Of a stretch of DNA of 64,000 nucleotides, positions 1 through 64,000 are shown piece by piece. This DNA is from Psilocybe cubensis. Its lineage: Eukaryota. A program made the position numbers and the translations under genes. The notes under the pieces were generated by a model. It made no database searches. It had not been told where the DNA came from and worked only from the letters and a program-made list of their open reading frames with translations. The stretch lies in the NCBI GenBank assembly GCA_017499595.2, contig CM039008.1, forward strand, positions 2,790,001-2,854,000, read 5' to 3'. Within the stretch, counting starts at the first letter, position 1; every line of letters starts with the position of its first letter.

Positions 1-789
1 AGCAACAAAGTGGATAAAGGAAGACACTAACGTGCAAAGCTTGATTTCAAGAAGACTCTGTAGATCAATATCATCCCGAGGGTGTCTGTCTTGATATCAA
101 ACCTAATTCAAAAATACACAGTTATCTGAGTATGTTAGACAACTCCGGTAGCCTGAGGAAGAATATACATCTGTTCACGCTGATGGCCTTATCATATGTG
201 TATTTATGCATGATTAGAGGAGACGGTGTTTAATATACCATTGGCAAAACGGATTACCACCAACAATTGACTGTCTCAAAGGACAGATATCTTCTCACTA
301 TGTTTGATAAGGAAGATATAGCCGACTCCTGAACGTGAAATCTGACGGCCCCACTCATATTATTTGCTTTTTTTTACCTTCATTTCTTCCCTGGCACATA
401 TTAATTTTTATAAAGGATATAGATGCAGTATTAAAACGAAATACCAGACGGTCAGAGAGCATTCCATAGGTTTTTAACCAAGTTGTTTTTCTTGAATGAC
501 CCAGGCTGTCGATCAAAGTTTCTCTGATTCCAGTGCCAATTTTATTCCTGGATGCACACATGAGGCCGTCTAGATGACTCATCACTATGTTACTATTAGG
601 CTGCTTTAGGGATAAGATAACTTGCCTCTTGTGTAGGAAGCCAATGAGTGATAACTGAAAATGGTTCTCAGTATGCGTGAAACCATACAAACCGAGTTAT
701 CCAGTCAGATGAGATATCTGTGAGAAGATACGCAAGTAAACCGTTGTTCACAGAGTACTTGATGTGCCTTAGGCTTGCCCAGGCTCTTT

Positions 790-1264
790 CAGGCCCCGGA
801 AAGCTCCCCTACAGGCGTATCCCCGCCGGACCCAAAATATTTGTCTGAAATCCGCGAGATTTTGGGTCTCCAATCCGTGAAACCGGACAGTCATTTTGCC
901 AAGACCTTCCCATTTGGGTCATTCTTCTCACCCTTGGACGGAGTTAAAGGAGCAAAAAAAAGGCGCAAAAAATTCTACAGCTTTTTTCAAGCAGTCTTTT
1001 TCACAGTTCTTCTGTTTTTGGCAGTCAGAAAGCGTTTATGTCCTCACAAGGAAACTAATTTTTGTCCATATTTGGCAGCGCGCCCTATTTGCCGGCCAGA
1101 CTAGCTGCCCATGCAGATTCTTCTCCTCAAATCCGCAGTGCCCCGGTCAAAGGTAGGCCTCCGGACCTCTCAAATCCGCAAAAAACAGACAGTAAAATGC
1201 TATTTTTTCAGGTCTCAAATCCGCGAAAAGTCGATATGCCCCTAGGGGAGCTTCCCGGGGCCTG
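790..1264. mobile_element. Non-autonomous TIR element (MITE), superfamily uncertain
   Basis: TIRs CAGGCCCCGGAAAGCTCCCCT (790) and AGGGGAGCTTCCCGGGGCCTG (ending 1264), 1 mismatch. Internal repeated AAATCCGC motifs. Flanks CTCTTT/CTCCTT may be a decayed 6-bp TSD. No coding capacity. Confidence 0.7.
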
Positions 1265-2212
1265 CTCCTTCAGTTTGGATCTTGAGCGTGATCGGCGTGT
1301 CGAATCACGTGACTTTGAACGCGTCCTGCTTGACTTGTTCGAATAGGCAAGCACGCCAAGAGCATGGTCCCGATGAAATGGATCCAATGCTTGTGGGCAC
1401 AAAGAAGGCCCATACTAAATCAAATTCAAACCTTTCAGCAAGTCCTAAAGAGAAGGAGAGCTGGGTAAGACCAGAGCACCTGGTTAGTAACATGGAGATT
1501 GGGACGAGACTGAGCCCAATCCAACCTGCTATACCAGGTGCTAAAAAGGGAGCAGTGGGTGGGAAATGAAAACTAAAGCCTAGAACGCGATTGGGATCAG
1601 AAAATCACACACAAAAGACAATCACTCTTTTGTGGATGTGCCTTAGGTACAGTCAACCTTGTTTGTATCTCTTATGATTGCAAGGCTACGGTTTATTGAC
1701 ATAAACGAACAGTGAGCTCAGGCGGATACAAGAAGTAAACGACTGTATATTCATGTACCTATTGACATGAATGAACAGTGAGCTATATAGGTACATGATA
1801 GTAAGAATAAATGAATATAAATGTTATAGAAACAACACTGCTAACCTCAGGCGGATACGAGAAGTAAACAACTGAGGTATATCCGTGTACGAAATGGGAA
1901 GAGTAAGCACATTGCGGAATAAACCGCAATGTATGGCTTGAGCTGTATAGTACCAAGTAAAAGACATGTGTACACATGGCAGAAGAAATAATAATCAATG
2001 AAGGCATTGATCTAGGAAATAAAGGAAGAAGTAGTCGCAAAGATAATGATAAGATAAATGGGCATACGCTTGCACCAACACGGTTGACTGTACAGTACCT
2101 GCTTCGGATCCAATCGTCTGACGTTATCTTATCCTGTGATGTGTCCAGCTTCACCTGTCACATTTGGGAATTTGTTTACGTTGATTACGTACTCAGAATA
2201 GCAATATAGTGG

Positions 2213-2932
2213 CACTGCGGGCTCCGATACATGTTTGATGTCAAACATTGACAATCAAATAGATATTATGTAGGATGTAGATGTTTGATGTCACGCACAT
2301 ATTGTGTTTGGCAACAAATAGGCTTCAAACATAAATTGTGTTTGAACTCTGTGTGACATCAAACACCAAATATCTTTGAGCACTGTTTGTTAAAAAATAT
2401 TAGCCTGACATAATTCCTGTTTGAATAGCTGTATGATAAGGTTTTGTAAGAGATCAACCATATAATCCGTATCTTATCTAACATGAATATCAAACATATT
2501 TTATGTAAGCAATCAAACAGAATATTTGTCCAAAATCAAACAATTATCAAACATCCATTTTTTCTCGCATCTGATTGGTTTATACATATCTGTTTGGCAA
2601 TCTGTTTGATTTCGGACAAATATTCTGTTTGATTGCTTACATAAAATATGTTTAATATTCATGTTAGATAAGATACGGATTATATGGTTGATCTCTTACA
2701 AAACCTTATCATACAGCTATTCAAACAGGAATTATGTCAGGCTAATATTTTTTAACAAACAGTGCTCAAAGATATTTGGTGTTTGATGTCACACAGAGTT
2801 CAAACACAATTTATGTTTGAAGCCTATTTGTTGCCAAACACAATATGTGCGTGACATCAAACATCTACATCCTACATAATATCTATTTGATTGTCAATGT
2901 TTGACATCAAACATGTATCGGAGCCCGCAGTG
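2213..2932. mobile_element. CACTA/EnSpm-like (CACTG-ended) foldback MITE
   Basis: Starts CACTGCGGGCTCCGATAC and ends GTATCGGAGCCCGCAGTG. Near-perfect inverted arms of ~330 bp around a ~60-bp spacer. 3-bp TSD TGG on both sides. Confidence 0.92.
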
Positions 2933-3033
2933 TGGCCTAATCTTGGCTCCAGATCTTCGGGAGCGATCAGCGGAGAATGAAATTGGAGTCAAAATTTCTG
3001 AGAAAAACCGCTGCAAGGATCCGCTCTCGAAGA

Positions 3034-3637
3034 TCTGGTGCATTTGCATCAGAAAAGATGCGGACTTGTCACTATTTTGTCACGCCGCCCTCAGGTGTCT
3101 CTGCTGACGTGTTGTTGAAGTCAACTAGTGTGCTAAGTTACGTATGTTGCTCAACAGGCTGATCACTTTGTCAAGACAGTGTATTGTGTCAGAGACCTTG
3201 CATAGGAGGGTTATTTGGAAGGTTCTTTTGTGGCAAATTATCATGTATTCTACTCAGACACTCATTTTCTCTGCAATGTAGTTGGCCTTACAATGATAAA
3301 GTCAATGTAACCCACTTTAATTAAGGTGTTGTGTACCTCAAATTTCTAACTTTCTTAGGATGTTAAATATTACTTGTTGCGAGTGGGTTTCTTCTAAACT
3401 TGGTGGCAGTTCATCGCTAACAAATGCATTTTTGGACTTACAGACGTGTCCTTATGCTAATAAGCAGAAAAGTGTATTTTTTATACATATGGATTTCATA
3501 CTGAGTTAGTTGAAAAGGAAATTATCTCAAAATGGCTTACCTTGACTGGATGCTATTGTAGAAGCAATAAGGAGCAATGGTGTGACTGATGTGACTGATG
3601 GGGCAGTCCGCATCTTTTCTGATGCAAATGCACTAGA
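3034..3637. repeat. 33-bp inverted repeat pair ~540 bp apart (possible old MITE)
   Basis: TCTGGTGCATTTGCATCAGAAAAGATGCGGACT (3034-3066) versus its reverse complement at 3605-3637, 1 mismatch. No clear TSD. Confidence 0.55.
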
Positions 3638-4461
3638 CGTTGTAGAGCACATCTCCCCGATCAAACTTTACCTGTTTTTTGCCTCCAACTTTAAACTCAG
3701 ACTATTGGTGCCGGGCATTGCAAGTAGGCCTCTTGGAGTGAGATTGTGCTCAAAAACAGCTGGGAACAAGACTACATAGTGGCCGCGTGGCGGTACAACA
3801 ATAGGCAGGGCTGAGTTTGAAATTGACTGAATGACTGTGTGCCGCTCCTGATCCGGCCGTTGCTCCATGCGCAACACCAGCAATGAAGAGGGTTCTATAG
3901 TGTGCATGGGATATTCTGGACACACAATACACATGTGTGAGTACATGTCTACTCAATGCACGTTATAGAGTGATTGCTGATAAAGTTAAAAAGGACTTCC
4001 AATCTCAAATTCAAGACCGTGCAAGCTCGGCAAAGGTCTATTGCATAATATAAGATATCAAAAGTAAGCGTGACAATACAATCCATGATAGAATTTTGCA
4101 AGAAACTTAGTAAGACACATAATATAGACAACGATCATTATTGAATTTTTGATGTGATTAATCAGTAAAAATAGGATGTTAGCTCAGGAAAATTTGATTG
4201 GACCTGTATATGTCTATAATCATGTAAACTGACTAGTAACGGGGTGGACATTGTTTGTGTAAATAACACATGCTGCTGTATGTCGTAGACAAGGACTCCC
4301 TTTTTAGATAAAATTAATGACGTAATAAGCATACCATTGGTGAGCAGTGTACAGATTATGTTGCAGTTAGTCGGGTGAGTGCACTACAAAAGTCTTGCTC
4401 GATCCACTGTGCATTCAGCAAAGTACACTGTCCTCTTTCTAATCCATTGCGCAACAATACA

Positions 4462-5648
4462 ATGGCAACACTGCAACATAAAACTGTCGTTGTCGTTGGC
4501 AGTTTGTCTGGCATCGGATTTGCAGTAGCCCTCGGCACACTCCAATTGCTTGCAAGCCTTGTTATCATCGCTTCGAGCAACAAAGCGTGTCTCAAAGACA
4601 CCGTCGCACGGTTGAAAGCGCACAACCTACCAGGTAAAATCCGCGGTGAGGTGCTTGATGCAAAGGACTCCGATGCTGTGGAATCTTTTACGGTTGCACT
4701 GGAAACTGTGGATCACATTGTTTGGACTAGCGGCAACATCCCAAAGTCCAAGCAGGGTGAAGGTGTACTCTTATTTTCCAATGTTGAATCGGTTGAGAGA
4801 GAACAGGGTGAGATAAATTGTCATTTTTATCTAAGCATATATTGTTTATGCTTTGTTACCAAGGCATTTTCTCTGTTTGGTTCTGGGGGGCCTTCATATT
4901 GGCAAAACACACCAAGTTCCATCCAGGTGGATCTTTGAGACTCACGACTGGTAAGAGCAGCGTGTTTATGTGCTCAATTTAATTTTTATCTAACATTTCA
5001 CCCTCCAGGTGTCACTGGACAGAGGCCGTTCCCTGGTGCGGCACTTGCAACAAGCGTTTTGACCACTCTGGAAAGATTAACCAGGGGCTTGGCTGTAGAC
5101 CTTGCCCCAGTTTGTGTCAATCTCATCTGCCCGGGCTTGGTGAGTCTTGTTTAATCACATTACCCAAAATCCCAATTAAAAACAGTCTCTAATTTGTGTT
5201 TAATTACACAGATTAACACCAAAGTTTGTGCTATACAATTTAATTCATTGCTCTCAGTCATTGATGAATGACTTTTTTTTTCCCACAGCTCATCCAAAAG
5301 ATGTTTGGAGAGCACAAAGAACATTTTACCAAGGCTTATATTGAAAAAATCCTGCTGAAACGAGGTGCTGATCCAAGCGAGGTAAAGGTTTCATCAATAT
5401 CAAGTCGATAGGGAGCCCTGGACTTACCACATAATGTTGTCTCTTTAGTGTGCAGAGGCATATCTATTTGTTATGAAGTGAGTTAAATGTCCTCAGATGT
5501 GCTGAATATACAGAATACTTATATTGCATGCATAAGATGTGGATATGTCACAGGCCAAAAGATTAACATTGAAGGAGGATACCTACTTATCAATATAATC
5601 AAAGCAACATTGATTTTTCAATCACCCAAAAATTCAAAATATGCCTGA
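4462..5648 (+). pseudogene. Short-chain dehydrogenase/reductase (atypical SDR), 3' end interrupted by a Helitron; probably degenerating
   Basis: MATLQHKTVVVVGSLSGIGFAVA Rossmann start, VDHIVWTSG, TRGLAVDLAPVCVNLICPG, GYVTGQKINIEGG across GT-AG introns. Conserved residues look altered (GGSSG>GSLSG, RFWG>WFWG, PVRVN>PVCVN). The native stop lies beyond the Helitron (12133-12135); the current frame ends at TGA 5646-5648 inside the element. Confidence 0.8.
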
Positions 5649-5874
5649 AAACGTTGAAATTGAGGCTAAAAAATACTACAATTGGGCCTATATAGCACAT
5701 GACTGCCGGTTATAAATCCACATGACCGGTAAGGCCAGTTATCTATGACGTATCCATGGGGACTTCTGGGTGGAATGGCTATAAGATTGCATCATCGATA
5801 TTGCAGACTTACGGTCAGCCTCAAAAACTTTTTATCTAAACTACCTTTTGTTTTTAATTTTCTATTTCTTTAAC

Positions 5875-8800
5875 ATGTCATTTACTTCTTTTCCTCTTAG
5901 GACACCTTTTTGCTCTTCTCAAGCAGATGAAGAGGCACACCGTTCAAATGTTTGTGCTTCAATGCGAATAGCATCAATGGCAAATTCTCCTCCTAGACGA
6001 TCACCTCTGCCATCTGCTTCTTCTTTGCACTTAGTACAAATCATTCCCCCTCAACACATTCCCCCTCAACGTTCACGACAAATTGTAAATACAAATGCAA
6101 TTGCTGGCCCTTCATTATTACCCAAAATACGTCAGCCACAGCAATTTTCCCAATTTGGAACTGTCACTGTCACACCTGCTCCTTCACGTTTGAATGAGTC
6201 AGCCGTGAATTTGAGTCCTTCTGCTTCTTCACGTCATCAACGGATAGCTGGTTTGGAAAATCGTACTACTTCTCAAGGTATGCAAATCTTTTTCTACTAT
6301 TTATTATGACTTCTAATTCTATCTATTATACAAGCCCGTCGAGTTGCCAGTCGGCTGTTCCATCATCAGCAAGAACATACTATTCCTGCACCGGGCAACA
6401 ATGTTGTTGAGGATGATTTAGATGGGAGTGAAAATAGCAATATTGAAGGAGAAGATGAAGATGTGTGTGTTATTTTTTCTTTCTTATTCAATCTTTTAAT
6501 AAGCATAGTCTGTGGTAAACTTTTTTTAGCAGCTCAAAAGCCCTATGTCGACACTATACAAAAGCATGATCTTGGTCTAATAAATATTAAATGTTCCTCC
6601 TGTGGTGCTCTTTATTGGGAATCTAAGAGATTGTCAAACAGCTCAAAACGGAGACCTTGCTTTTCTACTTGCTATTCTAATGGCAAGGTTGTGCTTCCTC
6701 TTCTCCAACCACCGCCTGAACCCTTGCTCTATCTCCTTATGTCAACCGATTCTTCTGCATCTAAGTTTTGGGAAACTATTTGGAATTAAAACCGAGCTTT
6801 TTCTTTTACCTCACTTGGAGTACATGAAGATCATTCTGTGAATAGCAAAGGCCGTGGACCGCCAGTGTTTTGCATATCCGGCGAGCTTCATCATAATTCT
6901 GGTGCATTAAAACCTCCTAATGGAAAATTGCCTCGATACTCTCAGCTATATATCTATGATCCTTCTATGGCTCTTGATTTCCGAGTTTGCCAAAATCTTG
7001 ACCTCAATCAACAAGTTATGAATCAATTACAACAAATGTTATTACAACATCACTGCTATGTGCCAATTTACAAACATGCGCACAAAATTCTACAGCAATA
7101 TGATCATGATGATAACATTAATGTTCAACTCCGACTTACACCAGAGCTTGACCGTCGTTGCTACAATCTCTCTACCACAAATGAAGTTGCTGTTATTCTG
7201 CCTGGATCTGGAGCTTTTCAACCTCGCAATATTGTTCTTCAACTTTGGGATGGTCCGCTTCATTGGATTAGTGATTTGCATCCTGCTTATTGTCCACTTT
7301 AGTATCCTTTGCTTTTTCCTTATGGAGAAAATGGCTGGTATCCTGAAATGAAACTAATAGAATCTGAGAAACAGTTAGAATGTCGTATCAATGCTAGAAA
7401 TCATTGACAAAACCAGCGGCAAGACCACGCTATACAAGATATTGAAGCTTCTGATGATCATCCTGACAATTCTCTTTTGCATGCACTATTGTGAAGAAGA
7501 ACTAGGTGCTCTGCTTTATGGTGGTTGTCTTTTTGCACGCTATGTTGTTGATATGTTTGCCTCTATTGATCAACAGCAATTGTCTTGGATATTCAATAAT
7601 CAGGGACAATTCCGTCTTGCACGTCTTAATAATCTTCAAGATGCTAATATGTCGGATCCGGATAATCTTGATCTGAATAAAGTCGGCCAACAATATTTTC
7701 TTCCATCTTTTTATATTGGTGGTCCTCGGAATATGGATCAATGCTATCAGGATGCTATGGCAGTCTCCCGTCACTTTTGCCAGCCTGACCTTTTCATTAC
7801 AATGACAACAAATCCATGCTGGATTGAAATTGAAAGAGAACTTCTTTCTGGCCAAACAGCATATGATTGCCTGACCTGGTTGCAAAAGTTTTCTGTCTCA
7901 AAATCAAGGCCTTGCTAGATGTCAGGGTACATATTGGTGCCACTCCTATCCGTCATCGTTATCTGTTACGGTCCCACGCTGTCATGCCTTGTTCTATCTT
8001 TGTGTTTGGTCCTACATCTATCGTTCTCCTGTTTCATCTATTGATAGTTGTCATATGTCAAGTACTCTGGTCCGGGAAGTAGTTACTCCAGTCTCCATGT
8101 ATATGACCCCAGCTTCAATATCAACTTGGTCTTTGGGAATTCTTCTCTCTTGACTTAAGTCGATTCCTAACACTAGACTATATTACCAAACATGGTATTT
8201 TTGGCCATTCTGTCGCCTATGTTTATATTATTGAATTCCAAAAAGAGGTCTTCCTCATATTCATCTTATTGATTTTTTTAAAAGAACCTTTCAAACTTCT
8301 TGCGGCTGAGGATATTGACTCCTGCATATTAGCAAAGTGGCCAGATGCGTTGACTCAACCACAATTATTTGACGTCGTGAAAAATTGTATGGTCCATGGT
8401 CCATGCGGTCCTGCAAATCCCAAAGCTCCCTGCATGATCAACGGCAAGTGTTCAAAAGGTTTTCCTAAGCCATTTTGTGCTTCAACAACTGTTGATGGCA
8501 AAGGATATCCTTCTTATTGTCGTTCTGATGATGGAAGAGCATATGATATTGGTGGTTGGATGGTCAACAATCGATTTATTGTGCCATTTAATGCCTTTCT
8601 TTCATTAACATTTGACTGTCATGTCAACATGAAATGCCCCGCCAGCTTTGCAACAATGAAATATGCTTTCAAATATCTTCACAAAGGTCCAGATTGTGGC
8701 ACTCTTGAGGTTAAACAAAAGGATGAAATCAAGCAATGGATTGATGGTTGTTATATTTCTGCTCCTGATGCAGCTTGGCGCATATTTCAATTTCCAACCC

Positions 8801-11040
8801 ATTGAGTGGTTCCAAATATTGTACGATTGCAGGTATGACATTCTCAATATATATATTATCATTTGCTAATGTTTAACATAGGTACATTTAGAAAATGACC
8901 ATACTGTTGTTTTTGATCCCAAAGATGATATTGACAATATTGTTGAGCATGCTACCAGTAAAAAAACTATTCTTACCGCCTTTTTTGCTGCTAATGCAAT
9001 TACTGGACCTCTTAGTGAAGAAGCTTGAAGACATACTTATCAAGAATTTCCGCAGTTTTTCACATTCAACAAAAACTCCTGGTCATGGAGTCTTCAAAAG
9101 CGTGATTTTGCGCTTGGAAGAATGTATTTCATCAAGCCAACAAGCGGAGAGGTCTTTTATCTTTGAACACTTCTTACTGCAGCCAAAGGACCTACTAGCT
9201 TTGAAGATATTTGCCATGTTCCTGGAATGAATAATGGTCAGCCATATCCCACTTTTCATGCTGCTTGCTTGGCTCGCGGTTTGCTCCAGGATGATGGTGA
9301 ATGGCGTATATGTCTGCAAGAAGCTTCTGCTATGCATACAGGCTCACGTCTCCATTCACTTTTTGCAACAATACTTTTATTCTGCGAAATGTTGCAACCA
9401 AACTTGCTTTGGGCAGAGTTTAGGACCCATATTTGCAATGATCTTGAGCATTGCCTTCTTACTATTGGAATCTGTGATCATACTAAGGAGGCTATATACG
9501 ACTATGGTCTTTATCTTTTGAATGGACTTCTTCTGAAATCTGGTCAATCACTTGAAACTTGGCCTTCAATGCCCCACTCAATTATGGACTGGTCATCTCT
9601 TACTATCAATCCTCTTATTGCGGAATAGCTTAATTATAATCCGGAGGTTCTACAAGCATATCTTGAATCCCGTTTACCCTTGCTTAATGAAGAGCAGCAC
9701 CTAATCTACGATACTATTCTTGCCTCAGTTAATGCTGCAAATGGGAATCTTTTCTTTCTCAATGGTCCTGGTAGCACTGGCAAAACATTTGTGTACAACA
9801 CTCTATGTGCAAAATTATGCAGTAATGGCAAGATTGTTCTATGTGTTTCTTCTTCTGGAATATCCGCTCTTCTTATTGCTGGTGGACAAACTGCTCACTC
9901 AATGTTCCGCATACCCATTGATATTGCCGAAAATATGGTCTGTACTATTTCTAAAAGAACCAACCGTGCTAAGCTTTTGAAATCAGCACACACCATTATT
10001 TGGGATGAAATTGGAGCTCAACATTGTTATGCTATTGAGGCCGTTGACCACACACTTTGGAATCTTTGAATGTGTGATATGCCATTTGGAGGAATCACAA
10101 CTGTTTTTGGTGGCGACTTTCTACAAACACTTCCTGTTGTGCCAAAAGGATCCCAAGAGGACATTGTTGATGCTACATTACAGCGATCATATCTTTGACA
10201 ACATATTAAAATTCTCAAGCTTACACAAAACATGCGTCTGACGGGTGCCGATGCAGATACACATCTATTTGCACAGTGGCTTCTTGATATTGGACATGGT
10301 CGCAATATGCATTCAGACTCTAAAGTTCAAATTCCAACTTATATGCATGTTGCTGATATTGACGGCCTTATCACTGCTATATATCCAGGCATTAATTCAA
10401 TTCCTTTGCCAGGTCCTGAATATTTTCTCTGCCGAATGATTCTAGCACCCCGCAATGTTGAGGTTTGCTCGATTAACAATGATATTCTGAATATGATGGA
10501 TGGAGAAGTACGTTAGTACCTTAGCGCTAATCAAATAATTATAGATCCAAACCATAATCCAGAAGATGAACTTGAGGCAGCGGTTCCGCCAGAAGTCTTA
10601 AGGGCTATTAATGACCCAGGCTCACCTCTAGGAGAGCTTAACCTAAAAATTGGCTGCCCTGTTATTCTTCTTCGAAATCTAAATCCTCAGCAAGGACTAT
10701 GTAACGGCACACATCTTATTATAACCCGCATGGCTGCAAGAGTTTTAGAGGCAAGAATTCTTGGTGGCAAACATGATGGTGACTTGGTTATAATTCCTCG
10801 AATTTCTGTGCCATCTTCAAGCAGCTCTTATCATTTTATGTGATTTCAATTTCCTCTCCGCCTTGCATTTGCACTTAGCATCAACAAGTCCCAAGGACAG
10901 TCCGTTAGGGATTTATTTGCATTCTTTAGTCTTTTCACATGGTCAGCTTTATGTTTCTCTTTCTTGGGTTACGTCTTCCAGAAATATTAAGATTTTACTT
11001 GGAGAAAATGATGGTAATTTAACCACAAATGTTGTATATG
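5875..11040 (+). pseudogene. Helitron RepHel (HUH Rep + PIF1 helicase) with stops and frameshifts
   Basis: N-terminal CSSCGALYW...CYSNGKV. Rep motifs DLFITMTTNP, IEFQK.GLPHIH (frameshifted) and KYAFKYLHKG. Helicase motifs [56 protein letters not shown]. Many in-frame stops. Start approximate. Confidence 0.92.
7920..8172. mobile_element. Solo LTR (253 bp) nested in Helitron Rep
   Basis: TGTCAGG...CCTAACA termini (TG..CA, short inverted repeat). 5-bp TSD CTAGA (7915-7919 and 8173-8177). Excision restores the Rep frame KIKALLDYITKHGIFGH. Confidence 0.88.
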
Positions 11041-11149
11041 TATTCTTGACCATTTATTTGGCATATTTAGATTTTTTAATTGAGATGATATTGCTTTTGG
11101 TGACAAAGAGTCTGAGCCAAAACTTTACTTTATTGAGGCGTTGGCATAT

Positions 11150-11998
11150 TCTAATTTTGGTTTATTGTCTATTCAACTTCCTAACCTTTTTGGCTAGATT
11201 GTTCAGATTCCTGCAAAAACAGGCTCACTTCCTTATAATTTAAAGGACTATGACTTTTGTGGCGATTTAAAATGGGTAATGTTTGGTTCTTCTTTATATA
11301 AATAGTGCCTTTTCATCTTATGATTTTCAATTATAGATTATTCCTTTGGGAGACACTAATGTTTCCTTCAACTTTTGTCCATATGTGCATATTGTTGGCC
11401 AGGCTTCAAATTGCAATCAATCATCATGGCAAATTTGCATGGAGCCTTATGTAGGAGCTATTATCAAGACAGAGCCCAACACTAAAGCTCCTCCTTGCCC
11501 CCGTGCTAATTTCTATTGTGAGCATCCAGAGCCCCCCCAAGGAAATACAATATGGAAGAAAAAACCGGTTCCTTACAATAATTGGTTTGTTGCTGTCCAT
11601 GGATTTCTTACCGATGTCATAATCAAGGATGATGACACAAATGAGATTGAATTCTTCAAGGTTATTGTTGATTCAATTGAATTTCTTGGAGGTGAACCTT
11701 CCATTGCAAACACGTCAATTGTGGCAAATAAACTTGATGGTATGCATATTTTACTACTATTTTTCTATTTAATTTTTGCTAATTTAAAATTGCTTTTATA
11801 GCTGCTTTACCGTCACCACGTTCAAAAGGATTTGGAAAAATGAAGGGCAAGGCACCAGCTACACCTTTGAAGCATGAATGATAAGAAGATGGAAATGACA
11901 ATCAAGCTACTCCAACACCCGTGAGACCTAAAACTCGAGCAAAGCAACAGGCTCCTGCAGTAGCTCAGGGCTCTCTAACTGCCGATCCAGTCTCTTAA
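11150..11998 (+). pseudogene. Second, intron-containing Helitron-borne ORF (possible OB-fold/ssDNA-binding accessory protein), decayed
   Basis: ORF 11346-11801 (CPYVHIVGQA...PVPYNNWFVAVHGFLTDV...VDSIEFLG) is flanked by GT-AG introns and followed by a basic/Pro tail with an internal stop. It lies between the helicase and the 3' hairpin. Start approximate; the fold assignment is inference. Confidence 0.5.
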
Positions 11999-13342
11999 TT
12001 TTCCTTATGATATTTTGAACATTTATTTCCGCCTTTCTATGGAATATTCTGCATCATATATATATACAAATAAATATGCACTGTTATTGTCATTCCCGTC
12101 TTTCCGTGCGGAGCACGGGTACACTGCTAGTCTAATTTTCAAAGTGAAATCTGAAATATTTTTATACAAATCTGTTAAGATAGTTCTATTTTGACCACTT
12201 ATGAATTATTCAATCATGCTGCTCTTCAAGCTTCAAGCCTCAAATTTCAAGTGTCAACTGACATCCCACTGATCAGGCCTTCAAGCGGCGGGGGCATCCA
12301 CTCGGGCTACAATCAAAGTAGTTCGCCCAGAATCTCGCCCCACTCAGCGAAGACCTACCGAAGGTTATGTAATGTATTTCACAGACATCACGTGTAGTCC
12401 TATAACCAACTACGGCTCGCTCGCCTTGCGCAGTCCTTGCGCTCGTCCACGGTACACCCTCTACTGTACATGTTTTGTCTCAACCAACCTGCGTCAGTAT
12501 CTCTATGCGTACCTGTGATTCACTAAAAGCCTACGCATTTCTATCTCTTGGTTCCATCTCCTCCTTCCCTCACTCCCCGCAGTCACGCATAGTATGGAAC
12601 TCGACAGTCCTCTCCCATCGCTTCCTTCTATTTCATGTTACTGGATTCTAAGCTGAAACGTGCCGCTTCTGTTTTCTCTGTGCCATGGCGTGGGCGTCAG
12701 AGAGCTCACCACTCACCAGGTTTCAATATAAATACCCCGACCGTCTCACGCAGCTTGCCAGTGCTCAGTCAGAATATTGGGTGAACGGTCTGTTTTCTAG
12801 TTTTTTTTACTCTTCGGGTCCCATATCGGAGGTGGGAGAAACTCATATCTATTCTCTCATGAATAAAAGGGTTCATGACAACATCAAAGGTGAGTCCCTG
12901 CATGGCAGCAACACGGGAACATTCTCAAGATGGGTATTGCTAGGGTGGAGCTAAGGTGATATCATGGCAAGATGACGATGCATTGAACGACCAGACCTTG
13001 TCTCCTCATAGATTTCCTTGTTCCTCCCGTCAGGATCAAACAAAACCCAGGGTAGTAGGCTACGGAGAATCACACAAACCGTATAGATTATTCTGATTCG
13101 GATTCTCATTTATCTCAGTGCAGTCGACGTGTGTCAATGCATAGTAGGTGGCGTGTAGAGTTGGAATATTTTATGAATCATTTTCCTCTACTGGTCGTTC
13201 ACATCGGTAACGATGCCCTCCGATGCTTCTACCAATCAGCCAGCATGACAAGTTTCCTTATGTAACTGACATGTTCAAATATAACAAACACATATATAAA
13301 CCGCACTTTGCCATTATCGTTCTTTCCCACTCACGAACAACG

Positions 13343-16228
13343 ATGAAGAATCCTCAACTCGTATCGTCCGTTGTGTTTGCAGTTATTGGATGGCTGGTCT
13401 ACAAGCTCATCAATATTGGTCGACGAGACAAGACCCTTCCACCTGGGCCACCGACAGCGCCTTTGGTGGGAAATGCTCATTTGCTTCCGTCGAAGTTTGC
13501 GTTTTTAAAGTATGTCTTTATTGCTGATATCCGTTTTGCGCACTAATGACCTTTTTCGCAAGATTCTCTGAGTGGGGAAGGCAATATGGTGGCATCTTTT
13601 CGGTACATGCACTATATCTACACAATTCTTGATAAGGCTCACCTTACTACTGCAGATTAAACTGGCAAATGCAACGATGATCGTGGTCTCCGACATGAAA
13701 GTGGTGAAAGAGCTTCTTGACGACCGCAGCAGTGAAACGTCTTCGCGTCCATTTTCTTTTGCTGTTCATTCCATCTCCAAAGGATATTTTGCATTAACAT
13801 CCTCAGGTAAGTATCAATCAAAAAAGCCATTGGGCTTTGCTTAATCGTATCAATATTACATATAACCCTTTGATTTTAGATAATCCGTTGTGGAAGGCGA
13901 GTCGCAAATCCATTCAACCTTTTCTAAGCGCAGGAGCCATTCAATCGCATGTCTCCATCTCTGACAAGGAAACTACCCAACTTTTATATGACATCCTGAA
14001 CACTCCCGAAGTAAGTCCTCTGTTCAAACGTGATGATACACGATTGACCCATGTAATAACTTGCAGAGTTTATGTGCCCACGTTTTTCGATGCACCTTTT
14101 CCTCTGCCGCCTCTCTGGCTTTTGGACGACGCGTTCTCCGTCATGATAGCTCAGAAGCTATACTCTTCGAACAGTATCTCCGCAATTTTGTCAAGACGGT
14201 TTCTCCTGAGTCTGCCCCCGTTGACCTGATACCCATCCTCAGATACATCCCAGAATCAATAGCTCCATGGGGAAAGGTCTGGCGTGAGACTCGCCAACAA
14301 CAACAGTCGATATACTATTTTTTCTTCGAGCACACTTTGCGTGAGGTCAACGCAGGAAATAAGAAGGGTACTATTATCGAAGCAATAGTAAAAAACCAAG
14401 AGGAGTTAGGCTTAACTCAGGATGCAATCGCGTATGTAGGAATTTTACATCATATGGCTTTCATGCTGATACGATCTCTCCAGATATATAGGAGGAATGT
14501 TACTCGACGCTGGGTCAGAGACGTCGGCCACAACAATACAATCGCTGATTTTGTCTCTCCTAAAATTTCCCGCGTGCTTGAAAAAGGCACAAGAGGAGAT
14601 TGATGAGCTCATCGGTGACAGCAGGTTGCCTATTTCAACTGACATCGATGAGTTACCTTATGTTCAAGCTGTTATAAAAGAGGTAATATATTCCTCTTCA
14701 CATCATACACCGTAAATTGACACATCTTATCAGGGTCACCGCCTGAGACCTGCTGTGCCATGTGGGATTCCGCACGCTGCTCTCAACGATTGTCATGTAA
14801 GCCACTGTTTCTCAACTCGCGATTTTATTCAATAATATTTGAGTCTAGTACCGAGGTTACACGATACCAAAAGGATCACCAATACTCATTAACATTTGTG
14901 AGTCACAGGATATATGATGTAGATGAAGAACATTATTCAATTTTCTCGATAGGGGGGATACTTCACGATCCTGGTGAATCATGTATTGTTTTCCTGGTCA
15001 TTGGCATTTTACGAATAGGTTCTCACACTGCGGGCGCCGACCGCTGTAAGTTAAACATACAGCAGAAAACTTACATGTCTTATGTAAGTTTCGCTGTAAG
15101 TTCGACATACAGCACATGTGTATGAAAAACAAACACTCGGCAAAGACATATTGTGTTTGGTGGCTGTATGCCGACCAAACACAATTGCTGTAAGTAGACT
15201 GTAAATAGAATAAACATCTGAATTACACAAATTCTGTTTGTCCGGTGTTAGTAAAACATACACATTTTCTTTAAGTAATACAAACAGCACTTACTGTAAG
15301 TAAAAATTACACACAAAGAACATAATTTGTGTATGTTATACTTACACAAGTTTTTCAATTCATTTAATGGTGTAAGTCTGACATACACAAATTGTGTTCT
15401 TCATGTGTAATTTTTACTTACAGAAAGTGCTGTTTGTATGACTTACAGAAAATGTGTACGTTTTACTAACACCGGACAAAGACAATTTGTGTAATTTAGG
15501 TGTTTATTCTACTTAAAGGTTACTTACAGTAATTGTGTTTGGTTGGCATATAGCCACCAAACACAATATGTCTTTGTCAAATGTTTGTTTTCCTGACACA
15601 TGTGCTGTAAGTTGAACATACACCTAAACTTACATAAGACATGTAAGTTTACTGCTGTATGTTTAACTTACAGCGGTCGGCGCCCGCAGTGTCAGAGCTT
15701 TTTGACCGTCCCGATGAATTTCGGCCTGAACGGTACCTTGAAACACCTGATGGAACAATTCCGGGTCTGAAAAAAGACTTCAATATACGGCTGAATCTAC
15801 CCTTTGGCAGTGGAAAGGTAGGCACCCAAGAATATCCTAATATATCTTCCACAATGCGCTACTTATTCACTACAGAGGCTATGTCCCGGTATGAATTTCT
15901 CGAACATTTTCTTAGTATGTCGCTTCTGTTATATATACAGTTTTTGGTACTAAATACGGATTGGTATTATAGAATCTTGCGGTTATGCGCCTGCTTTGGG
16001 CATTTGATTTTACGCCATACGATGACTTGACTACAAACCACGACACATGGGATATAGAAAAGGAGTACTCAGAGGTAATAATCATCATATTGTCATGTTA
16101 TACCAACGTTTAAAGTTTAACCTGTGTCCTAGGGAATTACATTAACACCTAAGAATTTGAGGTGCAAAATTACCCCGCGAAACGAGAAGAGGGCCAGAAT
16201 TATCCAGAACAGTTATAAAGAGGCTTGA
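13343..16228 (+). CDS. Cytochrome P450 (CYP64-like fungal group), copy 1; reading frame intact if the MITE-bearing intron is spliced
   Basis: TM anchor plus LPPGPP, I-helix DAGSETS, ExxR (KEGHR), PERY, heme motif FGSGKRLCPG. Exons join in frame to TGA 16226-16228. Confidence 0.9.
15026..15691. mobile_element. CACTG-ended foldback MITE inside a P450 intron
   Basis: CACTGCGGGCGCCGACCGCTGTAAGTTAAACATAC...GTATGTTTAACTTACAGCGGTCGGCGCCCGCAGTG. Imperfect ~320-bp arms. 3-bp TSD TCA. Confidence 0.93.
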
Positions 16229-16461
16229 TCCCACATAATCAATGTTTCAAGGCGCTAGATCGCTAGATTAATGCGATTGGTTTAGTGACTTGGTTTTACA
16301 GCGGCGGATATCTTCCCGTTGTTGAACCTCCGATCTACCAGCAACCCTCACCAAGTCAATTGCGATGTGACGATAGAACATATTCGACAAATTGTGATCA
16401 AATTTATTCAAGGGGATTACTAAAATTAAAACGCTACAACAAACTAACAATGTATGAATCT

Positions 16462-19400
16462 TTAAGCTCCCTTTGCAAACCCTTTGGCACCCCGATTCTC
16501 AACGCCTGGTAATTTGAATTTCTTTGTGGGGCCGACGTCGAGTTTCTCAAAGCTGTTAATGTCGACAAGGTTGTTGATCGTGGTTTGAATCGGAAGTAAG
16601 GTCTCCAACATGGCACTGTAGCCGTGAACGGCGACCTGGTCTGGAGTCTCCTTTGTTACCGAGACGTATGCGTTGATGGCCGCAGCCATTTCGTCCTGAA
16701 CTTGCTTGAGCTCGGAAATTCCTTGTTTAAATTCGTAGTAACCAAAGCACGGAGCCGCTCTTTCGGTATTGCTGATAGGCTGTGATACAAGGAACTTTGC
16801 GAGAGGAGCCAATACACCCATCATAATACCATACATATTCTTGAGAACCAGGTTCTGACGGTTGCTGTATTTCTCGACATGCCAGAGCGTTTCGATAGTA
16901 CGAAGGAGGAAGCAGTATGCAGCGTCAAACGTCAACGAGACCTGACAAAATGAAAATGATGTCAGCGATGTGGTACGTGGATATTGAGGCTGAAAAGTAC
17001 CTGGTAGAGTCTGCGATCAATTTTGAAGTAGTCTGGAGTAACAGGATTCTCGACGACAGGGTAAACCTCCCATTGAGCAGGCCCGAATCGCAAATCCATA
17101 AAGACGTCGTAGTGGTCTTTCTCAAGCTTGTCTGGATCGTCATAGGGACCCGGGGAACCCTCTCCTTGCACAACAATTATGCTGAGAGCTTCCAATGCAG
17201 TATCAAGATCCGTCACAACGACCGAGCCGCCTGCATCGCGCTCTTTGGCTTGATATCCAAGGCCCGGGGCAAACTGGAATGCGGCGGTCTCAGGGTAGAA
17301 TAGCTTATGGTTCTGACTACTCAAATACTTCAACCCTATTTAATGTTAAAGAATTGACGTCAAGCAGGATTACACGATGCATAGTTTATGACAACACACC
17401 TATTTTAATGGCATCATAGAATTGACCGAGTGTCTCGTACTCGTCCGATTCCGGTGGGGTATCAGTTTTCTCTCGTTTTTCCACCTATCGGTTATAATAA
17501 TAAGGTACTAAGAACACATTATTACTAATTATAAACTCACATCGATGAAAGTCTGGATGTTAGCCTTAGATGCCTTACGGAGCTGGAGCCATAATTTTGG
17601 AACGCGGCCAGGCATGAACGTGGGATAGGAGGGTATATATCGTGGGTCGTAAAGCTTTGGATTGCCTCCAACGGCTAGAAGAACATTTCCAGCCAGGCTT
17701 AAATGAAGCATTTCCTCAGCAACAACGCCTAGATAAACATGATTGATCAGTATTGTTTATGCACGATCGATGTATTATTTTACCTCGAATAGCACCGATA
17801 ACAGGGTCGTAGTAGCGAGGATCATTCGCGTACTCATCAGGAATCTTAACGCTGTACATTCCAAATAGATAAAGGGGAATAGTGGCCAGCTCAATGGCCA
17901 TAGCTGTCTGCAGATGGGTACGGAGGCTTTCGATGGTCGTGATGGGTTGGTTTTTACTGTCAGGCTGTGGAAGTTTCAATGGGCCTCCAACGATACCACT
18001 CTTTGCAGGAGTGTGTTGCGCAGGTAACGTTTCTTTTCCCGGCCGATGAATTATGCCGCGCTGAGTTTCAACGAATATGGGTTCAGGGCCGAATGATGGA
18101 CGCTGGACAATGAAACCAAGCTTGTGCCAGTTTTTAGCCATATCAGTATTGGCAAAAAGAGGTTGGTCTGAATAGACGTCTAGAAGATGGGTTACTTGAG
18201 TTAACGATAATATGTGGTGAAAAATAAAGGATATTACCCGTGTAGTTTTGATGAAGACCACGCTCCCAGGGTTTCCTGTCGTTTAATTTCTTTGCGATAT
18301 TGGCTGGGGTCACCGACTGGGAAACTATGTTGTAATCTTCTTCAGTAACGACAGTATCCGGTCGAGCAGATGGCCACCTAATAAAATATGAGTTTATCAA
18401 AGGGCGGTAAAGGGAGAGGAAGAAACGCACCAATAAGATCGACACATGTAGAAGTCACTCTGCCACGGTAAGGAAAGAAAACGAGTCAGATCCCCTGCAT
18501 TAACTTCTGGCTTAATAGTAAACGGTGTGTTAAAGTCATAAATCTTGTCGTCCTCCGCATTCCAGGACATTTCTATACCAGGATACAAAGGAGCGCCAAT
18601 AGTAGCCTCCAAAGCAGCCTTCGTGAGCGCTGAAGGTTGCTCCTCGACGGGAATATCATCGAAATTCTGATACGTTTTAACAGCGGTCGTATCGAAGCTC
18701 CCTTCACTCCATTGTATCAAGCGATCATATTGCAACTCGGTAACGGATGCGAACGTGGAGGGATCACCAGCAGTTGTTCGACCTATATGTGATCATTTTG
18801 TTATTACAACGTCGACATGAGCTGATATATAACATTACCTCCATCACCCGAAAGCCATGGCATAAAGTATGGGTATGCCTGCCCTGCGCGGGCTGAGTCG
18901 TACTTCTTGTTGGTCTCAGGAAGTCGCATCCGCATAATTACACCTTTGCGAATAGCTTCATTTACTTTGCTCTTGTCAGAGAGGGAATGTTGCCATCCTT
19001 CATCGAAGAAATTCCCTGCAGAATTCGGGCCTGACAAATATGGAATAAGTCCAATGGGAGCGAAAGATTTCTTTGATATAATGCGCACCGTGCCCGCCAT
19101 TTGCTTGTCCGTTTACCCAGGAGAGAAGAGGTGGTCGTTGGAGAAGGGGCCATATGTGTTTGTACCAACTTACATCCCCAACGTTATAAGAGTCACCTTG
19201 AGCAGCGCGTTTCTTGCGCTCGTACACTTCTTCCATCAAATCATAAAGAGATGTTGGTGCATATATGCCGTTTGCAAACTTTGGGGTTGTGCCGATGACG
19301 CGAGCCTTCCCTTGAGCATCGACCCTTTTGAAAATACTGAGAATAATTCAAACTGCGAAACGATATAACTTACGACTTTCCCGACGCCGTGGATGTTATA

Positions 19401-20219
19401 GTTGCTGTAATCCAGCCATCGCATGTGTCGTCGATCCAGTCAGGTGAGTCGAAATCAGTCATGATATATGGGTAAGGATCGTCTTCCTTAGCGATAGACT
19501 TGGATAGACCGCGGCCAGCAAGGACGACAAGACGGCCCTGATCATCTGTTCTGGCCTCTCCAAGGTAGACATCTGTGGGCTCGGTTTTGGACCCGTAGAA
19601 CTTTCCCGCTAATGGGACAGATTTGGCGTTACAGCCACTAACACTTTGGATGCCACTGTCGACAATCAGTTTATCACGCTGGTCTGGGGGAAGCTAGCAA
19701 CATCGAAAACTAAGCAGACGAACATAAAGAATGCTCTTCAAACCTACGTCTGCTTGAACACTCGGGTTGCGCAGGGTTGTATAGCCTGGCTTAAAGTGAC
19801 CATCCTGGGTCTTTCCTGGATGTTGATATTAGAAAGTGAATAAAGAAGATGAAATAACTTGGCATAATACCCATGAATGTGTACCAAGACGCCTTTTTGT
19901 TCATCACTTGGATCTTCCATGCTATATCCCAACCGCTCTTTTTATTTATTTCCAGCACTTTACCATCATTTGCGACCGCGTAAATTCTGAACCTTGCAGC
20001 CTAGTAAACGTATGAGTGCCTGAAACATGATATAATTTGAAGAATTACCTGTCGTTTTACCGCACCGTTGATGTCTTTGAATCCATTGTTAGGTTCTGGA
20101 AAATACCCAGGAACCTCGGGCCCATAGAACCAACCGTCATCGAGGGTTGAGTTCCCGACACGAGCAAATCCGATAGGAGGATAGATTCGTAGACTTGCCC
20201 AGCCAGATGGAAGAGCCAT
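16462..20219 (-). CDS. LodA/GoxA-family CTQ-dependent amino-acid oxidase fused to a C-terminal VioB/RebD-type ferritin-like domain (~1050 aa, ~12 introns)
   Basis: LodA motifs IYPPIGFARVGNS, KRQAARFRIY, WKIQVMNKKASWY, LRNP, LGEARTDDQGRLVVLAGRG, WIDDTCDG, MPWLSGD, PLYPGIEMSW, GDLTRFLSLPWQSDFYMCRSYWWPSARPD, NWHKLGFIV. Ferritin-like motifs LQTAMAIELATIPLYL, VAEEMLHLSLAGNVLLAVGG, TLGQFY, IIVVQGEGS, EKDHY. Exons join in frame, and the domain junction lies within one exon (ORF 17716-18261). Confidence 0.9.
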
Positions 20220-21074
20220 AGGTTGACGTTTAAATTTTGCTTAGAGTGGTTAAATTACAGGGCGATTTTGAAAGATAAGACCGTAACGTTAACCCTGACG
20301 CACGGCTGTCTTGGCAGAATGGTGAGGTGTAGAACGACAAGTAAAATGAAACACCAGCATATTTGGCCAAGTTTTGCACGAGAAATATACTCTCCGAATT
20401 CTCACGTTAATTTTATCAACCAATGGGACGACGCCGCTGTATAGTCATCGGACGGTGTCTGATTATCGTCAAATAGCTTCCTGTTACCATTAGGCTGCAG
20501 GATGATGATCTCCTAAAATCTTGAAATTAAACTTTGCTTTTAATCGCTATATAATGGGAATTTTTACATGGGACCCGAGTGCTGTTTTCAGTCCTATCTT
20601 CCGCATTCAGTCGCAATGACGTACGTTCTATAAATAGCACCACCCCCGGTGTGTGTTCCGCTGCCTCTGGGTGTGCACCCGCACTAGCGAGGGTGTGTGT
20701 AAAGTCAGTATTCCGTACGCCAGCGGTATATCCGTTACGATACGGGGTAAATTACCACCAATTCTTAATGCATGAAAGTTGATCGACGCTCAGAATACGT
20801 CATATGTCTACGAACACGAAGGTGCTATAATAACCGCTTAAGCGGAGAATTCTCCAAGTTGATTGGGAGGCGCTTTATTGAGGCCCCGGATACAGCGCCT
20901 TAGTATCCGCATCCGATGTAGCACAACAAATTTGTAGAATTTCGGTACCATTGTGTCAAGTCCAACTTTGAATTCCTAAAGATATAAAAGCAGACGACAT
21001 TCAACTTATATTTCATCAACTTGCACCTCATCATCAGCTACTTGAATAACCCACTTAAACCTCTACTTCTAACA
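20220..21074. promoter_or_regulatory. Divergent (possibly shared) promoter region between the oxidase fusion and OYE
   Basis: Head-to-head ATGs separated by 855 bp. TATAAAA at 20983-20989 upstream of the OYE. Confidence 0.5.
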
Positions 21075-22410
21075 ATGTCGAACTCGAAGCTCTTTCAACC
21101 AATTACCGTGGGAAACGCGAAACTTGAGCATAGAGTTGTACTTGCACCGCTCTCTCGCTTCCGTTGGACCCAGCGAGAACATTTACCTGTCTTCCCTATC
21201 GTCAATACATACTATGAGCAGCGTTCCCGCCGACCTGGTACCCTCTTGATCACGGAGGCAACACCTGTTGCACGTCACGCTGGAGGATATTATAACGTCC
21301 CTGGGATATGGAACCAGGATCAGATCAACGGTTGGAAATCGGTTCGTCTCTCACCATTCCATGCTTTTTAAACATTCTTAAAAGACTCATGTGTGACTGA
21401 GCAGATAACCGACACAGTCCACAAAAACGGATCGTTTATCTTTATGCAGATATGGGCTCATGGACGCGCGGCGGACCCCAAGGTGTTGGCGGAAGATGGT
21501 TTTGACTTCGTAGCGCCCTCTCCCATTCCCATCACCGGACGCGCTACTCCAAGAGAGCTGACCATACAAGAGATAGAGAAATACCCGGGACTCTTTGCGA
21601 AAGCTGCGAAGAATGCCGTTGAGGCTGGCTTTGATGGCGTAGAGATTCACAACGCCAACGGGTACCTTCTCGACCAATTTGTCCAGGACGTCAGTAATCA
21701 TCGTACGGACAAGTATGGAGGAAATATAGAAAATAGAAACAGACTTTCTCTTATGGTTGTCGACGCTGTCGTCGATGCTATTGGTCCTGAAAAGGTTGGA
21801 ATTCGCATAAGCCCTTGGATGGTTTACCAAAGTGTGTAACAATTATGATTTATCTGCATAATTCATTGCCATAATTCTGATTAAATGCTACTCATAGACA
21901 TGCATATGATAGATCCGGTGCCCCAATTCACGCATCTGGTTGAATCTATCGTCAATAAACATCCGGATATGGCTTACCTCCATGTTGTGGAACCAGACAA
22001 AGGGGCACCTGAGACGGAATCCAATGACTTTCTACGCGATATTTGGGCTCCACGACCATTTATAAGCTGTGGAGACTACACCCGCGAGACGGCTATCAAA
22101 CGTGCAGACGAGACAGGAAATTTGATTGCCTTTGGAAGGTACTTTATCTCAAATGTAAGTTGCCCTCATTACCCAGACAATATACAACAATGACTCACTG
22201 TTATTGACTCGTGTGTAGCCCGATCTTCCCACTAGGATTGAACATAACATACCTTTTAACGAATATGATCGTAAGACCTTTTATGGACCGAAAGGACACC
22301 TCCTCGGAGCGGAAGCGGGATACATAGATTACCCATTCGCAGACGAGAAGCATGAGAAAAAGAGGGGAAATAATACGGGAGAAGATTGGGATGTCATTTA
22401 TAGAGCGTAA
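21075..22410 (+). CDS. Old Yellow Enzyme (NADH:flavin oxidoreductase / ene-reductase)
   Basis: MSNSKLFQPITVG, RVVLAPLSRFR, LLITEAT, FMQIWAHGR, AGFDGVEIHNANGYLLDQF, RTDKYGG, IAFGRYFISNPDLP, GYIDYPF. Three introns; stop TAA 22408-22410. Confidence 0.93.
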
Positions 22411-24130
22411 TCCCAGCTTTTAGTTACTATTAAATGAGTCGACTCTCTACCTTATAATGAGCATAGATTTTCACATCTGAAATTGTGCACCATCTCCTGT
22501 TAAATTTTGTACCAACTCCGTTGCCGAATGCCGATTAAATCGGAGACTGAATTTCCACTGTGGGACTCTGGTTCGAAAACGTTGAACGTGCGCGGGCAAA
22601 CACCGAGCACTGGTATTCTACTTTTTACGGGTCGTATTCGTTACCGAACATGTAAATTTTGTCATCTATATCTCGTTCTCGAGAGCTGTCATCGACCAGA
22701 TGAGGCAATCCCGATCTGGAGGCCATCCTACCTCACCATCAATCGTTCGGTCGACGGTCACCCAATACACTCTCACCCCGTCCCCCGTCTAGGTATCAAG
22801 CCATATCCGCTGTTCAAAGCACCCCCTTGCATTTCGTGGCTTCCCAGTCAAGTAGGTAAATCGCTGTATACGTCACCGCCCTCCCCACTCACACACTCAA
22901 TCATGCTAGATTTGAACATCCCCCCATCACTCATCCCAACCACAGTCCTGCACACGCCCAGGAAAGGGCCTATTCAATTTGGACAAGGGACGTCTCATCT
23001 AGGAAGGTACTTCAACACTCTATCCTCTCCCATCTTTCACTCACATCCCCCCAAACTCTCACCAATACTAAAGGCCGCTGATACTGTCCTCTGTCATCGT
23101 TGCATCTATTTCTAACACGTACATTATTGGGGGGTTCAATCGTGATGGGGTACGGGGATGTTTTAAGCTAGATCGATAGTATATCCTTTGGTGTGTGGCA
23201 TTGTTACTTCTTGGACGGTTCGAACGCTGACCTGTTGCCTCGGTCCCCAGCTCACCCCCCTCATACTCTCATCACAGTGCTTATCCCCTCACCTCCACTA
23301 ACGCCACATATTCTGTATCAGACATCACATACCATTGTCACTACCATTATTGATTTCTAAATACACCATATAATCCGTCTATTCAACATCGGGATAGGTT
23401 TCATCCGAATGGTGATGCGCCACCTAAGAACGACGCATCCTCCTGATGGCCCCAGATCATCCACAAAACACTTCTCGTCAACGTCAACTCGTTCCAACTC
23501 ATCAAAGGCCCTAAGGACTTCTCAAAATATCCGTAATGGACTATATATTACTCACTATGAACCCGGACTGATTTCCTCTCCACCCAATCTCATACCAGCG
23601 AGCAAGATGACATGTTACTTCGGGAATGCAATGCAGAGAAGGTGCTTCAGCTCGATTATTTCCCCCCCCTTGATATGAAATTCATACCATTTCTAGCAAA
23701 TATGCTGTGCTTGCCGTCAGCCACTTCCGTCGGGACGGACACTCGCCCAAAGGTGTAACCCTAGTGTGGGGTTTACGAAAATCTCAACCTCGACCATCAT
23801 GAGCGGATATGTTGAAAAACACTGGAAAATGAGAACACAGAAACAGTGGTATTAACAAAAACTTGATCCCTATATCAGAGCCGCAGAATCAGCTGTCTTT
23901 CACCACAGGGGTAGGTCGACTCCTCCGTACACAGGGGTTGGAAATCAAGGGTCCCGATCAATTCACCTCCGCCATTTCAAATTCCAGATCAAGGGCTGAT
24001 TTATTAACGCGCAGATTTACATTTATCGACGCTCCGTCGTCCGCCGCTCTTCCACTCATACATATACCACCCGCGACCTACTCGCTCGATCCAACCCCAC
24101 ATCGCTCTCCCAACGCATACATACACACAA

Positions 24131-24619
24131 ATGGATTTCTTGAAGAAGGTCGCTAACGAAGTCGAGAGCGCCACCAAGAACCAGGCCGGCAGCACCTCCG
24201 AGTCGAATGGAAAGACCGAGAACCAGAGCAATCCCACAACTGCCGTGCTCGGTGCTCTCAACAATGCGCTTGGAGGAGGTGCCCAGGGGGAGAAGAAAGA
24301 AGGTGCGCTCTCCTACTTTTATACATCTTGACTGCGAATGATTGACGCGATTCAAATCTATGCAGACTTGCTTGACAAAGGTACATACACATAACCCACC
24401 TTACTGCTTCCAACGCATATATCTCACCGTCGCTATTCGTTATCCTACTCTTGTCCAGCCATCGACCTTGTCCAGGAGCACGTCTTGAAGGCGGGTGACC
24501 AGTCCAACGAATCGGCCATTGAGCAAGCCAAGGACGCGCAGATCGCGAGCGCTATTCGTACCGGTTATAAGACCGTCACTGGAAAGGAGTTCCCTATCTC
24601 TGAGTCCCAGAAATCATAA
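24131..24619 (+). CDS. Small hydrophilic conserved fungal protein (family often annotated DNA damage-responsive protein 48-like)
   Basis: Three exons: MDFLKKVANE...GGGAQGEKKE / DLLDK / AIDLVQEHVLKAGDQSNESAIEQAKDAQIASAIRTGYKTVTGKEFPI. Family recognised from memory. Confidence 0.75.
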
Positions 24620-25797
24620 ATAAATTATGGACGTGAATGGACAGAGCGTTGAGGTAGTGTACTTAGTATGTGCAGTTAATTCTCAATGGACCTCAATTTA
24701 GAACATGTACGCATGCAATGACGCTGACATTGGACGAAGGAGATAGTATCGTAGTTGACGATCATGAGGTCAGACTGGAAGGGGAGGCGCTGCCGCAAAA
24801 GTCGAGATCCCTCCAAGGCTGGGATAATGATTTTTTCCACTAGAGGCCCTGGACGGGTGCAGCGGGTAACCCCTTTGATTACCTCCACACTCATACACGC
24901 CAGAAATTGTGTCCTATAACTCCAATAGGACCATATCTACGATGTTGACCAATCCTTCAAAATGCAAACCAGGTCTATGTCTTCACGACGTTCTGGCCCG
25001 TCTCTCCCGGAATGCAATGCCTTCAAACCCGTACATCAATGTACTCCGAAGCCTCATGACATATATTGTAGCTATTCTTATATCGATAAGGCGCGTAGAC
25101 GTGGCTTGAAATTTTTAAATATATATCCAATCGGACTGTGGGCGTCAGCGTTATTTCAACGAATGGTTGGATTGATATCTAGATAGCAATGAATCATTCT
25201 TCCAACTGCGTATTTATCTATACTTTAAGAGGATGACCATGGATATGAAAAATAGCCTCTTTCAGATGTGAGAAGTATGTGATGGGTGTTGTTGATGGTC
25301 GTTGGCTGGTATCCGACGAACGAAACGGGCATTTAGTTCAATTTCCGCAACGAGAAAATGAAATACGAGAAGACATCGTCAGCTGTATGGTAGTAATAAA
25401 ATACAGTAATGAAGAGATTATATGAGAGAGCTAGTTGATTGTCGATAAATATCGTAATTCTAGAGAAACAGAGCACCACACCCTTCAAGCTTCGTGGTAA
25501 ATGGCTATCAGGGGTATATCTGACCTTGAATTCGGCAGTATGTTTGCCGAACAAAAATCAGTAACCATCAACATAGACGCAACATCTACATCTGAGATTT
25601 CTCCAACTTGGAAAAAGAAGAAAAATAGCCGCAAACATCGAGTCAAGCTGAGTGAGGGTAAGGTTTACCTATAAGTAGTGTGTAATGCAGGATTTTTCGA
25701 TTGCGTAACTGGTCATTTCACCTTCTATCGTGGACCGCTCGCGCATCAAGAGTAAACAGCATTATACGCAACACTTGGAGTTGGAGGGCACCTATCA

Positions 25798-27641
25798 ATG
25801 GCAAATACTGTAGCGTATTTTATATTTATGGGAGTATGTTGGGCGATCTTCAAACTGTTACGCATTGGACGCCGTGAAGATACGCTCCCTCCGGGTCCAC
25901 CGACTGTCCCAATCCTTGGAAACGCCCACCTTCTTCCAACGAAGTATCCATTTGTTAAGTAAGCATTATTTTTTTGAATATTTACGGTGGCTACTCAACG
26001 TTTCTTTAGACTGGCGGAGTGGGGTAAAGACTACGATGGAATTTTCTCGGTGAGAAAGATTTTGATTCAACGCGACAGGGAATCGGTTATAATTGTGATA
26101 CTTGCGGATAGCTCAAAGTCGCAAATGGGACCGCTGAGTTCGCCTCCCGCCCAGCGTTTTCAGGTATGGATGCAGTAACTGGTGGCCGATATTTTTTAAC
26201 CGCGTCTCCTGGTACGTATATTGAGTTGCATGGATCTCAAAAGATACTTAAGCCCAGTGGATAGATAGTCACCTTTGGAAAACTAGTAGACAGGCCATAA
26301 AATCTCTGTTATCTCCTCAAGCAGTCCAGAAATACTATCCCCTTGTAGACGCAGAAACAACCCAACTAATGTATGACATTTTACACAAACCAGAGGTAAG
26401 GACATTCCCGCAGCTTTTTTGGTTGTATTATCGTCATCTTATACAATGAACAAGGCGTTCTACGACCACATCACCCGCCTGACTCTCTCATTCATGACCT
26501 CTATCGTCTTTGGTCAGCGCACTCCAAGACATGATTCTCCTGTGGCAGTCGCTTTCAGGAAGTACATCGAACAGTTTTTCAGAGTGTTCTCCCCTGAAGC
26601 ACCTCCCGTGGATTTTATTCCTGCTCTTATGTACGTTCCAGAGAGGTGGGCGCCTTACAAAAAACTCTGGAGAGAATCCAGAATTATGCAGCGGAATCTG
26701 TATTTTGGATTGCTAATTGAGGCTGAGAAGCGTAAAAATGAAGGTTTGAATGAGTGTTTTGTAACAAGCCTGTTGGATCAACAGATTGAGCTTGGATTGG
26801 ATCGTGAAACTATTGTGTATGTCTATTTCTCAGTATCAACCCCTGTTCACATACTGAATCCTCATGTCCCTTCTGTTTGTATTATGAAGTTACATTGGCG
26901 GCGCACTATTGGATGGGGGAGCGGAGACGACTTCATCATTTCTTCAAAATTTCGTTCTCTGCCTCGTCAAGTTTCCAGCAGTATTACGGAAGGCGCAACT
27001 TGAGGTCGATACTGTCGTTGGAGAAAGGATTCCAGATTACAATGATATCAAATCCTTGCCTTATGTTCAAGCTATCATAAAAGAGGTTTGGAGTACGAGT
27101 CTTCACGTTTATCCACGTTCACTTAATCCTGCATTTGTAGACACATCGCTTACTTCCCATCGCACCTACAGCCATGCCACATGCATCGCCCAACGATTGT
27201 GAGGTACGTGATTGATACTTCATTCGAACGAGGAATTGGGTTTATTTGAATAGTATCGAGGATTTGTAATCCCGAAGTATACCCCTGTTCTCTTCAATGT
27301 GTGTGAGTAATGAACGCTACTAGTAGTGTCACTATTTTAACGTCATTTCGCGTTTAATTAGTTGGTATATGTCGCGACCCAAGTAAAGGTTCAATTTTAT
27401 AATTTTCGATTTGCACTGATGCACTTGCACGGTCTCAGATCTATATGAACGCCCTGATGAATTTTGGCCTGAGCGATATATCTTGTCACCCGATGGGACT
27501 AAACCCGGACTTCCTGAGGATATGAGTCACGTTCGCACATCAGTTCCCTTTGGAAGTGGCAAGGTAAGCTTGAAGTTATGGCTGATATGAGGGTCTCTGT
27601 ATTAAAGGTGACACAAGAGACTATGTCCTGTGCATGTCTGA
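25798..27641 (+). pseudogene. Cytochrome P450 copy 2, internally deleted and C-terminally truncated
   Basis: Same intron layout as its paralogs. About 18 codons (IVVVSD...LLDDRS) are missing in exon 3 (LKVANGT|AEFASRP). The heme exon reads RLCPVHV-stop and the last exons are absent. Confidence 0.85.
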
Positions 27642-28665
27642 CCAAGGTTTCCAGTCAACCGGAAATCGTAAAAAGTTCGCGTTATTAACCGAGTTTGATG
27701 ATCAGCGAATATGCTCGTAAATGAAATTTCGGTTTACAAGACATATCGGATAAAATTTACAAAGGTTGCAAAAAATCTCCGTGATTGAGTTCGGGAGCCT
27801 TCTGGCGGATTCATAGATGTGCCTCGGCGTAGTTTTCCACGTCTATACGCAGCTTCTTGGTAGTTTATGAAAATTTCAGATGAAAACCAAACGAATGGAT
27901 CTCTAAATGCTTCCGCGATATTAATTAAATGGACCCGAATTCAGACCTTTTATCCGTGCGAAGACTCTGTCGTTGCCGGAAGTGGACAATCTCCTTGCTG
28001 GAATTATGGTGAATGAACCGAGAAGGCTGGGGCTGTGCAGCGTGCGGTGATAGAACGGCCGGGTTTCAATCTGTCATCAAAATCAGCTAGGTAATGTAAT
28101 TTACACAAAGAATATTGCATCCAACATCGAAGCTCGTCCAAATCTGTATATTGTTTGAGCAGCAATTAAACGGAAAATGGGTTTCTGTATTTCATTGTAG
28201 ATAACTATCGAGAAAATATGATGACAAGATAGATCGTAACTATACTGTCCTCAAGCACATGTTCCAATTATTTTTACACCGAGCCGACATACGCTTAAAA
28301 TAGCGCCAATCCGTACCCTTACTCTTATATAAATAGTACCGTTCCGTAGCTTCAACACACGCAGTCGGATTTTGAATATCCCCGGTTTTATTGTCGGAGA
28401 CAAGAAAACCAAATCGTTCTTCCAGGGACGTCAATTACAATGGTATGTCAATAATTCTTTACATTGCAACATACCAACAGGAGTCGATTCATGATTGTGC
28501 ATATTTCGACTTACTGGCTGTACCAAGCTATGCTTATCGATATTTTAATAGCTACAAGTACAAACCATGAGTTTGCCTGCTGCTTCAGATGTATAAGTAC
28601 ACGTAGAAAAACATCGACACATTCGCCCACCATTTCTACCGATTTTGACTTATTAACCCCTCTGG

Positions 28666-30911
28666 ATGGCAAATATGATATCGCTTGCGGTAGCATTTGT
28701 AGCTGCCTGGGTTATCTACAAGCTGCTATGCTTCGGGCGTCGAGAAGATACGCTCCCTCCTGGTCCACCGACCATACCAATCCTCGGCAATGCTCATTTA
28801 CTTCCTAGGAAATTCCCATTTATTAAGTACGCATTACTTCTTGGCTTCTTGCAACAGCAGTTTTCTGACATAAAGATGTTTAGGTTGGCAGAAATGGCTA
28901 AAGACTATGACGGGATATTTTCGGTGTGTAGATCTCATTGTAAATGCTGAATTCTCTGATTATTATGTTCTAAAAGCTTAAAGTCACAAACGGGACAATC
29001 GTCGTCGTGTCGAATATGAAAACTTGCAAGGAACTCTTGGATGACCGTAGTGCCGAGTTTTCCTCGCGTCCCGCGTTTGCGGGTATGGACATTGTGACCG
29101 GTGGCAGATACTTCGCCACGGCTCCCGCACGTGAGTCTCTCTCAGCTGCGCTAGAGACACGCTTTCTCATTGGCGAACAGACAGCTTTTTCTGGAAGCTA
29201 TGTAAAAAAGTTATTCATCCTCTAGTGTCTCCGCAAGGAGTCCAGATGTACCACCCTCTCGCTGACGAAGAAACAACACAATTATTATACGATATCTTGC
29301 ATAATCCAGAGGTATTCTATACACTTGCGCCAGTATAAATCATGTCACTGACCTCTTAGTTAGTGTTTCTACGATCACATTACCCGCTCAACTCTCTCGT
29401 TCATAACATCCGTGGTTTTTGGACAAAGAACGCCAAAGTATAATTCTCCTGTTGCAGTATCCTTTATGAAATATATGGAGGTATTCAAGAAGGTATTTTC
29501 CCCCGAGTCAGCTCCGGTTGACTTCATTCCTGCCCTCTTGTACGTGCCCGAGCGTTGGGCACCATGGAAAAAAATGTGGAAGGAGACACGAGAATTGCAG
29601 CAGTCTCTCTACTTTAACATGTTTAAAGACGTAATCCAGGGCCAAAGGAATGGGATGTATGGCGACTGTTTTGTTGCAAAAGTTATAGAACAACAGGAAG
29701 AACTTGGTTTGGATCAAGAAACTATGGCGTATGTCCACCCCCATAACCAAGTTATAACCAATACTCAATTTTACTCTGAATTTGAAGATACATCGGTGGC
29801 ATTCTGTTGGATGGTGGAGCAGAAACAACTGCGTCATTGATACAGAATCTTGTCCTCTGTGTCACTAAATTTCCCGCTGCTTTACAGAAAGCTCAAATGG
29901 AGATTGATAGCGTGGTTGGAGAAAGACTTCCAGATTTCCGTGACATCAAAGATCTGCCATATGTTCAAGCTCTCATCAGAGAGGTAAATTATTTCATTTA
30001 CATTTATATACCCAATTGCATTAAGCATTCATTCCCCTGATCCTAGACCCATCGTCTCCTTCCTACTGCCCCAACTGCAGTGCCGCATGCGTCAGTTAAT
30101 GACTGTGAGGTAAGAACTTTACTTTTGTATTTTTAATGAAGCACTCAGTAATGATATGAATAGTATCGAGGGTATCTAATACCCAAAAACACCCCCGTCC
30201 TCTTCAACATCTGTGAGTATAATTCATAATTGAGGTCAAATCCTCAGCACTGACATTAATGTCAACTCCCATCAAGATGGTATTTGCCGTGACCCCGGTA
30301 ACTGAAGCTTCCTGTACAGAATATGCACTCTCTACTAATTTGATCATAATAATATAGAACTTTATGACCGACCAGACGAATTCTGGCCAGACAGATACCT
30401 ATTGTCTCCTGATGGAACGAGACCCGGACTACCTGAGAGTATGAGTGGCGTACGCGCAACCCTACCTTTTGGTAGCGGAAAGGTCAGTGATATCGCAGTT
30501 ACAATAATCTTTCTTGTATTAATGTTGACATTCGAAATTCAAGAGGATTTGCCCCGGGATGCATCTTGCTAATGCAAATACTGTTAGTCTTATCCTTTGA
30601 ATATGCTCTTCAATGCTCTGAATAGTAGTGTATACTCTAGAACCTGGCCATCATGCGACTTCTCTGGGCATTTGACTTTGCAGCTGCTGATGGTTCTCTC
30701 TCGATGACTCCACAATTGAATATAGAAAAGGAACATTGCGATGTGAGTCTTCACCTATATTACAATTTAATCAATCTACAATTCAGATTCAAACCACCTT
30801 CAGGGAGTAACATTGACCCCAAAACCATTTCAATGCAAAATTACACCACGCAGCGAGATGAAAAAAGAGATCATCGAGACAGCGTACAGGCAACTCGTAC
30901 CTCTTGCCTAA
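28666..30911 (+). CDS. Cytochrome P450 copy 3, apparently intact
   Basis: [52 protein letters not shown]. Stop TAA 30909-30911. Confidence 0.88.
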
Positions 30912-31122
30912 CCTATGCATAGATTTCACGATTTTTATCACTACAAGAATGTGCTTTAGACGCAACTATAATCTTTCCAGAATTCAGAATACGGTATTAG
31001 ATTATACAATGTTCTCTAATCACTTTGGAAGCCTTGACACTATCCCGGTGAACTCCGTTTCGGACATTTGATGCCGAATATCGCTTCAATCGGAGTCCAA
31101 ATCTTTGTTTAGGAAGCGGAGT

Positions 31123-31351
31123 CACTGCCGGCGACGACTACTGTAAGTTAAACAAACAGCGATTGTTTTACATGTTTTATGTATGTTCAGCTGTAAGTTC
31201 GACATACATCATGACTTACACTCAAATAATTTCCATAAAAGGCGATTATTTGAGTGTAAGTAGACTGTATGTTGAACTTACAGCTGAACTTACATAAAAC
31301 ATGTAAAACAATGGCTGTTTGTTCAACTTACAGCAGTCATCGCCCGCAGTG
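31123..31351. mobile_element. Short CACTG-ended MITE related to the 15026 element
   Basis: CACTGCCGGCGACGACTACTGTAAGTTAAACAAACAGC...GCTGTTTGTTCAACTTACAGCAGTCATCGCCCGCAGTG. Shares the CTGTAAGTT(A/C) motifs. No matching TSD (AGT versus TCG). Confidence 0.8.
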
Positions 31352-31421
31352 TCGACAAATACCTCTCATAACAATTGCATTTCTTCATTAATCTACCAAC
31401 ATCAGCTTCAAATCTGACCCA

Positions 31422-32777
31422 TTACTGTAGTTGACCGCCAAAACTATCTCTGAGAGATTTGTACGATTTTTCAATGATGGATGCTTTCCTTGTGCTGCGT
31501 GGCGTAATTTTGCATTGGAATGGTTTTGCGCTCAACGTAATACCCTGTTTATTGTTTACATGAACTAACTCGGGGGCACTCCTTATCAAAGTGGACACTC
31601 ACGTCAACAAATTCATTCTCAATATCCCATTTTGGCGTCGAAGGGGCGGGACTATCAATAGAAACGAAGTCGAATGCCCAGAGAAGACGCATGACAGCCA
31701 GATTCTAAAGTAAACAAAAGTTTGAAAGTCAAAATAGCAAGTAGTCGAGCATATGATTTACAATGTTGGTATTAGCAAGATGCATTCCAGGACATAACCT
31801 CTTAACAACTTGTTAATATAAAAAACGCTATTGTTATTGCGATTAAACTGACCTTTCCACTTCCGAAGGGCAGTGTTGTACGAGTGTAACCCGTACCATC
31901 GGGTAGTCCCGACATAGTACCATCTGGCGATAGCAGATACCTCTCAGGCCAGAATTCCTCAGGTCGTTCATAGAGCTCTAAGTCACGATCTCGTCAGTAC
32001 AAACTGAAAGGCATAACAAGAAGGTTAAATTGTACTTGGATCCCGACATATCCCAACTGGATGACAGTTACATTAAGTTAACATTGGCGATATAACTCAG
32101 TTTCAAGCACTATGACTCACAGACATTGATGAGAATGGGTGTTTTTCTGGGGATGATATATTCTCGATACTATTCAGATTATTGTGAGCACGATGTGTCT
32201 TGGTAATAGAGAAAAGGGTCAGGATATCACCTCCGAGTCATCAACAGAAGCGTGCGGGATGGAGGTCGGCGCAGTGGGCAGGAAGCGATGAGTCTGATAG
32301 TGACAAAGGTGAATTCAACGGAGTTCAGATACATTCCAAGTAAGTAACGCACCTCTTTGATGATGGCTTGAACATAGGGCATGGATTTTATATCGTTGGA
32401 ATCTGGAAGTCTGTCTCCAACGGCATTATCCACCTCAGCTTGGGCTTTCTTTAATACCGATGGGTATTTCACCAGACATAGAACGAGATTCTGCAAAAAT
32501 GAGGCAGTAGTCTCTGCCCCTCCATCTAAAAGGACCCCGCAGATGTACCTGTGCACAATGAAATGAAACAAAGTTGGGCACAGACAAATGATTGAACTTG
32601 TTCGGACATACACAATGGTATCACGTTCCAGTGCTAGATCTTCTTGCTGTTCCAACATCTTCGCAGCGAAGCACTCGTCGATCATTCCCGCTCTCCTCCG
32701 CCTCTCAACCTCGCGAAATAGTTTGAAATAAAGAGCACACTGCATAGCTTGTGTCTTCTTCCACATTTTCTTCCACG
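31422..32777 (-). pseudogene. Inverted, 5'-truncated cytochrome P450 copy 4 (close paralog of copy 5)
   Basis: Homology starts abruptly at WKKMWKKTQAMQ, then continues through DGGAETT, KETHR, PERY and FGSGKRLCPG to a stop at 31422. The N-terminal half is missing. Confidence 0.87.
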
Positions 32778-33217
32778 CTAAATTCCAACCCGTAGACAGA
32801 CGCGTGACGTATGCCCTCGGCGTGGCCAACAAATTTTCGTTCTTACTTTCGCCCATACGCAACATCGACAATCAGCGTACGAGAGTATTGGTTTCCATCA
32901 CAAGTCGTAAACAGGAAGCCTATTGTGTTGAGAATGGGAATGACGGATAGCGCCGCCATGTATGTACGTTATGAAAATCAGCCAATTTTTTCAATTGTAC
33001 ACTATTACAGCATTTCCCCCTGAAGTCCCTCGAAACGCATCTATTTCGTGTCAACGCCTAGCGACATCCGTTGAACCGTGAGTAATAAAATCGTTTGCGG
33101 TGTAATTATAAGAAGGCTAAGAAGAGCCATTGGCATGCTCAGCAATTCCCCTGCGTTCAAGCATTTGACTCAGCTGTAGGCAGTGCGATTGCGAGCAACA
33201 TTCGTTCTAATTTCCCG

Positions 33218-35462
33218 ATGACAGACATCATAACGGTCGCTGGATTTTTTGGCGTTGCTTGGTTGATCTTCAAAATTATACGTTTCGGTCGTCGGGAAGA
33301 TACGCTTCCTCCAGGTCCACCCACCATCCCGATCCTGGGTAACGCCCACCTCCTTCCCACAAAGTTTCCCTTTATCAAGCAAGTATAATTTTCTTGGGCT
33401 CTTATGGCGGTGTTCTAATGTGCGTTCAGATTTGCAGAGTGGGGCAAAGACTATGACGGTATTTTTTCGGTACGCACATCCTTGCGAAATGATCACTAAG
33501 GGATGTTGACTTATGTTTTCTATTGAAAGATCAAAGTCACGAACGGAACAATTGTTGTAGTTTCCGATATGAGAACGGTCAAGGAACTCTTGGACGACCG
33601 CAGCGCCGAGTTCGCCTCTCGTCCTGCGTTTTCGGGTATGGATGCAGTAACTGGTGGTCGTTACTTTGTAACGGCTCCTGCTGGTGTGTCTTTTTGCATT
33701 GTGGCTACATTTTTGTTAAATAATATAAACAAAATAGAGAGCCACTACTGGAAAATAAGCCGAAAGGTCATCCAACCACTGGTATCGCCTCAAGCAGTCC
33801 AGAAGTATCATCCTCTTGCAGACATGGAGACAACACAATTGTTGTACGACATCTTGCATAAACCTGAGGTATGCATGAACAAATATTTTCATCAACATAG
33901 TTACTTACACCCATTACTAGGCCTTTTACGACCATATCACGCGCTCAACACTTTCGTTTATAACGTCCGTGGTCTTTGGACAACGCACCCCCAAGCATGA
34001 CTCCCCTATTGCACTTTCCTTTAGGGAGTACATCGAACAATTTTCCAGAGTGTTCTCCCCTGAATCAGCCCCCGTGGATTTCATTCCTGCTCTTATGTAT
34101 GTGCCGGAGAGGTGGGCACCATGGAAGAAGATGTGGAAGGAAACACAAGCCATGCAACATGCTCTATATTTTAAACTTTTTGGAGAGGTCGAGAAGCGCA
34201 AGCGAGCTGGCATGAATGACGAGTGCTTCGTTGCAAATATGTTGGAACGGCAAGAGGAACTGGCGCTTGAACGTGATACTATTGCGTACGTCAACCATTG
34301 CTCGATCATTAATTGAGGCTTACGTTTTTATTTTCATTTGTACAAAGATACATTTGTGGGGTCCTTTTAGATGGCGGAGCGGAGACGACTGCCTCATTTT
34401 TGCAGAATCTCATTCTCTGCCTGGTGAAATCCCCAGCGGTATTAAAGAAAGCCCAAATGGAGGTGGATAGCGTCGTTGGAGATAGACTTCCGGATTTCAA
34501 TGATATCAAATCTATGCCTTATGTTCAAGCCGTCATCAAGGAGGTGCGTTGCTTACTTGGAATCTATCTGGATCCCTTTGAATTCACATTTTTGACCACC
34601 AGACTCATCGCTTCCTACCCACCGCACCAACTGCCATCCCGCACGCATCTGTTGATGATTCTGAGGTGATATCCTGATCTTTTTCTATTACCACGACACA
34701 TTTTGTTTACAATCATCTGAATAGTATCGAGGATATATCATCCCGAAGAAAACCCCTGTTCTCATCAATGTTTGTGAGTAATAGTGCTAATAACCAAGTT
34801 CTACTGCGAAGGTTTACTCAGATTAAATACCACCCAGTTGGGATATGCCGTGACCCTAGTACGCTTTACGTTTTCCGTGAGGCCCTTCGGCTTGCACTGA
34901 TACGCTTGTGACTTCAGACCTTTATGAACGACCTGAAGACTTTTGGCCTGAGCGGTATCTGCTAGCGCCGGATGGTACTATTTCTGGACTGCCTGACGGT
35001 ATGGGATACGCCCGTACAACACTGTCCTTCGGAAGTGGCAAGGTTAGTTTAATCACAATAGCAATGCTGTTTTTTGTATTAATGAGTGCTCCAGAGGTTA
35101 TGCCCTGGGATGTACCTTGCGAATACCAACACTGTAAGCACGTTGAACTACCTATTATTTTAGCTTTCAGTCTGATTTCTACGTTAGAATCTAGCTGTCA
35201 TGCGTCTTCTCTGGGCATTTGACTTCGCCTCCATCGATTTTCCAGCCCCTTCGACACCAAAATGGGATATTGAGAATGAATTTATTGATGTAAGTATTCT
35301 GCTTTGATAAATGGTGCCCTCGAGTTGGTTCACGTAAATATTACACAGGGTATTACTTTGACCGCAAAACCATTCCCATGCAAAATTACGCCACGCAGCA
35401 CAGGGAAAGCATCCATAATCGAAGAATCGTACAATTTATGCATCACTTCTAATACTGCTTAG
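33218..35462 (+). CDS. Cytochrome P450 copy 5, apparently intact (first intron has a GC donor)
   Basis: [43 protein letters not shown]. First donor is AA|GCAAGT at the position where paralogs have GT. Stop TAG 35460-35462. Confidence 0.87.
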
Positions 35463-35838
35463 CTAATCCATTAGAACTAGTTTTGGTGGTCACGTAATGG
35501 GTCAGATTTGAATCTAATGTTTGTATATGAATGCAGAATATTCAATCGGTTTGACAGACATGTTGTTTTCAATGGTATGCAAGTGCATTGCTGTAGCGAC
35601 CTGTAGCGATACCTCTCCCGTGAGTCCGACCTGAGCTTCCTCTGACGCTATGACGCCGGTTTCTGTCCAGCCGACGAAGCCCAACTTCTGACGATATAAT
35701 TACATAACGGCCCGCATTCATGGACCCTTGTGATAGGGTTCCCCAAACATCGCTTCCATTTCTCCTCAAGTATGTCATGTGGTATATTCTCTGCACTGTA
35801 TAAGACCTGCACTGACCTAGTTTCTGAGGCCCGACGCA

Positions 35839-37985
35839 ATGTTCTTCTTGCTACGTGGTACTTTGTTCTTGCTGATTAACGGTTTAGCCCTTTTTGCTTT
35901 TTTTCTACCAGCTCAAGCCAAGTCGTCTCGTCAACAGTCTAAAAACTGTGTGCTCAAGCCATTGGGGCCGGGACATGATGATACAAACCAAGTATCTACA
36001 TAAACATTTATACTGCAAATGTGAACAAGAACTCAACACTTTGAATCACAGGTAGAGCAAGCAATAGCAAAATGCGGTCGCTATGGAACAACAACACTTG
36101 AACAGGGAGTCTTTAATATAACGAGGTATTATTACCATATATGTATGTCTCTAAATGCTGCTGAGATAGCACTGTTTACAGAAAGATGACTTGGGACCTG
36201 GTTTCTTCGAAAGTCAACCTCAGAGGATACTTAAGCGTATGCCACTATCGACCAAATTTCCATTACTCCATTTTTCAACTAAAAATTGCCCAAGTTCCCC
36301 TCAGATGTACAGTTTTGGCTGAATTCAACCAACACATACCGCGTTGTATTCATTCAGGCGTGTATACCTATGTTAATATGTGAATCGGTCATCTTAAATA
36401 TACACATTAGAGTCAGGCCTCATGGTTTGTCGTCACAGGATCAGACTTCGAGATTGATGCACATAACACCGGAGGGATTCAGGGAAACGGCCAGGTAAGC
36501 CCACTCGTCCCTGCTTTCAAGGTTATAAGCCACTTTTTTAATTCAACCGCAAGACTTGGTGGTCGTATTTTGCAACCCATACTCGTGAAGACGGTGACGG
36601 TAGACCTATTGCCCTGACTGTCTTCAACGCAACACGGGCGACAATTAAGAATTTCCGCATTGAATCACCTCCATTCTGGTCGAGCGCAGTTGCTCAATCG
36701 CAGGACGTAGTCTTCGATGGCATGTATATTAACGCAACAAACGAGGATCCCTTATATATTGGGAAGAAGTAGGCGCTTTCTTAAACTGCGACAACAAATA
36801 CTTGACTCCCTCTATCTTAGCATTGTTCCAAATACCGATGGTATGATTACCTGCTAGGACACCGTTCTATAGTGTGTTCACAAAATAGTCTAGGAATTGA
36901 TACCTATAGAAGCGACCGGGTCAGCCTAATTAACTGGGACGTCACCTGCGGTGACGATTGTCTAGCTTTAAAAGGAGTAAGAACTTTGTTATCACGTCTG
37001 TAAAAGCCAGCTGACATGCATATCAAAGAATTCCACAAATTTGATGATACGAAACATCACCTGTCGGGGAGGAAATGGGATAGCCATCGGATCCCTGGGT
37101 CAATACGCGGGCATGGTGAGTCACCAAATACTTTCCACTCGCTCGACTGGCTGAGAAACTTCATCATATCAGAATGATTACGTTCTTAACGTTGATATGG
37201 AGGACTTACGGGTATGGAACTTTGTCGTGAAAAATCCCATCCTAAGTACATATCTGCTTTTTAGATGATTCGTTTGGACCCAAATGTTCAGCCTAACATG
37301 GGCAGCGGGGTGAGCAGATATAAATCATGTTGCATACTATTAACATTTAATAAGTTTTCGGTTCACTTAAGGTGTACTTCAAAACATGGGACGGCACTGT
37401 GAATGGATCACCACCCACAGGAGGTGGGGGAGCAGGTGGTATGTCGGCATTCCACTGTTCTACAATTAAATAACAATAGAACATACAATCATGAAGGCCT
37501 GGTGCAAAATTTCTCTGTCCGACGTGTGAACGTGGACAGAGTAAATACCCCGATGAACATTCACCAGACAAACAACGCAAAAAGGCGAGTTTATTTCATA
37601 TAGATTGTATCGATTTTTGACGCAGTGCCTCAGCGGAGATGCTCCTTCCACCTTGATGTTCAAAGGGTTGCATTTCAGCGATTGGATGGGAACAGCAGCA
37701 ACCGACAAGGGTAGGCTCATTGATGTCTCCGCTTGTCCGTGGCACTGAAACTATGTTATTCACATAGTTGTTGACATTCAATGCAGCCCTGCCGCTGTTT
37801 GCGGTGACATTAGTTTCAATGGGTTTAACATTAGTACCGCTTCTGGTCAAGCACCGCAGTTCATCTGTCAAAATTCGTTTGATGTCGTTGGACTTCCTGG
37901 TAAGGTTTATTACGCTAATATGGTCGATTGCTGTATTAATCTGTGGAACAACTCAGCTCCTTGTAACTCCACCGGCCTCCCATGA
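35839..37985 (+). CDS. Secreted glycoside hydrolase family 28 (exo-polygalacturonase/rhamnogalacturonase-like), many introns
   Basis: Signal peptide MFFLLRGTLFLLINGLALFAFFLPAQA. Motifs DDT, GNGQ.WW, PPFWS, PNTDG, GDDCLALKG, CRGGNGIAIGSLGQY, VYFKTW. Confidence 0.87.
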
Positions 37986-38891
37986 TTACTCAGTGTCACT
38001 TTTTCTTGTCGCCACTAATTCGATCATGCAATTGAAGTTGATGGGATATAGATCGTGATGCAATAGTAGCTATTAAATTCACTCATCAGGAATCTATCTT
38101 GACGGCCAATGTGTACTCTTGAATTTATGACTTTTTTTTTAAAAAAAAAATACCGGAGAAAACGAGAAAACAGCTTCTGGCTAACTCAAGGCCACCTCCC
38201 CTATTTTTGTATCATTACATAATTGTTCTTGTTTGAACTCCGCACATGACCCTCTTCCATTTTTGGATGTGTCGGGAAAACCCGGCTTGCTTATGTACGA
38301 TAAATGACGGCCACCAGGCCACTACCAACGGTTTCTTCAAGCTTCCAGGTTTCTATCCTTCTTTCTCAGTGTATAAATGTGTGTAACGGACATGCTAAAG
38401 CAAACTCTCTGGCCAAATATTTATAATACGTAAATCGCTCATCTGGCAGCTAACCTCGTTAAGAGACAGGTTGAAATATTTGATTTACCCGTCTCTTCAA
38501 CTGGGGCAACTGTAATTCAACTCGTCCTCAAGCTTCAGGTGCTAGAATTTAGTCCAGATGTGTAATGGCGGGGTGAACTACACAGTATAAGCTGTAAACG
38601 ACAGTCTGAGAGAGGGAGTAGAGAAAGGTACGTGCCAATTTCAACAATACGTCAGGCCCTCCAAATGGTAATCTCACAACAATTCCCAGCACCCGTCTCC
38701 TTGTACCCCTCCGACTTCTTTACGTGCTACAATTCATGTTCGACTTTCTATTCTGGCTCCGCTCAGTTCCTTTTGGGTGTGTCCATGCATACTGAAAGTA
38801 AATAAGTGCTACTGGAACCAGTTGAGCTCTTTTCGAGTCCCGTTTTTTGCAGAGCTCTGGTGGATATTTGTACTGCCTAATTTCCTGCACA

Positions 38892-41800
38892 ATGTACACC
38901 AGCAAATTGGTGGCAATTTTTATTCTCATCACATGGCTGCTATTCAAGCTGTCGCGAATTGGCAAACGCGCTGCAAACTTACCACCTGGTCCACCTACTG
39001 TTCCATTGCTCGGAAATATCCATCTCCTACCCACTAGGTTCTCCTTCGTAAAGTATGCAAATTTGTGCAGCTCCTGTGTCCACAAGTTTCTAACTGTGAG
39101 CGTCCAAGGTTCACTGAATGGGCAAAGGAGTACGGGGGAATCATGTCGGTACGCCACTGCCAATGATTATGGACGCAAGAATTCAGGTCACTCATGAAAC
39201 ACAATTTTAGCTCAAAGTGGCGAGTGGAACCATTATTGTGCTCTCCGACATGCAAAGCGTTAAGGACATTCTGGATGATCGAAGTAGTGAAACAGCTTTT
39301 CGCCCCTCTCTACACGCCGCAGATGTTGTAACAGAAAAAAAGTACATTCCTTTGGCCAATCCAGGTGTGTAAATTAGACTCTTTAGTGATATAATATATA
39401 TCAACTTATCCACAAAGATAACCATGTTTGGAGAATGGGTCGTCGTGCGATTCAGCCCCTGGTGTCCCATCAAGCAGTTCAGGAATATCTTCCGGTCGCC
39501 GAACTGGAGACCACTCAACTTCTGCACGACATTATACATAATCCTGATGTATGTACCGCAAGGTGATTCAGATGTCCATGTTCCGCAATCTCATAGCAAT
39601 GATGTAGGGACTTTGTCATCATATTTCTCGCTACACATTCTCGTTCATTGCTTCCGTTGTCTTTGGAAAAGCTGCACCAACATCCGATTCTCCAGAACTT
39701 GCACATTTCAACAATTATATGCGTCACCAATCAAGTACAGTATCGCCGGAAGCCGCACCAGTTGATCTCATCCCAATTTTGAAATATGTTCCCGAACGAT
39801 GGGCACCCTGGAAACAGCTTTGGACGGAAACAAGAAGACTACAAAGGTCTCTGTACTACTCATTCTTGGAACAGTCCGAGAGACGAATCGAAAGCGGTGC
39901 TAAAAGTGGCGCATTCATCGAGAGAATCATGGACCGTCAAGAAGAACTCAAATTAACTAGGGAGATGGTTGCGTAAGCTCTCCTAATCAACATGATATAC
40001 AAGTGGATCACTGACAAAGAATCCACCGTTATAGCTACATCGGAGGCATTTTGATTGATGGAGGAGCCGATACCTCTGCATTATGGCTGTCCGTTTGCAC
40101 ATTTAATACCAATCATTAATCTTTTTGTCCCATACATATAAAGGACATTTTTACACAATGCCGATTATATATATTGGTGTCCCGATCATAGAGAACTAGC
40201 TTCCGAAGATAGAGGAAATCATCCCAATCATTGTATTTACAGGACCTTCAGCTTTAATGAAAGGTACGGACATATATGCATCTATCCCCTACATAGGAAA
40301 TCTTATACCATACTTTGAAACCACCTCCCCATATATCTAACATTTTTTCCGAAGATATAGAGTCGTTGAGATGACCATCGTGCGTGCCGTCACTGCCGAA
40401 TCCGTGTGGGAATTATGTTGGTACCCCGCTTTGGGGTGGATAGCTACTCGTGGAGCAGCTAGGCGAGTGTTTTAAGTTCACAATATGGATTTAAAATTTC
40501 ACGATTGACAAAAAAAACACCAAACCTGTGCGTATAGCTGACACTGAATAGATTGACTACCTATAACCTCATTTTCAGGTGTATTTAACCTTAACCAAGC
40601 TTAACACATCCGCTACTAGCTGTCATCACAGCGCTTGGCTCAGAAAAAACACGAAATAATGCTGTATTCAGCTTACATTGTAGCATTTACAATCGGTTAG
40701 TATTTGAAACTTTGTCAGTGCTTACTCTGCCAGTGTCAAGGTGAAAAAACAGCAATGTGCTGTGATTCGTCTGGCTGATTGCCGATATTTGCCGAATTCG
40801 CACGAAGGCAAGCTTGCCTCGGCATAAAAAATGCCGAAAATCGCCTGTATATCTTCGGGACGACGACAGGTAAAATCTAAGATTGCCGGAACCAGTAGAT
40901 ATATGTGGGGGAGCAAAAAATGTATGAAAGGGTATGAGTTTTCTATGTAAGGGATTCTAATATATATATGTGGGCTCCAAAACTATATGTATGGTACTCA
41001 AAGTTGTACCTAAGGTTACAATATACAAATGTGTGGATATGGGATCTTTATGATTGGAAGCCATTTTTCTATCTTCGGACACCATAAGATATACTTATTG
41101 GAAGACTTAGTCCAAGGCTTCTAAGTATGGGACATAAAGATTAATGATTGGTATTAAATGTGCAAACGGACAGCCATACTGCATCACTTCTACAATCTAT
41201 GATTCTTTGTCTTATCAGGTCCCCATCAACCTTACGCAGAGCCCAGCAAGAAATTGATGATGCCGTGGGGCCCACAAGACTTCCCGTTGCTAGCGACATA
41301 CCTTCGGTGCCGTACATTCAAGCACTCATCAAAGAGGTTCGCGGCAGTTAACAAACTCTGCTATTGGGCTAGTTGAGAATCGAGATATCTAAATCTGCAG
41401 GTACATCGCGTGAGGCCAGCTGCCCCAACTGGTATCCCCCACTCAACTAATGAAGATTTTGAAGTACGTAGAATTTTCGATATCTTGCTTGATCAAGGCT
41501 AACGATATTCAGTACCGTGGATACCTTATTCCTAAGGGTGCACCAATTATTATCAATGTTTGTGAGTGACCAAGTGTTCCATTGTTATTTGCTGACTACG
41601 CATCACCAGGGGGGATAATGCATGATCCAGGCAGGTTCATGATTTAATAGCAATACTATACACCTACTGAACACATTTTGTAGAATCATTCGAAAGACCG
41701 CATGAGTTTTGGCCTGAGAGGTACCTACTCACTCCTGACGGTACCAAACCAGGTCTCAAAGAACATTGTACCATACGATCAAGTCTTCCCTTTGGTAGTG

Positions 41801-42225
41801 GAAAGGTAAAGTTTGTCCATCTACTTGCGGTGTTTCTTGTGTTCTTAGAACACACCCAAGCGACTTTGCCCAGGAATGCATCTGGCCACAACAAATTTGG
41901 TATGTCTGGGGCGGACTCATTGCTCCGCTGTTTCTAATCCAACTGCGATTTACAGACTGTTGCTGCCATGCGCCTTCTTTGGGCCTTCGATTTTGCTTCG
42001 ATAGACCGATCAAAACACACGGAGCCATGGATCATGGAGGAAGAATATGTTGATGTAATACTTTTTACGGACTTTAACGACTATTGCGTTCATATTTACT
42101 GATGAATACTGTTATAGGGCTTGACATTTACACCGAAGATTTTTAAGTGCAACGTCGGCCCCCGGGACAAGGAAAGGGTCTCGCTTATTGAAGAACTGTA
42201 TCAACGAGGCTCACTTGATAAATAA
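38892..42225 (+). pseudogene. Cytochrome P450 copy 6, disrupted by a TIR element in the I-helix exon
   Basis: MYTSKLVAIF, LPPGPP, DGGADTS|ASLLQ split by a 1.1-kb insertion, KEVHR, PERY, FGSGKRLCPG. Stop 42223-42225. Confidence 0.87.
40082..41178. mobile_element. Non-autonomous TIR element, IS3EU-like
   Basis: ~54-bp TIR TATGGCTGTCCGTTTGCACATTTAATACCAATCATTAATCTTT...; perfect 6-bp TSD CTGCAT (40076-40081 and 41179-41184). TAY..RTA termini with a 6-bp TSD fit the IS3EU superfamily. Confidence 0.88.
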
Positions 42226-42675
42226 ATGAACCCTGCGAAATTGTGTGTATTCTCGCAAACTTTGTATTCGTTGTTACGGACGCGCTAGTCTCGGCCTCCC
42301 ATCCTCTTTGCATCTAGTGTTGAAGGTTTGATGCGATTTTTCAAACAAGGTGATCATCGATACTAGTCTCATTTGAAATGAATACTACTACTCCAAATTT
42401 TTCAAAATGCGTTTAACTGTTGCATTGGTGAACTGCAAGCGTTGTCGTTCACTCATTGACTCCTTCGAACTCCAGTTTAATGACAATTTCCCGAAAATTT
42501 CCGGGATATCCCTAATTACCCCGCGACATTTATCATTTTATATCCGCTTTTCTGTTGTCGGCACTCAGTGTGAATGTGCTGGCCATTCAACTCAAACATG
42601 GAAGGTATGTTCATTAACTCATTTCATAGTATATTTATGCATCTAATAAAATATCTTCATCGTACTTGGTATCTG

Positions 42676-43875
42676 TCATTGGTCATTCTCGTACGTCGAT
42701 GACGTTCTTCCGCTCGAGAAATGGTCTGTTGTATGTACATCCCCGGAACCGGCGGTGTCAGAAGGGAGGAAATCCATAACGGCCGAGAGGAATGCTCTAT
42801 TTCTCTCACAGTCCTTGTCGCGCTCGACACGCCTCTGTGACGTGCGTATTACGATAAGGTTAAATGTGCATCCAACTGCTGGGAGATTCTGTGACGACAT
42901 CAGTATAAGCGCTGCGTATGGTTTGTGCATTCATTTTATAGACTCACTGTCCATGCAAGTATCAGAATAGCTGTTGAGCTGGGCGTCCACCAGACGATGA
43001 AATGAGGGATCGTAATAAGAAGGTATAATGCTCCGGATTCGACTAAAACACGCATGACAAAACGAAGATCGCGAGTCGAGGACGACATTGCGGTGGAGAA
43101 TCTTTTCTGACCCTGAACATGCCTCCATATGCGGTGTAATATGACTCCTTGCAATAACAATTAAGCATTGATTTTCGTGCGTAACATAATACTTATTTCT
43201 CACCTGTTGAATACACATTTACCGCTATTGAGCAGCCCCAGAATGGGGTGAGAATCGTCCCGGGTCCTACTGTCATGTTTATTGGCGTCCACGCTTTGTG
43301 TATCTCTGCGCTCTGGACAATTTGCCAGTATATCTGAAGCACTGTGCAAGCCGCCCCGCCAATCCAAAGTACAATGGGTGAAATGACCATCTTATACGCC
43401 CTTTCACAGACCTGCCAACATCGGAATATCTGTAGAAGTCTCAGAAATTGCTGATATTTCTGATAGAGAGGCTGCACATACCAAAAAACCATCCACTGTC
43501 AAGACGGCCATATTTGTCACCGTACACTACACGTATTATCAATATATATATTGATAGAGCTAGGACCTTGCTTTAACTTACCATAACGACGGATGTCCAC
43601 GGAACAGTTACACTCTCAACGACAGTCCCTCTCTCCAAGTCGCGTACTTTTAAATAGGTTGTGGAAACTGCCAATGAGGTATGAATTGAGGAGGCTGCAA
43701 ATATCGCCAGTGTAGCCAAGAGAAGTCCTTTCTCAATATGTTTGCGAATTTTCCATCCCTCATCGGTGTATACCAGCCATCGAAGACAACTGGATAAGGA
43801 GCATAGGTACACTCCAGTAGCAATAGCTGCAATACATAGGGCCAATATCCTGTCCGTGCTTGAAGATGTCGGCAT
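42676..43875 (-). CDS. Multi-pass (7TM-like) basidiomycete membrane protein
   Basis: Successive hydrophobic exons with IFRCWQV, PIVLW, SIAVNVYST, VMRVLVESGALY and TFNLIVIR motifs typical of this expanded agaricomycete family. Confidence 0.75.
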
Positions 43876-46800
43876 TGGAAACTGGGGAACGAGGTTCGTA
43901 TGAAGGCTATCTGTACAAAAATCTATGCTTATATCGCTAGATCATCTTTGTATATGATCGACGTGTTGTGATCAACTTGCGATAGCTTCCGTCCCCTCAA
44001 CCAAGTTACACGGCTGCCAACCAGGGCGCGGTGTGATATATCCTACTTATAACGTATACGAGCTCCGAGGAGCCGGTTCATACTGGTTCCTGACATGAGA
44101 GTTTTTTGGTATGCGACAGACTGTGTGATAAAATGCGGTGCGTTAGAATCCTTCGTCAACTAGTAGGTCAAGAACGACATCCAGCTCGTGTGACACTATG
44201 CTAGGATGGGAATAGAGTTAAATAAAATTCGAATGCAACATTTTTCTGTGTTTCTGAATTCAAGCTAATATGATTATAAACGGACATCCAGATTAAGAAC
44301 GTTGGATCCCCCACAGTTTGAAATGTCCATAGCCAGCGTAAATGAATCCTGACGGGGTGATCATCATTCAACTTTGAAATCGGGACGGGGACTGTAGGAA
44401 ACTGTGATTGATAGCTTATCCAAAGTACTAGCCAGTAGCTACTGGGTCGTCCTTCAACTCGGGAAAGAGGCGAGAATAGTTCCTTAGGTGAATGCGCAGT
44501 CGGTTTTGTGATATTGCGATATCGGAGTTAGGTAGTAAGTCTTTAATTATTCGCCTCAAGTCTCTCCAAAATACCAACTTTATATATCGGTATACCTGTT
44601 TCTTATATCGTTTCCAAATGTGTGATTACCATTCAAGTAAGTTTTATGACAATTTCTATGGTGATGTAGAATCTAATGGACAAATGAACAGATACCCATG
44701 TGATAAATTAACTTCTCAAAGGAAAGGCTGTAAATCCTTGAACGATAGTTACTCCTGGATAATTCCCAGGTTGCATCCTAGACTAAGGGCCCCAACATCA
44801 CCTGCTAATTATATTCATCACTTGCTAAATTCAATCTTCTGCTAGTGAGGCACCATGATGATCTCTTCCAAACATTGGAATCAAATTTAGCTGAAGGTTG
44901 CGCAACTAATGTTGATACATAGGAGAAATTTGAGAGTCAAAATTAGCTTAACGGCTATAACTAGCATTTTCTTCGACATTATGTAGTATATGTTTTACCA
45001 GACTATAAGCAACAACTGCCTATTCCATTAGATCGATAACTAGGCTTGCCACGAGAAGAACTCCATTTCTTGACATTGGGAATGTGATCCTTGAGTGATC
45101 ATCCCCATTCTTGCGAGCCTCCATGATGTCATCTATATCCTTCTTGAGCGATATTTTCTGGATGACCTGTTCAATGGGCGGCGCGACCCGTGAGTGACCT
45201 AAATAACTTGAGTAACAATGTTCAGTTGGTTTCATATTGATTGATGGCCTTCTCCCATCACGTATTCAAGTCTGCACACTATCGCACAGAGCTGGTAAAT
45301 TTCAATCGAGATGGTTGCATAAGCTAAGAGCAGGAAATCTCTTCCAAAATTATATCTCAATCAACGAAAATTTGCAGATCATAACAAAATGTCAATTTAG
45401 ATAATGATTTTATTCATTTGTCGAAGTAGAAGATCTGGGAGTCAGAAGTGACCGGTAGATAGCAACACCCCCCGTGGTTAATCATTGTGCGATACGGACG
45501 ATATAGCAATAGCAGCTGGATTTCGTATGACCCAAACATTGAGGTTCTAAATGGAATGTTAAGTGCAACGGAAGTGCAGTGCAGTCCATGCAAGTAGTCA
45601 GCGCCCCCAAGCCATGAGTTCACATAAAGTCGAGGAGTTAATTATCCTTCTCTGCTGTGCTTAATCATGATTTTGCTCATAATTCGCTGACTCTTTTCCA
45701 TCAGAAAAATAGCTTGCCACGTTATCGAAAGCTCAAATTTATGGTCTCAAAAAAGAGACCAAAAAAGCCTCTCAAGTGCTCATACAATGGGTTTAAAGTC
45801 ACCAAACATCCTTTCCACAGCGCTAGCAAAGCTTTTGGAGGCGAGACGTCCAGTTAGTATATTAAATTATACTCATATTTGTTTTATAGTTGGATGGTGG
45901 TTGGATGTTCGTGCATTCTGGTATCAAATCAGTCCACTGTAATCGCGCGGACCTGGATCCTGGAATCATTGTCTAACGAACTTGAAAAGACTTTCTTACT
46001 GTATCGAGTACGAGGGTGAACCGGGATTGTCTTGATCCGAATTCTAATCTCCGCCCAAATCTGCGAATTTGCACTGTCACGGTGTCACCATCAACAACGT
46101 TGAAATGCCTTGACTTGACTTCCATCCTCAAACCCTATGACCTACCAAAGGCTCGAGCTTGAAGACGATGGCATGTCATACGATCAATTTAGCACTTGTC
46201 TCGAAACCGGGGTGGATGTAAACTGACTGACTCCGTGCAGCCTGTCGATGGAGAAGGTCGATGGTGGCCTGCGGTGTGGTTGGTCGAGGTATGCGGCATG
46301 ATGCCATTTTTCGCTCTACAAGTCTGGGCTGATTGAATGGTGTATGTGTGTCATTTTTCCTCCCAGACGGCTTGGTCATTTCTCCACAAACGTTGTTGTG
46401 CCGCTCTTGTGATACTGCGCTCTGTTACCATCTCTTCCGTAACTGTACCAACATGCCCAACTTCACTTGGAAATCCATTCACATTCCACCAGCCCAACTG
46501 TGAGCCGATGCGCTCGCTATCCTCTTCCCCGCTCCGCCAGAGCACAGGTACAAAATCGATAGCATGGAACTTGACACATGGGGTACGCAACTCTTTCACA
46601 TCCTCATCCGCGTCCATACTCACACATGCAAATTGTACTGCACATAACAGACTCATTACAGAGTACCCAGGTGTACGCTCCCGTATGAACTACTCCCATG
46701 CGCGAGGCACCGCACCGCACGCACTGCTCGAGCCGCTCCGCTACCACCATTCCATCCCCGCTCGGCCCCATACGCTGTCCCCATCAACGTTGGTTTTTCT

Positions 46801-48606
46801 ATCGATAGCAATGGAAATTCGAAAAGGCACCAGTCTTTCTTTCATGAGCTCTTGGTTGTGCTTCTTGCTCAATGATGCTATAGATGTAGGATATGGCGTT
46901 AGTAGTGTTCTTTTGTCTGCCCAAGTGCGTTATTTTTCTTTTTGTTTCGGACGAGTTGAGCGCGCGCATATATCGTACTGATCGACACTTTTTGCTTCGT
47001 ATTCGTCCACTGTCTTGATTAGTTCTTGCCTCGCTCGATTCCGAGGTGTCGACTCATTTGGTTCACCCTTCCCCCCTCTCCTTCGCACTATGCCTCACAT
47101 CACTTTTTGACAGCAAAAACAACACATTTCAAACCTCTGTCCACGGGATTAATTGGGGCATCGTCGTTTTTAGGCAAGGTGCTTTGTTACTGTCCTTTTT
47201 ATTTTCGTTTGCGACTAGCGACGGGCGACGCACGTTGAGTGAGCTCGTATACCTTTTAATTCAGGGAACCCGCGCGCGTCCGAATGCCAAAATAGTGTCA
47301 TTGACACTTTCTGTGCCGTGTTCTCGTACTGGGTCTTGATCCATTTTGCCTTGCTTGCTGCGCCAGTTCAACTCATCCACTCTCTCACTTCAGCGTCACC
47401 CAATAGTTCAGATATAGTTTCCACAGGGTGACAATGCATGGGAGATGGAAATATGTGCGGAAGGTATCGCGCAAGAACCTTGGTTTGTCCTATAGACAAT
47501 ACTTCCCCTTGATTCCGTGTACGTTGCATACCACCCATTTTTATCCGATCGACCCATTGCACGTCACTTGCTCTAGTTTTTCGTATATCACCCACAGCCT
47601 CACCTCCACTACACCCCGAATGATGCCATATTTGGCTCCGTTCGATATAGTGTGCAGCGTCTAGCTCTGTGATCTTGGATCTTGTGACGAAGGAGGCGTG
47701 TGGATCCGTTGACGGCCCTGGCTGTGTTCGGATTGTTGTGACGGCATATACGTCCTTTTCGAGCGCATATGCCTGGCCGGTTGAAGCTTGCAAGCTGTTT
47801 TCTCGGTCGGATGTATTCCATAGCCTTGAAGATCTGCAATGCACACTCTGGTCTATTGTTCTTTGCGTTGTTGGACAATCAAACTCTTCTAGATGGCATA
47901 CGCTGGTCCGTCGCCAATTCAAATGTTCCCATCCAACACGTCTTGCTGCCCGGTAGCGTTCTCATTCCCACCCGTACGCCCGCCCATCGCCCCGCTTTCA
48001 ATGACTGTCTCCTCCGCACAAAAGCCATTGAACGTTAAGCTGGTTGAATATGGTAGTTGTTGGACTTTGATTATTGAAATGTAGTCGTCAATATAATGTC
48101 AAGGAGGTGGTTTGAATTGCCTGTTTGTCGAGTACACATATATTGAATGGCCATGTCTTCGATGTGGGGTTATCAATGTGGTTTCATGCAGACGAATCAA
48201 TGAGATGGATAAGACAGTATAGCTTTTCGAATCTTGACAATGGATACGGGCGTGGGTATGCTATGGATAGTGACAGAAATAATGACCTTTCGGCCGCTTT
48301 GCGTGTGGATGAAGCTTGAATCACGTCCACAGACTTGAAGCTTGAAGCTTGAAGCTTGAAGGCTTGCTGAACCTCACCCATCCGCGGAATTTTCAAACCG
48401 CGCGCGTACCAACCATACTCAAAACGTTTTGCATCGTCTGTATGTTGTCTTTACATCTCATATAGTCTATTCTTCGATTATCAATTGTAATTGGACTATC
48501 TACTTCCTATATATACGAATATAGCTTAGGTTGGCGAGTTGAGCGTTTTAGGTGCCCGCTTTGTACATACCACCCGATGTAGGTGCATTCGAGCGGTTTT
48601 TGTGTG

Positions 48607-49213
48607 CTATGACAGTGTAATATGGTTAGTTAGTTGTGGTGTTAATGAGTTTGTGTGCTTACTTCCCGCTTTGCCGGTACATACCCGTGTACCTTTTTGC
48701 GATACTTCAGCATAGGATGTGGATGGTACAGCGCGTGCGCTAGGTGCCCGTTTTGCCGGTACATACCCGTGTACCTTTTTGCGATGCTTCAGCATATTTG
48801 CTGTGTTGCTCTGTGGTGAATTACAACCACTATATTGACATATGAGTGGTTTTTTTGTGCTGTGATGTGTGAGATGGTTAGTAATTAGGTGTGGTAATAA
48901 TGACAGTGTGTATGCTTACTGTTTTCGGTTGTGCTCTACAAGCCCGTAGCTTGTATTAGATGTGAAAGGGCACAATCGGCACTTGAATGGCCTGTCTCTG
49001 GGAAGCAAAAAGGTGAGTATTGTTAAAAAGGTGAAGCGGAGGAGAGAAAGTTGGTTAATTCACCTTATGGGAGACTATATGCCTCGCTAAATCACCTTGC
49101 TTGCTCACTGTAATGCTGCAAACGGTGCAGGGGGTGCTTCGGGCGGCCTACAGGGTGCCAGAATGAGTCCCGACGATAAACAAGGCGGAAAACGAGGAGG
49201 CACTCACGGACAT
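48607..49213 (-). pseudogene. C2H2 zinc-finger TF paralog, truncated
   Basis: Near copy of the 5' part of 53853-55003 (CTVC..DLARH, CRLCPF, CQYSGC..KHRKKVH). The intron-2 donor appears lost (reads KVN-stop), KxRKKVHGYVPAKR is internally re-duplicated, and there is no Ser-rich tail. Confidence 0.72.
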
Positions 49214-50362
49214 AATAGAAAGCCTTTGTTCCTTGCCATATCCGACTCCCTTCATCATCTTGCTCCACATGATACACGGGGTAGAGGTCGCAGACTAAAC
49301 GAAGCCAAAGAAACACGAACACAATTAGTCTGGTAGGTGCTAAGTAACACGGGAAATGAGAGGATAGTACTGTTTGTCGTCACCGAGTGGCTGACATTAT
49401 TGGTGGACTCCTTCGGTCCCATCCAAAGTGTGTAGTGTAGCAATAGACAGATAATAATACAGAACACTGCAAGGTCTCCATGATTGACCGGTGGTGGCTT
49501 GCTTCATAGAAATGCGGTACATGTATAGAGAGCATTACGAATAAGCGGTAGGACACGGAACATTACGACTCTTATCCTTTATAAGCTTCGATGGTCTTCG
49601 ACTATCAGATCCTCTGAATTCACACAGCTCAGTGATTACTACACTATCACCGTGACATCTATAAAACCTCCTCATTGTTTGTGCCACATGCAACCCAACT
49701 GCTACATTTCCTGTACTCCACGTATTTGTACCGGGGCAGAGCAATCGGCCTTTGTTAGTACTAACATGTACCGCATGGGTTTCCCAGGCCTCTCAGGATT
49801 TCGACCGACGAATCGAATAAACTATCAAGTGATTATTGGAATTACAAGAACATTGACATGCATTTCAAAGAGAGAAGGGAATTATGAACTTCGTGAGCTA
49901 CTCGGATAACGTGTCAATCAAAGGTAGAATGAAATCTACTATCACTGCCGTTGCGCCCAAGTCGGTTGACGCATGTGAACCCGGTGACTGTTCATCCGAA
50001 CCGATCACTTCTGGGTGCGTCGACTCTCGAGGCTAATTGGACGTTGTACTTGGATTCTGTCTACCTCACTTATGGTCCTGTGTATGCTATAGGAATTCAA
50101 AGCTATCAATTGTGAGTGATTAAAATTACGATTGGGATCATACATGATTAATACATGAAATGAGACGAAAAACGATATGAGATATAATAATTATTATCAT
50201 AATGGGTAAGGTGTAATGATGCACAGTCGATTGTGGCGTGCTGTGTGAAGATCGATTGCGTTTTCAGAGGTGCAAAATCGGAGTGTCAATTGCGTAAAGA
50301 AATGCAAAATACGAGCGCGAGGAGCGACGAACCTTGTGATATCCAGACCGCGGTCAGTGTAC

Positions 50363-50827
50363 CTAATATCCGGGATAATGATATGGATAAGGGCTGTGCA
50401 AAAACACCTGTCCTTCCTCCTCACCGTTTCCACCTTCTCGTTCAGGGCCCTCTTCCGCATCACCTTCAAAACGCCTTTGAGACCTCTCCATTCTCATCGG
50501 CGACCGAGTCCGCGAAGCATATGCTGATCTGTGTGGATGCGATGCTGATAGTTTGGGTGCAGGTGTCGTTCGGTTGCGGACGCGAGTTCTTGTGGCAGTG
50601 CTGGTAAATGTAAGAGTGTCGTGCGCACGTTGGATGTATTGCGCGTGTTGGGTGGCAGTCCATCTATCGAGGTCGGTGATGGATGGTAGAGTTATCGAGG
50701 GTGATAATGAGGACGACGACGATGAATATGAGGATGACAATAACAAATGTGAGGACAAATGGTCATTGTAAAAGAGATGCGGCGCAAGAGAGAGAATTGA
50801 TTTACTCGGCTTTATTATGGGAGGCAA
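50363..50827 (-). pseudogene. Diverged C-terminal paralog of the C2H2 TF (no fingers visible)
   Basis: Shares SSSSS..ITLPSITDLDRWTA.Q...RAHD and EEGQVFLHSPYPYHYPGY with the 53853 gene. Confidence 0.55.
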
Positions 50828-51988
50828 TGTGTCTCGCCGTGATTCGTTTCTTATTTATTGTTTTGGATGCGGTACAGCTCAAGGTCTAAAGGAAGTAGCA
50901 AAAGAAACAATCAGTCGTTGAGGAGAAAAAGAACTTTGCAGGAAATGGATGTCAGTACCATCACTCATCATCGAGTTCTGATGCTACCAGTGGCGACGGA
51001 AGTTAACTCCAAAGAGGGTGATGTAGCGATAGACAGATAATATTACAGGATACTGAAAGGTCTCCATGGATGACTTATGGAAACTTTCCCTATTGGAAAT
51101 TGTTATGTGTATAGCAAGCATCATGGGTAGAAGGTAGGAAACAGAATTTGTAGGTGCATTTCTTTATCCGTTTCGATGTCTTTTGACTATCAGATATTTC
51201 CGGGTGGATCCAGCGAGTTGATTACAACACTATCACCTCGACAGCTATAAAACCTCCTCATTGTTCGTGTCATACGCAACCCAACTGCTAACTCGCCCGT
51301 ATTGCACCCGTTTGTACCGGAGTCTGAGGGCAATCGGCTTTGCTAGTACTAATATATACCACGTGTCTCCCAGGCATCTCAGGACTTCGACCAAGAACAT
51401 GGACATTCTGTGAGAGTCGATATATCATTCCATGAAATTTGTACTACGTCTACGTTGACCGCACTGCACAGAATTCTCCCTTTGTATGCGGCTGAACCCG
51501 GACGTCCTTGATCCGAACACTAATCTCCGCCTGAATCGACTACCAGAGGTCTGGAACCGGCTGACTCGGACGCCAAAAAGAAACCCTTTGACTCGCCTTC
51601 CGTCTTCGAATGGTTCAACTTAAACACGACGGCATCTTACACAGTAGAATTTTGATGCGAGGCTAAGCATTTGACATCTCAATAGGTATGGGATGATTTG
51701 GGGGTTATGTTGAGGTGTCAATGGGCAAGGGCAAGGGCGTCTGCGCTGTGTCGGTGGGTCGAGGTAAGTCGCGCGAGATCATTTCTGTGTATGAATGGGC
51801 TAACTGGATGGTGTAGCTATATAGTGTATGCATCTGTGATGGTCTTATTCTAACACTGTACATGTAATAGAAAAATATTTACTGTGAATGACCAAATCTA
51901 AGAATGTGATTATAGAATGGGAAGTGATGCAAAATATGCTATATGATGCGACAAAGGGTATGGAATAATCAAACGTCAAGTCCCTTAA

Positions 51989-52730
51989 CTAGTAGCCGGG
52001 TCATTGATACGGATACGTACGAGGGTAAGGATGGTGCAAGAACACCAATCCTTCCTCTCCACCCAGCTCTCCACCCTGTCCAACGTCCTCATTATCTTCT
52101 TGAGCCAGCCGCGTCGTCGTTTGATTTCGAGTTTGCGACCGAGACGCATAAGCGGAGCTATACGGCTCCGTGCGCCACCCCCGAATTTGCCTTCCCATGT
52201 CGAAGTTGAGGCGATGCGCCGGTCCCCGGAATGCCGCACCGGAATACGCATCGTGCGCGCGCTGTGCGGCCGTCCATATATCGAGTTCCGTGATAGATGG
52301 GAGTGTGATCCTGGATGATGTGAGGGTGTAGAGAAGGAGGTGGGAGCGGTGAAGGTAGGGTTGGAGGTAGAGGGAAAAGGGTAATGGGATGCAGGAGGCG
52401 GGGCAAATGGGTGCAGAGAGTAACCGGCGGAATGTTTGGGTAGTGACCATGGTCGAAAACGGAGAACGGCGGTAGTTCATCTCGTGTGCGCTGCCTAACA
52501 GATGGTGGTAGCAATGATGTGAAAAAGGAAGTGGAGGAGCGAAAATTGGTTTACCTTGCCTTGTTGTGAGAGGCCATATGCCTTGCTATGTCTCCTTCTC
52601 TACTCATTTTTTTGCTGCAGATGATACAATGAATGCTACTGGAGGACTAGAGGGTGACATAATGCAAGAATGTGAGTCCAAGTGAACAACAATGCGGAAT
52701 ACGTGAATACACGCACGGACATAGTGATAT
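51989..52730 (-). pseudogene. C2H2 TF paralog with finger exons deleted/decayed
   Basis: 3' exon highly similar to 53853-54380 (ITLPSITELDIWTAAQRAHDAY...RGWRTEPYSSAY). TGG>TGA near the end and frameshifts; a start-region remnant lies near 52720. Confidence 0.7.
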
Positions 52731-53852
52731 TGGTTGCAAAGGGTCGTCAAAAATGGATTGAAGCGGTTAAGAGCTGAGCATTGATATGGGAGGCCATATG
52801 CCTTGCCATATCGGATTGCTTGCTCATTGTCTTACTGCATATGATACCCAGCCTACGAGTCGCTGACTAAAGGTAGCAGAAAAAAAAGAATAGTGAGTCC
52901 CGCAGCTAAGAAACAACGCAGACAATTGGGATAACAGTACCGCTTGCCGTCATCGACATTTGATTCTCCCAGAGGCTGCCGCCGTTGACTCAACATAATG
53001 TGATGTAGCAATAGACAGATAATGACGCAAGGTCTCCATTGGTGACTTGTAGCAACTTGTTCCATGAAAAAGTAGTATGTGCATGGTACGGGTCGAAGGT
53101 ACGAGAAGAAGAAATACAGCGATAAGCCACTATAACCGTCGATTATCAGATCTGCTGAGGCCGCTGAACCCAGCTGAATGATTGTTAGATTATGAAGCTG
53201 ACAGCTATAAAACCTCCTCATTGTTCATGTCATACAAAATCCACTTGTTTGATTTACCGTACTGCACCCATTTGTACCGCAGAAGAAGAATTGGCCTTTG
53301 TTAATTTTAATACTCACACTGTTTACGGTGTGGATTTCCCAGGACTCCCAGGACTTCGACCGACAAATTGAAGAAACTATTAAATGATTATTCAAGCGAT
53401 AAGCCCATCGAAACTCTGTCAAGTTCTATATCTCATTTTATAAAACACATCATCTACTTGGCTACTACATCCACATCAACTTCACCGTACAAAATTGTAC
53501 GCGGCTGAACAGTTGAAACCGGATACAATTGATCCGAACGCTATCTAATCTCCGCCTGAATTGGCCAACGTAGATTATATGCGCACGAGCTAGAAAACAT
53601 GGGTTGGCGCTTGTGTTTTCCGTTGAACTTGGTTTATCACCCATTGGCGGATGTGTTCGAGTTGTCTAATGTTTTACATTGCGCATAGATGAGGTATGGA
53701 GGACCAGGGAGGTACTCGTCGACAACAATTGTGCCGCACCGGATCGAAGGTAGGTCGAGGAGTGCTAAAATGATGCGTCAACTAAGCGAAGAGATCAGAA
53801 TGCAAGAAAAGACAAACCTGTTGAACACAGACTGCAGCGTCAAGCCCCTTAA

Positions 53853-55003
53853 TTAGTAGCCGGGCCATTGATACGGATACGGACGAGGGTAAGGATGGTG
53901 CAAGAACACCGATCCTTCCTCTCCACCCTGCTCTCCACCCTGTCCAACATCCTCATTATCTTCTTGAGCCATCCGCGTCGTCGTTCGATTTCGAGTTTGC
54001 GACCGAGACGCATAAGCGGAGCTATACGGCTCCGTGCGCCACCCCCGAATTTGCCTTCCCATGTCGAAGTTGGGGCGATGCGCCGATCTCCGGGATGTCG
54101 CACCGGAATACGCATCATGCGCGCGCTGCGCGGCCGTCCATCTATCGAGTTCTGTGATAGATGGGAGTGTAATCCTGGATGATGAAGATGAGGATGTAGA
54201 GAGCGACGTGGAAGCGATGAAGTTAGAGGTAGAGGTAGAGGGAAAAGGGTGATGGGATGCAGGAGGTGGGGCGAATGGGGGCAGAGAGTTACTGGCGGAA
54301 AGTGGGGGTGGCGACCATGGCCGAAAAACGGAGAACGGCGGTAGTTCTTCTCGTGTGCACTGTCTAACAGATGGTGGTAGCGATGATGATGATGAGGATG
54401 AGGAGGAGGCGGAGGAGGCGGAGGAGGCGGAGGAGGCGGAGGAGGTGGAGGCGGAGGCGGAAGCGGAGGAGGCGGATTGTGAGGATGTTGGGGAGAATGG
54501 TGTGGATGTGGATGGTACAGCGCGTGCCCTAGGTGCCCGCTTTGCTGGTACATACCCGTGTACCTTTTTTTGATGCTTCAGCATATTTGCTGTGTTGCTC
54601 TGTGGTGAATTACAACCACTATATTGACATATGAGTGGCTTTTTTGTACTATAATGTGTGAGATGGTTAGTAGTTAGGTGTGGTAATAATTAAAGTGTGA
54701 GCTTACTGTTTTCGGTGGTGTTCTACAAGCCCATAGCTTGTATTAGATGTAAAAGGACACAGACGGCACTTGAATGGCCTGTCTCTGAGAAGCAAAAAGG
54801 TGAGTATTGTTAAAAAGGTGAAGTGCAGGAGAGAAAGTTGGTTACTCGGCCTTCTTATGGGAGGCCATATGCCTCGCCAAGTCACCTTGCTTGCTCACTG
54901 TCATGCTGCAAACGGTGCAGGGGGTGCTTCGCGTGGCCTACAGGGTGCCAAAATGAGTCCCGACGATAAACAAGGCGACAAACGGGGAGGCACTCACGGA
55001 CAT
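53853..55003 (-). CDS. Triple C2H2 zinc-finger transcription factor with Ser/Ala-rich C-terminus
   Basis: Spliced product MS|ATRSTPCTVCSMTVSKQGDLARHMASH..E|DRPFKCRLCPFTSNTSYGLVEHHRKH|TKKPLICQYSGCNSPQSNTANMLKHQKKVH, followed by low-complexity SASSA repeats and an LPSI motif. Confidence 0.82.
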
Positions 55004-57458
55004 AGTGATATTCGTTAGCAAAGGGTCGTCAAGAGGGGATTGAAGGGATGAGGATCTTCCTTTAGAAGATGTTGACCAAGGGTAGAGCGATGATACAAAG
55101 ACGGGTGTCCAAGTGTCCCCTTCCCATTATGCGGCAGGTTATACACAAAGCAAAAAAAATGGGTGGATTGGTCTCGATTATCGCCGCAAATCATACCTTA
55201 CCTGGCGATCATCACGCATACCTACCGTATGAGGGAAAATTTGAGCAGGAAAAGACCATACAGAGTAAGAAAAAACTATGTTGAAGCCAATCGGCATATT
55301 GGTGCCGAGGAGGTTACTTTATATGGCAAGTGATCAAATGCGATTATCGGGGCCCGCAGCAAGATTATCAATTTGAGATTTTCGATGTGTGAGTGGGATT
55401 TTGCTGGAATTTGGTGATTGTATGATTATATGGATAATTATGCTCCTTTGAATGACATATCCCTGTGATATGAGTAGGTATCTAGCGCCGTACGTAATTT
55501 CATTCCTGTGATTTGCATTGTAAGTGTCTCCCGCTTTAAAAATACAGCCAGCATCAGTAGTCTGGAACCGTTATCGGAGATTAAAAATTATGTCGGAGAA
55601 AAGCGACATATGTGTCACATCCGCTCTGATCCGACTCTGTCCGTTGAGGGTTGTTCTGCTCTGCGGAACTCTTTCTATCCTAAACAGCACTGACGACGTA
55701 CAATGGGACCACGACGAACAAACTTGTCTTCTGCTCAACACTTTCAACCCTTTGATATTTGCGCATGGCCCATTTGTATTCTCACCCTCGTCCCCCTTGC
55801 CATCCACACTCGATTGCATTCGCATTCGGTTAAGCATCCTGTGACCTGCTCCCAACGAAACGCTCGCGCATATTGCTCACACAACCCGGCGCCGGCCACT
55901 CTTTAGTGCGCCTCATTCTCTTGCGACCTCCTTGCCCTCTCGTCTCTGCTCCCTCTTCTCGTTACTTCGCCCCCACCCGTGCTCGAGCCTAGCGATAGCA
56001 GTGGAATTGCGCAGAAATACAAAATACAAGTAGTGAGTGGATACTGTAGAAGAGGGGCACGCTACGTATCGGCTGCACCTAACTACTCTTTCCCCGTCGC
56101 TTGCTTTTGTAGTACATTCAGCATTCCATATTGCACACGGTGTTGGCTGGCTGCGACTGTTGCCCACCGCATGCTTAACGAGGACTACACGGTGATTGTA
56201 ATTTCCCAAAAGGTGGTCGGAAGTCGAAAGAGGGGCCATTAGGAAAAGACGAGGAAGGTTCAAACGGGGAATATCAAAAGGGATTCGGGCAGGGGCAGCA
56301 TATTGACTCATCAAGCGACGTACGCTCTCCCATGTGCTGCAGTCCCACCTCGTTTTAATTGCTGACCACATCCCTGTCTTCAATGCCACATTTCCTTGTT
56401 TCTGTTATCCGCTGTTAGGAATCACTATTGTGGCTATTCTGGATCCAACCAGCACGTCATTCTCATCACTATCCTGGAAAATAAAGCGTCAACGATGTCA
56501 TCTCACGAACCTATCCACTACCTCTGGATGTGTTCCTTGCTGAACGAGCCTATAGGTGGAGTATGCATGGTGTTCTCTTTCTACTCAAGGTGTGTTTGTT
56601 TGTCGACTGCATGAACATATCTTCTCATTTCGCGAATGTATGAATGCATGACATGACGAGGGTGATTGACGCCTCGTGTACTACGTATATGTGTACCGTG
56701 CGATGTGTCACCCTCACCCTCGATTCGCCTCGCCTCGCTTGTTCTGGCGCTGTTCGCGACTCATTCATCCCCTTCCCCTTCCTGTCATACAACATTTACC
56801 ATTCTGGCCTTCACGGAATCAATCGGTGGCGCGTACAATTGGGAGCAATACTGCAATTTGCGCGGATGACATGCGAATGAATATTTCGCTGTTGTTTTGC
56901 ATCCCATCAGAAAACACTCCAGCCGCCGACGTCCCCGTTTGATTCCTTCCGTGCCGTGAGGGAACTCTTTTTGGGGCACCCTGTGCCGGGACTGCCTGCT
57001 TGGCTGTTTACAGTGCTCGACGAGGAATGCATTCCTGCTCTTATCGAGCGAGCGCATATATTCTGTGAATTTGAATTTCTGACGGTCTTTTCTCTACTGG
57101 ATTCGTTCTTTGACACCCAAGTCTAGGTCTGATTGTTTTCTCTTTGGTTTGTTGCTCCTGGAGTCTGAGCCTTGTCGTATGTTGACCATTTAACTGTACA
57201 CGAGAGGACACACGAGCCAATGTTGTCCAATGGTGCACAACCCGACTATTTGAGCAACGCGTGCACCCTGCACGCGGTTCCACCACGGACTCAGTGGTAT
57301 CGCAGGATTTGGACAGAAGAGGAACTTTGAATCGAATATTATTTCCCGAGAAAAGAAATTGGTTTCCGATAAAAGCATGGTATACATCTTCACGCTACAC
57401 GGTCCCCTAGACAAATATGCATATCTCTCAGTTCTGACTTTTTTCAGTGAAACTGCTT

Positions 57459-59160
57459 TTACGTTAGGAGACCCTCAAAGGTAAGGTAATTCCGTATATT
57501 AGGTGGTCTTGAGTGTTGAATTATCCGAACCGCAATGTGGTGGAATACTGTGTGCTTGAATGGTTCGTTTCTTTTATCGCGGCCAAACGCAAATTCAAAA
57601 GAATTCTGTTGCCCAAAATAGACGATATCGCCATCAAAAAGGATGTCGGGGCTTCCAGTATGATCTGTAGAGGGACGCGTCAGTAAATCACCTAGAAGAT
57701 AAATTTTGTGACTAACGGGGGCATATAGCCACCACAATATGCAGATAGAATATGCGGCGGCAATACTAGTAGCAAAAAATTAATGTTCGTTGCAAAAAAG
57801 TGCTGAATGTGTAATACCAGCATGAATAATTAAACGCACCAAATGAAGTACATGACAGAGTCCCGAACCATGATTCTCAACAGAGACTGGCCACGGATGC
57901 GCAGGGTCGCCTCGGGCAATGATTCACTCTCCCTGTATGCTTTGTAGACTGCCATTGCGCAGAGCAGGGTTTCGAAGGCTAGTGGAGGGGCCCAGAATCT
58001 GGCGAACGTACGGAACTGTCCTTCCATGGGAACGCAGTATGTGCCGCCTGGGACATTGACGACCTGAACTAAATGTAGTAAAAATTACACAAGCAGTTGG
58101 TGAGGAGGGTAATGTTGATAGGTAAATATGTACCCTTTGGGATTGAAGTCATCAGGAACCAGAGATCGACGGATGAGGTTACTGCGCAGCCAATTGCCAT
58201 ACCGAGGAGAACGAGTTTACTGGAATTATATAGAGCATATATCCGTATTTGTAGAATAACTTGGATAAACATGTGAACTGGAGATAGAATCCGACCTACG
58301 ACTTGATGTATAAAGAAGGACACACCTTGGTTAACTAGCGGGATTAGGAATAACGTAAATGCCTGCCATAGACCGTCTTGATCACCTAGTTCGAATGGGC
58401 GAGAATGATTTCTGATAACAAATATGCCAGTGAACCCGGACTTACAACTGGAAAGATGTGTTTTCAGCATTTTCAGTTTTCACTTAATCATTAGTTTGGT
58501 CTAAATTTACGCACAACTGGAAACGACATGTTATTATACTATAAGAGTGCGGGACAAATCGTCAGGAGATGACCCACCTTCTGTGTCACTCGCAAGGATG
58601 TGGACTCTATGCATGTTCAAAGCCCTTGTCAACCACTACATAAGGAAGTTATTACACACCATACATCTCTATCCTGAGATTCCAGTGGTGGTAAGAACAA
58701 TGAAAATCGGAGAAGAAGAGGAGCCTACACTGCCGTACCCAGAACGTAATATCGATTCTGAAGATTTTGTTTGTTGACATCCATTGCGTCGCAGAGTAGA
58801 CAATAGGAGTACTTACAAGGAAATATATTGCTTTTACAGCGGACAGTCGGCCAGGCTGGACAGTGCGTTAAGCACAATGAAAACATGAAGACAGTGGCAC
58901 GATTTTGTGAAGAGTCTCACCCAGAAGAGTTTTACCTCGCTTCCGAATGTAATTACTATTGTAGAGCAAATATGAGAGGGAGATGAAGATGAACTGAATA
59001 AGCTGCGAACCATAATCGTAGATGTATAATACTACTGCAGCCACTGTAATAGGGTTGGCAGAGTGTGACCGTCAGTACAGTGAAAGGTATCTGTACCTGC
59101 CACGTACGTACCCTTGATGTATTGGTTCTGCTTTATCGTGCAGACGGGCGGGAAACTCTA
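57459..59160 (-). CDS. DUF6533-type basidiomycete membrane protein (start not resolved; may be degenerate)
   Basis: VAAVVLYIYDY.ITFGSEVKLFW, ILQIRIYALY, FETLLCAMAVYK and IMVRDSVMYF motifs across many introns. Confidence 0.62.
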
Positions 59161-62100
59161 AAGCGATGGTAAATGGTCTTTGTTATCAAAATATTCAATC
59201 TTTACTTAGGGCTTTATTCTGGTGTGCTGTCAAGCTTGCATTGATGAGACGTAGAGTTTGATTATTAAAGTGATATATTCATGCTGAGCGCTGAACGTGA
59301 ACATTCAATTCGTGGGATTCGAAGTTACTTCAAGTTACTGATGCATCGCACATATAATGGCTCGTATTCAGTCATATTCAGAGCTTCAACATAATATTGG
59401 ATGGTGCAGCCCTATGAAGAAGACAATATGGATATATGTTCTTATATGTGAGTTTTCGAAAGCTAGTGCTAAATTGGCGAAGCTCAGCTGTGGGACATAA
59501 ATTAGTCATTCTCAAAATAGGTCCAAACCTCGCATCAGTGAAACCGTTTGACAAGTCAGTCGGCGGCCCCAGCTGCTTTGACAGCTACTGGCGCGACTTG
59601 ATACCGACAGTCTTATTTTGCGACGCCAGCTACTTGTTTCATTCACAGCAGCCAAGCGTGTTAAATGGGAATGTTGTTTCTGTTATTAATAACTTCGTCG
59701 CAGAGTAAGGTGTTTCACATTTCCCAACCAGCCTGATCATCATCTTCTCGTTGAGATCCATACGCTGAGCTATATGGCTCCGCCCACCATCCCCGAATTT
59801 GGATTCCCATCTCGAAGTCATGGTGATGCGCGGCCCCGTCGGCGCGGGTTCAAGTGCGAGTTTTGGTAGTGATGTTGGTCGGTGCATGTTCCCCGAATTG
59901 TTTATGGTAAATTTACACACATGAGTGGGTCCTTTGTAGTGCTGTGATGTGTGGAACTGTTAGTGGGTAGAGCGATGATACAAAGACGGGTGTCCAAGTG
60001 TCCCCTTCCCATTATGCGGCAGGTTATACACAAAGCAAAAAAAATGGGTGGATTGGTCTCGATTATCGCCGCAAATCATACCTTACCTGGCGATCATCAC
60101 GCATACCTACCGTATGAGGGAAAATTTGAGCAGGAAAAGACCATACAGAGTAAGAAAAAACTATGTTGAAGCCAATCGGCATATTGGTGCCGAGGAGGTT
60201 ACTTTATATGGCAAGTGATCAAATGCGATTATCGGGGCCCGCAGCAAGATTATCAATTTGAGATTTTCGATGTGTGAGTGGGATTTTGCTGGAATTTGGT
60301 GATTGTATGATTATATGGATAATTATGCTCCTTTGAATGACATATCCCTGTGATATGAGTAGGTATCTAGCGCCGTACGTAATTTCATTCCTGTGATTTG
60401 CATTGTAAGTGTCTCCCGCTTTAAAAATACAGCCAGCATCAGTAGTCTGGAACCGTTATCGGAGATTAAAAATTATGTCGGAGAAAAGCGACATATGTGT
60501 CACATCCGCTCTGATCCGACTCTGTCCGTTGAGGGTTGTTCTGCTCTGCGGAACTCTTTCTATCCTAAACAGCACTGACGACGTACAATGGGACCACGAC
60601 GAACAAACTTGTCTTCTGCTCAACACTTTCAACCCTTTGATATTTGCGCATGGCCCATTTGTATTCTCACCCTCGTCCCCCTTGCCATCCACACTCGATT
60701 GCATTCGCATTCGGTTAAGCATCCTGTGACCTGCTCCCAACGAAACGCTCGCGCATATTGCTCACACAACCCGGCGCCGGCCACTCTTTAGTGCGCCTCA
60801 TTCTCTTGCGACCTCCTTGCCCTCTCGTCTCTGCTCCCTCTTCTCGTTACTTCGCCCCCACCCGTGCTCGAGCCTAGCGATAGCAGTGGAATTGCGCAGA
60901 AATACAAAATACAAGTAGTGAGTGGATACTGTAGAAGAGGGGCACGCTACGTATCGGCTGCACCTAACTACTCTTTCCCCGTCGCTTGCTTTTGTAGTAC
61001 ATTCAGCATTCCATATTGCACACGGTGTTGGCTGGCTGCGACTGTTGCCCACCGCATGCTTAACGAGGACTACACGGTGATTGTAATTTCCCAAAAGGTG
61101 GTCGGAAGTCGAAAGAGGGGCCATTAGGAAAAGACGAGGAAGGTTCAAACGGGGAATATCAAAAGGGATTCGGGCAGGGGCAGCATATTGACTCATCAAG
61201 CGACGTACGCTCTCCCATGTGCTGCAGTCCCACCTCGTTTTAATTGCTGACCACATCCCTGTCTTCAATGCCACATTTCCTTGTTTCTGTTATCCGCTGT
61301 TAGGAATCACTATTGTGGCTATTCTGGATCCAACCAGCACGTCATTCTCATCACTATCCTGGAAAATAAAGCGTCAACGATGTCATCTCACGAACCTATC
61401 CACTACCTCTGGATGTGTTCCTTGCTGAACGAGCCTATAGGTGGAGTATGCATGGTGTTCTCTTTCTACTCAAGGTGTGTTTGTTTGTCGACTGCATGAA
61501 CATATCTTCTCATTTCGCGAATGTATGAATGCATGACATGACGAGGGTGATTGACGCCTCGTGTACTACGTATATGTGTACCGTGCGATGTGTCACCCTC
61601 ACCCTCGATTCGCCTCGCCTCGCTTGTTCTGGCGCTGTTCGCGACTCATTCATCCCCTTCCCCTTCCTGTCATACAACATTTACCATTCTGGCCTTCACG
61701 GAATCAATCGGTGGCGCGTACAATTGGGAGCAATACTGCAATTTGCGCGGATGACATGCGAATGAATATTTCGCTGTTGTTTTGCATCCCATCAGAAAAC
61801 ACTCCAGCCGCCGACGTCCCCGTTTGATTCCTTCCGTGCCGTGAGGGAACTCTTTTTGGGGCACCCTGTGCCGGGACTGCCTGCTTGGCTGTTTACAGTG
61901 CTCGACGAGGAATGCATTCCTGCTCTTATCGAGCGAGCGCATATATTCTGTGAATTTGAATTTCTGACGGTCTTTTCTCTACTGGATTCGTTCTTTGACA
62001 CCCAAGTCTAGGTCTGATTGTTTTCTCTTTGGTTTGTTGCTCCTGGAGTCTGAGCCTTGTCGTATGTTGACCATTTAACTGTACACGAGAGGACACACGA

Positions 62101-62343
62101 GCCAATGTTGTCCAATGGTGCACAACCCGACTATTTGAGCAACGCGTGCACCCTGCACGCGGTTCCACCACGGACTCAGTGGTATCGCAGGATTTGGACA
62201 GAAGAGGAACTTTGAATCGAATATTATTTCCCGAGAAAAGAAATTGGTTTCCGATAAAAGCATGGTATACATCTTCACGCTACACGGTCCCCTAGACAAA
62301 TATGCATATCTCTCAGTTCTGACTTTTTTCAGTGAAACTGCTT

Positions 62344-64000
62344 TTACGTTAGGAGACCCTCAAAGGTAAGGTAATTCCGTATATTAGGTGGTCTTGAGTG
62401 TTGAATTATCCGAACCGCAATGTGGTGGAATACTGTGTGCTTGAATGGTTCGTTTCTTTTATCGCGGCCAAACGCAAATTCAAAAGAATTCTGTTGCCCA
62501 AAATAGACGATATCGCCATCAAAAAGGATGTCGGGGCTTCCAGTATGATCTGTAGAGGGACGCGTCAGTAAATCACCTAGAAGATAAATTTTGTGACTAA
62601 CGGGGGCATATAGCCACCACAATATGCAGATAGAATATGCGGCGGCAATACTAGTAGCAAAAAATTAATGTTCGTTGCAAAAAAGTGCTGAATGTGTAAT
62701 ACCAGCATGAATAATTAAACGCACCAAATGAAGTACATGACAGAGTCCCGAACCATGATTCTCAACAGAGACTGGCCACGGATGCGCAGGGTCGCCTCGG
62801 GCAATGATTCACTCTCCCTGTATGCTTTGTAGACTGCCATTGCGCAGAGCAGGGTTTCGAAGGCTAGTGGAGGGGCCCAGAATCTGGCGAACGTACGGAA
62901 CTGTCCTTCCATGGGAACGCAGTATGTGCCGCCTGGGACATTGACGACCTGAACTAAATGTAGTAAAAATTACACAAGCAGTTGGTGAGGAGGGTAATGT
63001 TGATAGGTAAATATGTACCCTTTGGGATTGAAGTCATCAGGAACCAGAGATCGACGGATGAGGTTACTGCGCAGCCAATTGCCATACCGAGGAGAACGAG
63101 TTTACTGGAATTATATAGAGCATATATCCGTATTTGTAGAATAACTTGGATAAACATGTGAACTGGAGATAGAATCCGACCTACGACTTGATGTATAAAG
63201 AAGGACACACCTTGGTTAACTAGCGGGATTAGGAATAACGTAAATGCCTGCCATAGACCGTCTTGATCACCTAGTTCGAATGGGCGAGAATGATTTCTGA
63301 TAACAAATATGCCAGTGAACCCGGACTTACAACTGGAAAGATGTGTTTTCAGCATTTTCAGTTTTCACTTAATCATTAGTTTGGTCTAAATTTACGCACA
63401 ACTGGAAACGACATGTTATTATACTATAAGAGTGCGGGACAAATCGTCAGGAGATGACCCACCTTCTGTGTCACTCGCAAGGATGTGGACTCTATGCATG
63501 TTCAAAGCCCTTGTCAACCACTACATAAGGAAGTTATTACACACCATACATCTCTATCCTGAGATTCCAGTGGTGGTAAGAACAATGAAAATCGGAGAAG
63601 AAGAGGAGCCTACACTGCCGTACCCAGAACGTAATATCGATTCTGAAGATTTTGTTTGTTGACATCCATTGCGTCGCAGAGTAGACAATAGGAGTACTTA
63701 CAAGGAAATATATTGCTTTTACAGCGGACAGTCGGCCAGGCTGGACAGTGCGTTAAGCACAATGAAAACATGAAGACAGTGGCACGATTTTGTGAAGAGT
63801 CTCACCCAGAAGAGTTTTACCTCGCTTCCGAATGTAATTACTATTGTAGAGCAAATATGAGAGGGAGATGAAGATGAACTGAATAAGCTGCGAACCATAA
63901 TCGTAGATGTATAATACTACTGCAGCCACTGTAATAGGGTTGGCAGAGTGTGACCGTCAGTACAGTGAAAGGTATCTGTACCTGCCACGTACGTACCCTT
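62344..64000 (-). CDS. Duplicate copy of the DUF6533-type membrane protein gene (5' end beyond the window)
   Basis: Identical to 57459-59115 at offset 4885. Confidence 0.6.

Follow-up and report, generated by a model that had tools for sequence, protein, structure and literature searches.

The window, by which we mean the whole 64-kb stretch of Psilocybe cubensis DNA that was analysed, carries a gene that joins a LodA-like oxidase to a ferritin-like domain and, head-to-head with it, a gene for an Old Yellow Enzyme (OYE). The features are as follows.

16462..20219, minus strand: fusion gene of a LodA-like CTQ oxidase and a ferritin-like domain, 13 exons, 1030 aa (exon model guided by P0001)
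20219-20049, 20000-19871, 19815-19748, 19693-19374, 19324-19089, 19030-18839, 18782-18431, minus strand: exons 1-7 of the fused gene
18377-18238, 18179-17784, 17728-17541, 17484-17400, 17335-17001, 16941-16462, minus strand: exons 8-13 of the fused gene, stop included
19315..20183, minus strand: LodA_N (PF17990), residues 13-233, exons 1-5 (Pfam E 5.8e-54 on P0001)
18356..18848, minus strand: LodA_C (PF18417), residues 370-497, exons 6-8 (Pfam E 1.1e-25 on P0001, 2.7e-27 on the exon)
18374..18456, minus strand: predicted CTQ site (alignment to LodA, 3weu, and GoxA)
17784..18179, minus strand: junction exon 9, with the last conserved LodA segment, a linker of about 45 aa and the first ferritin-like helix (translation; the PF12902 match begins inside the exon)
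17091..17913, minus strand: ferritin-like domain (PF12902), residues 626-841 (Pfam E 9.7e-44 on P0001)
16465..17090, minus strand: C-terminal 189 residues, matching no Pfam family (exon 13), helical in the model
20220..21074: divergent intergenic region of 855 bp, between the oxidase ATG at 20219 and the OYE ATG at 21075
21075..22410, plus strand: OYE-type NADH:flavin oxidoreductase gene of 4 or more exons (PF00724 matches in three ORF pieces)

The fused gene runs from an ATG at 20219 to a stop at 16462-16464 on the minus strand, and all 12 introns are GT..AG. Its product is the same as P0001, a Psilocybe cubensis entry that UniRef names 'Iminophenyl-pyruvate dimer synthase domain-containing protein', at 1010 of 1030 residues (98%). 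All 12 introns have been removed in RNA-type contigs from two runs of one study, X1 and X2, and a single spliced contig of 2668 nt spans the LodA_C and ferritin-like parts; the gene is intact, expressed and spliced as a single mRNA. The 20 differences from P0001 are unevenly placed. Only one of the 10 in the LodA part falls in columns without variation among three other fungal homologues, although such columns make up 58% of that part (binomial P = 0.003), and for the whole protein the figure is five of 20 against 54% of columns (P = 0.008). The changes in the ferritin-like part are not depleted at conserved columns within Psilocybe (4/10, P = 0.39). The pattern of substitutions indicates constraint on the LodA part within Psilocybe.

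Both LodA domains score far above their gathering cutoffs on P0001 (LodA_N 183.8 bits against 26.3, LodA_C 90.5 bits against 25), and the LodA_N exon pieces of the window match separately, with E values of 1e-10, 8e-10 and 2e-20. The only PDB relatives of the LodA_C part are GoxA and LodA. D482 (18456-18454) and C486 (18444-18442) both lie within PWQSDFYMC, and W491 (18376-18374) is the second tryptophan of YWWP, where intron 7 splits the codon of W490. These three residues align with D512, C516 and W581 of LodA (3weu: PWQAD512FFNC516, YW580W581PP) and with D678, C682 and W697 of GoxA (PWQSD678AASC682 ... W696W697), and all three are kept in 59 of 59 aligned LodA-like sequences. In LodA, C516 and W581 are named as the CTQ residues (PMC4417212). 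Judged from these alignments, the window protein is a LodA/GoxA-family oxidase with a complete predicted CTQ site.

The last conserved LodA segment, NTDMAKNW554HKLGF...ETQRG578, lies in exon 9, and the alignment of bacterial LodA reaches ETQRG. The fusion is not an artefact of the gene model, because the junction is one uninterrupted exon. This shared exon, and the contig that spans both parts, bear out the first-pass annotation in placing a ferritin-like domain directly behind the oxidase domain. The PF12902 match spans positions 1-219 of the 221 in the profile, with 150.3 bits where the cutoff is 22.3, and the domain carries E633 and two ExxH motifs, E674-M-L-H677 (17714-17703) and E831-K-D-H834. 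In the PDB it has one relative only, the uncharacterised ferritin-like protein 3hl1 (E 1.2e-10 and 2.6e-11), which has the EMLH motif in common with it (QEMLH). The AlphaFold model of the homologue P0004 (76% identical; mean pLDDT 63, pTM 0.70, a moderate confidence) matches 3hl1 in Foldseek with E 2.2e-6 and a TM of 0.61, and the next matches, to Dps and ferritins, reach no better than E about 1. Within that moderate confidence, the model supports a ferritin-like helical-bundle fold. The domain probably binds a di-metal (iron) centre. The C-terminal 189 residues correspond to helices 312-448 of the P0004 model and are conserved across fungal homologues (columns in alignments A3/A4).

Across the intergenic region, PF00724 pieces at 20988-22190 on the plus strand (E 1.2e-19, 5.8e-45 and 2.2e-6) jointly cover profile positions 1-329 of 342, and two exon ORFs score 154.5 and 71.2 bits (cutoff 27). 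The OYE is, as had been noted earlier, the only neighbouring flavoenzyme. Its gene, head-to-head with the oxidase gene, holds the position that LodB has in relatives. In relatives, the spacer between the oxidase and LodB genes takes the place of the 855-bp intergenic region. In DNA runs X3/X4 this region has loose ends at 20499 and, over 20284-20584, small indels. A cytochrome P450 gene is convergent with the fused gene and close to it, and the window contains six or more fragments of P450 genes. It also has a Helitron-like element and repeats.

The absence of a LodB-like gene from the 64 kb, first claimed from the letters alone, holds up under more sensitive searches. We compiled a profile from 120 bacterial LodB-like proteins and, with filters switched off, searched the 2107 six-frame ORFs (at least 20 aa) of the window; the best E was 7.6, and no LodB emerged. 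With fungal exons added to the profile the best E was 10. In tblastn against the 64 kb, none of the 47 LodB queries (39 fungal LodB-like, 6 fungal-exon and 2 bacterial) had a match with an E under 0.2. As a positive control, the same bacterial profile detects three LodB exon pieces in a fungal contig, L010 (E 7e-6, 1e-20 and 9e-25). No gene in the window has the LodB-type FAD-binding segments (GxGxxG, GE.., DAxGR, GD), which are present in L010, L007 and P0382. In a Pfam scan of the window ORFs of 90 aa or more (142 in all) no FAD monooxygenase turned up; the scan is an insensitive test for LodB, because Pfam also missed the LodB exons of L010. The name Psilocybe is absent among 20 fungal-type LodB-like clusters, a weak observation since the members of 50% clusters are not visible.

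In fungal relatives LodB does lie beside the fusion. The three LodB exon pieces of L010 have all the FAD motifs and lie about 685 bp upstream of the fused gene, on the other strand, the LodB exons ending at 3936 (minus strand) and the fused-gene match beginning at 4621 (plus strand). LodB-like pieces are found upstream of the fused gene in L007 and L004 too, and in Sphaerobolus, Cyathus and Gymnopilus LodB-like and fused or ferritin-like proteins are on contigs of equal length (613814, 546046 and 11798 nt). In L008, which is 83% identical to L007 in DNA, the fused gene looks intact (profile positions 9-1025 in 13 exon pieces) and LodB is reduced to a 38-aa first exon, the homology to L007 ending inside LodB. 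Gymnopilus junonius is a mushroom closely related to Psilocybe, and its LodB-like model, P0255 (partial), has none of the GES..PPE, DAxGR and GD segments seen in P0382 and L010.

The association of lodA, ferritin-like and lodB genes in fungi was already known, having been published in 2015. That study describes fungal 'group V' LodA-like genes of Agaricomycetes, with members in Gymnopus luxurians (two), Hypholoma sublateritium, Laccaria bicolor and Postia placenta, and reports an oppositely oriented lodB-like gene for five of five fungal lodA-like genes, with a PF12902 gene nearby (Campillo-Brocal et al. 2015, PMC4417212). We note that the ferritin-like-only models P0004 and P0013 have their start (MAKNWHKLGF) within the LodA domain, a sign that some of the 'separate' fungal genes may be split gene models.

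Our best guess, which we hold with modest confidence, is that the LodB-like gene is unlinked and lies elsewhere in the genome. CTQ would then be built as in bacteria: the first hydroxylation of the tryptophan would be autocatalytic, and a LodB-like FAD protein would insert the second oxygen and form the Cys-Trp link. In LodA itself the first hydroxylation is thought to be autocatalytic and metal-dependent (PMC7876137). The ancestral fungal layout would have had the LodB gene head-to-head with the oxidase gene; in the Psilocybe-type locus the OYE gene now holds that position, and on this arrangement we predict that a LodB-like gene elsewhere acts in trans. Several points count against this proposal. 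The window yielded no LodB-like gene, the LodB-like clusters carry no Psilocybe name (a weak point), LodB can erode beside a fused gene that seems intact, as in L008 and by the P0255 model, and changes in the ferritin-like part do not avoid conserved columns. In addition, each LodB has been argued to be specific to its own partner, and by the account in PMC4417212 linkage is nearly universal, which would make an unlinked LodB unusual.

The ferritin-like domain would use or remove the H2O2 made by the oxidase, or oxidatively process its aldehyde or imine product. We read it as a second catalytic or peroxide-handling module because PF12902 also pairs with other H2O2-forming oxidases: in a VioB/StaD-like protein of L085 it occupies residues 666-906 (E 3e-33) and adjoins an FAD oxidase, and in Ruegeria the genes for a GMC oxidoreductase and a ferritin-like protein overlap. 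PF12902, PF14518 and catalase-like domains all occur attached to LodA-like oxidases. The earlier suggestion that the domain is an H2O2 sink fits these attachments, but as a specific role it is indistinguishable from a second catalytic step on the product of the oxidase. We infer that this LodA subfamily has the domain as a conserved second module and not as a replacement for LodB.

It is unlikely, in our judgement, that LodB has instead been lost in the lineage and that the fused di-iron domain, in cis, or autocatalysis completes the tryptophylquinone. A true loss is made possible by the exon-1 remnant beside the fused gene of L008 and by the missing FAD motifs of P0255, although L008 and L007 may be paralogues that share one LodB and P0255 may owe its gaps to poor gene modelling on its 11.8-kb contig. 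Loss would also fit the window, where there is neither LodB nor a remnant of it, and where the LodA part is nevertheless still constrained and the gene spliced in RNA-type contigs. The chemistry has some precedent, as the first step is already assigned to LodA itself and a metalloenzyme, the di-haem MauG, does the equivalent job for TTQ (PMC7876137), but the literature consulted has no case of LodB-independent CTQ formation in a LodA-like protein. The ferritin-like domain co-occurs with intact LodB in L010, L007, Sphaerobolus, Cyathus and bacterial operons, and because both co-occur in relatives the domain did not evolve to replace LodB. An in-cis maturase, which the first-pass annotation had proposed, is disfavoured as the reason for the fusion by the linked LodB-like gene of L010, and likewise by Sphaerobolus, Cyathus, Gymnopilus, the bacterial operons and the PF14518 fusions that keep lodB. 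More doubtful still is the specific version in which LodB was lost in Psilocybe/Gymnopilus and independently in the L008 organism, the fusion staying under selection and the di-iron domain completing the quinone in cis.

The oxidase half might not be matured at all, the protein lacking CTQ and being kept for another role, such as that of the ferritin-like half, or the gene decaying after LodB loss. The normally linked LodB is indeed absent from the window, and the Helitron-like element and repeats show that the region has been rearranged. We regard this as improbable, however: the gene has kept its reading frame and every splice site, the message is spliced, D482, C486 and W491 are retained, and the changes avoid conserved LodA columns (1/10, P = 0.003) and not those of the ferritin-like half, which is the opposite of what this reading would predict. 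That a neighbouring redox gene has replaced LodB, be it the divergent OYE (on its own or supplying flavin) or the convergent P450 gene, is very improbable, since, for all that the OYE sits exactly at the LodB position of relatives (855 bp, head-to-head), that GoxB binds FAD loosely (PMC7876137) which in principle leaves room for a flavin reductase to help with a LodB-type reaction, and that the window has P450 fragments (at least six), OYE belongs to a reductase and not an oxygenase family, a flavin reductase has nothing to assist where there is no LodB-type protein, and neither an OYE nor a P450 homologue lies beside the fused gene in 14 fungal-type contigs (within their limited flanks).

To our knowledge, every CTQ oxidase characterised so far comes from a bacterium and depends on a flavoprotein of its own, whose gene is adjacent. 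The gene described here is a eukaryotic, intron-bearing and expressed member of the LodA/GoxA family that is permanently fused to an iron-type domain. Different iron domains at the same position in the fungal oxidases and their closest bacterial relatives point to a conserved two-step chemistry of quinone oxidase plus iron enzyme. Whether LodB has to be linked, or is required in the first place, is a question that this locus puts to a natural test. An unlinked copy of LodB would mean ordinary gene-cluster erosion in a fungus; a species truly without LodB would have a new way to make a protein-derived quinone, and if the di-iron domain acted in cis this would be a flavin-independent, self-contained route to such a cofactor in a eukaryote.

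Compared with LodA/LodB and GoxA/GoxB of Marinomonas and Pseudoalteromonas (structures 3weu, 2ymw and 6byw), the window protein has the same Pfam domains and the D-x3-C ... WW motif. Identity to LodA and GoxA is low (E about 1e-22 to 1e-24), and the cysteine and tryptophan are five residues apart, against 65 in LodA and 15 in GoxA; neither LodA nor GoxA has a ferritin-like domain, and lodB or goxB lies directly downstream of them. With the fungal 'group V' genes, as they are presented in PMC4417212, the window shares the LodA-like family, the CTQ cysteine and tryptophan and the association with PF12902. There the lodA-like (574, 607 aa) and ferritin-like genes are given as separate, with the lodB-like gene (435, 446 aa) close by, whereas the window has a single oxidase-ferritin protein of 1030 aa and no lodB-like gene within 64 kb.

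In bacteria, the proteins nearest to the fungal oxidase half (identity up to 34.8%, E 9e-82) are themselves fusions: eight of nine hand-picked close relatives are LodA_N-LodA_C-PF14518 proteins, and for seven of these eight a LodB-like ORF is found in the same contig. Paraburkholderia caribensis WP_082670604.1 is another such fusion; it carries PF14518 (Haem_oxygenas_2, an iron-containing redox enzyme) and has its lodB, WP_082670603.1, immediately downstream. The topology is that of the window protein, with the oxidase first and a helical iron-binding domain at the C-terminus, but the domain is PF14518 in place of PF12902. In P0152, the maturase fused to LodA is LodB itself. An operon on plasmid p3 of Azospirillum brasilense links PF12902 and LodA as in the window, and P0001 matches both over 88% of its length. 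It consists of three separate genes with the ferritin-like one first (WP_137143248.1), followed by the LodA/GoxA oxidase (WP_137143249.1) and a LodB-like 'tryptophan 7-halogenase' (WP_175426671.1); identity is about 30%, and LodB is present where the window lacks it.

The pairs RebO/RebD, StaO/StaD and VioA/VioB offer the parallel for the domain's possible role. In their bisindole chemistry the synthase acts on the imine made by the partner amino-acid oxidase (PMC10851217), so that a PF12902 protein works on the product of an adjoining H2O2-forming enzyme. RebO, StaO and VioA are FAD oxidases acting on tryptophan, and RebD, StaD and VioB are haem proteins of about 1000 aa, whereas the window oxidase is a predicted quinoprotein.

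The sequence of the window is eukaryotic in character: the open frames are short, as are the GT..AG introns between them. The LodA-like oxidase gene could be modelled exon by exon against P0001. This 1030-aa UniRef entry from Psilocybe cubensis, named 'Iminophenyl-pyruvate dimer synthase domain-containing protein', is 99% identical to the junction exon. Domains are from Pfam on P0001, and the window exon pieces match the same families.

Fused gene: ATG 20219, stop 16462-16464, minus strand, 13 exons, 1030 aa
Exon 9: 18179-17784, minus strand, last conserved LodA segment, linker and first ferritin-like helix in a single unbroken frame
LodA_N: residues 13-233
LodA_C: residues 370-497
Ferritin-like PF12902: residues 626-841

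The first-pass annotation had placed a ferritin-like domain directly behind the oxidase as part of one protein, and the unbroken frame of exon 9, together with spliced contigs that join both halves, bears this out. All 12 predicted introns are absent at their predicted positions in contigs from X1 and X2, two sequencing runs of one study, and a single contig of 2668 nt spans exon 13 to exon 5. The runs carry no RNA label on record and are taken as RNA-derived from the spliced form of their contigs alone. As spliced contigs bridge the two halves and an exon is shared between them, the fusion of the oxidase and ferritin-like parts is real and expressed. Between P0001 and the spliced product, 20 of the 1030 residues differ. 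We scored these differences against the columns invariant in three full-length fungal homologues (P0002, P0006 and P0010), leaving P0001 out of the set so that it could not bias the score. For the whole protein, 5 of 20 differences fall in invariant columns, which make up 54% of all columns (P = 0.008); the LodA half has 1 of 10 against 58% (P = 0.003), and the linker plus ferritin-like half 4 of 10 against 50% (P = 0.39). In the Psilocybe lineage the oxidase half has been kept whole, is expressed and is under constraint.

The residues needed for the cofactor can be located by alignment to PDB chains. In LodA (3weu) the site reads PWQAD512FFNC516, then a LodA-specific insertion, then YW580W581PP, and in GoxA PWQSD678AASC682 ... 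SW696W697; in PMC4417212 the CTQ of LodA is assigned to C516 and W581. The predicted CTQ site of the window protein is PWQSD482FYMC486RSYW490W491P, and D482, C486 and W491 are kept in 59 of 59 aligned sequences (5 fungal proteins and 54 LodA-like ORFs from the fetched loci). Two other tryptophans are conserved in this alignment, W527 (59/59) and W554 (56/59); both were ruled out as the CTQ tryptophan because the LodA alignment sets W581 on the WWP motif. As described in PMC7876137 and PMC11951088, LodA and GoxA probably carry out the first tryptophan hydroxylation autocatalytically, LodA with the help of copper, the second oxygen and the cross-link then coming from LodB or GoxB.

We searched the window for such a maturase with a profile built from the LodB-like genes of two annotated plasmid operons, from Azospirillum brasilense (L001) and Paraburkholderia caribensis (L002), and 118 bacterial relatives. 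With filters off, this profile matched none of 2107 six-frame window ORFs of at least 20 aa (best E 7.6). Nor did the window give anything below E 0.39 in tblastn with two bacterial LodB proteins, below E 1.7 with six fungal LodB exon pieces, or below E 0.2 with 39 fungal-type LodB-like proteins; the profile enriched with the fungal exon pieces reached a best E of 10. As a positive control, the bacterial profile picks out three LodB exon pieces (E 7e-6, 1e-20 and 9e-25) in L010, one of the fungal-type metagenome contigs; it likewise recovers LodB-like ORFs from 44 bacterial loci, and 47 of the 79 fetched loci matched overall. The earlier statement that no LodB-like gene lies in these 64 kb therefore stands. 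A Pfam scan of 142 window ORFs returned no LodB either, a result that carries little weight because Pfam also finds no match in the LodB exons of L010.

The same scan describes the surroundings of the fused gene, to which we add two repeats.

4321-4935: SDR piece (Pfam)
5785-11800, plus strand: Helitron-like element (Helitron_like_N, E 1.9e-28; PIF1 helicase, E 4.4e-40; Pif1 2B domain)
13211-16100, 26377-27200, 29364-29837, 32230-32871 (minus strand), 33921-34666 and 39608-39973: at least six cytochrome P450 fragments (Pfam)
ATG 21075, plus strand: OYE gene (Old Yellow Enzyme type, PF00724), head-to-head with the oxidase gene, 855 bp apart
51974 and 53838: second repeat, 300 bp, 95% identical
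55080-59115 and 59965-64000: direct repeat of 4036 bp, 100% identity, spaced 4885 bp and reaching the window end

Six window ORF pieces match Pfam p450 at E ≤ 1e-4, with weaker ones besides, and the oxidase and OYE genes appear to sit in a P450-rich, possibly biosynthetic, neighbourhood. No X1 or X2 contig was seen to cover the OYE gene, which is not a sign of silence. In the interval between the two genes, at 20221-20606, the DNA runs X3 and X4 have loose ends at 20499 and small indels, and a spliced X1 contig extends past 20221 by 93 letters unlike the window; these mismatches point to strain or haplotype variation or to an upstream 5' exon. The Helitron-like element is probably degenerate, since it is split into many stop-separated frames, and the 4036-bp repeat reflects either a tandem duplication of very recent date or a fault of the assembly.

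Across the fungal clade, fusion of the two parts is the rule. It is found in Sphaerobolus stellatus (1040 aa), in Mycena maculata (870 aa, truncated) and in two JGI proteins, and a ferritin-domain profile matches 13 of the 15 fungal-type contigs (L003-L017), the exceptions, L007 and L016, ending before that domain. The 3.4-kb contig L003 has no introns and carries residues 10-1029 in one frame. The Gymnopus proteins in the supplement of PMC4417212 measure 574 and 607 aa (lodA-like) and 435 and 446 aa (lodB-like). Two gene models annotated as 'ferritin-like-domain-containing protein', P0004 from Gymnopilus junonius and P0013 from Cyathus striatus, have their first Met within MAKNWHKLGF, which belongs to the conserved C-terminal segment of LodA, so some 'separate' ferritin-like genes are probably split or truncated models of the fusion.

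Just four of the fungal-type contigs include the upstream flank. L010, whose flank measures 4.6 kb, carries a LodB-like gene about 685 bp from the fused gene; it is complete in its FAD segments and runs on the other strand. L007 has one in the same opposed arrangement, cut by the contig end, and L004 has a C-terminal LodB-like piece on the same strand as the fused gene. On L008 (2.8 kb upstream), LodB is reduced to a first exon of 38 aa (1835-1948, minus strand), about 840 bp upstream of a fused gene that appears intact, covering profile positions 9-1025 in 13 exon pieces, as many as in the window gene. L008 and L007 (981-3971) share 83% DNA identity over 3.1 kb, and the homology ends within LodB. 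LodB-like and fused or ferritin-like proteins also come from contigs of equal size in Sphaerobolus (613814 nt), Cyathus (546046 nt) and Gymnopilus junonius (11798 nt). Missing from the partial Gymnopilus LodB-like model P0255 are the GES..PPE, DAxGR and GD segments, all present in L010 and the Sphaerobolus protein P0382; this may reflect decay or faulty gene modelling. Beyond the fused gene, no window ORF has a homologue in 14 fungal-type contigs, and the 101 flank ORFs scanned in those contigs have two weak Pfam matches in all.

In protein collections, the best 120 matches to a bacterial LodB query include none with a fungal name, and an alignment of N-terminal LodB fragments gave 82 matches, again with no fungal name (of 10 clusters looked up, one was bacterial-named and the others had no name). 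With a fungal LodB exon as query, fungal-type representatives are retrieved, the named ones being Sphaerobolus, Cyathus, Tulasnella, Dichomitus and Gymnopilus; no Psilocybe protein is named among 20 such representatives, a count that does not extend to members of the 50% clusters and so leaves absence unproven. In the ESM Atlas the L010 LodB exon matched halogenase or FAD clusters from bacteria and archaea and no others. The DNA of the relatives is about 65% identical to that of this species.

Given that LodB stands beside the fusion in relatives, and that the oxidase half here is whole, expressed and under constraint, the most economical reading, towards which we lean with modest confidence, is that the species retains a LodB-like gene at another site in the genome and that the locus was rearranged. 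The OYE gene now fills the divergent slot, and the window also contains the Helitron-like element and the repeats. The erosion of LodB beside the fusion in two other cases, L008 and the Gymnopilus model, would suit a true LodB-free route to CTQ, through the iron domain or by autocatalysis, which we nevertheless consider unlikely. That the oxidase is simply not matured is contradicted by the pattern of constraint and is quite improbable. Substitution of LodB by the OYE or a P450 has position in its favour and nothing beyond it, and we regard it as very improbable.

Part of this picture is already in print: PMC4417212 describes the LodA-like family, reports it from Agaricomycetes and links it to PF12902 and lodB; public domain annotation, too, shows the fused architecture. 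Our full-text searches and the reviews consulted did not yield the fungal oxidase and ferritin-like parts as one protein, an analogous C-terminal iron domain in the nearest bacterial relatives, or a LodB missing or eroded at the locus with the fusion persisting.

P0001 matches 218 plasmid records; a prokaryote genome search for related loci with the fungal alignment gave 30 pattern matches, of which none was confirmed. Its top bacterial match (34.8% identity, E 9e-82) is the Paraburkholderia caribensis oxidase, a protein of 1136 aa with the order LodA_N-LodA_C-PF14518 and lodB directly downstream. Thirteen of the most similar bacterial metagenome loci were picked by hand; 11 had a usable ORF, two of these were cut by the contig end and dropped, and nine were scanned. 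Eight of the nine are LodA_N-LodA_C-PF14518 fusions of 956-1391 aa (L020 is unfused), and on seven of these eight contigs a LodB-like ORF is present as well, the eighth contig ending with the oxidase ORF. In L027 the PF14518 fusion is accompanied by LodB and by an independent PF12902 gene. Table 3 of PMC4417212 lists LodA-like fusions to catalase-like PF00199 (22) and to PF14518 (5). Iron or haem domains are thus repeatedly joined to LodA-like oxidases, and LodB is not displaced. The maturase, where itself fused to LodA, is recognisable as LodB: P0152 and its cluster members (metagenome, about 1000 aa) have LodA_N-LodA_C followed by a C-terminal LodB-type FAD domain (FAD_binding_3, Trp_halogenase), oxidase and maturase in one chain. 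Azospirillum brasilense has, in this order, genes for a ferritin-like protein, a LodA/GoxA family oxidase and a 'tryptophan 7-halogenase' (LodB-like). Divergent from this operon on plasmid p3 lies a di-haem oxidoreductase family gene (L001 5653-7602, minus strand), which adds a further redox partner to the operon type.

Among solved structures the ferritin-like domain has a single relative, the uncharacterised ferritin-like protein 3hl1 (E 1e-10). An AlphaFold model of P0004, a 76% identical homologue, is of moderate quality (mean pLDDT 63, pTM 0.70); Foldseek matches it to 3hl1 (E 2.2e-6) and then weakly to Dps and ferritins. Candidate metal-site residues are E633, E674xxH677 and E831xxH834, the EMLH motif being common to 3hl1. 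PF12902 proteins also stand beside other oxidases. One indolocarbazole-type cluster has an FAD oxidase followed by a VioB-annotated protein of 1079 aa (PF12902 at 666-906), and in Ruegeria the neighbour of the ferritin-like gene is a GMC oxidoreductase gene, at whose end the two overlap; in a Streptomyces case the partner is a CDGSH iron-sulfur gene, not an oxidase. On a Rhizobium leguminosarum plasmid (L084 2273-5002, plus strand) a 909-aa protein joins BNR/YCF48-like repeats and an FlgD Ig-like domain to a C-terminal PF12902 (E 3.8e-51), so the ferritin-like module is fused to non-oxidase partners also. The haem CPA synthase RebD reportedly has catalase activity as well. In the bisindole case, as PMC10851217 describes it, an FAD tryptophan oxidase forms an imine and the haem-containing CPA synthase, RebD or StaD, couples two imines. 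By analogy with RebD/StaD and with the PF12902 proteins beside other oxidases, we suggest that the fused domain may be a second module that consumes the H2O2 of the oxidase, transforms its product, or both.

What the first reader, a model, noticed from the sequence alone, without database searches (positions are those of the whole stretch)
16462..20219. Fungal single-chain fusion of a LodA/GoxA quinoprotein oxidase with a VioB/RebD-type ferritin-like domain
Seen: an intact gene of about 12 introns. The N-terminal ~640 aa carry LodA-family motifs, including PWQSDFYMC and WWPSARPD (18355-18470). The C-terminal ~400 aa carry ferritin-like motifs with a potential di-metal ligand set (IELAT, EEMLH, QGEG, EKDH). 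The junction (NWHKLGFIV...FVETQR, a Pro-rich linker, then LQTAMAIEL) lies in one uninterrupted exon, so the fusion is not a gene-model artefact. Established: LodA and GoxA are mainly bacterial H2O2-producing oxidases whose CTQ forms from the Cys of DFxxC and a Trp of WWP. In violacein and indolocarbazole pathways a separate flavin oxidase (VioA/RebO/StaO) makes an imino acid that VioB/RebD/StaD couples. Inference: one polypeptide may both oxidise an amino acid and couple or handle the reactive product, using a quinone instead of a flavin oxidase.
Basis: partly seen in the sequence, partly recalled or inferred. Interest (0 to 1): 0.93.

Follow-up and report, generated by a model that had tools for sequence, protein, structure and literature searches.

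The report
Fungal quinoprotein oxidase fused to ferritin-like domain
A mushroom (Psilocybe-type) gene really does encode, and express as one spliced message, a bacterial-style quinone amine oxidase joined to a metal-binding ferritin-like module related to part of the violacein/staurosporine coupling enzymes. The fusion is already in protein databases and widespread in fungi and amoebae, but nobody has worked out what it does.

Summary
Window 20219-16462 (minus strand) holds an intact gene of 13 exons and 12 introns for a 1030-aa protein. It is 98% identical to a database protein labelled Psilocybe cubensis.

- **Domains:** residues about 8-582 are LodA_N + LodA_C with the CTQ triad Asp482/Cys486/Trp491 and a GoxA/LodA fold. 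Residues about 603-1030 are a PF12902 ferritin-like module. Its E / E-M-x-H / QGEG / ExxH ligand set is the family signature, and it matches PDB 3HL1 at Z 25.6.
- **Expression:** intron-less contigs skip all 12 introns, and one contig runs through the junction exon.
- **Distribution:** the fusion is already predicted and domain-annotated in databases. It occurs in Agaricomycetes, Mucoromycota, Glomeromycota and Amoebozoa.
- **Prior report:** lodA, lodB and ferritin-like genes were reported as neighbours in fungi in 2015.
- **Relation to VioB/StaD:** the C-half aligns with the C-half of a StaD/RebD/VioB-type protein (25% identity, E 2e-13). It is closer to stand-alone bacterial PF12902 proteins of unknown function.
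- **lodB:** no lodB-like gene lies in the window.

Function is inferred only. I favour coupled two-step oxidation (0.45). The rivals are peroxide disposal, cofactor maturation and internal electron transfer. I rate it a new variant of a known kind, interest about 0.55.

The parts
16462..20219 (-). Whole coding region (ATG 20219 to stop 16464-16462). There are 13 exons: 20219-20049, 20000-19871, 19815-19748, 19693-19374, 19324-19089, 19030-18839, 18782-18431, 18377-18238, 18179-17784, 17728-17541, 17484-17400, 17335-17001, 16941-16462. The product is 1030 aa.
   Evidence: exon chaining against P0002, 20/1030 differences. (all 12 introns skipped in intron-less contigs of X1; 11 of 12 in X2).
18043..20198 (-). 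LodA/GoxA-like quinoprotein oxidase module (residues about 8-582; Pfam LodA_N 13-233, LodA_C 370-497). Introns are included in the span.
   Evidence: Pfam. (GoxA 1e-23, LodA 7e-22 by sequence). (Foldseek GoxA 5e-28, LodA 7.5e-26 on the model of P0002).
18356..18468 (-). Cofactor motif PWQSDFYMC...YWWPSARPD, interrupted by intron 7 (18430-18378). Asp482 is at 18456-18454, Cys486 at 18444-18442 and Trp491 at 18376-18374. These are the predicted CTQ-forming Cys/Trp and the conserved Asp at Cys-4.
   Evidence: LodA D512/C516 and S-Y-W-W581-P align with these residues. (invariant in 14/14 fused proteins). (coordinates).
17784..18179 (-). Junction exon (exon 9, 396 nt). It holds the end of the LodA fold, the Pro-rich linker and the first helix of the ferritin-like module in one open frame.
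   Evidence: (X1 record 1 and X2 record 3 cover 17783-18179 without a break).
17953..18042 (-). Flexible Pro-rich linker (residues about 583-612).
   Evidence: sequence and coordinates. (pLDDT below 50 for residues 582-598).
17091..17913 (-). PF12902 ferritin-like domain (residues 626-841). Putative dimetal ligands: E633 (17892-17890), E674 (17714-17712), H677 (17705-17703), E818 (17162-17160), E831 (17123-17121), H834 (17114-17112). Introns are included in the span.
   Evidence: E 1e-43. (ligand columns conserved across 36 family members). (profile hits 3HL1 at 7e-37 and bacterioferritins at 2e-6 and 9e-5).
16465..17090 (-). C-terminal helical extension of the ferritin-like module (residues 842-1030). 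It has no Pfam family but is conserved, and it is also aligned in StaD-type proteins up to residue 937. The last 23 residues are modelled as disordered and end in GAKGFAKGA.
   Evidence: BLASTP alignment 603-937 with a StaD-like protein. (3HL1 aligned over model 65-392; a second helical bundle at 318-458)..
16371..16461 (-). 3' untranslated region covered by the spliced contig.
   Evidence: table 8 (X1 record 1 reaches 16371).
20220..20335 (-). 5' untranslated region covered by a spliced contig.
   Evidence: table 8 (X2 record 5 reaches 20335).

Best explanation
The gene encodes a cytosolic, two-module oxidase.

Module 1 (residues about 8-582) is a LodA/GoxA-type quinoprotein. After conversion of Cys486 and Trp491 into cysteine tryptophylquinone, it oxidatively deaminates a primary amine or amino acid to a carbonyl compound, ammonium and reduced oxygen.

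Module 2 (residues about 603-1030) is a PF12902 ferritin-like four-helix-bundle module with a carboxylate/histidine dimetal site. It is tethered by a flexible linker and is homologous to the C-terminal half of the StaD/RebD/VioB coupling enzymes. It carries out a second oxidative step on what module 1 releases: the carbonyl or imine product, using the co-produced peroxide or O2. This is the same division of labour as the separate oxidase plus StaD/VioB pairs, now in one chain.

Shown: the gene structure, its expression as one spliced message, the domain identities and folds, the conserved cofactor and ligand residues, and the distribution.

Inferred: CTQ formation, metal binding, the substrate, and that the two modules act in sequence.
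For: Architecture and expression.

CTQ hallmarks: Asp482, Cys486 and Trp491 align with LodA D512, C516 and W581. They are invariant in 14 of 14 fused proteins.

Folds:
- The AF2 model of P0002 has pLDDT 90.1.
- Foldseek gives GoxA 5e-28 and LodA 7.5e-26.
- The C-half model (pLDDT 83.7) matches 3HL1 at Z 25.6, rmsd 2.4 A over 259 residues. Dps, bacterioferritin and Mn-catalase bundles follow at Z 10-12.5.

Ligand set across 36 PF12902 sequences: E1 32/32, E2 32/32, H2 33/33, E3 36/36, H4 36/36; E4 is E in 24, D in 2, R in 9 and A in 1.

Homology to a StaD/RebD/VioB-type protein: P0002 603-937 aligns with P0168 667-1045 at 25% identity, E 2e-13. P0168 lies between a flavin Amino_oxidase gene and a P450 gene.

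PF12902 genes sit beside other oxidases in bacteria:
- directly downstream of a GMC oxidoreductase in 2 loci (L088 and L118/L139);
- in an operon PF12902-lodA-lodB-aminotransferase (L138).

Selection has kept the fusion. All-three-domain proteins occur in Psilocybe, Sphaerobolus, Volvariella, Mycena, Jimgerdemannia, Ambispora and Pyxidicula, and in unnamed transcript-length contigs.

LodA-like proteins are independently fused at the same end to an unrelated iron domain, PF14518. It was found in 8 of 8 long bacterial-type proteins tested and in 3 locus proteins. hhalign between the two kinds of C-terminal module gives probability 0.16%.
Against: - No activity, cofactor or metal has been measured for any member of the fused group. 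I found no paper on it.
- CTQ enzymes keep the substrate nitrogen on the cofactor and release a carbonyl compound, not a free imine (established mechanism, recalled). The analogy with flavin oxidases feeding StaD/VioB is therefore imperfect.
- The nearest relatives of the C-half are stand-alone bacterial proteins of unknown function.
- Among 20 actinomycete PF12902 loci, only 2 had an oxidase of the peroxide-forming kind as direct neighbour (GMC in L118, LodA in L133). The rest were varied: PQQ dehydrogenase, MbnB-type RiPP genes, CDGSH protein, transporters, BipA.
- 0 of 79 bacterial LodA loci had a PF12902 gene within the fetched flanks.
- StaD/RebD are described as haem enzymes (PMC10851217 abstract/introduction passage). 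Their chemistry may not rest on the dimetal site at all.
- No lodB-like maturation gene is in the window, so even CTQ formation is unproven here.
Confidence: 0.45

Rival explanations
1. Built-in peroxide disposal. The ferritin-like dimetal module acts like a manganese catalase or rubrerythrin. It destroys the H2O2 made by the quinoprotein half, so that a cytosolic oxidase does not poison its own cell. There is no second step on the organic product.
For: - The ferritin-like fold is shared with Mn catalase (1jku Z 10.7, 2cwl Z 9.2) and nigerythrin (Z 9.7).
- There is no room for a signal peptide, because LodA_N starts at residue 13. Peroxide would therefore arise in the cytosol (inference).
- The same detoxifying idea was proposed for that architecture in a 2026 preprint (10.64898/2026.03.27.714854, passage read).
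Against: - The structural matches to catalase and rubrerythrin lie within the range expected for any four-helix bundle (note).
- The sequence hit to pseudocatalase is not significant (E 0.59).
- The same module in StaD/RebD/VioB builds a C-C bond rather than only removing peroxide (PMC10851217 passage).
- PF12902 genes also occur in RiPP-type and other contexts without an oxidase.
Confidence: 0.2
2. Cofactor maturation in cis. The dimetal module hydroxylates or oxidises Trp491 (with or instead of a LodB flavoprotein) to build CTQ in the neighbouring domain. It has no role in turnover.
For: - No lodB-like gene was found anywhere in the 64-kb window. A profile of 52 bacterial LodB-like ORFs gave 0 hits at E<=10 with filters off. 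The best tblastn E was 0.03. The control profiles found all exons.
- By contrast, a LodB-like ORF directly follows lodA in 52 of 79 bacterial loci by a strict filter.
- Tryptophylquinone maturation by an iron enzyme has a precedent in MauG (review PMC11951088, passages read).
- The flexible linker would let the module reach the other domain (inference).
Against: - Where contexts can be read, the ferritin-like gene coexists with lodB: the bacterial operon L138 and the five unfused fungal lodA genes (lodB list in supplementary file 2; text).
- Bacterial LodA fusions to the other iron domain also keep lodB (L004, L007).
- A one-off maturation factor is an odd thing to keep covalently attached in such distant lineages (inference).
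- The rest of the Psilocybe genome could not be searched.
Confidence: 0.15
3. Internal electron acceptor. The quinoprotein half works as a dehydrogenase. It passes electrons from the reduced cofactor to the dimetal (perhaps also haem) centre of the C-half, which reduces O2 to water. This would resemble quinohaemoprotein amine dehydrogenase or the diiron alternative oxidase.
For: - The CTQ stretch resembles the quinohaemoprotein amine dehydrogenase gamma subunit (1jmx_G, E 0.06, residues 466-509; a QH-AmDH_gamma Pfam trace in relative P0042).
- The PF12902 signature E-M-x-H keeps the Met in 33 of 33 sequences. It aligns with the same motif of bacterioferritins, where that Met ligates haem (recalled).
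- StaD/RebD are called haem proteins.
- Alternative oxidase appears among the fold matches (3vv9, Z 8.9).
Against: - All these similarities are weak or generic.
- LodA and GoxA use O2 directly and need no acceptor (established).
- The two halves are joined by a disordered linker, and the full-length model has pTM of only 0.67. No fixed electron-transfer interface is evident.
Confidence: 0.1
4. Not a functional fusion: either an annotation or assembly artefact joining two genes, or a decaying pseudogene.
For: Some fungal database entries list the halves separately: P0005 and P0014 (483-484 aa, ferritin-like only) and P0018 and P0020 (LodA only).
Against: - The junction lies inside one exon with an open frame.
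- Spliced contigs bridge it.
- The frame is intact over 1030 codons.
- The same architecture recurs in distant eukaryotes, including de novo transcript assemblies.
- The 'separate' ferritin-like entries P0005 and P0014 begin at an internal Met of the LodA tail (MAKNW...). They therefore look like truncated models of fused genes (inference).
Confidence: 0.02

Closest known systems
LodA (L-lysine epsilon-oxidase, Marinomonas mediterranea; PDB 3WEU/2YMW) and GoxA (glycine oxidase; PDB 6BYW/6EER)
   Same: Same Pfam domains (LodA_N, LodA_C) and the same fold (Foldseek 5e-28 and 7.5e-26). The Asp-x3-Cys and Y-W-W-P motifs that give CTQ in LodA are present.
   Different: - Only 18-23% identity in the structural alignment.
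- Eukaryotic, with 12 introns.
- Cys-to-Trp spacing is 5 residues, against 65 in LodA.
- Carries a 430-aa C-terminal ferritin-like module.
- No lodB/goxB-type gene beside it in the window.
- Substrate unknown.
StaD / RebD / VioB (chromopyrrolic-acid / iminophenyl-pyruvate dimer synthases); example here is P0168 from a Streptomyces locus, flanked by a flavin amino-acid oxidase and a P450
   Same: - The C-terminal roughly 380 residues align (25% identity, E 2e-13).
- They include PF12902 and the E / E-E-M-x-H / QGEG / (D/E)xxH motifs.
- Both are partnered with an amino-acid oxidase, as a separate gene there and fused here.
   Different: - StaD-type proteins have a different roughly 660-aa N-terminal part with no detectable relation to LodA (hhalign probability 0.2%).
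- Their oxidase partner is a flavoprotein.
- They are described as haem enzymes.
- No bis-indole product is known to me from Psilocybe (recalled).
CC_0557 of Caulobacter vibrioides (PDB 3HL1) and stand-alone bacterial PF12902 proteins
   Same: The only solved structure with a clear match: Z 25.6, rmsd 2.4 A over 259 residues, and profile E 7e-37. Stand-alone bacterial members are 35-37% identical to the fungal C-half.
   Different: They are stand-alone proteins of about 320-460 aa with no known function and varied gene neighbourhoods. 3HL1 lacks the Glu of the last ExxH (alignment).
Bacterial LodA-like proteins fused to PF14518 (haem-oxygenase-like iron domain) or to a catalase-like domain
   Same: The same idea: a LodA-like oxidase covalently joined to an iron/oxygen-handling domain. 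The PF14518 domain is also C-terminal. These Streptomyces fusions are the bacterial proteins most similar to the fungal LodA half (35-36%).
   Different: The fused domain is unrelated (hhalign probability 0.16%). These proteins are bacterial and are followed by lodB (L004, L007). The catalase-like domain is N-terminal.
Unfused fungal group V LodA-like genes with lodB-like and ferritin-like neighbours (Campillo-Brocal et al. 2015, PMC4417212)
   Same: The same three protein families are associated in Agaricomycetes. Named fungal LodA-only proteins fall in the same tree clade as the fused ones.
   Different: There, LodA-like proteins of 574-636 aa are listed as separate genes with an adjacent lodB-like gene (supplementary files). 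Here, LodA and the ferritin-like module are one polypeptide and no lodB-like gene is nearby.

Membership tests
LodA/GoxA family of CTQ quinoprotein oxidases | LodA_N and LodA_C domains above Pfam cut-offs | tested here: met
   183.8 bits (cut-off 26.3) and 90.5 bits (cut-off 25) on P0002; the same families on the window's own exon ORFs.
LodA/GoxA family of CTQ quinoprotein oxidases | Three-dimensional fold of LodA/GoxA | tested here: met
   Foldseek probability 1.00, with GoxA 6ubz at 5e-28 and LodA 3weu at 7.5e-26. The model is of P0002, which is 98% identical to the window protein.
LodA/GoxA family of CTQ quinoprotein oxidases | Cys and Trp that form CTQ, plus the Asp four residues before the Cys | tested here: met
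   D482/C486 align with LodA D512/C516. Y-W-W491-P aligns with LodA S-Y-W-W581-P; that third alignment piece is weak on its own; invariant in 14/14 fused proteins.
LodA/GoxA family of CTQ quinoprotein oxidases | Partner flavoprotein gene (lodB/goxB type) next to the oxidase gene | tested here: not met
   no match in the 64-kb window (profile of 52 LodB-like ORFs, E<=10, filters off). The rest of the genome is not held, so a distant copy is not excluded.
LodA/GoxA family of CTQ quinoprotein oxidases | CTQ cofactor actually present; amine-dependent H2O2 formation | not testable with these tools
   Needs protein chemistry.
PF12902 ferritin-like family | Match to the PF12902 profile above cut-off | tested here: met
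   150.3 bits (cut-off 22.3), residues 626-841, profile positions 1-219 of 221.
PF12902 ferritin-like family | Family signature E / E-M-x-H / QGEG / (E)xxH | tested here: met
   all six positions are present in the fungal sequences. Five are invariant across the 36 aligned members where covered.
PF12902 ferritin-like family | Fold of the only solved member (3HL1) | tested here: met
   Z 25.6, rmsd 2.4 A, 259 aligned residues. Foldseek 7e-09. The model is of P0005, the Gymnopilus junonius C-half.
StaD/RebD/VioB iminophenyl-pyruvate dimer synthases | Full-length architecture: a StaD-type N-terminal part of about 660 aa preceding PF12902 | tested here: not met
   a LodA profile against the StaD-like P0168 gives probability 0.2%; only the C-halves align. 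The fungal N-half is LodA-like instead.
StaD/RebD/VioB iminophenyl-pyruvate dimer synthases | Homologous C-terminal module | tested here: met
   residues 603-937 against 667-1045, 25% identity, E 2e-13.
StaD/RebD/VioB iminophenyl-pyruvate dimer synthases | Haem binding and coupling of two indole-pyruvate (imine) units | not testable with these tools
   Property taken from PMC10851217 (passage).
Ferritin / bacterioferritin / Dps iron-storage proteins | Four-helix bundle with a ferroxidase-type dimetal site | tested here: inconclusive
   the profile hits bacterioferritins at 2e-06 and 9e-05 over helices A-B. Z 11-12.5, within the range of generic helical bundles. Cage assembly was not tested.

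The most novel reading that the evidence does not exclude
The fused protein is a self-contained eukaryotic counterpart of the bacterial oxidase + StaD/VioB pair. A protein-derived quinone oxidises an aromatic or basic amino acid, and the tethered dimetal (possibly also haem-binding) module oxidatively couples or rearranges the product. This would give fungi and amoebae a one-enzyme route to dimeric pyrrole/bis-aryl type metabolites whose eukaryotic genes are unknown. As a bolder variant, its CTQ would be made without any LodB flavoprotein, by the in-cis metal module, which would be a new route to a tryptophylquinone.
Probability: 0.12. Interest if true: 0.85.

Novelty: new variant of a known kind. 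Interest (0 to 1): 0.55.

Why it matters
LodA-type quinoproteins have been studied only in bacteria, as lysine and glycine oxidases. Their fungal relatives have never been characterised.

This gene shows that eukaryotes keep and express a version welded to the least understood part of the violacein/indolocarbazole coupling enzymes. Working out what it does would address four things:
- It would give the first function for the PF12902 module outside StaD/VioB.
- It would test whether that module is a dimetal enzyme, a haem enzyme or both.
- It would show how a tryptophylquinone is matured in a eukaryote.
- It might uncover a new amino-acid-derived metabolite in Psilocybe and many other fungi.

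If the C-half only removes peroxide, the finding is a neat but modest case of self-protection.

Tried and rejected
- **Own genome:** not held, so paralogues and a distant lodB could not be sought.
- **Earlier findings of the scan:** nothing on record.
- **LodB profile against the protein database:** the best 120 of 2922 hits were all bacterial or unnamed. It gave no information on fungal LodB.
- **RNA runs:** no listed holder is on record as RNA. X1 and X2 are labelled 'RNA?' by guess, and I call them transcript-derived only because their contigs lack all introns.
- **Complex prediction of N-half against C-half:** no verdict.
- **Foldseek of the full model against viral structures:** no match at E<=0.001. 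It was irrelevant and a wasted job.
- **ESM Atlas on residues 600-1030:** only PF12902 clusters named 'ferritin-like domain-containing protein'.
- **StaD N-terminal part against LodA:** I tested whether the two are related. They are not.
- **PF14518 and PF12902 C-terminal modules:** I tested whether they are related. They are not.
- **GMC-PF12902 fusion in G299:** I considered this because of a 1015-aa open frame. I rejected it: the GMC gene is in another frame, so the two genes are adjacent and not fused.
- **Wrong frame:** my first StaD-like reference (L087:7714-10632) was in the wrong frame and was replaced by P0168.
- **Bacterial LodA+PF12902 single-chain fusions:** none among the best 80 of 538 loci in the species-representative genomes. 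The other 458 loci were not examined.
- **Literature:** searches for a description of the fusion found only the 2015 neighbourhood report.

Full report
**What is there.** On the minus strand, an ATG at 20219 opens a gene that ends with a stop at 16464-16462. I chained exons against the nearest database protein, P0002 (1030 aa, labelled Psilocybe cubensis, 'Iminophenyl-pyruvate dimer synthase domain-containing protein'). This gives 13 exons and 12 GT..AG introns of 48-64 nt, and a 1030-aa product with 20 differences from P0002. The window therefore comes from Psilocybe cubensis or a very close relative.

Pfam run on the raw exon ORFs finds LodA_N in 3 pieces, LodA_C in 1 and PF12902 in 3, out of 12 pieces. 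On P0002 the three domains cover residues 13-233, 370-497 and 626-841, with E-values of 6e-54, 1e-25 and 1e-43. The junction lies in one 396-nt exon, 18179-17784.

**Is the fusion real and expressed?** Four public runs hold the stretch. I laid their contigs on 16200-20500.
- Contigs of X3 and X4 are collinear with the genome.
- Contigs of X1 and X2 skip the predicted introns with CT..AC ends, which read GT..AG on the coding strand. X1 skips 12 of 12 and X2 skips 11 of 12; X2 shows no joint at the intron 19031-19088.
- The aligner places the third intron a few bases off (55 nt skipped with one letter between, a net 54 nt).
- X1 record 1 (2668 nt) joins exons from 19323 down to 16371. It passes through the junction exon and 91 nt beyond the stop.
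- X2 record 5 reaches 20335 upstream of the ATG.

The runs are only guessed to be RNA. The intron-less contigs are what show a spliced message.

**N-terminal half.**
- By sequence it matches solved GoxA (1e-23) and LodA (7e-22).
- An AlphaFold2 model of P0002, built with a 90-row alignment, has mean pLDDT 90.1 and pTM 0.67. The low-confidence segments are 582-598, 967-979 and 1008-1030.
- Foldseek gives GoxA 5e-28 and LodA 7.5e-26 at probability 1.00.
- In a fragment alignment, LodA D512 and C516 pair with D482 and C486. LodA 'SYWWP' (578-582, containing W581) pairs with 'YWWP', so W491 is the CTQ tryptophan candidate. That third alignment piece is weak on its own, but the motif is identical.
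- These residues are invariant in 14 of 14 fused proteins and nearly so in 20 LodA-only relatives.
- The roles of C516 and W581 in LodA are stated in PMC4417212 (section 7 read).
- CTQ in LodA and GoxA is made by the flavoproteins LodB and GoxB (PMC11951088, passages).

**C-terminal half.**
- P0002 615-826 matches PDB 3HL1 (1e-10).
- A 36-sequence alignment of fungal C-halves, bacterial stand-alone PF12902 proteins and a StaD-like protein gives these ligand counts: Glu1 32/32, Glu2 32/32, His2 33/33, Glu3 36/36, His4 36/36. Glu4 is E in 24, D in 2, R in 9 and A in 1. The Met inside E-M-x-H is present in all 33 sequences that cover it.
- A profile of this alignment hits 3HL1 (7e-37), two bacterioferritins over helices A-B (2e-06 and 9e-05), and Mn pseudocatalase not significantly (0.59).
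- A model of the Gymnopilus junonius C-half (P0005; pLDDT 83.7, pTM 0.84) matches 3HL1 at Z 25.6 (rmsd 2.4 A, 259 residues). Dps, bacterioferritin, Mn catalase, nigerythrin, alternative oxidase and aldehyde-deformylating oxygenase follow at Z 8.9-12.5. That range is not above what helical bundles give by chance.
- Residues 318-458 of that model form a second helical bundle.

I read the C-half as a ferritin-like dimetal-carboxylate module of unknown activity.

**Relation to VioB/RebD/StaD.** In a Streptomyces genome I found a PF12902 protein (P0168). It begins directly after a flavin Amino_oxidase gene and is followed by a P450 gene. This is the staO-staD-staP arrangement described in PMC10851217 (passage).
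- P0002 603-937 aligns with P0168 667-1045 at 25% identity, E 2e-13. Homology therefore extends beyond PF12902 into the C-terminal extension.
- The StaD-like protein keeps E / EEMIH / QGEG / DxxH.
- Its N-terminal part of about 660 aa has no detectable relation to LodA (hhalign probability 0.2%).

The fungal protein therefore shares a module with StaD-type enzymes but is not a member of that family.

**Distribution.**
- A word-based search with the junction exon found 14 proteins. By precomputed Pfam, 5 have all three domains, 2 have LodA_C + PF12902, 6 have PF12902 only and 1 has none.
- A full HMMER scan with P0002 found 4143 proteins at E<=0.001 and 607 at E<=1e-30.
- Ten of ten representatives of 1005-1311 aa that I tested carry all three domains.
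- The named ones are Volvariella volvacea, Jimgerdemannia flammicorona, Ambispora leptoticha and a Pyxidicula operculata transcript. A further unnamed EukProt transcript, Sphaerobolus stellatus and Mycena species also occur.
- Several unnamed ones sit on contigs barely longer than the ORF, as transcripts would.
- In a FastTree of 138 LodA domains (of 173 proteins; those covering fewer than 450 profile positions were dropped), all 18 LodA+PF12902 proteins fall in one clade of 31 leaves. The other leaves are 12 LodA-only proteins (fungal where named) and one LodA+PF14518 protein. Support is 0.72 for the whole clade and 1.0 for the 21-leaf subclade that holds Psilocybe.
- Among species-representative bacterial genomes, the best 80 of 538 loci comprised 79 LodA-only matches and one stand-alone PF12902 gene. 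None was a LodA+PF12902 fusion.
- The most similar bacterial LodA halves (35-36%, Streptomyces) are fused to PF14518 at the C-terminus. PF14518 was found in 8 of 8 long proteins tested and is unrelated to PF12902.

**Context and the LodB question.** A LodB-like ORF (Trp_halogenase/FAD_binding_3 hits) starts within -200 to +600 nt of the lodA stop in 52 of 79 bacterial loci, using a strict size filter. A profile of these 52 ORFs finds nothing in the six-frame translation of the window at E<=10 with filters off. The best tblastn E is 0.03. Control profiles for the two halves recover every exon. Pfam on 134 ORFs of at least 90 aa and 144 ORFs of 45-89 aa also shows no such flavoprotein.

The immediate neighbours are an Old-Yellow-Enzyme gene, divergently transcribed 768 bp upstream, and a convergent P450 gene.

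By contrast:
- The five unfused fungal lodA-like genes of the 2015 survey (574-636 aa for the four whose lengths I saw) each have an adjacent lodB-like gene and a ferritin-like gene close by (PMC4417212 text; supplementary files 1 and 2).
- One actinomycete has an operon of unknown gene, PF12902, lodA, lodB and class IV aminotransferase (L138).

The ferritin-like partner therefore normally coexists with LodB. This argues against it being a simple LodB substitute. The Psilocybe locus remains unexplained, because the rest of the genome is not held.

**Neighbourhoods of PF12902 in bacteria.** PF12902 is present above cut-off in 31 of 301 sampled Actinomycetota genomes. In 20 loci with 4-kb flanks, the direct neighbours were:
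- a GMC oxidoreductase (1 locus, plus L088 found earlier);
- LodA (1 locus);
- a PQQ dehydrogenase with a multicopper oxidase (1 locus);
- MbnB/TglH/ChrH with a second PF12902 gene and a radical-SAM gene (1 locus, plus P. citrea L086);
- a CDGSH iron-sulfur protein, xanthine-dehydrogenase/Rieske genes, an FAD_binding_2 protein, transporter/regulator sets, or housekeeping genes.

The link to peroxide-forming oxidases recurs (amino-acid oxidase, GMC, LodA) but is far from universal.

**Mechanism.** I commit to coupled two-step oxidation (0.45). The CTQ half oxidises an amine. The tethered dimetal module then acts on the released carbonyl or imine, with peroxide or O2 as oxidant. This parallels the oxidase + StaD/VioB pairs.

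The rivals are peroxide disposal (0.20), cofactor maturation in cis (0.15), an internal electron acceptor that reduces O2 to water (0.10) and artefact (0.02). All catalytic statements are inference. No member of the fused clade has been studied, and my searches found no paper describing the fusion. bioRxiv supplements and subscription journals were not searchable, so a description there cannot be excluded.

**Verdict.** Novelty is limited for three reasons:
- the protein is already predicted and domain-annotated;
- the fungal lodA / ferritin-like association was published in 2015;
- LodA fusions to other iron domains are known.

What is new is the demonstration that the single-chain form is expressed, ancient and widespread in eukaryotes. 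It also shares a whole C-terminal module with StaD-type enzymes and here stands without a nearby lodB. I rate it a new variant of a known kind, with interest 0.55.

Noticed in passing
window 20988-22190 (+): An Old-Yellow-Enzyme type gene (Oxidored_FMN in three exon ORFs, E 1e-19, 6e-45 and 2e-06). It is transcribed divergently from the fusion gene, with a 768-bp shared upstream region. It is a possible co-regulated partner.
   Followed up: no
window 13211-16030 (+), 26377-27199 (+), 29364-30919 (+), 32230-33715 (-), 33527-35219 (+), 39373-39973 (+): Six cytochrome P450 genes or gene fragments around the fusion gene. The first is convergent with it. This could be a tandem P450 family or part of a metabolic cluster. 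An SDR gene lies at about 4321-5151 (+).
   Followed up: no
window 5785-11800 (+): A Helitron-like element: Helitron_like_N (E 2e-28), PIF1 helicase (E 4e-40) and the Pif1 2B domain in consecutive frames.
   Followed up: no
window 55080-55379 and 59965-60264; ORF sets 55524-58774 and 60409-63659: An exact direct repeat with 4885-nt spacing, and duplicated ORF sets without Pfam matches. This is a tandem duplication of about 4.9 kb. A second repeat pair, 51974-52273 and 53838-54137, is 95% identical.
   Followed up: partly
window 16465-16533 (residues 1008-1030): The disordered C-terminal tail ends in a motif conserved among Agaricomycete relatives, G-[AN]-K-G-F-A-x-G (P0002, P0004, P0007, P0011, P0005, P0014). 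It places a tethered lysine beside a lysine-oxidase-like domain. Its meaning is unknown.
   Followed up: no
window 17714-17703 (E674-M675-L676-H677); alignment A7: The Met inside the E-M-x-H motif is present in 33 of 33 PF12902 sequences. It aligns with the same motif of bacterioferritins, where that Met ligates haem (recalled). StaD/RebD are called haem enzymes. The module might therefore bind haem as well as two metals.
   Followed up: partly
L138 7291-13786 (an actinomycete genome, handle G127): A bacterial operon: unknown 326-aa gene, PF12902, lodA-like, lodB-like, class IV aminotransferase. It is a tractable bacterial model for the lodA / ferritin-like partnership.
   Followed up: partly
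L086 5377-8698 (Pseudoalteromonas citrea) and L127 2266-10199 (an actinomycete): PF12902 genes beside MbnB/TglH/ChrH (DUF692) RiPP-modification genes. The actinomycete locus has two PF12902 genes and a radical-SAM gene. This suggests a peptide-modifying role for some family members.
   Followed up: no
L088 6019-8678 and L139 6428-9558 (two actinomycetes): PF12902 genes directly downstream of GMC oxidoreductase genes. This is another pairing with a peroxide-forming oxidase.
   Followed up: partly
proteins P0005 and P0014 (Gymnopilus junonius, Cyathus striatus): Database 'ferritin-like-domain-containing' proteins of 483-484 aa start at an internal Met of the LodA tail (MAKNW...). They include the last LodA strands, so they look like truncated models of fused genes.
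   Followed up: partly
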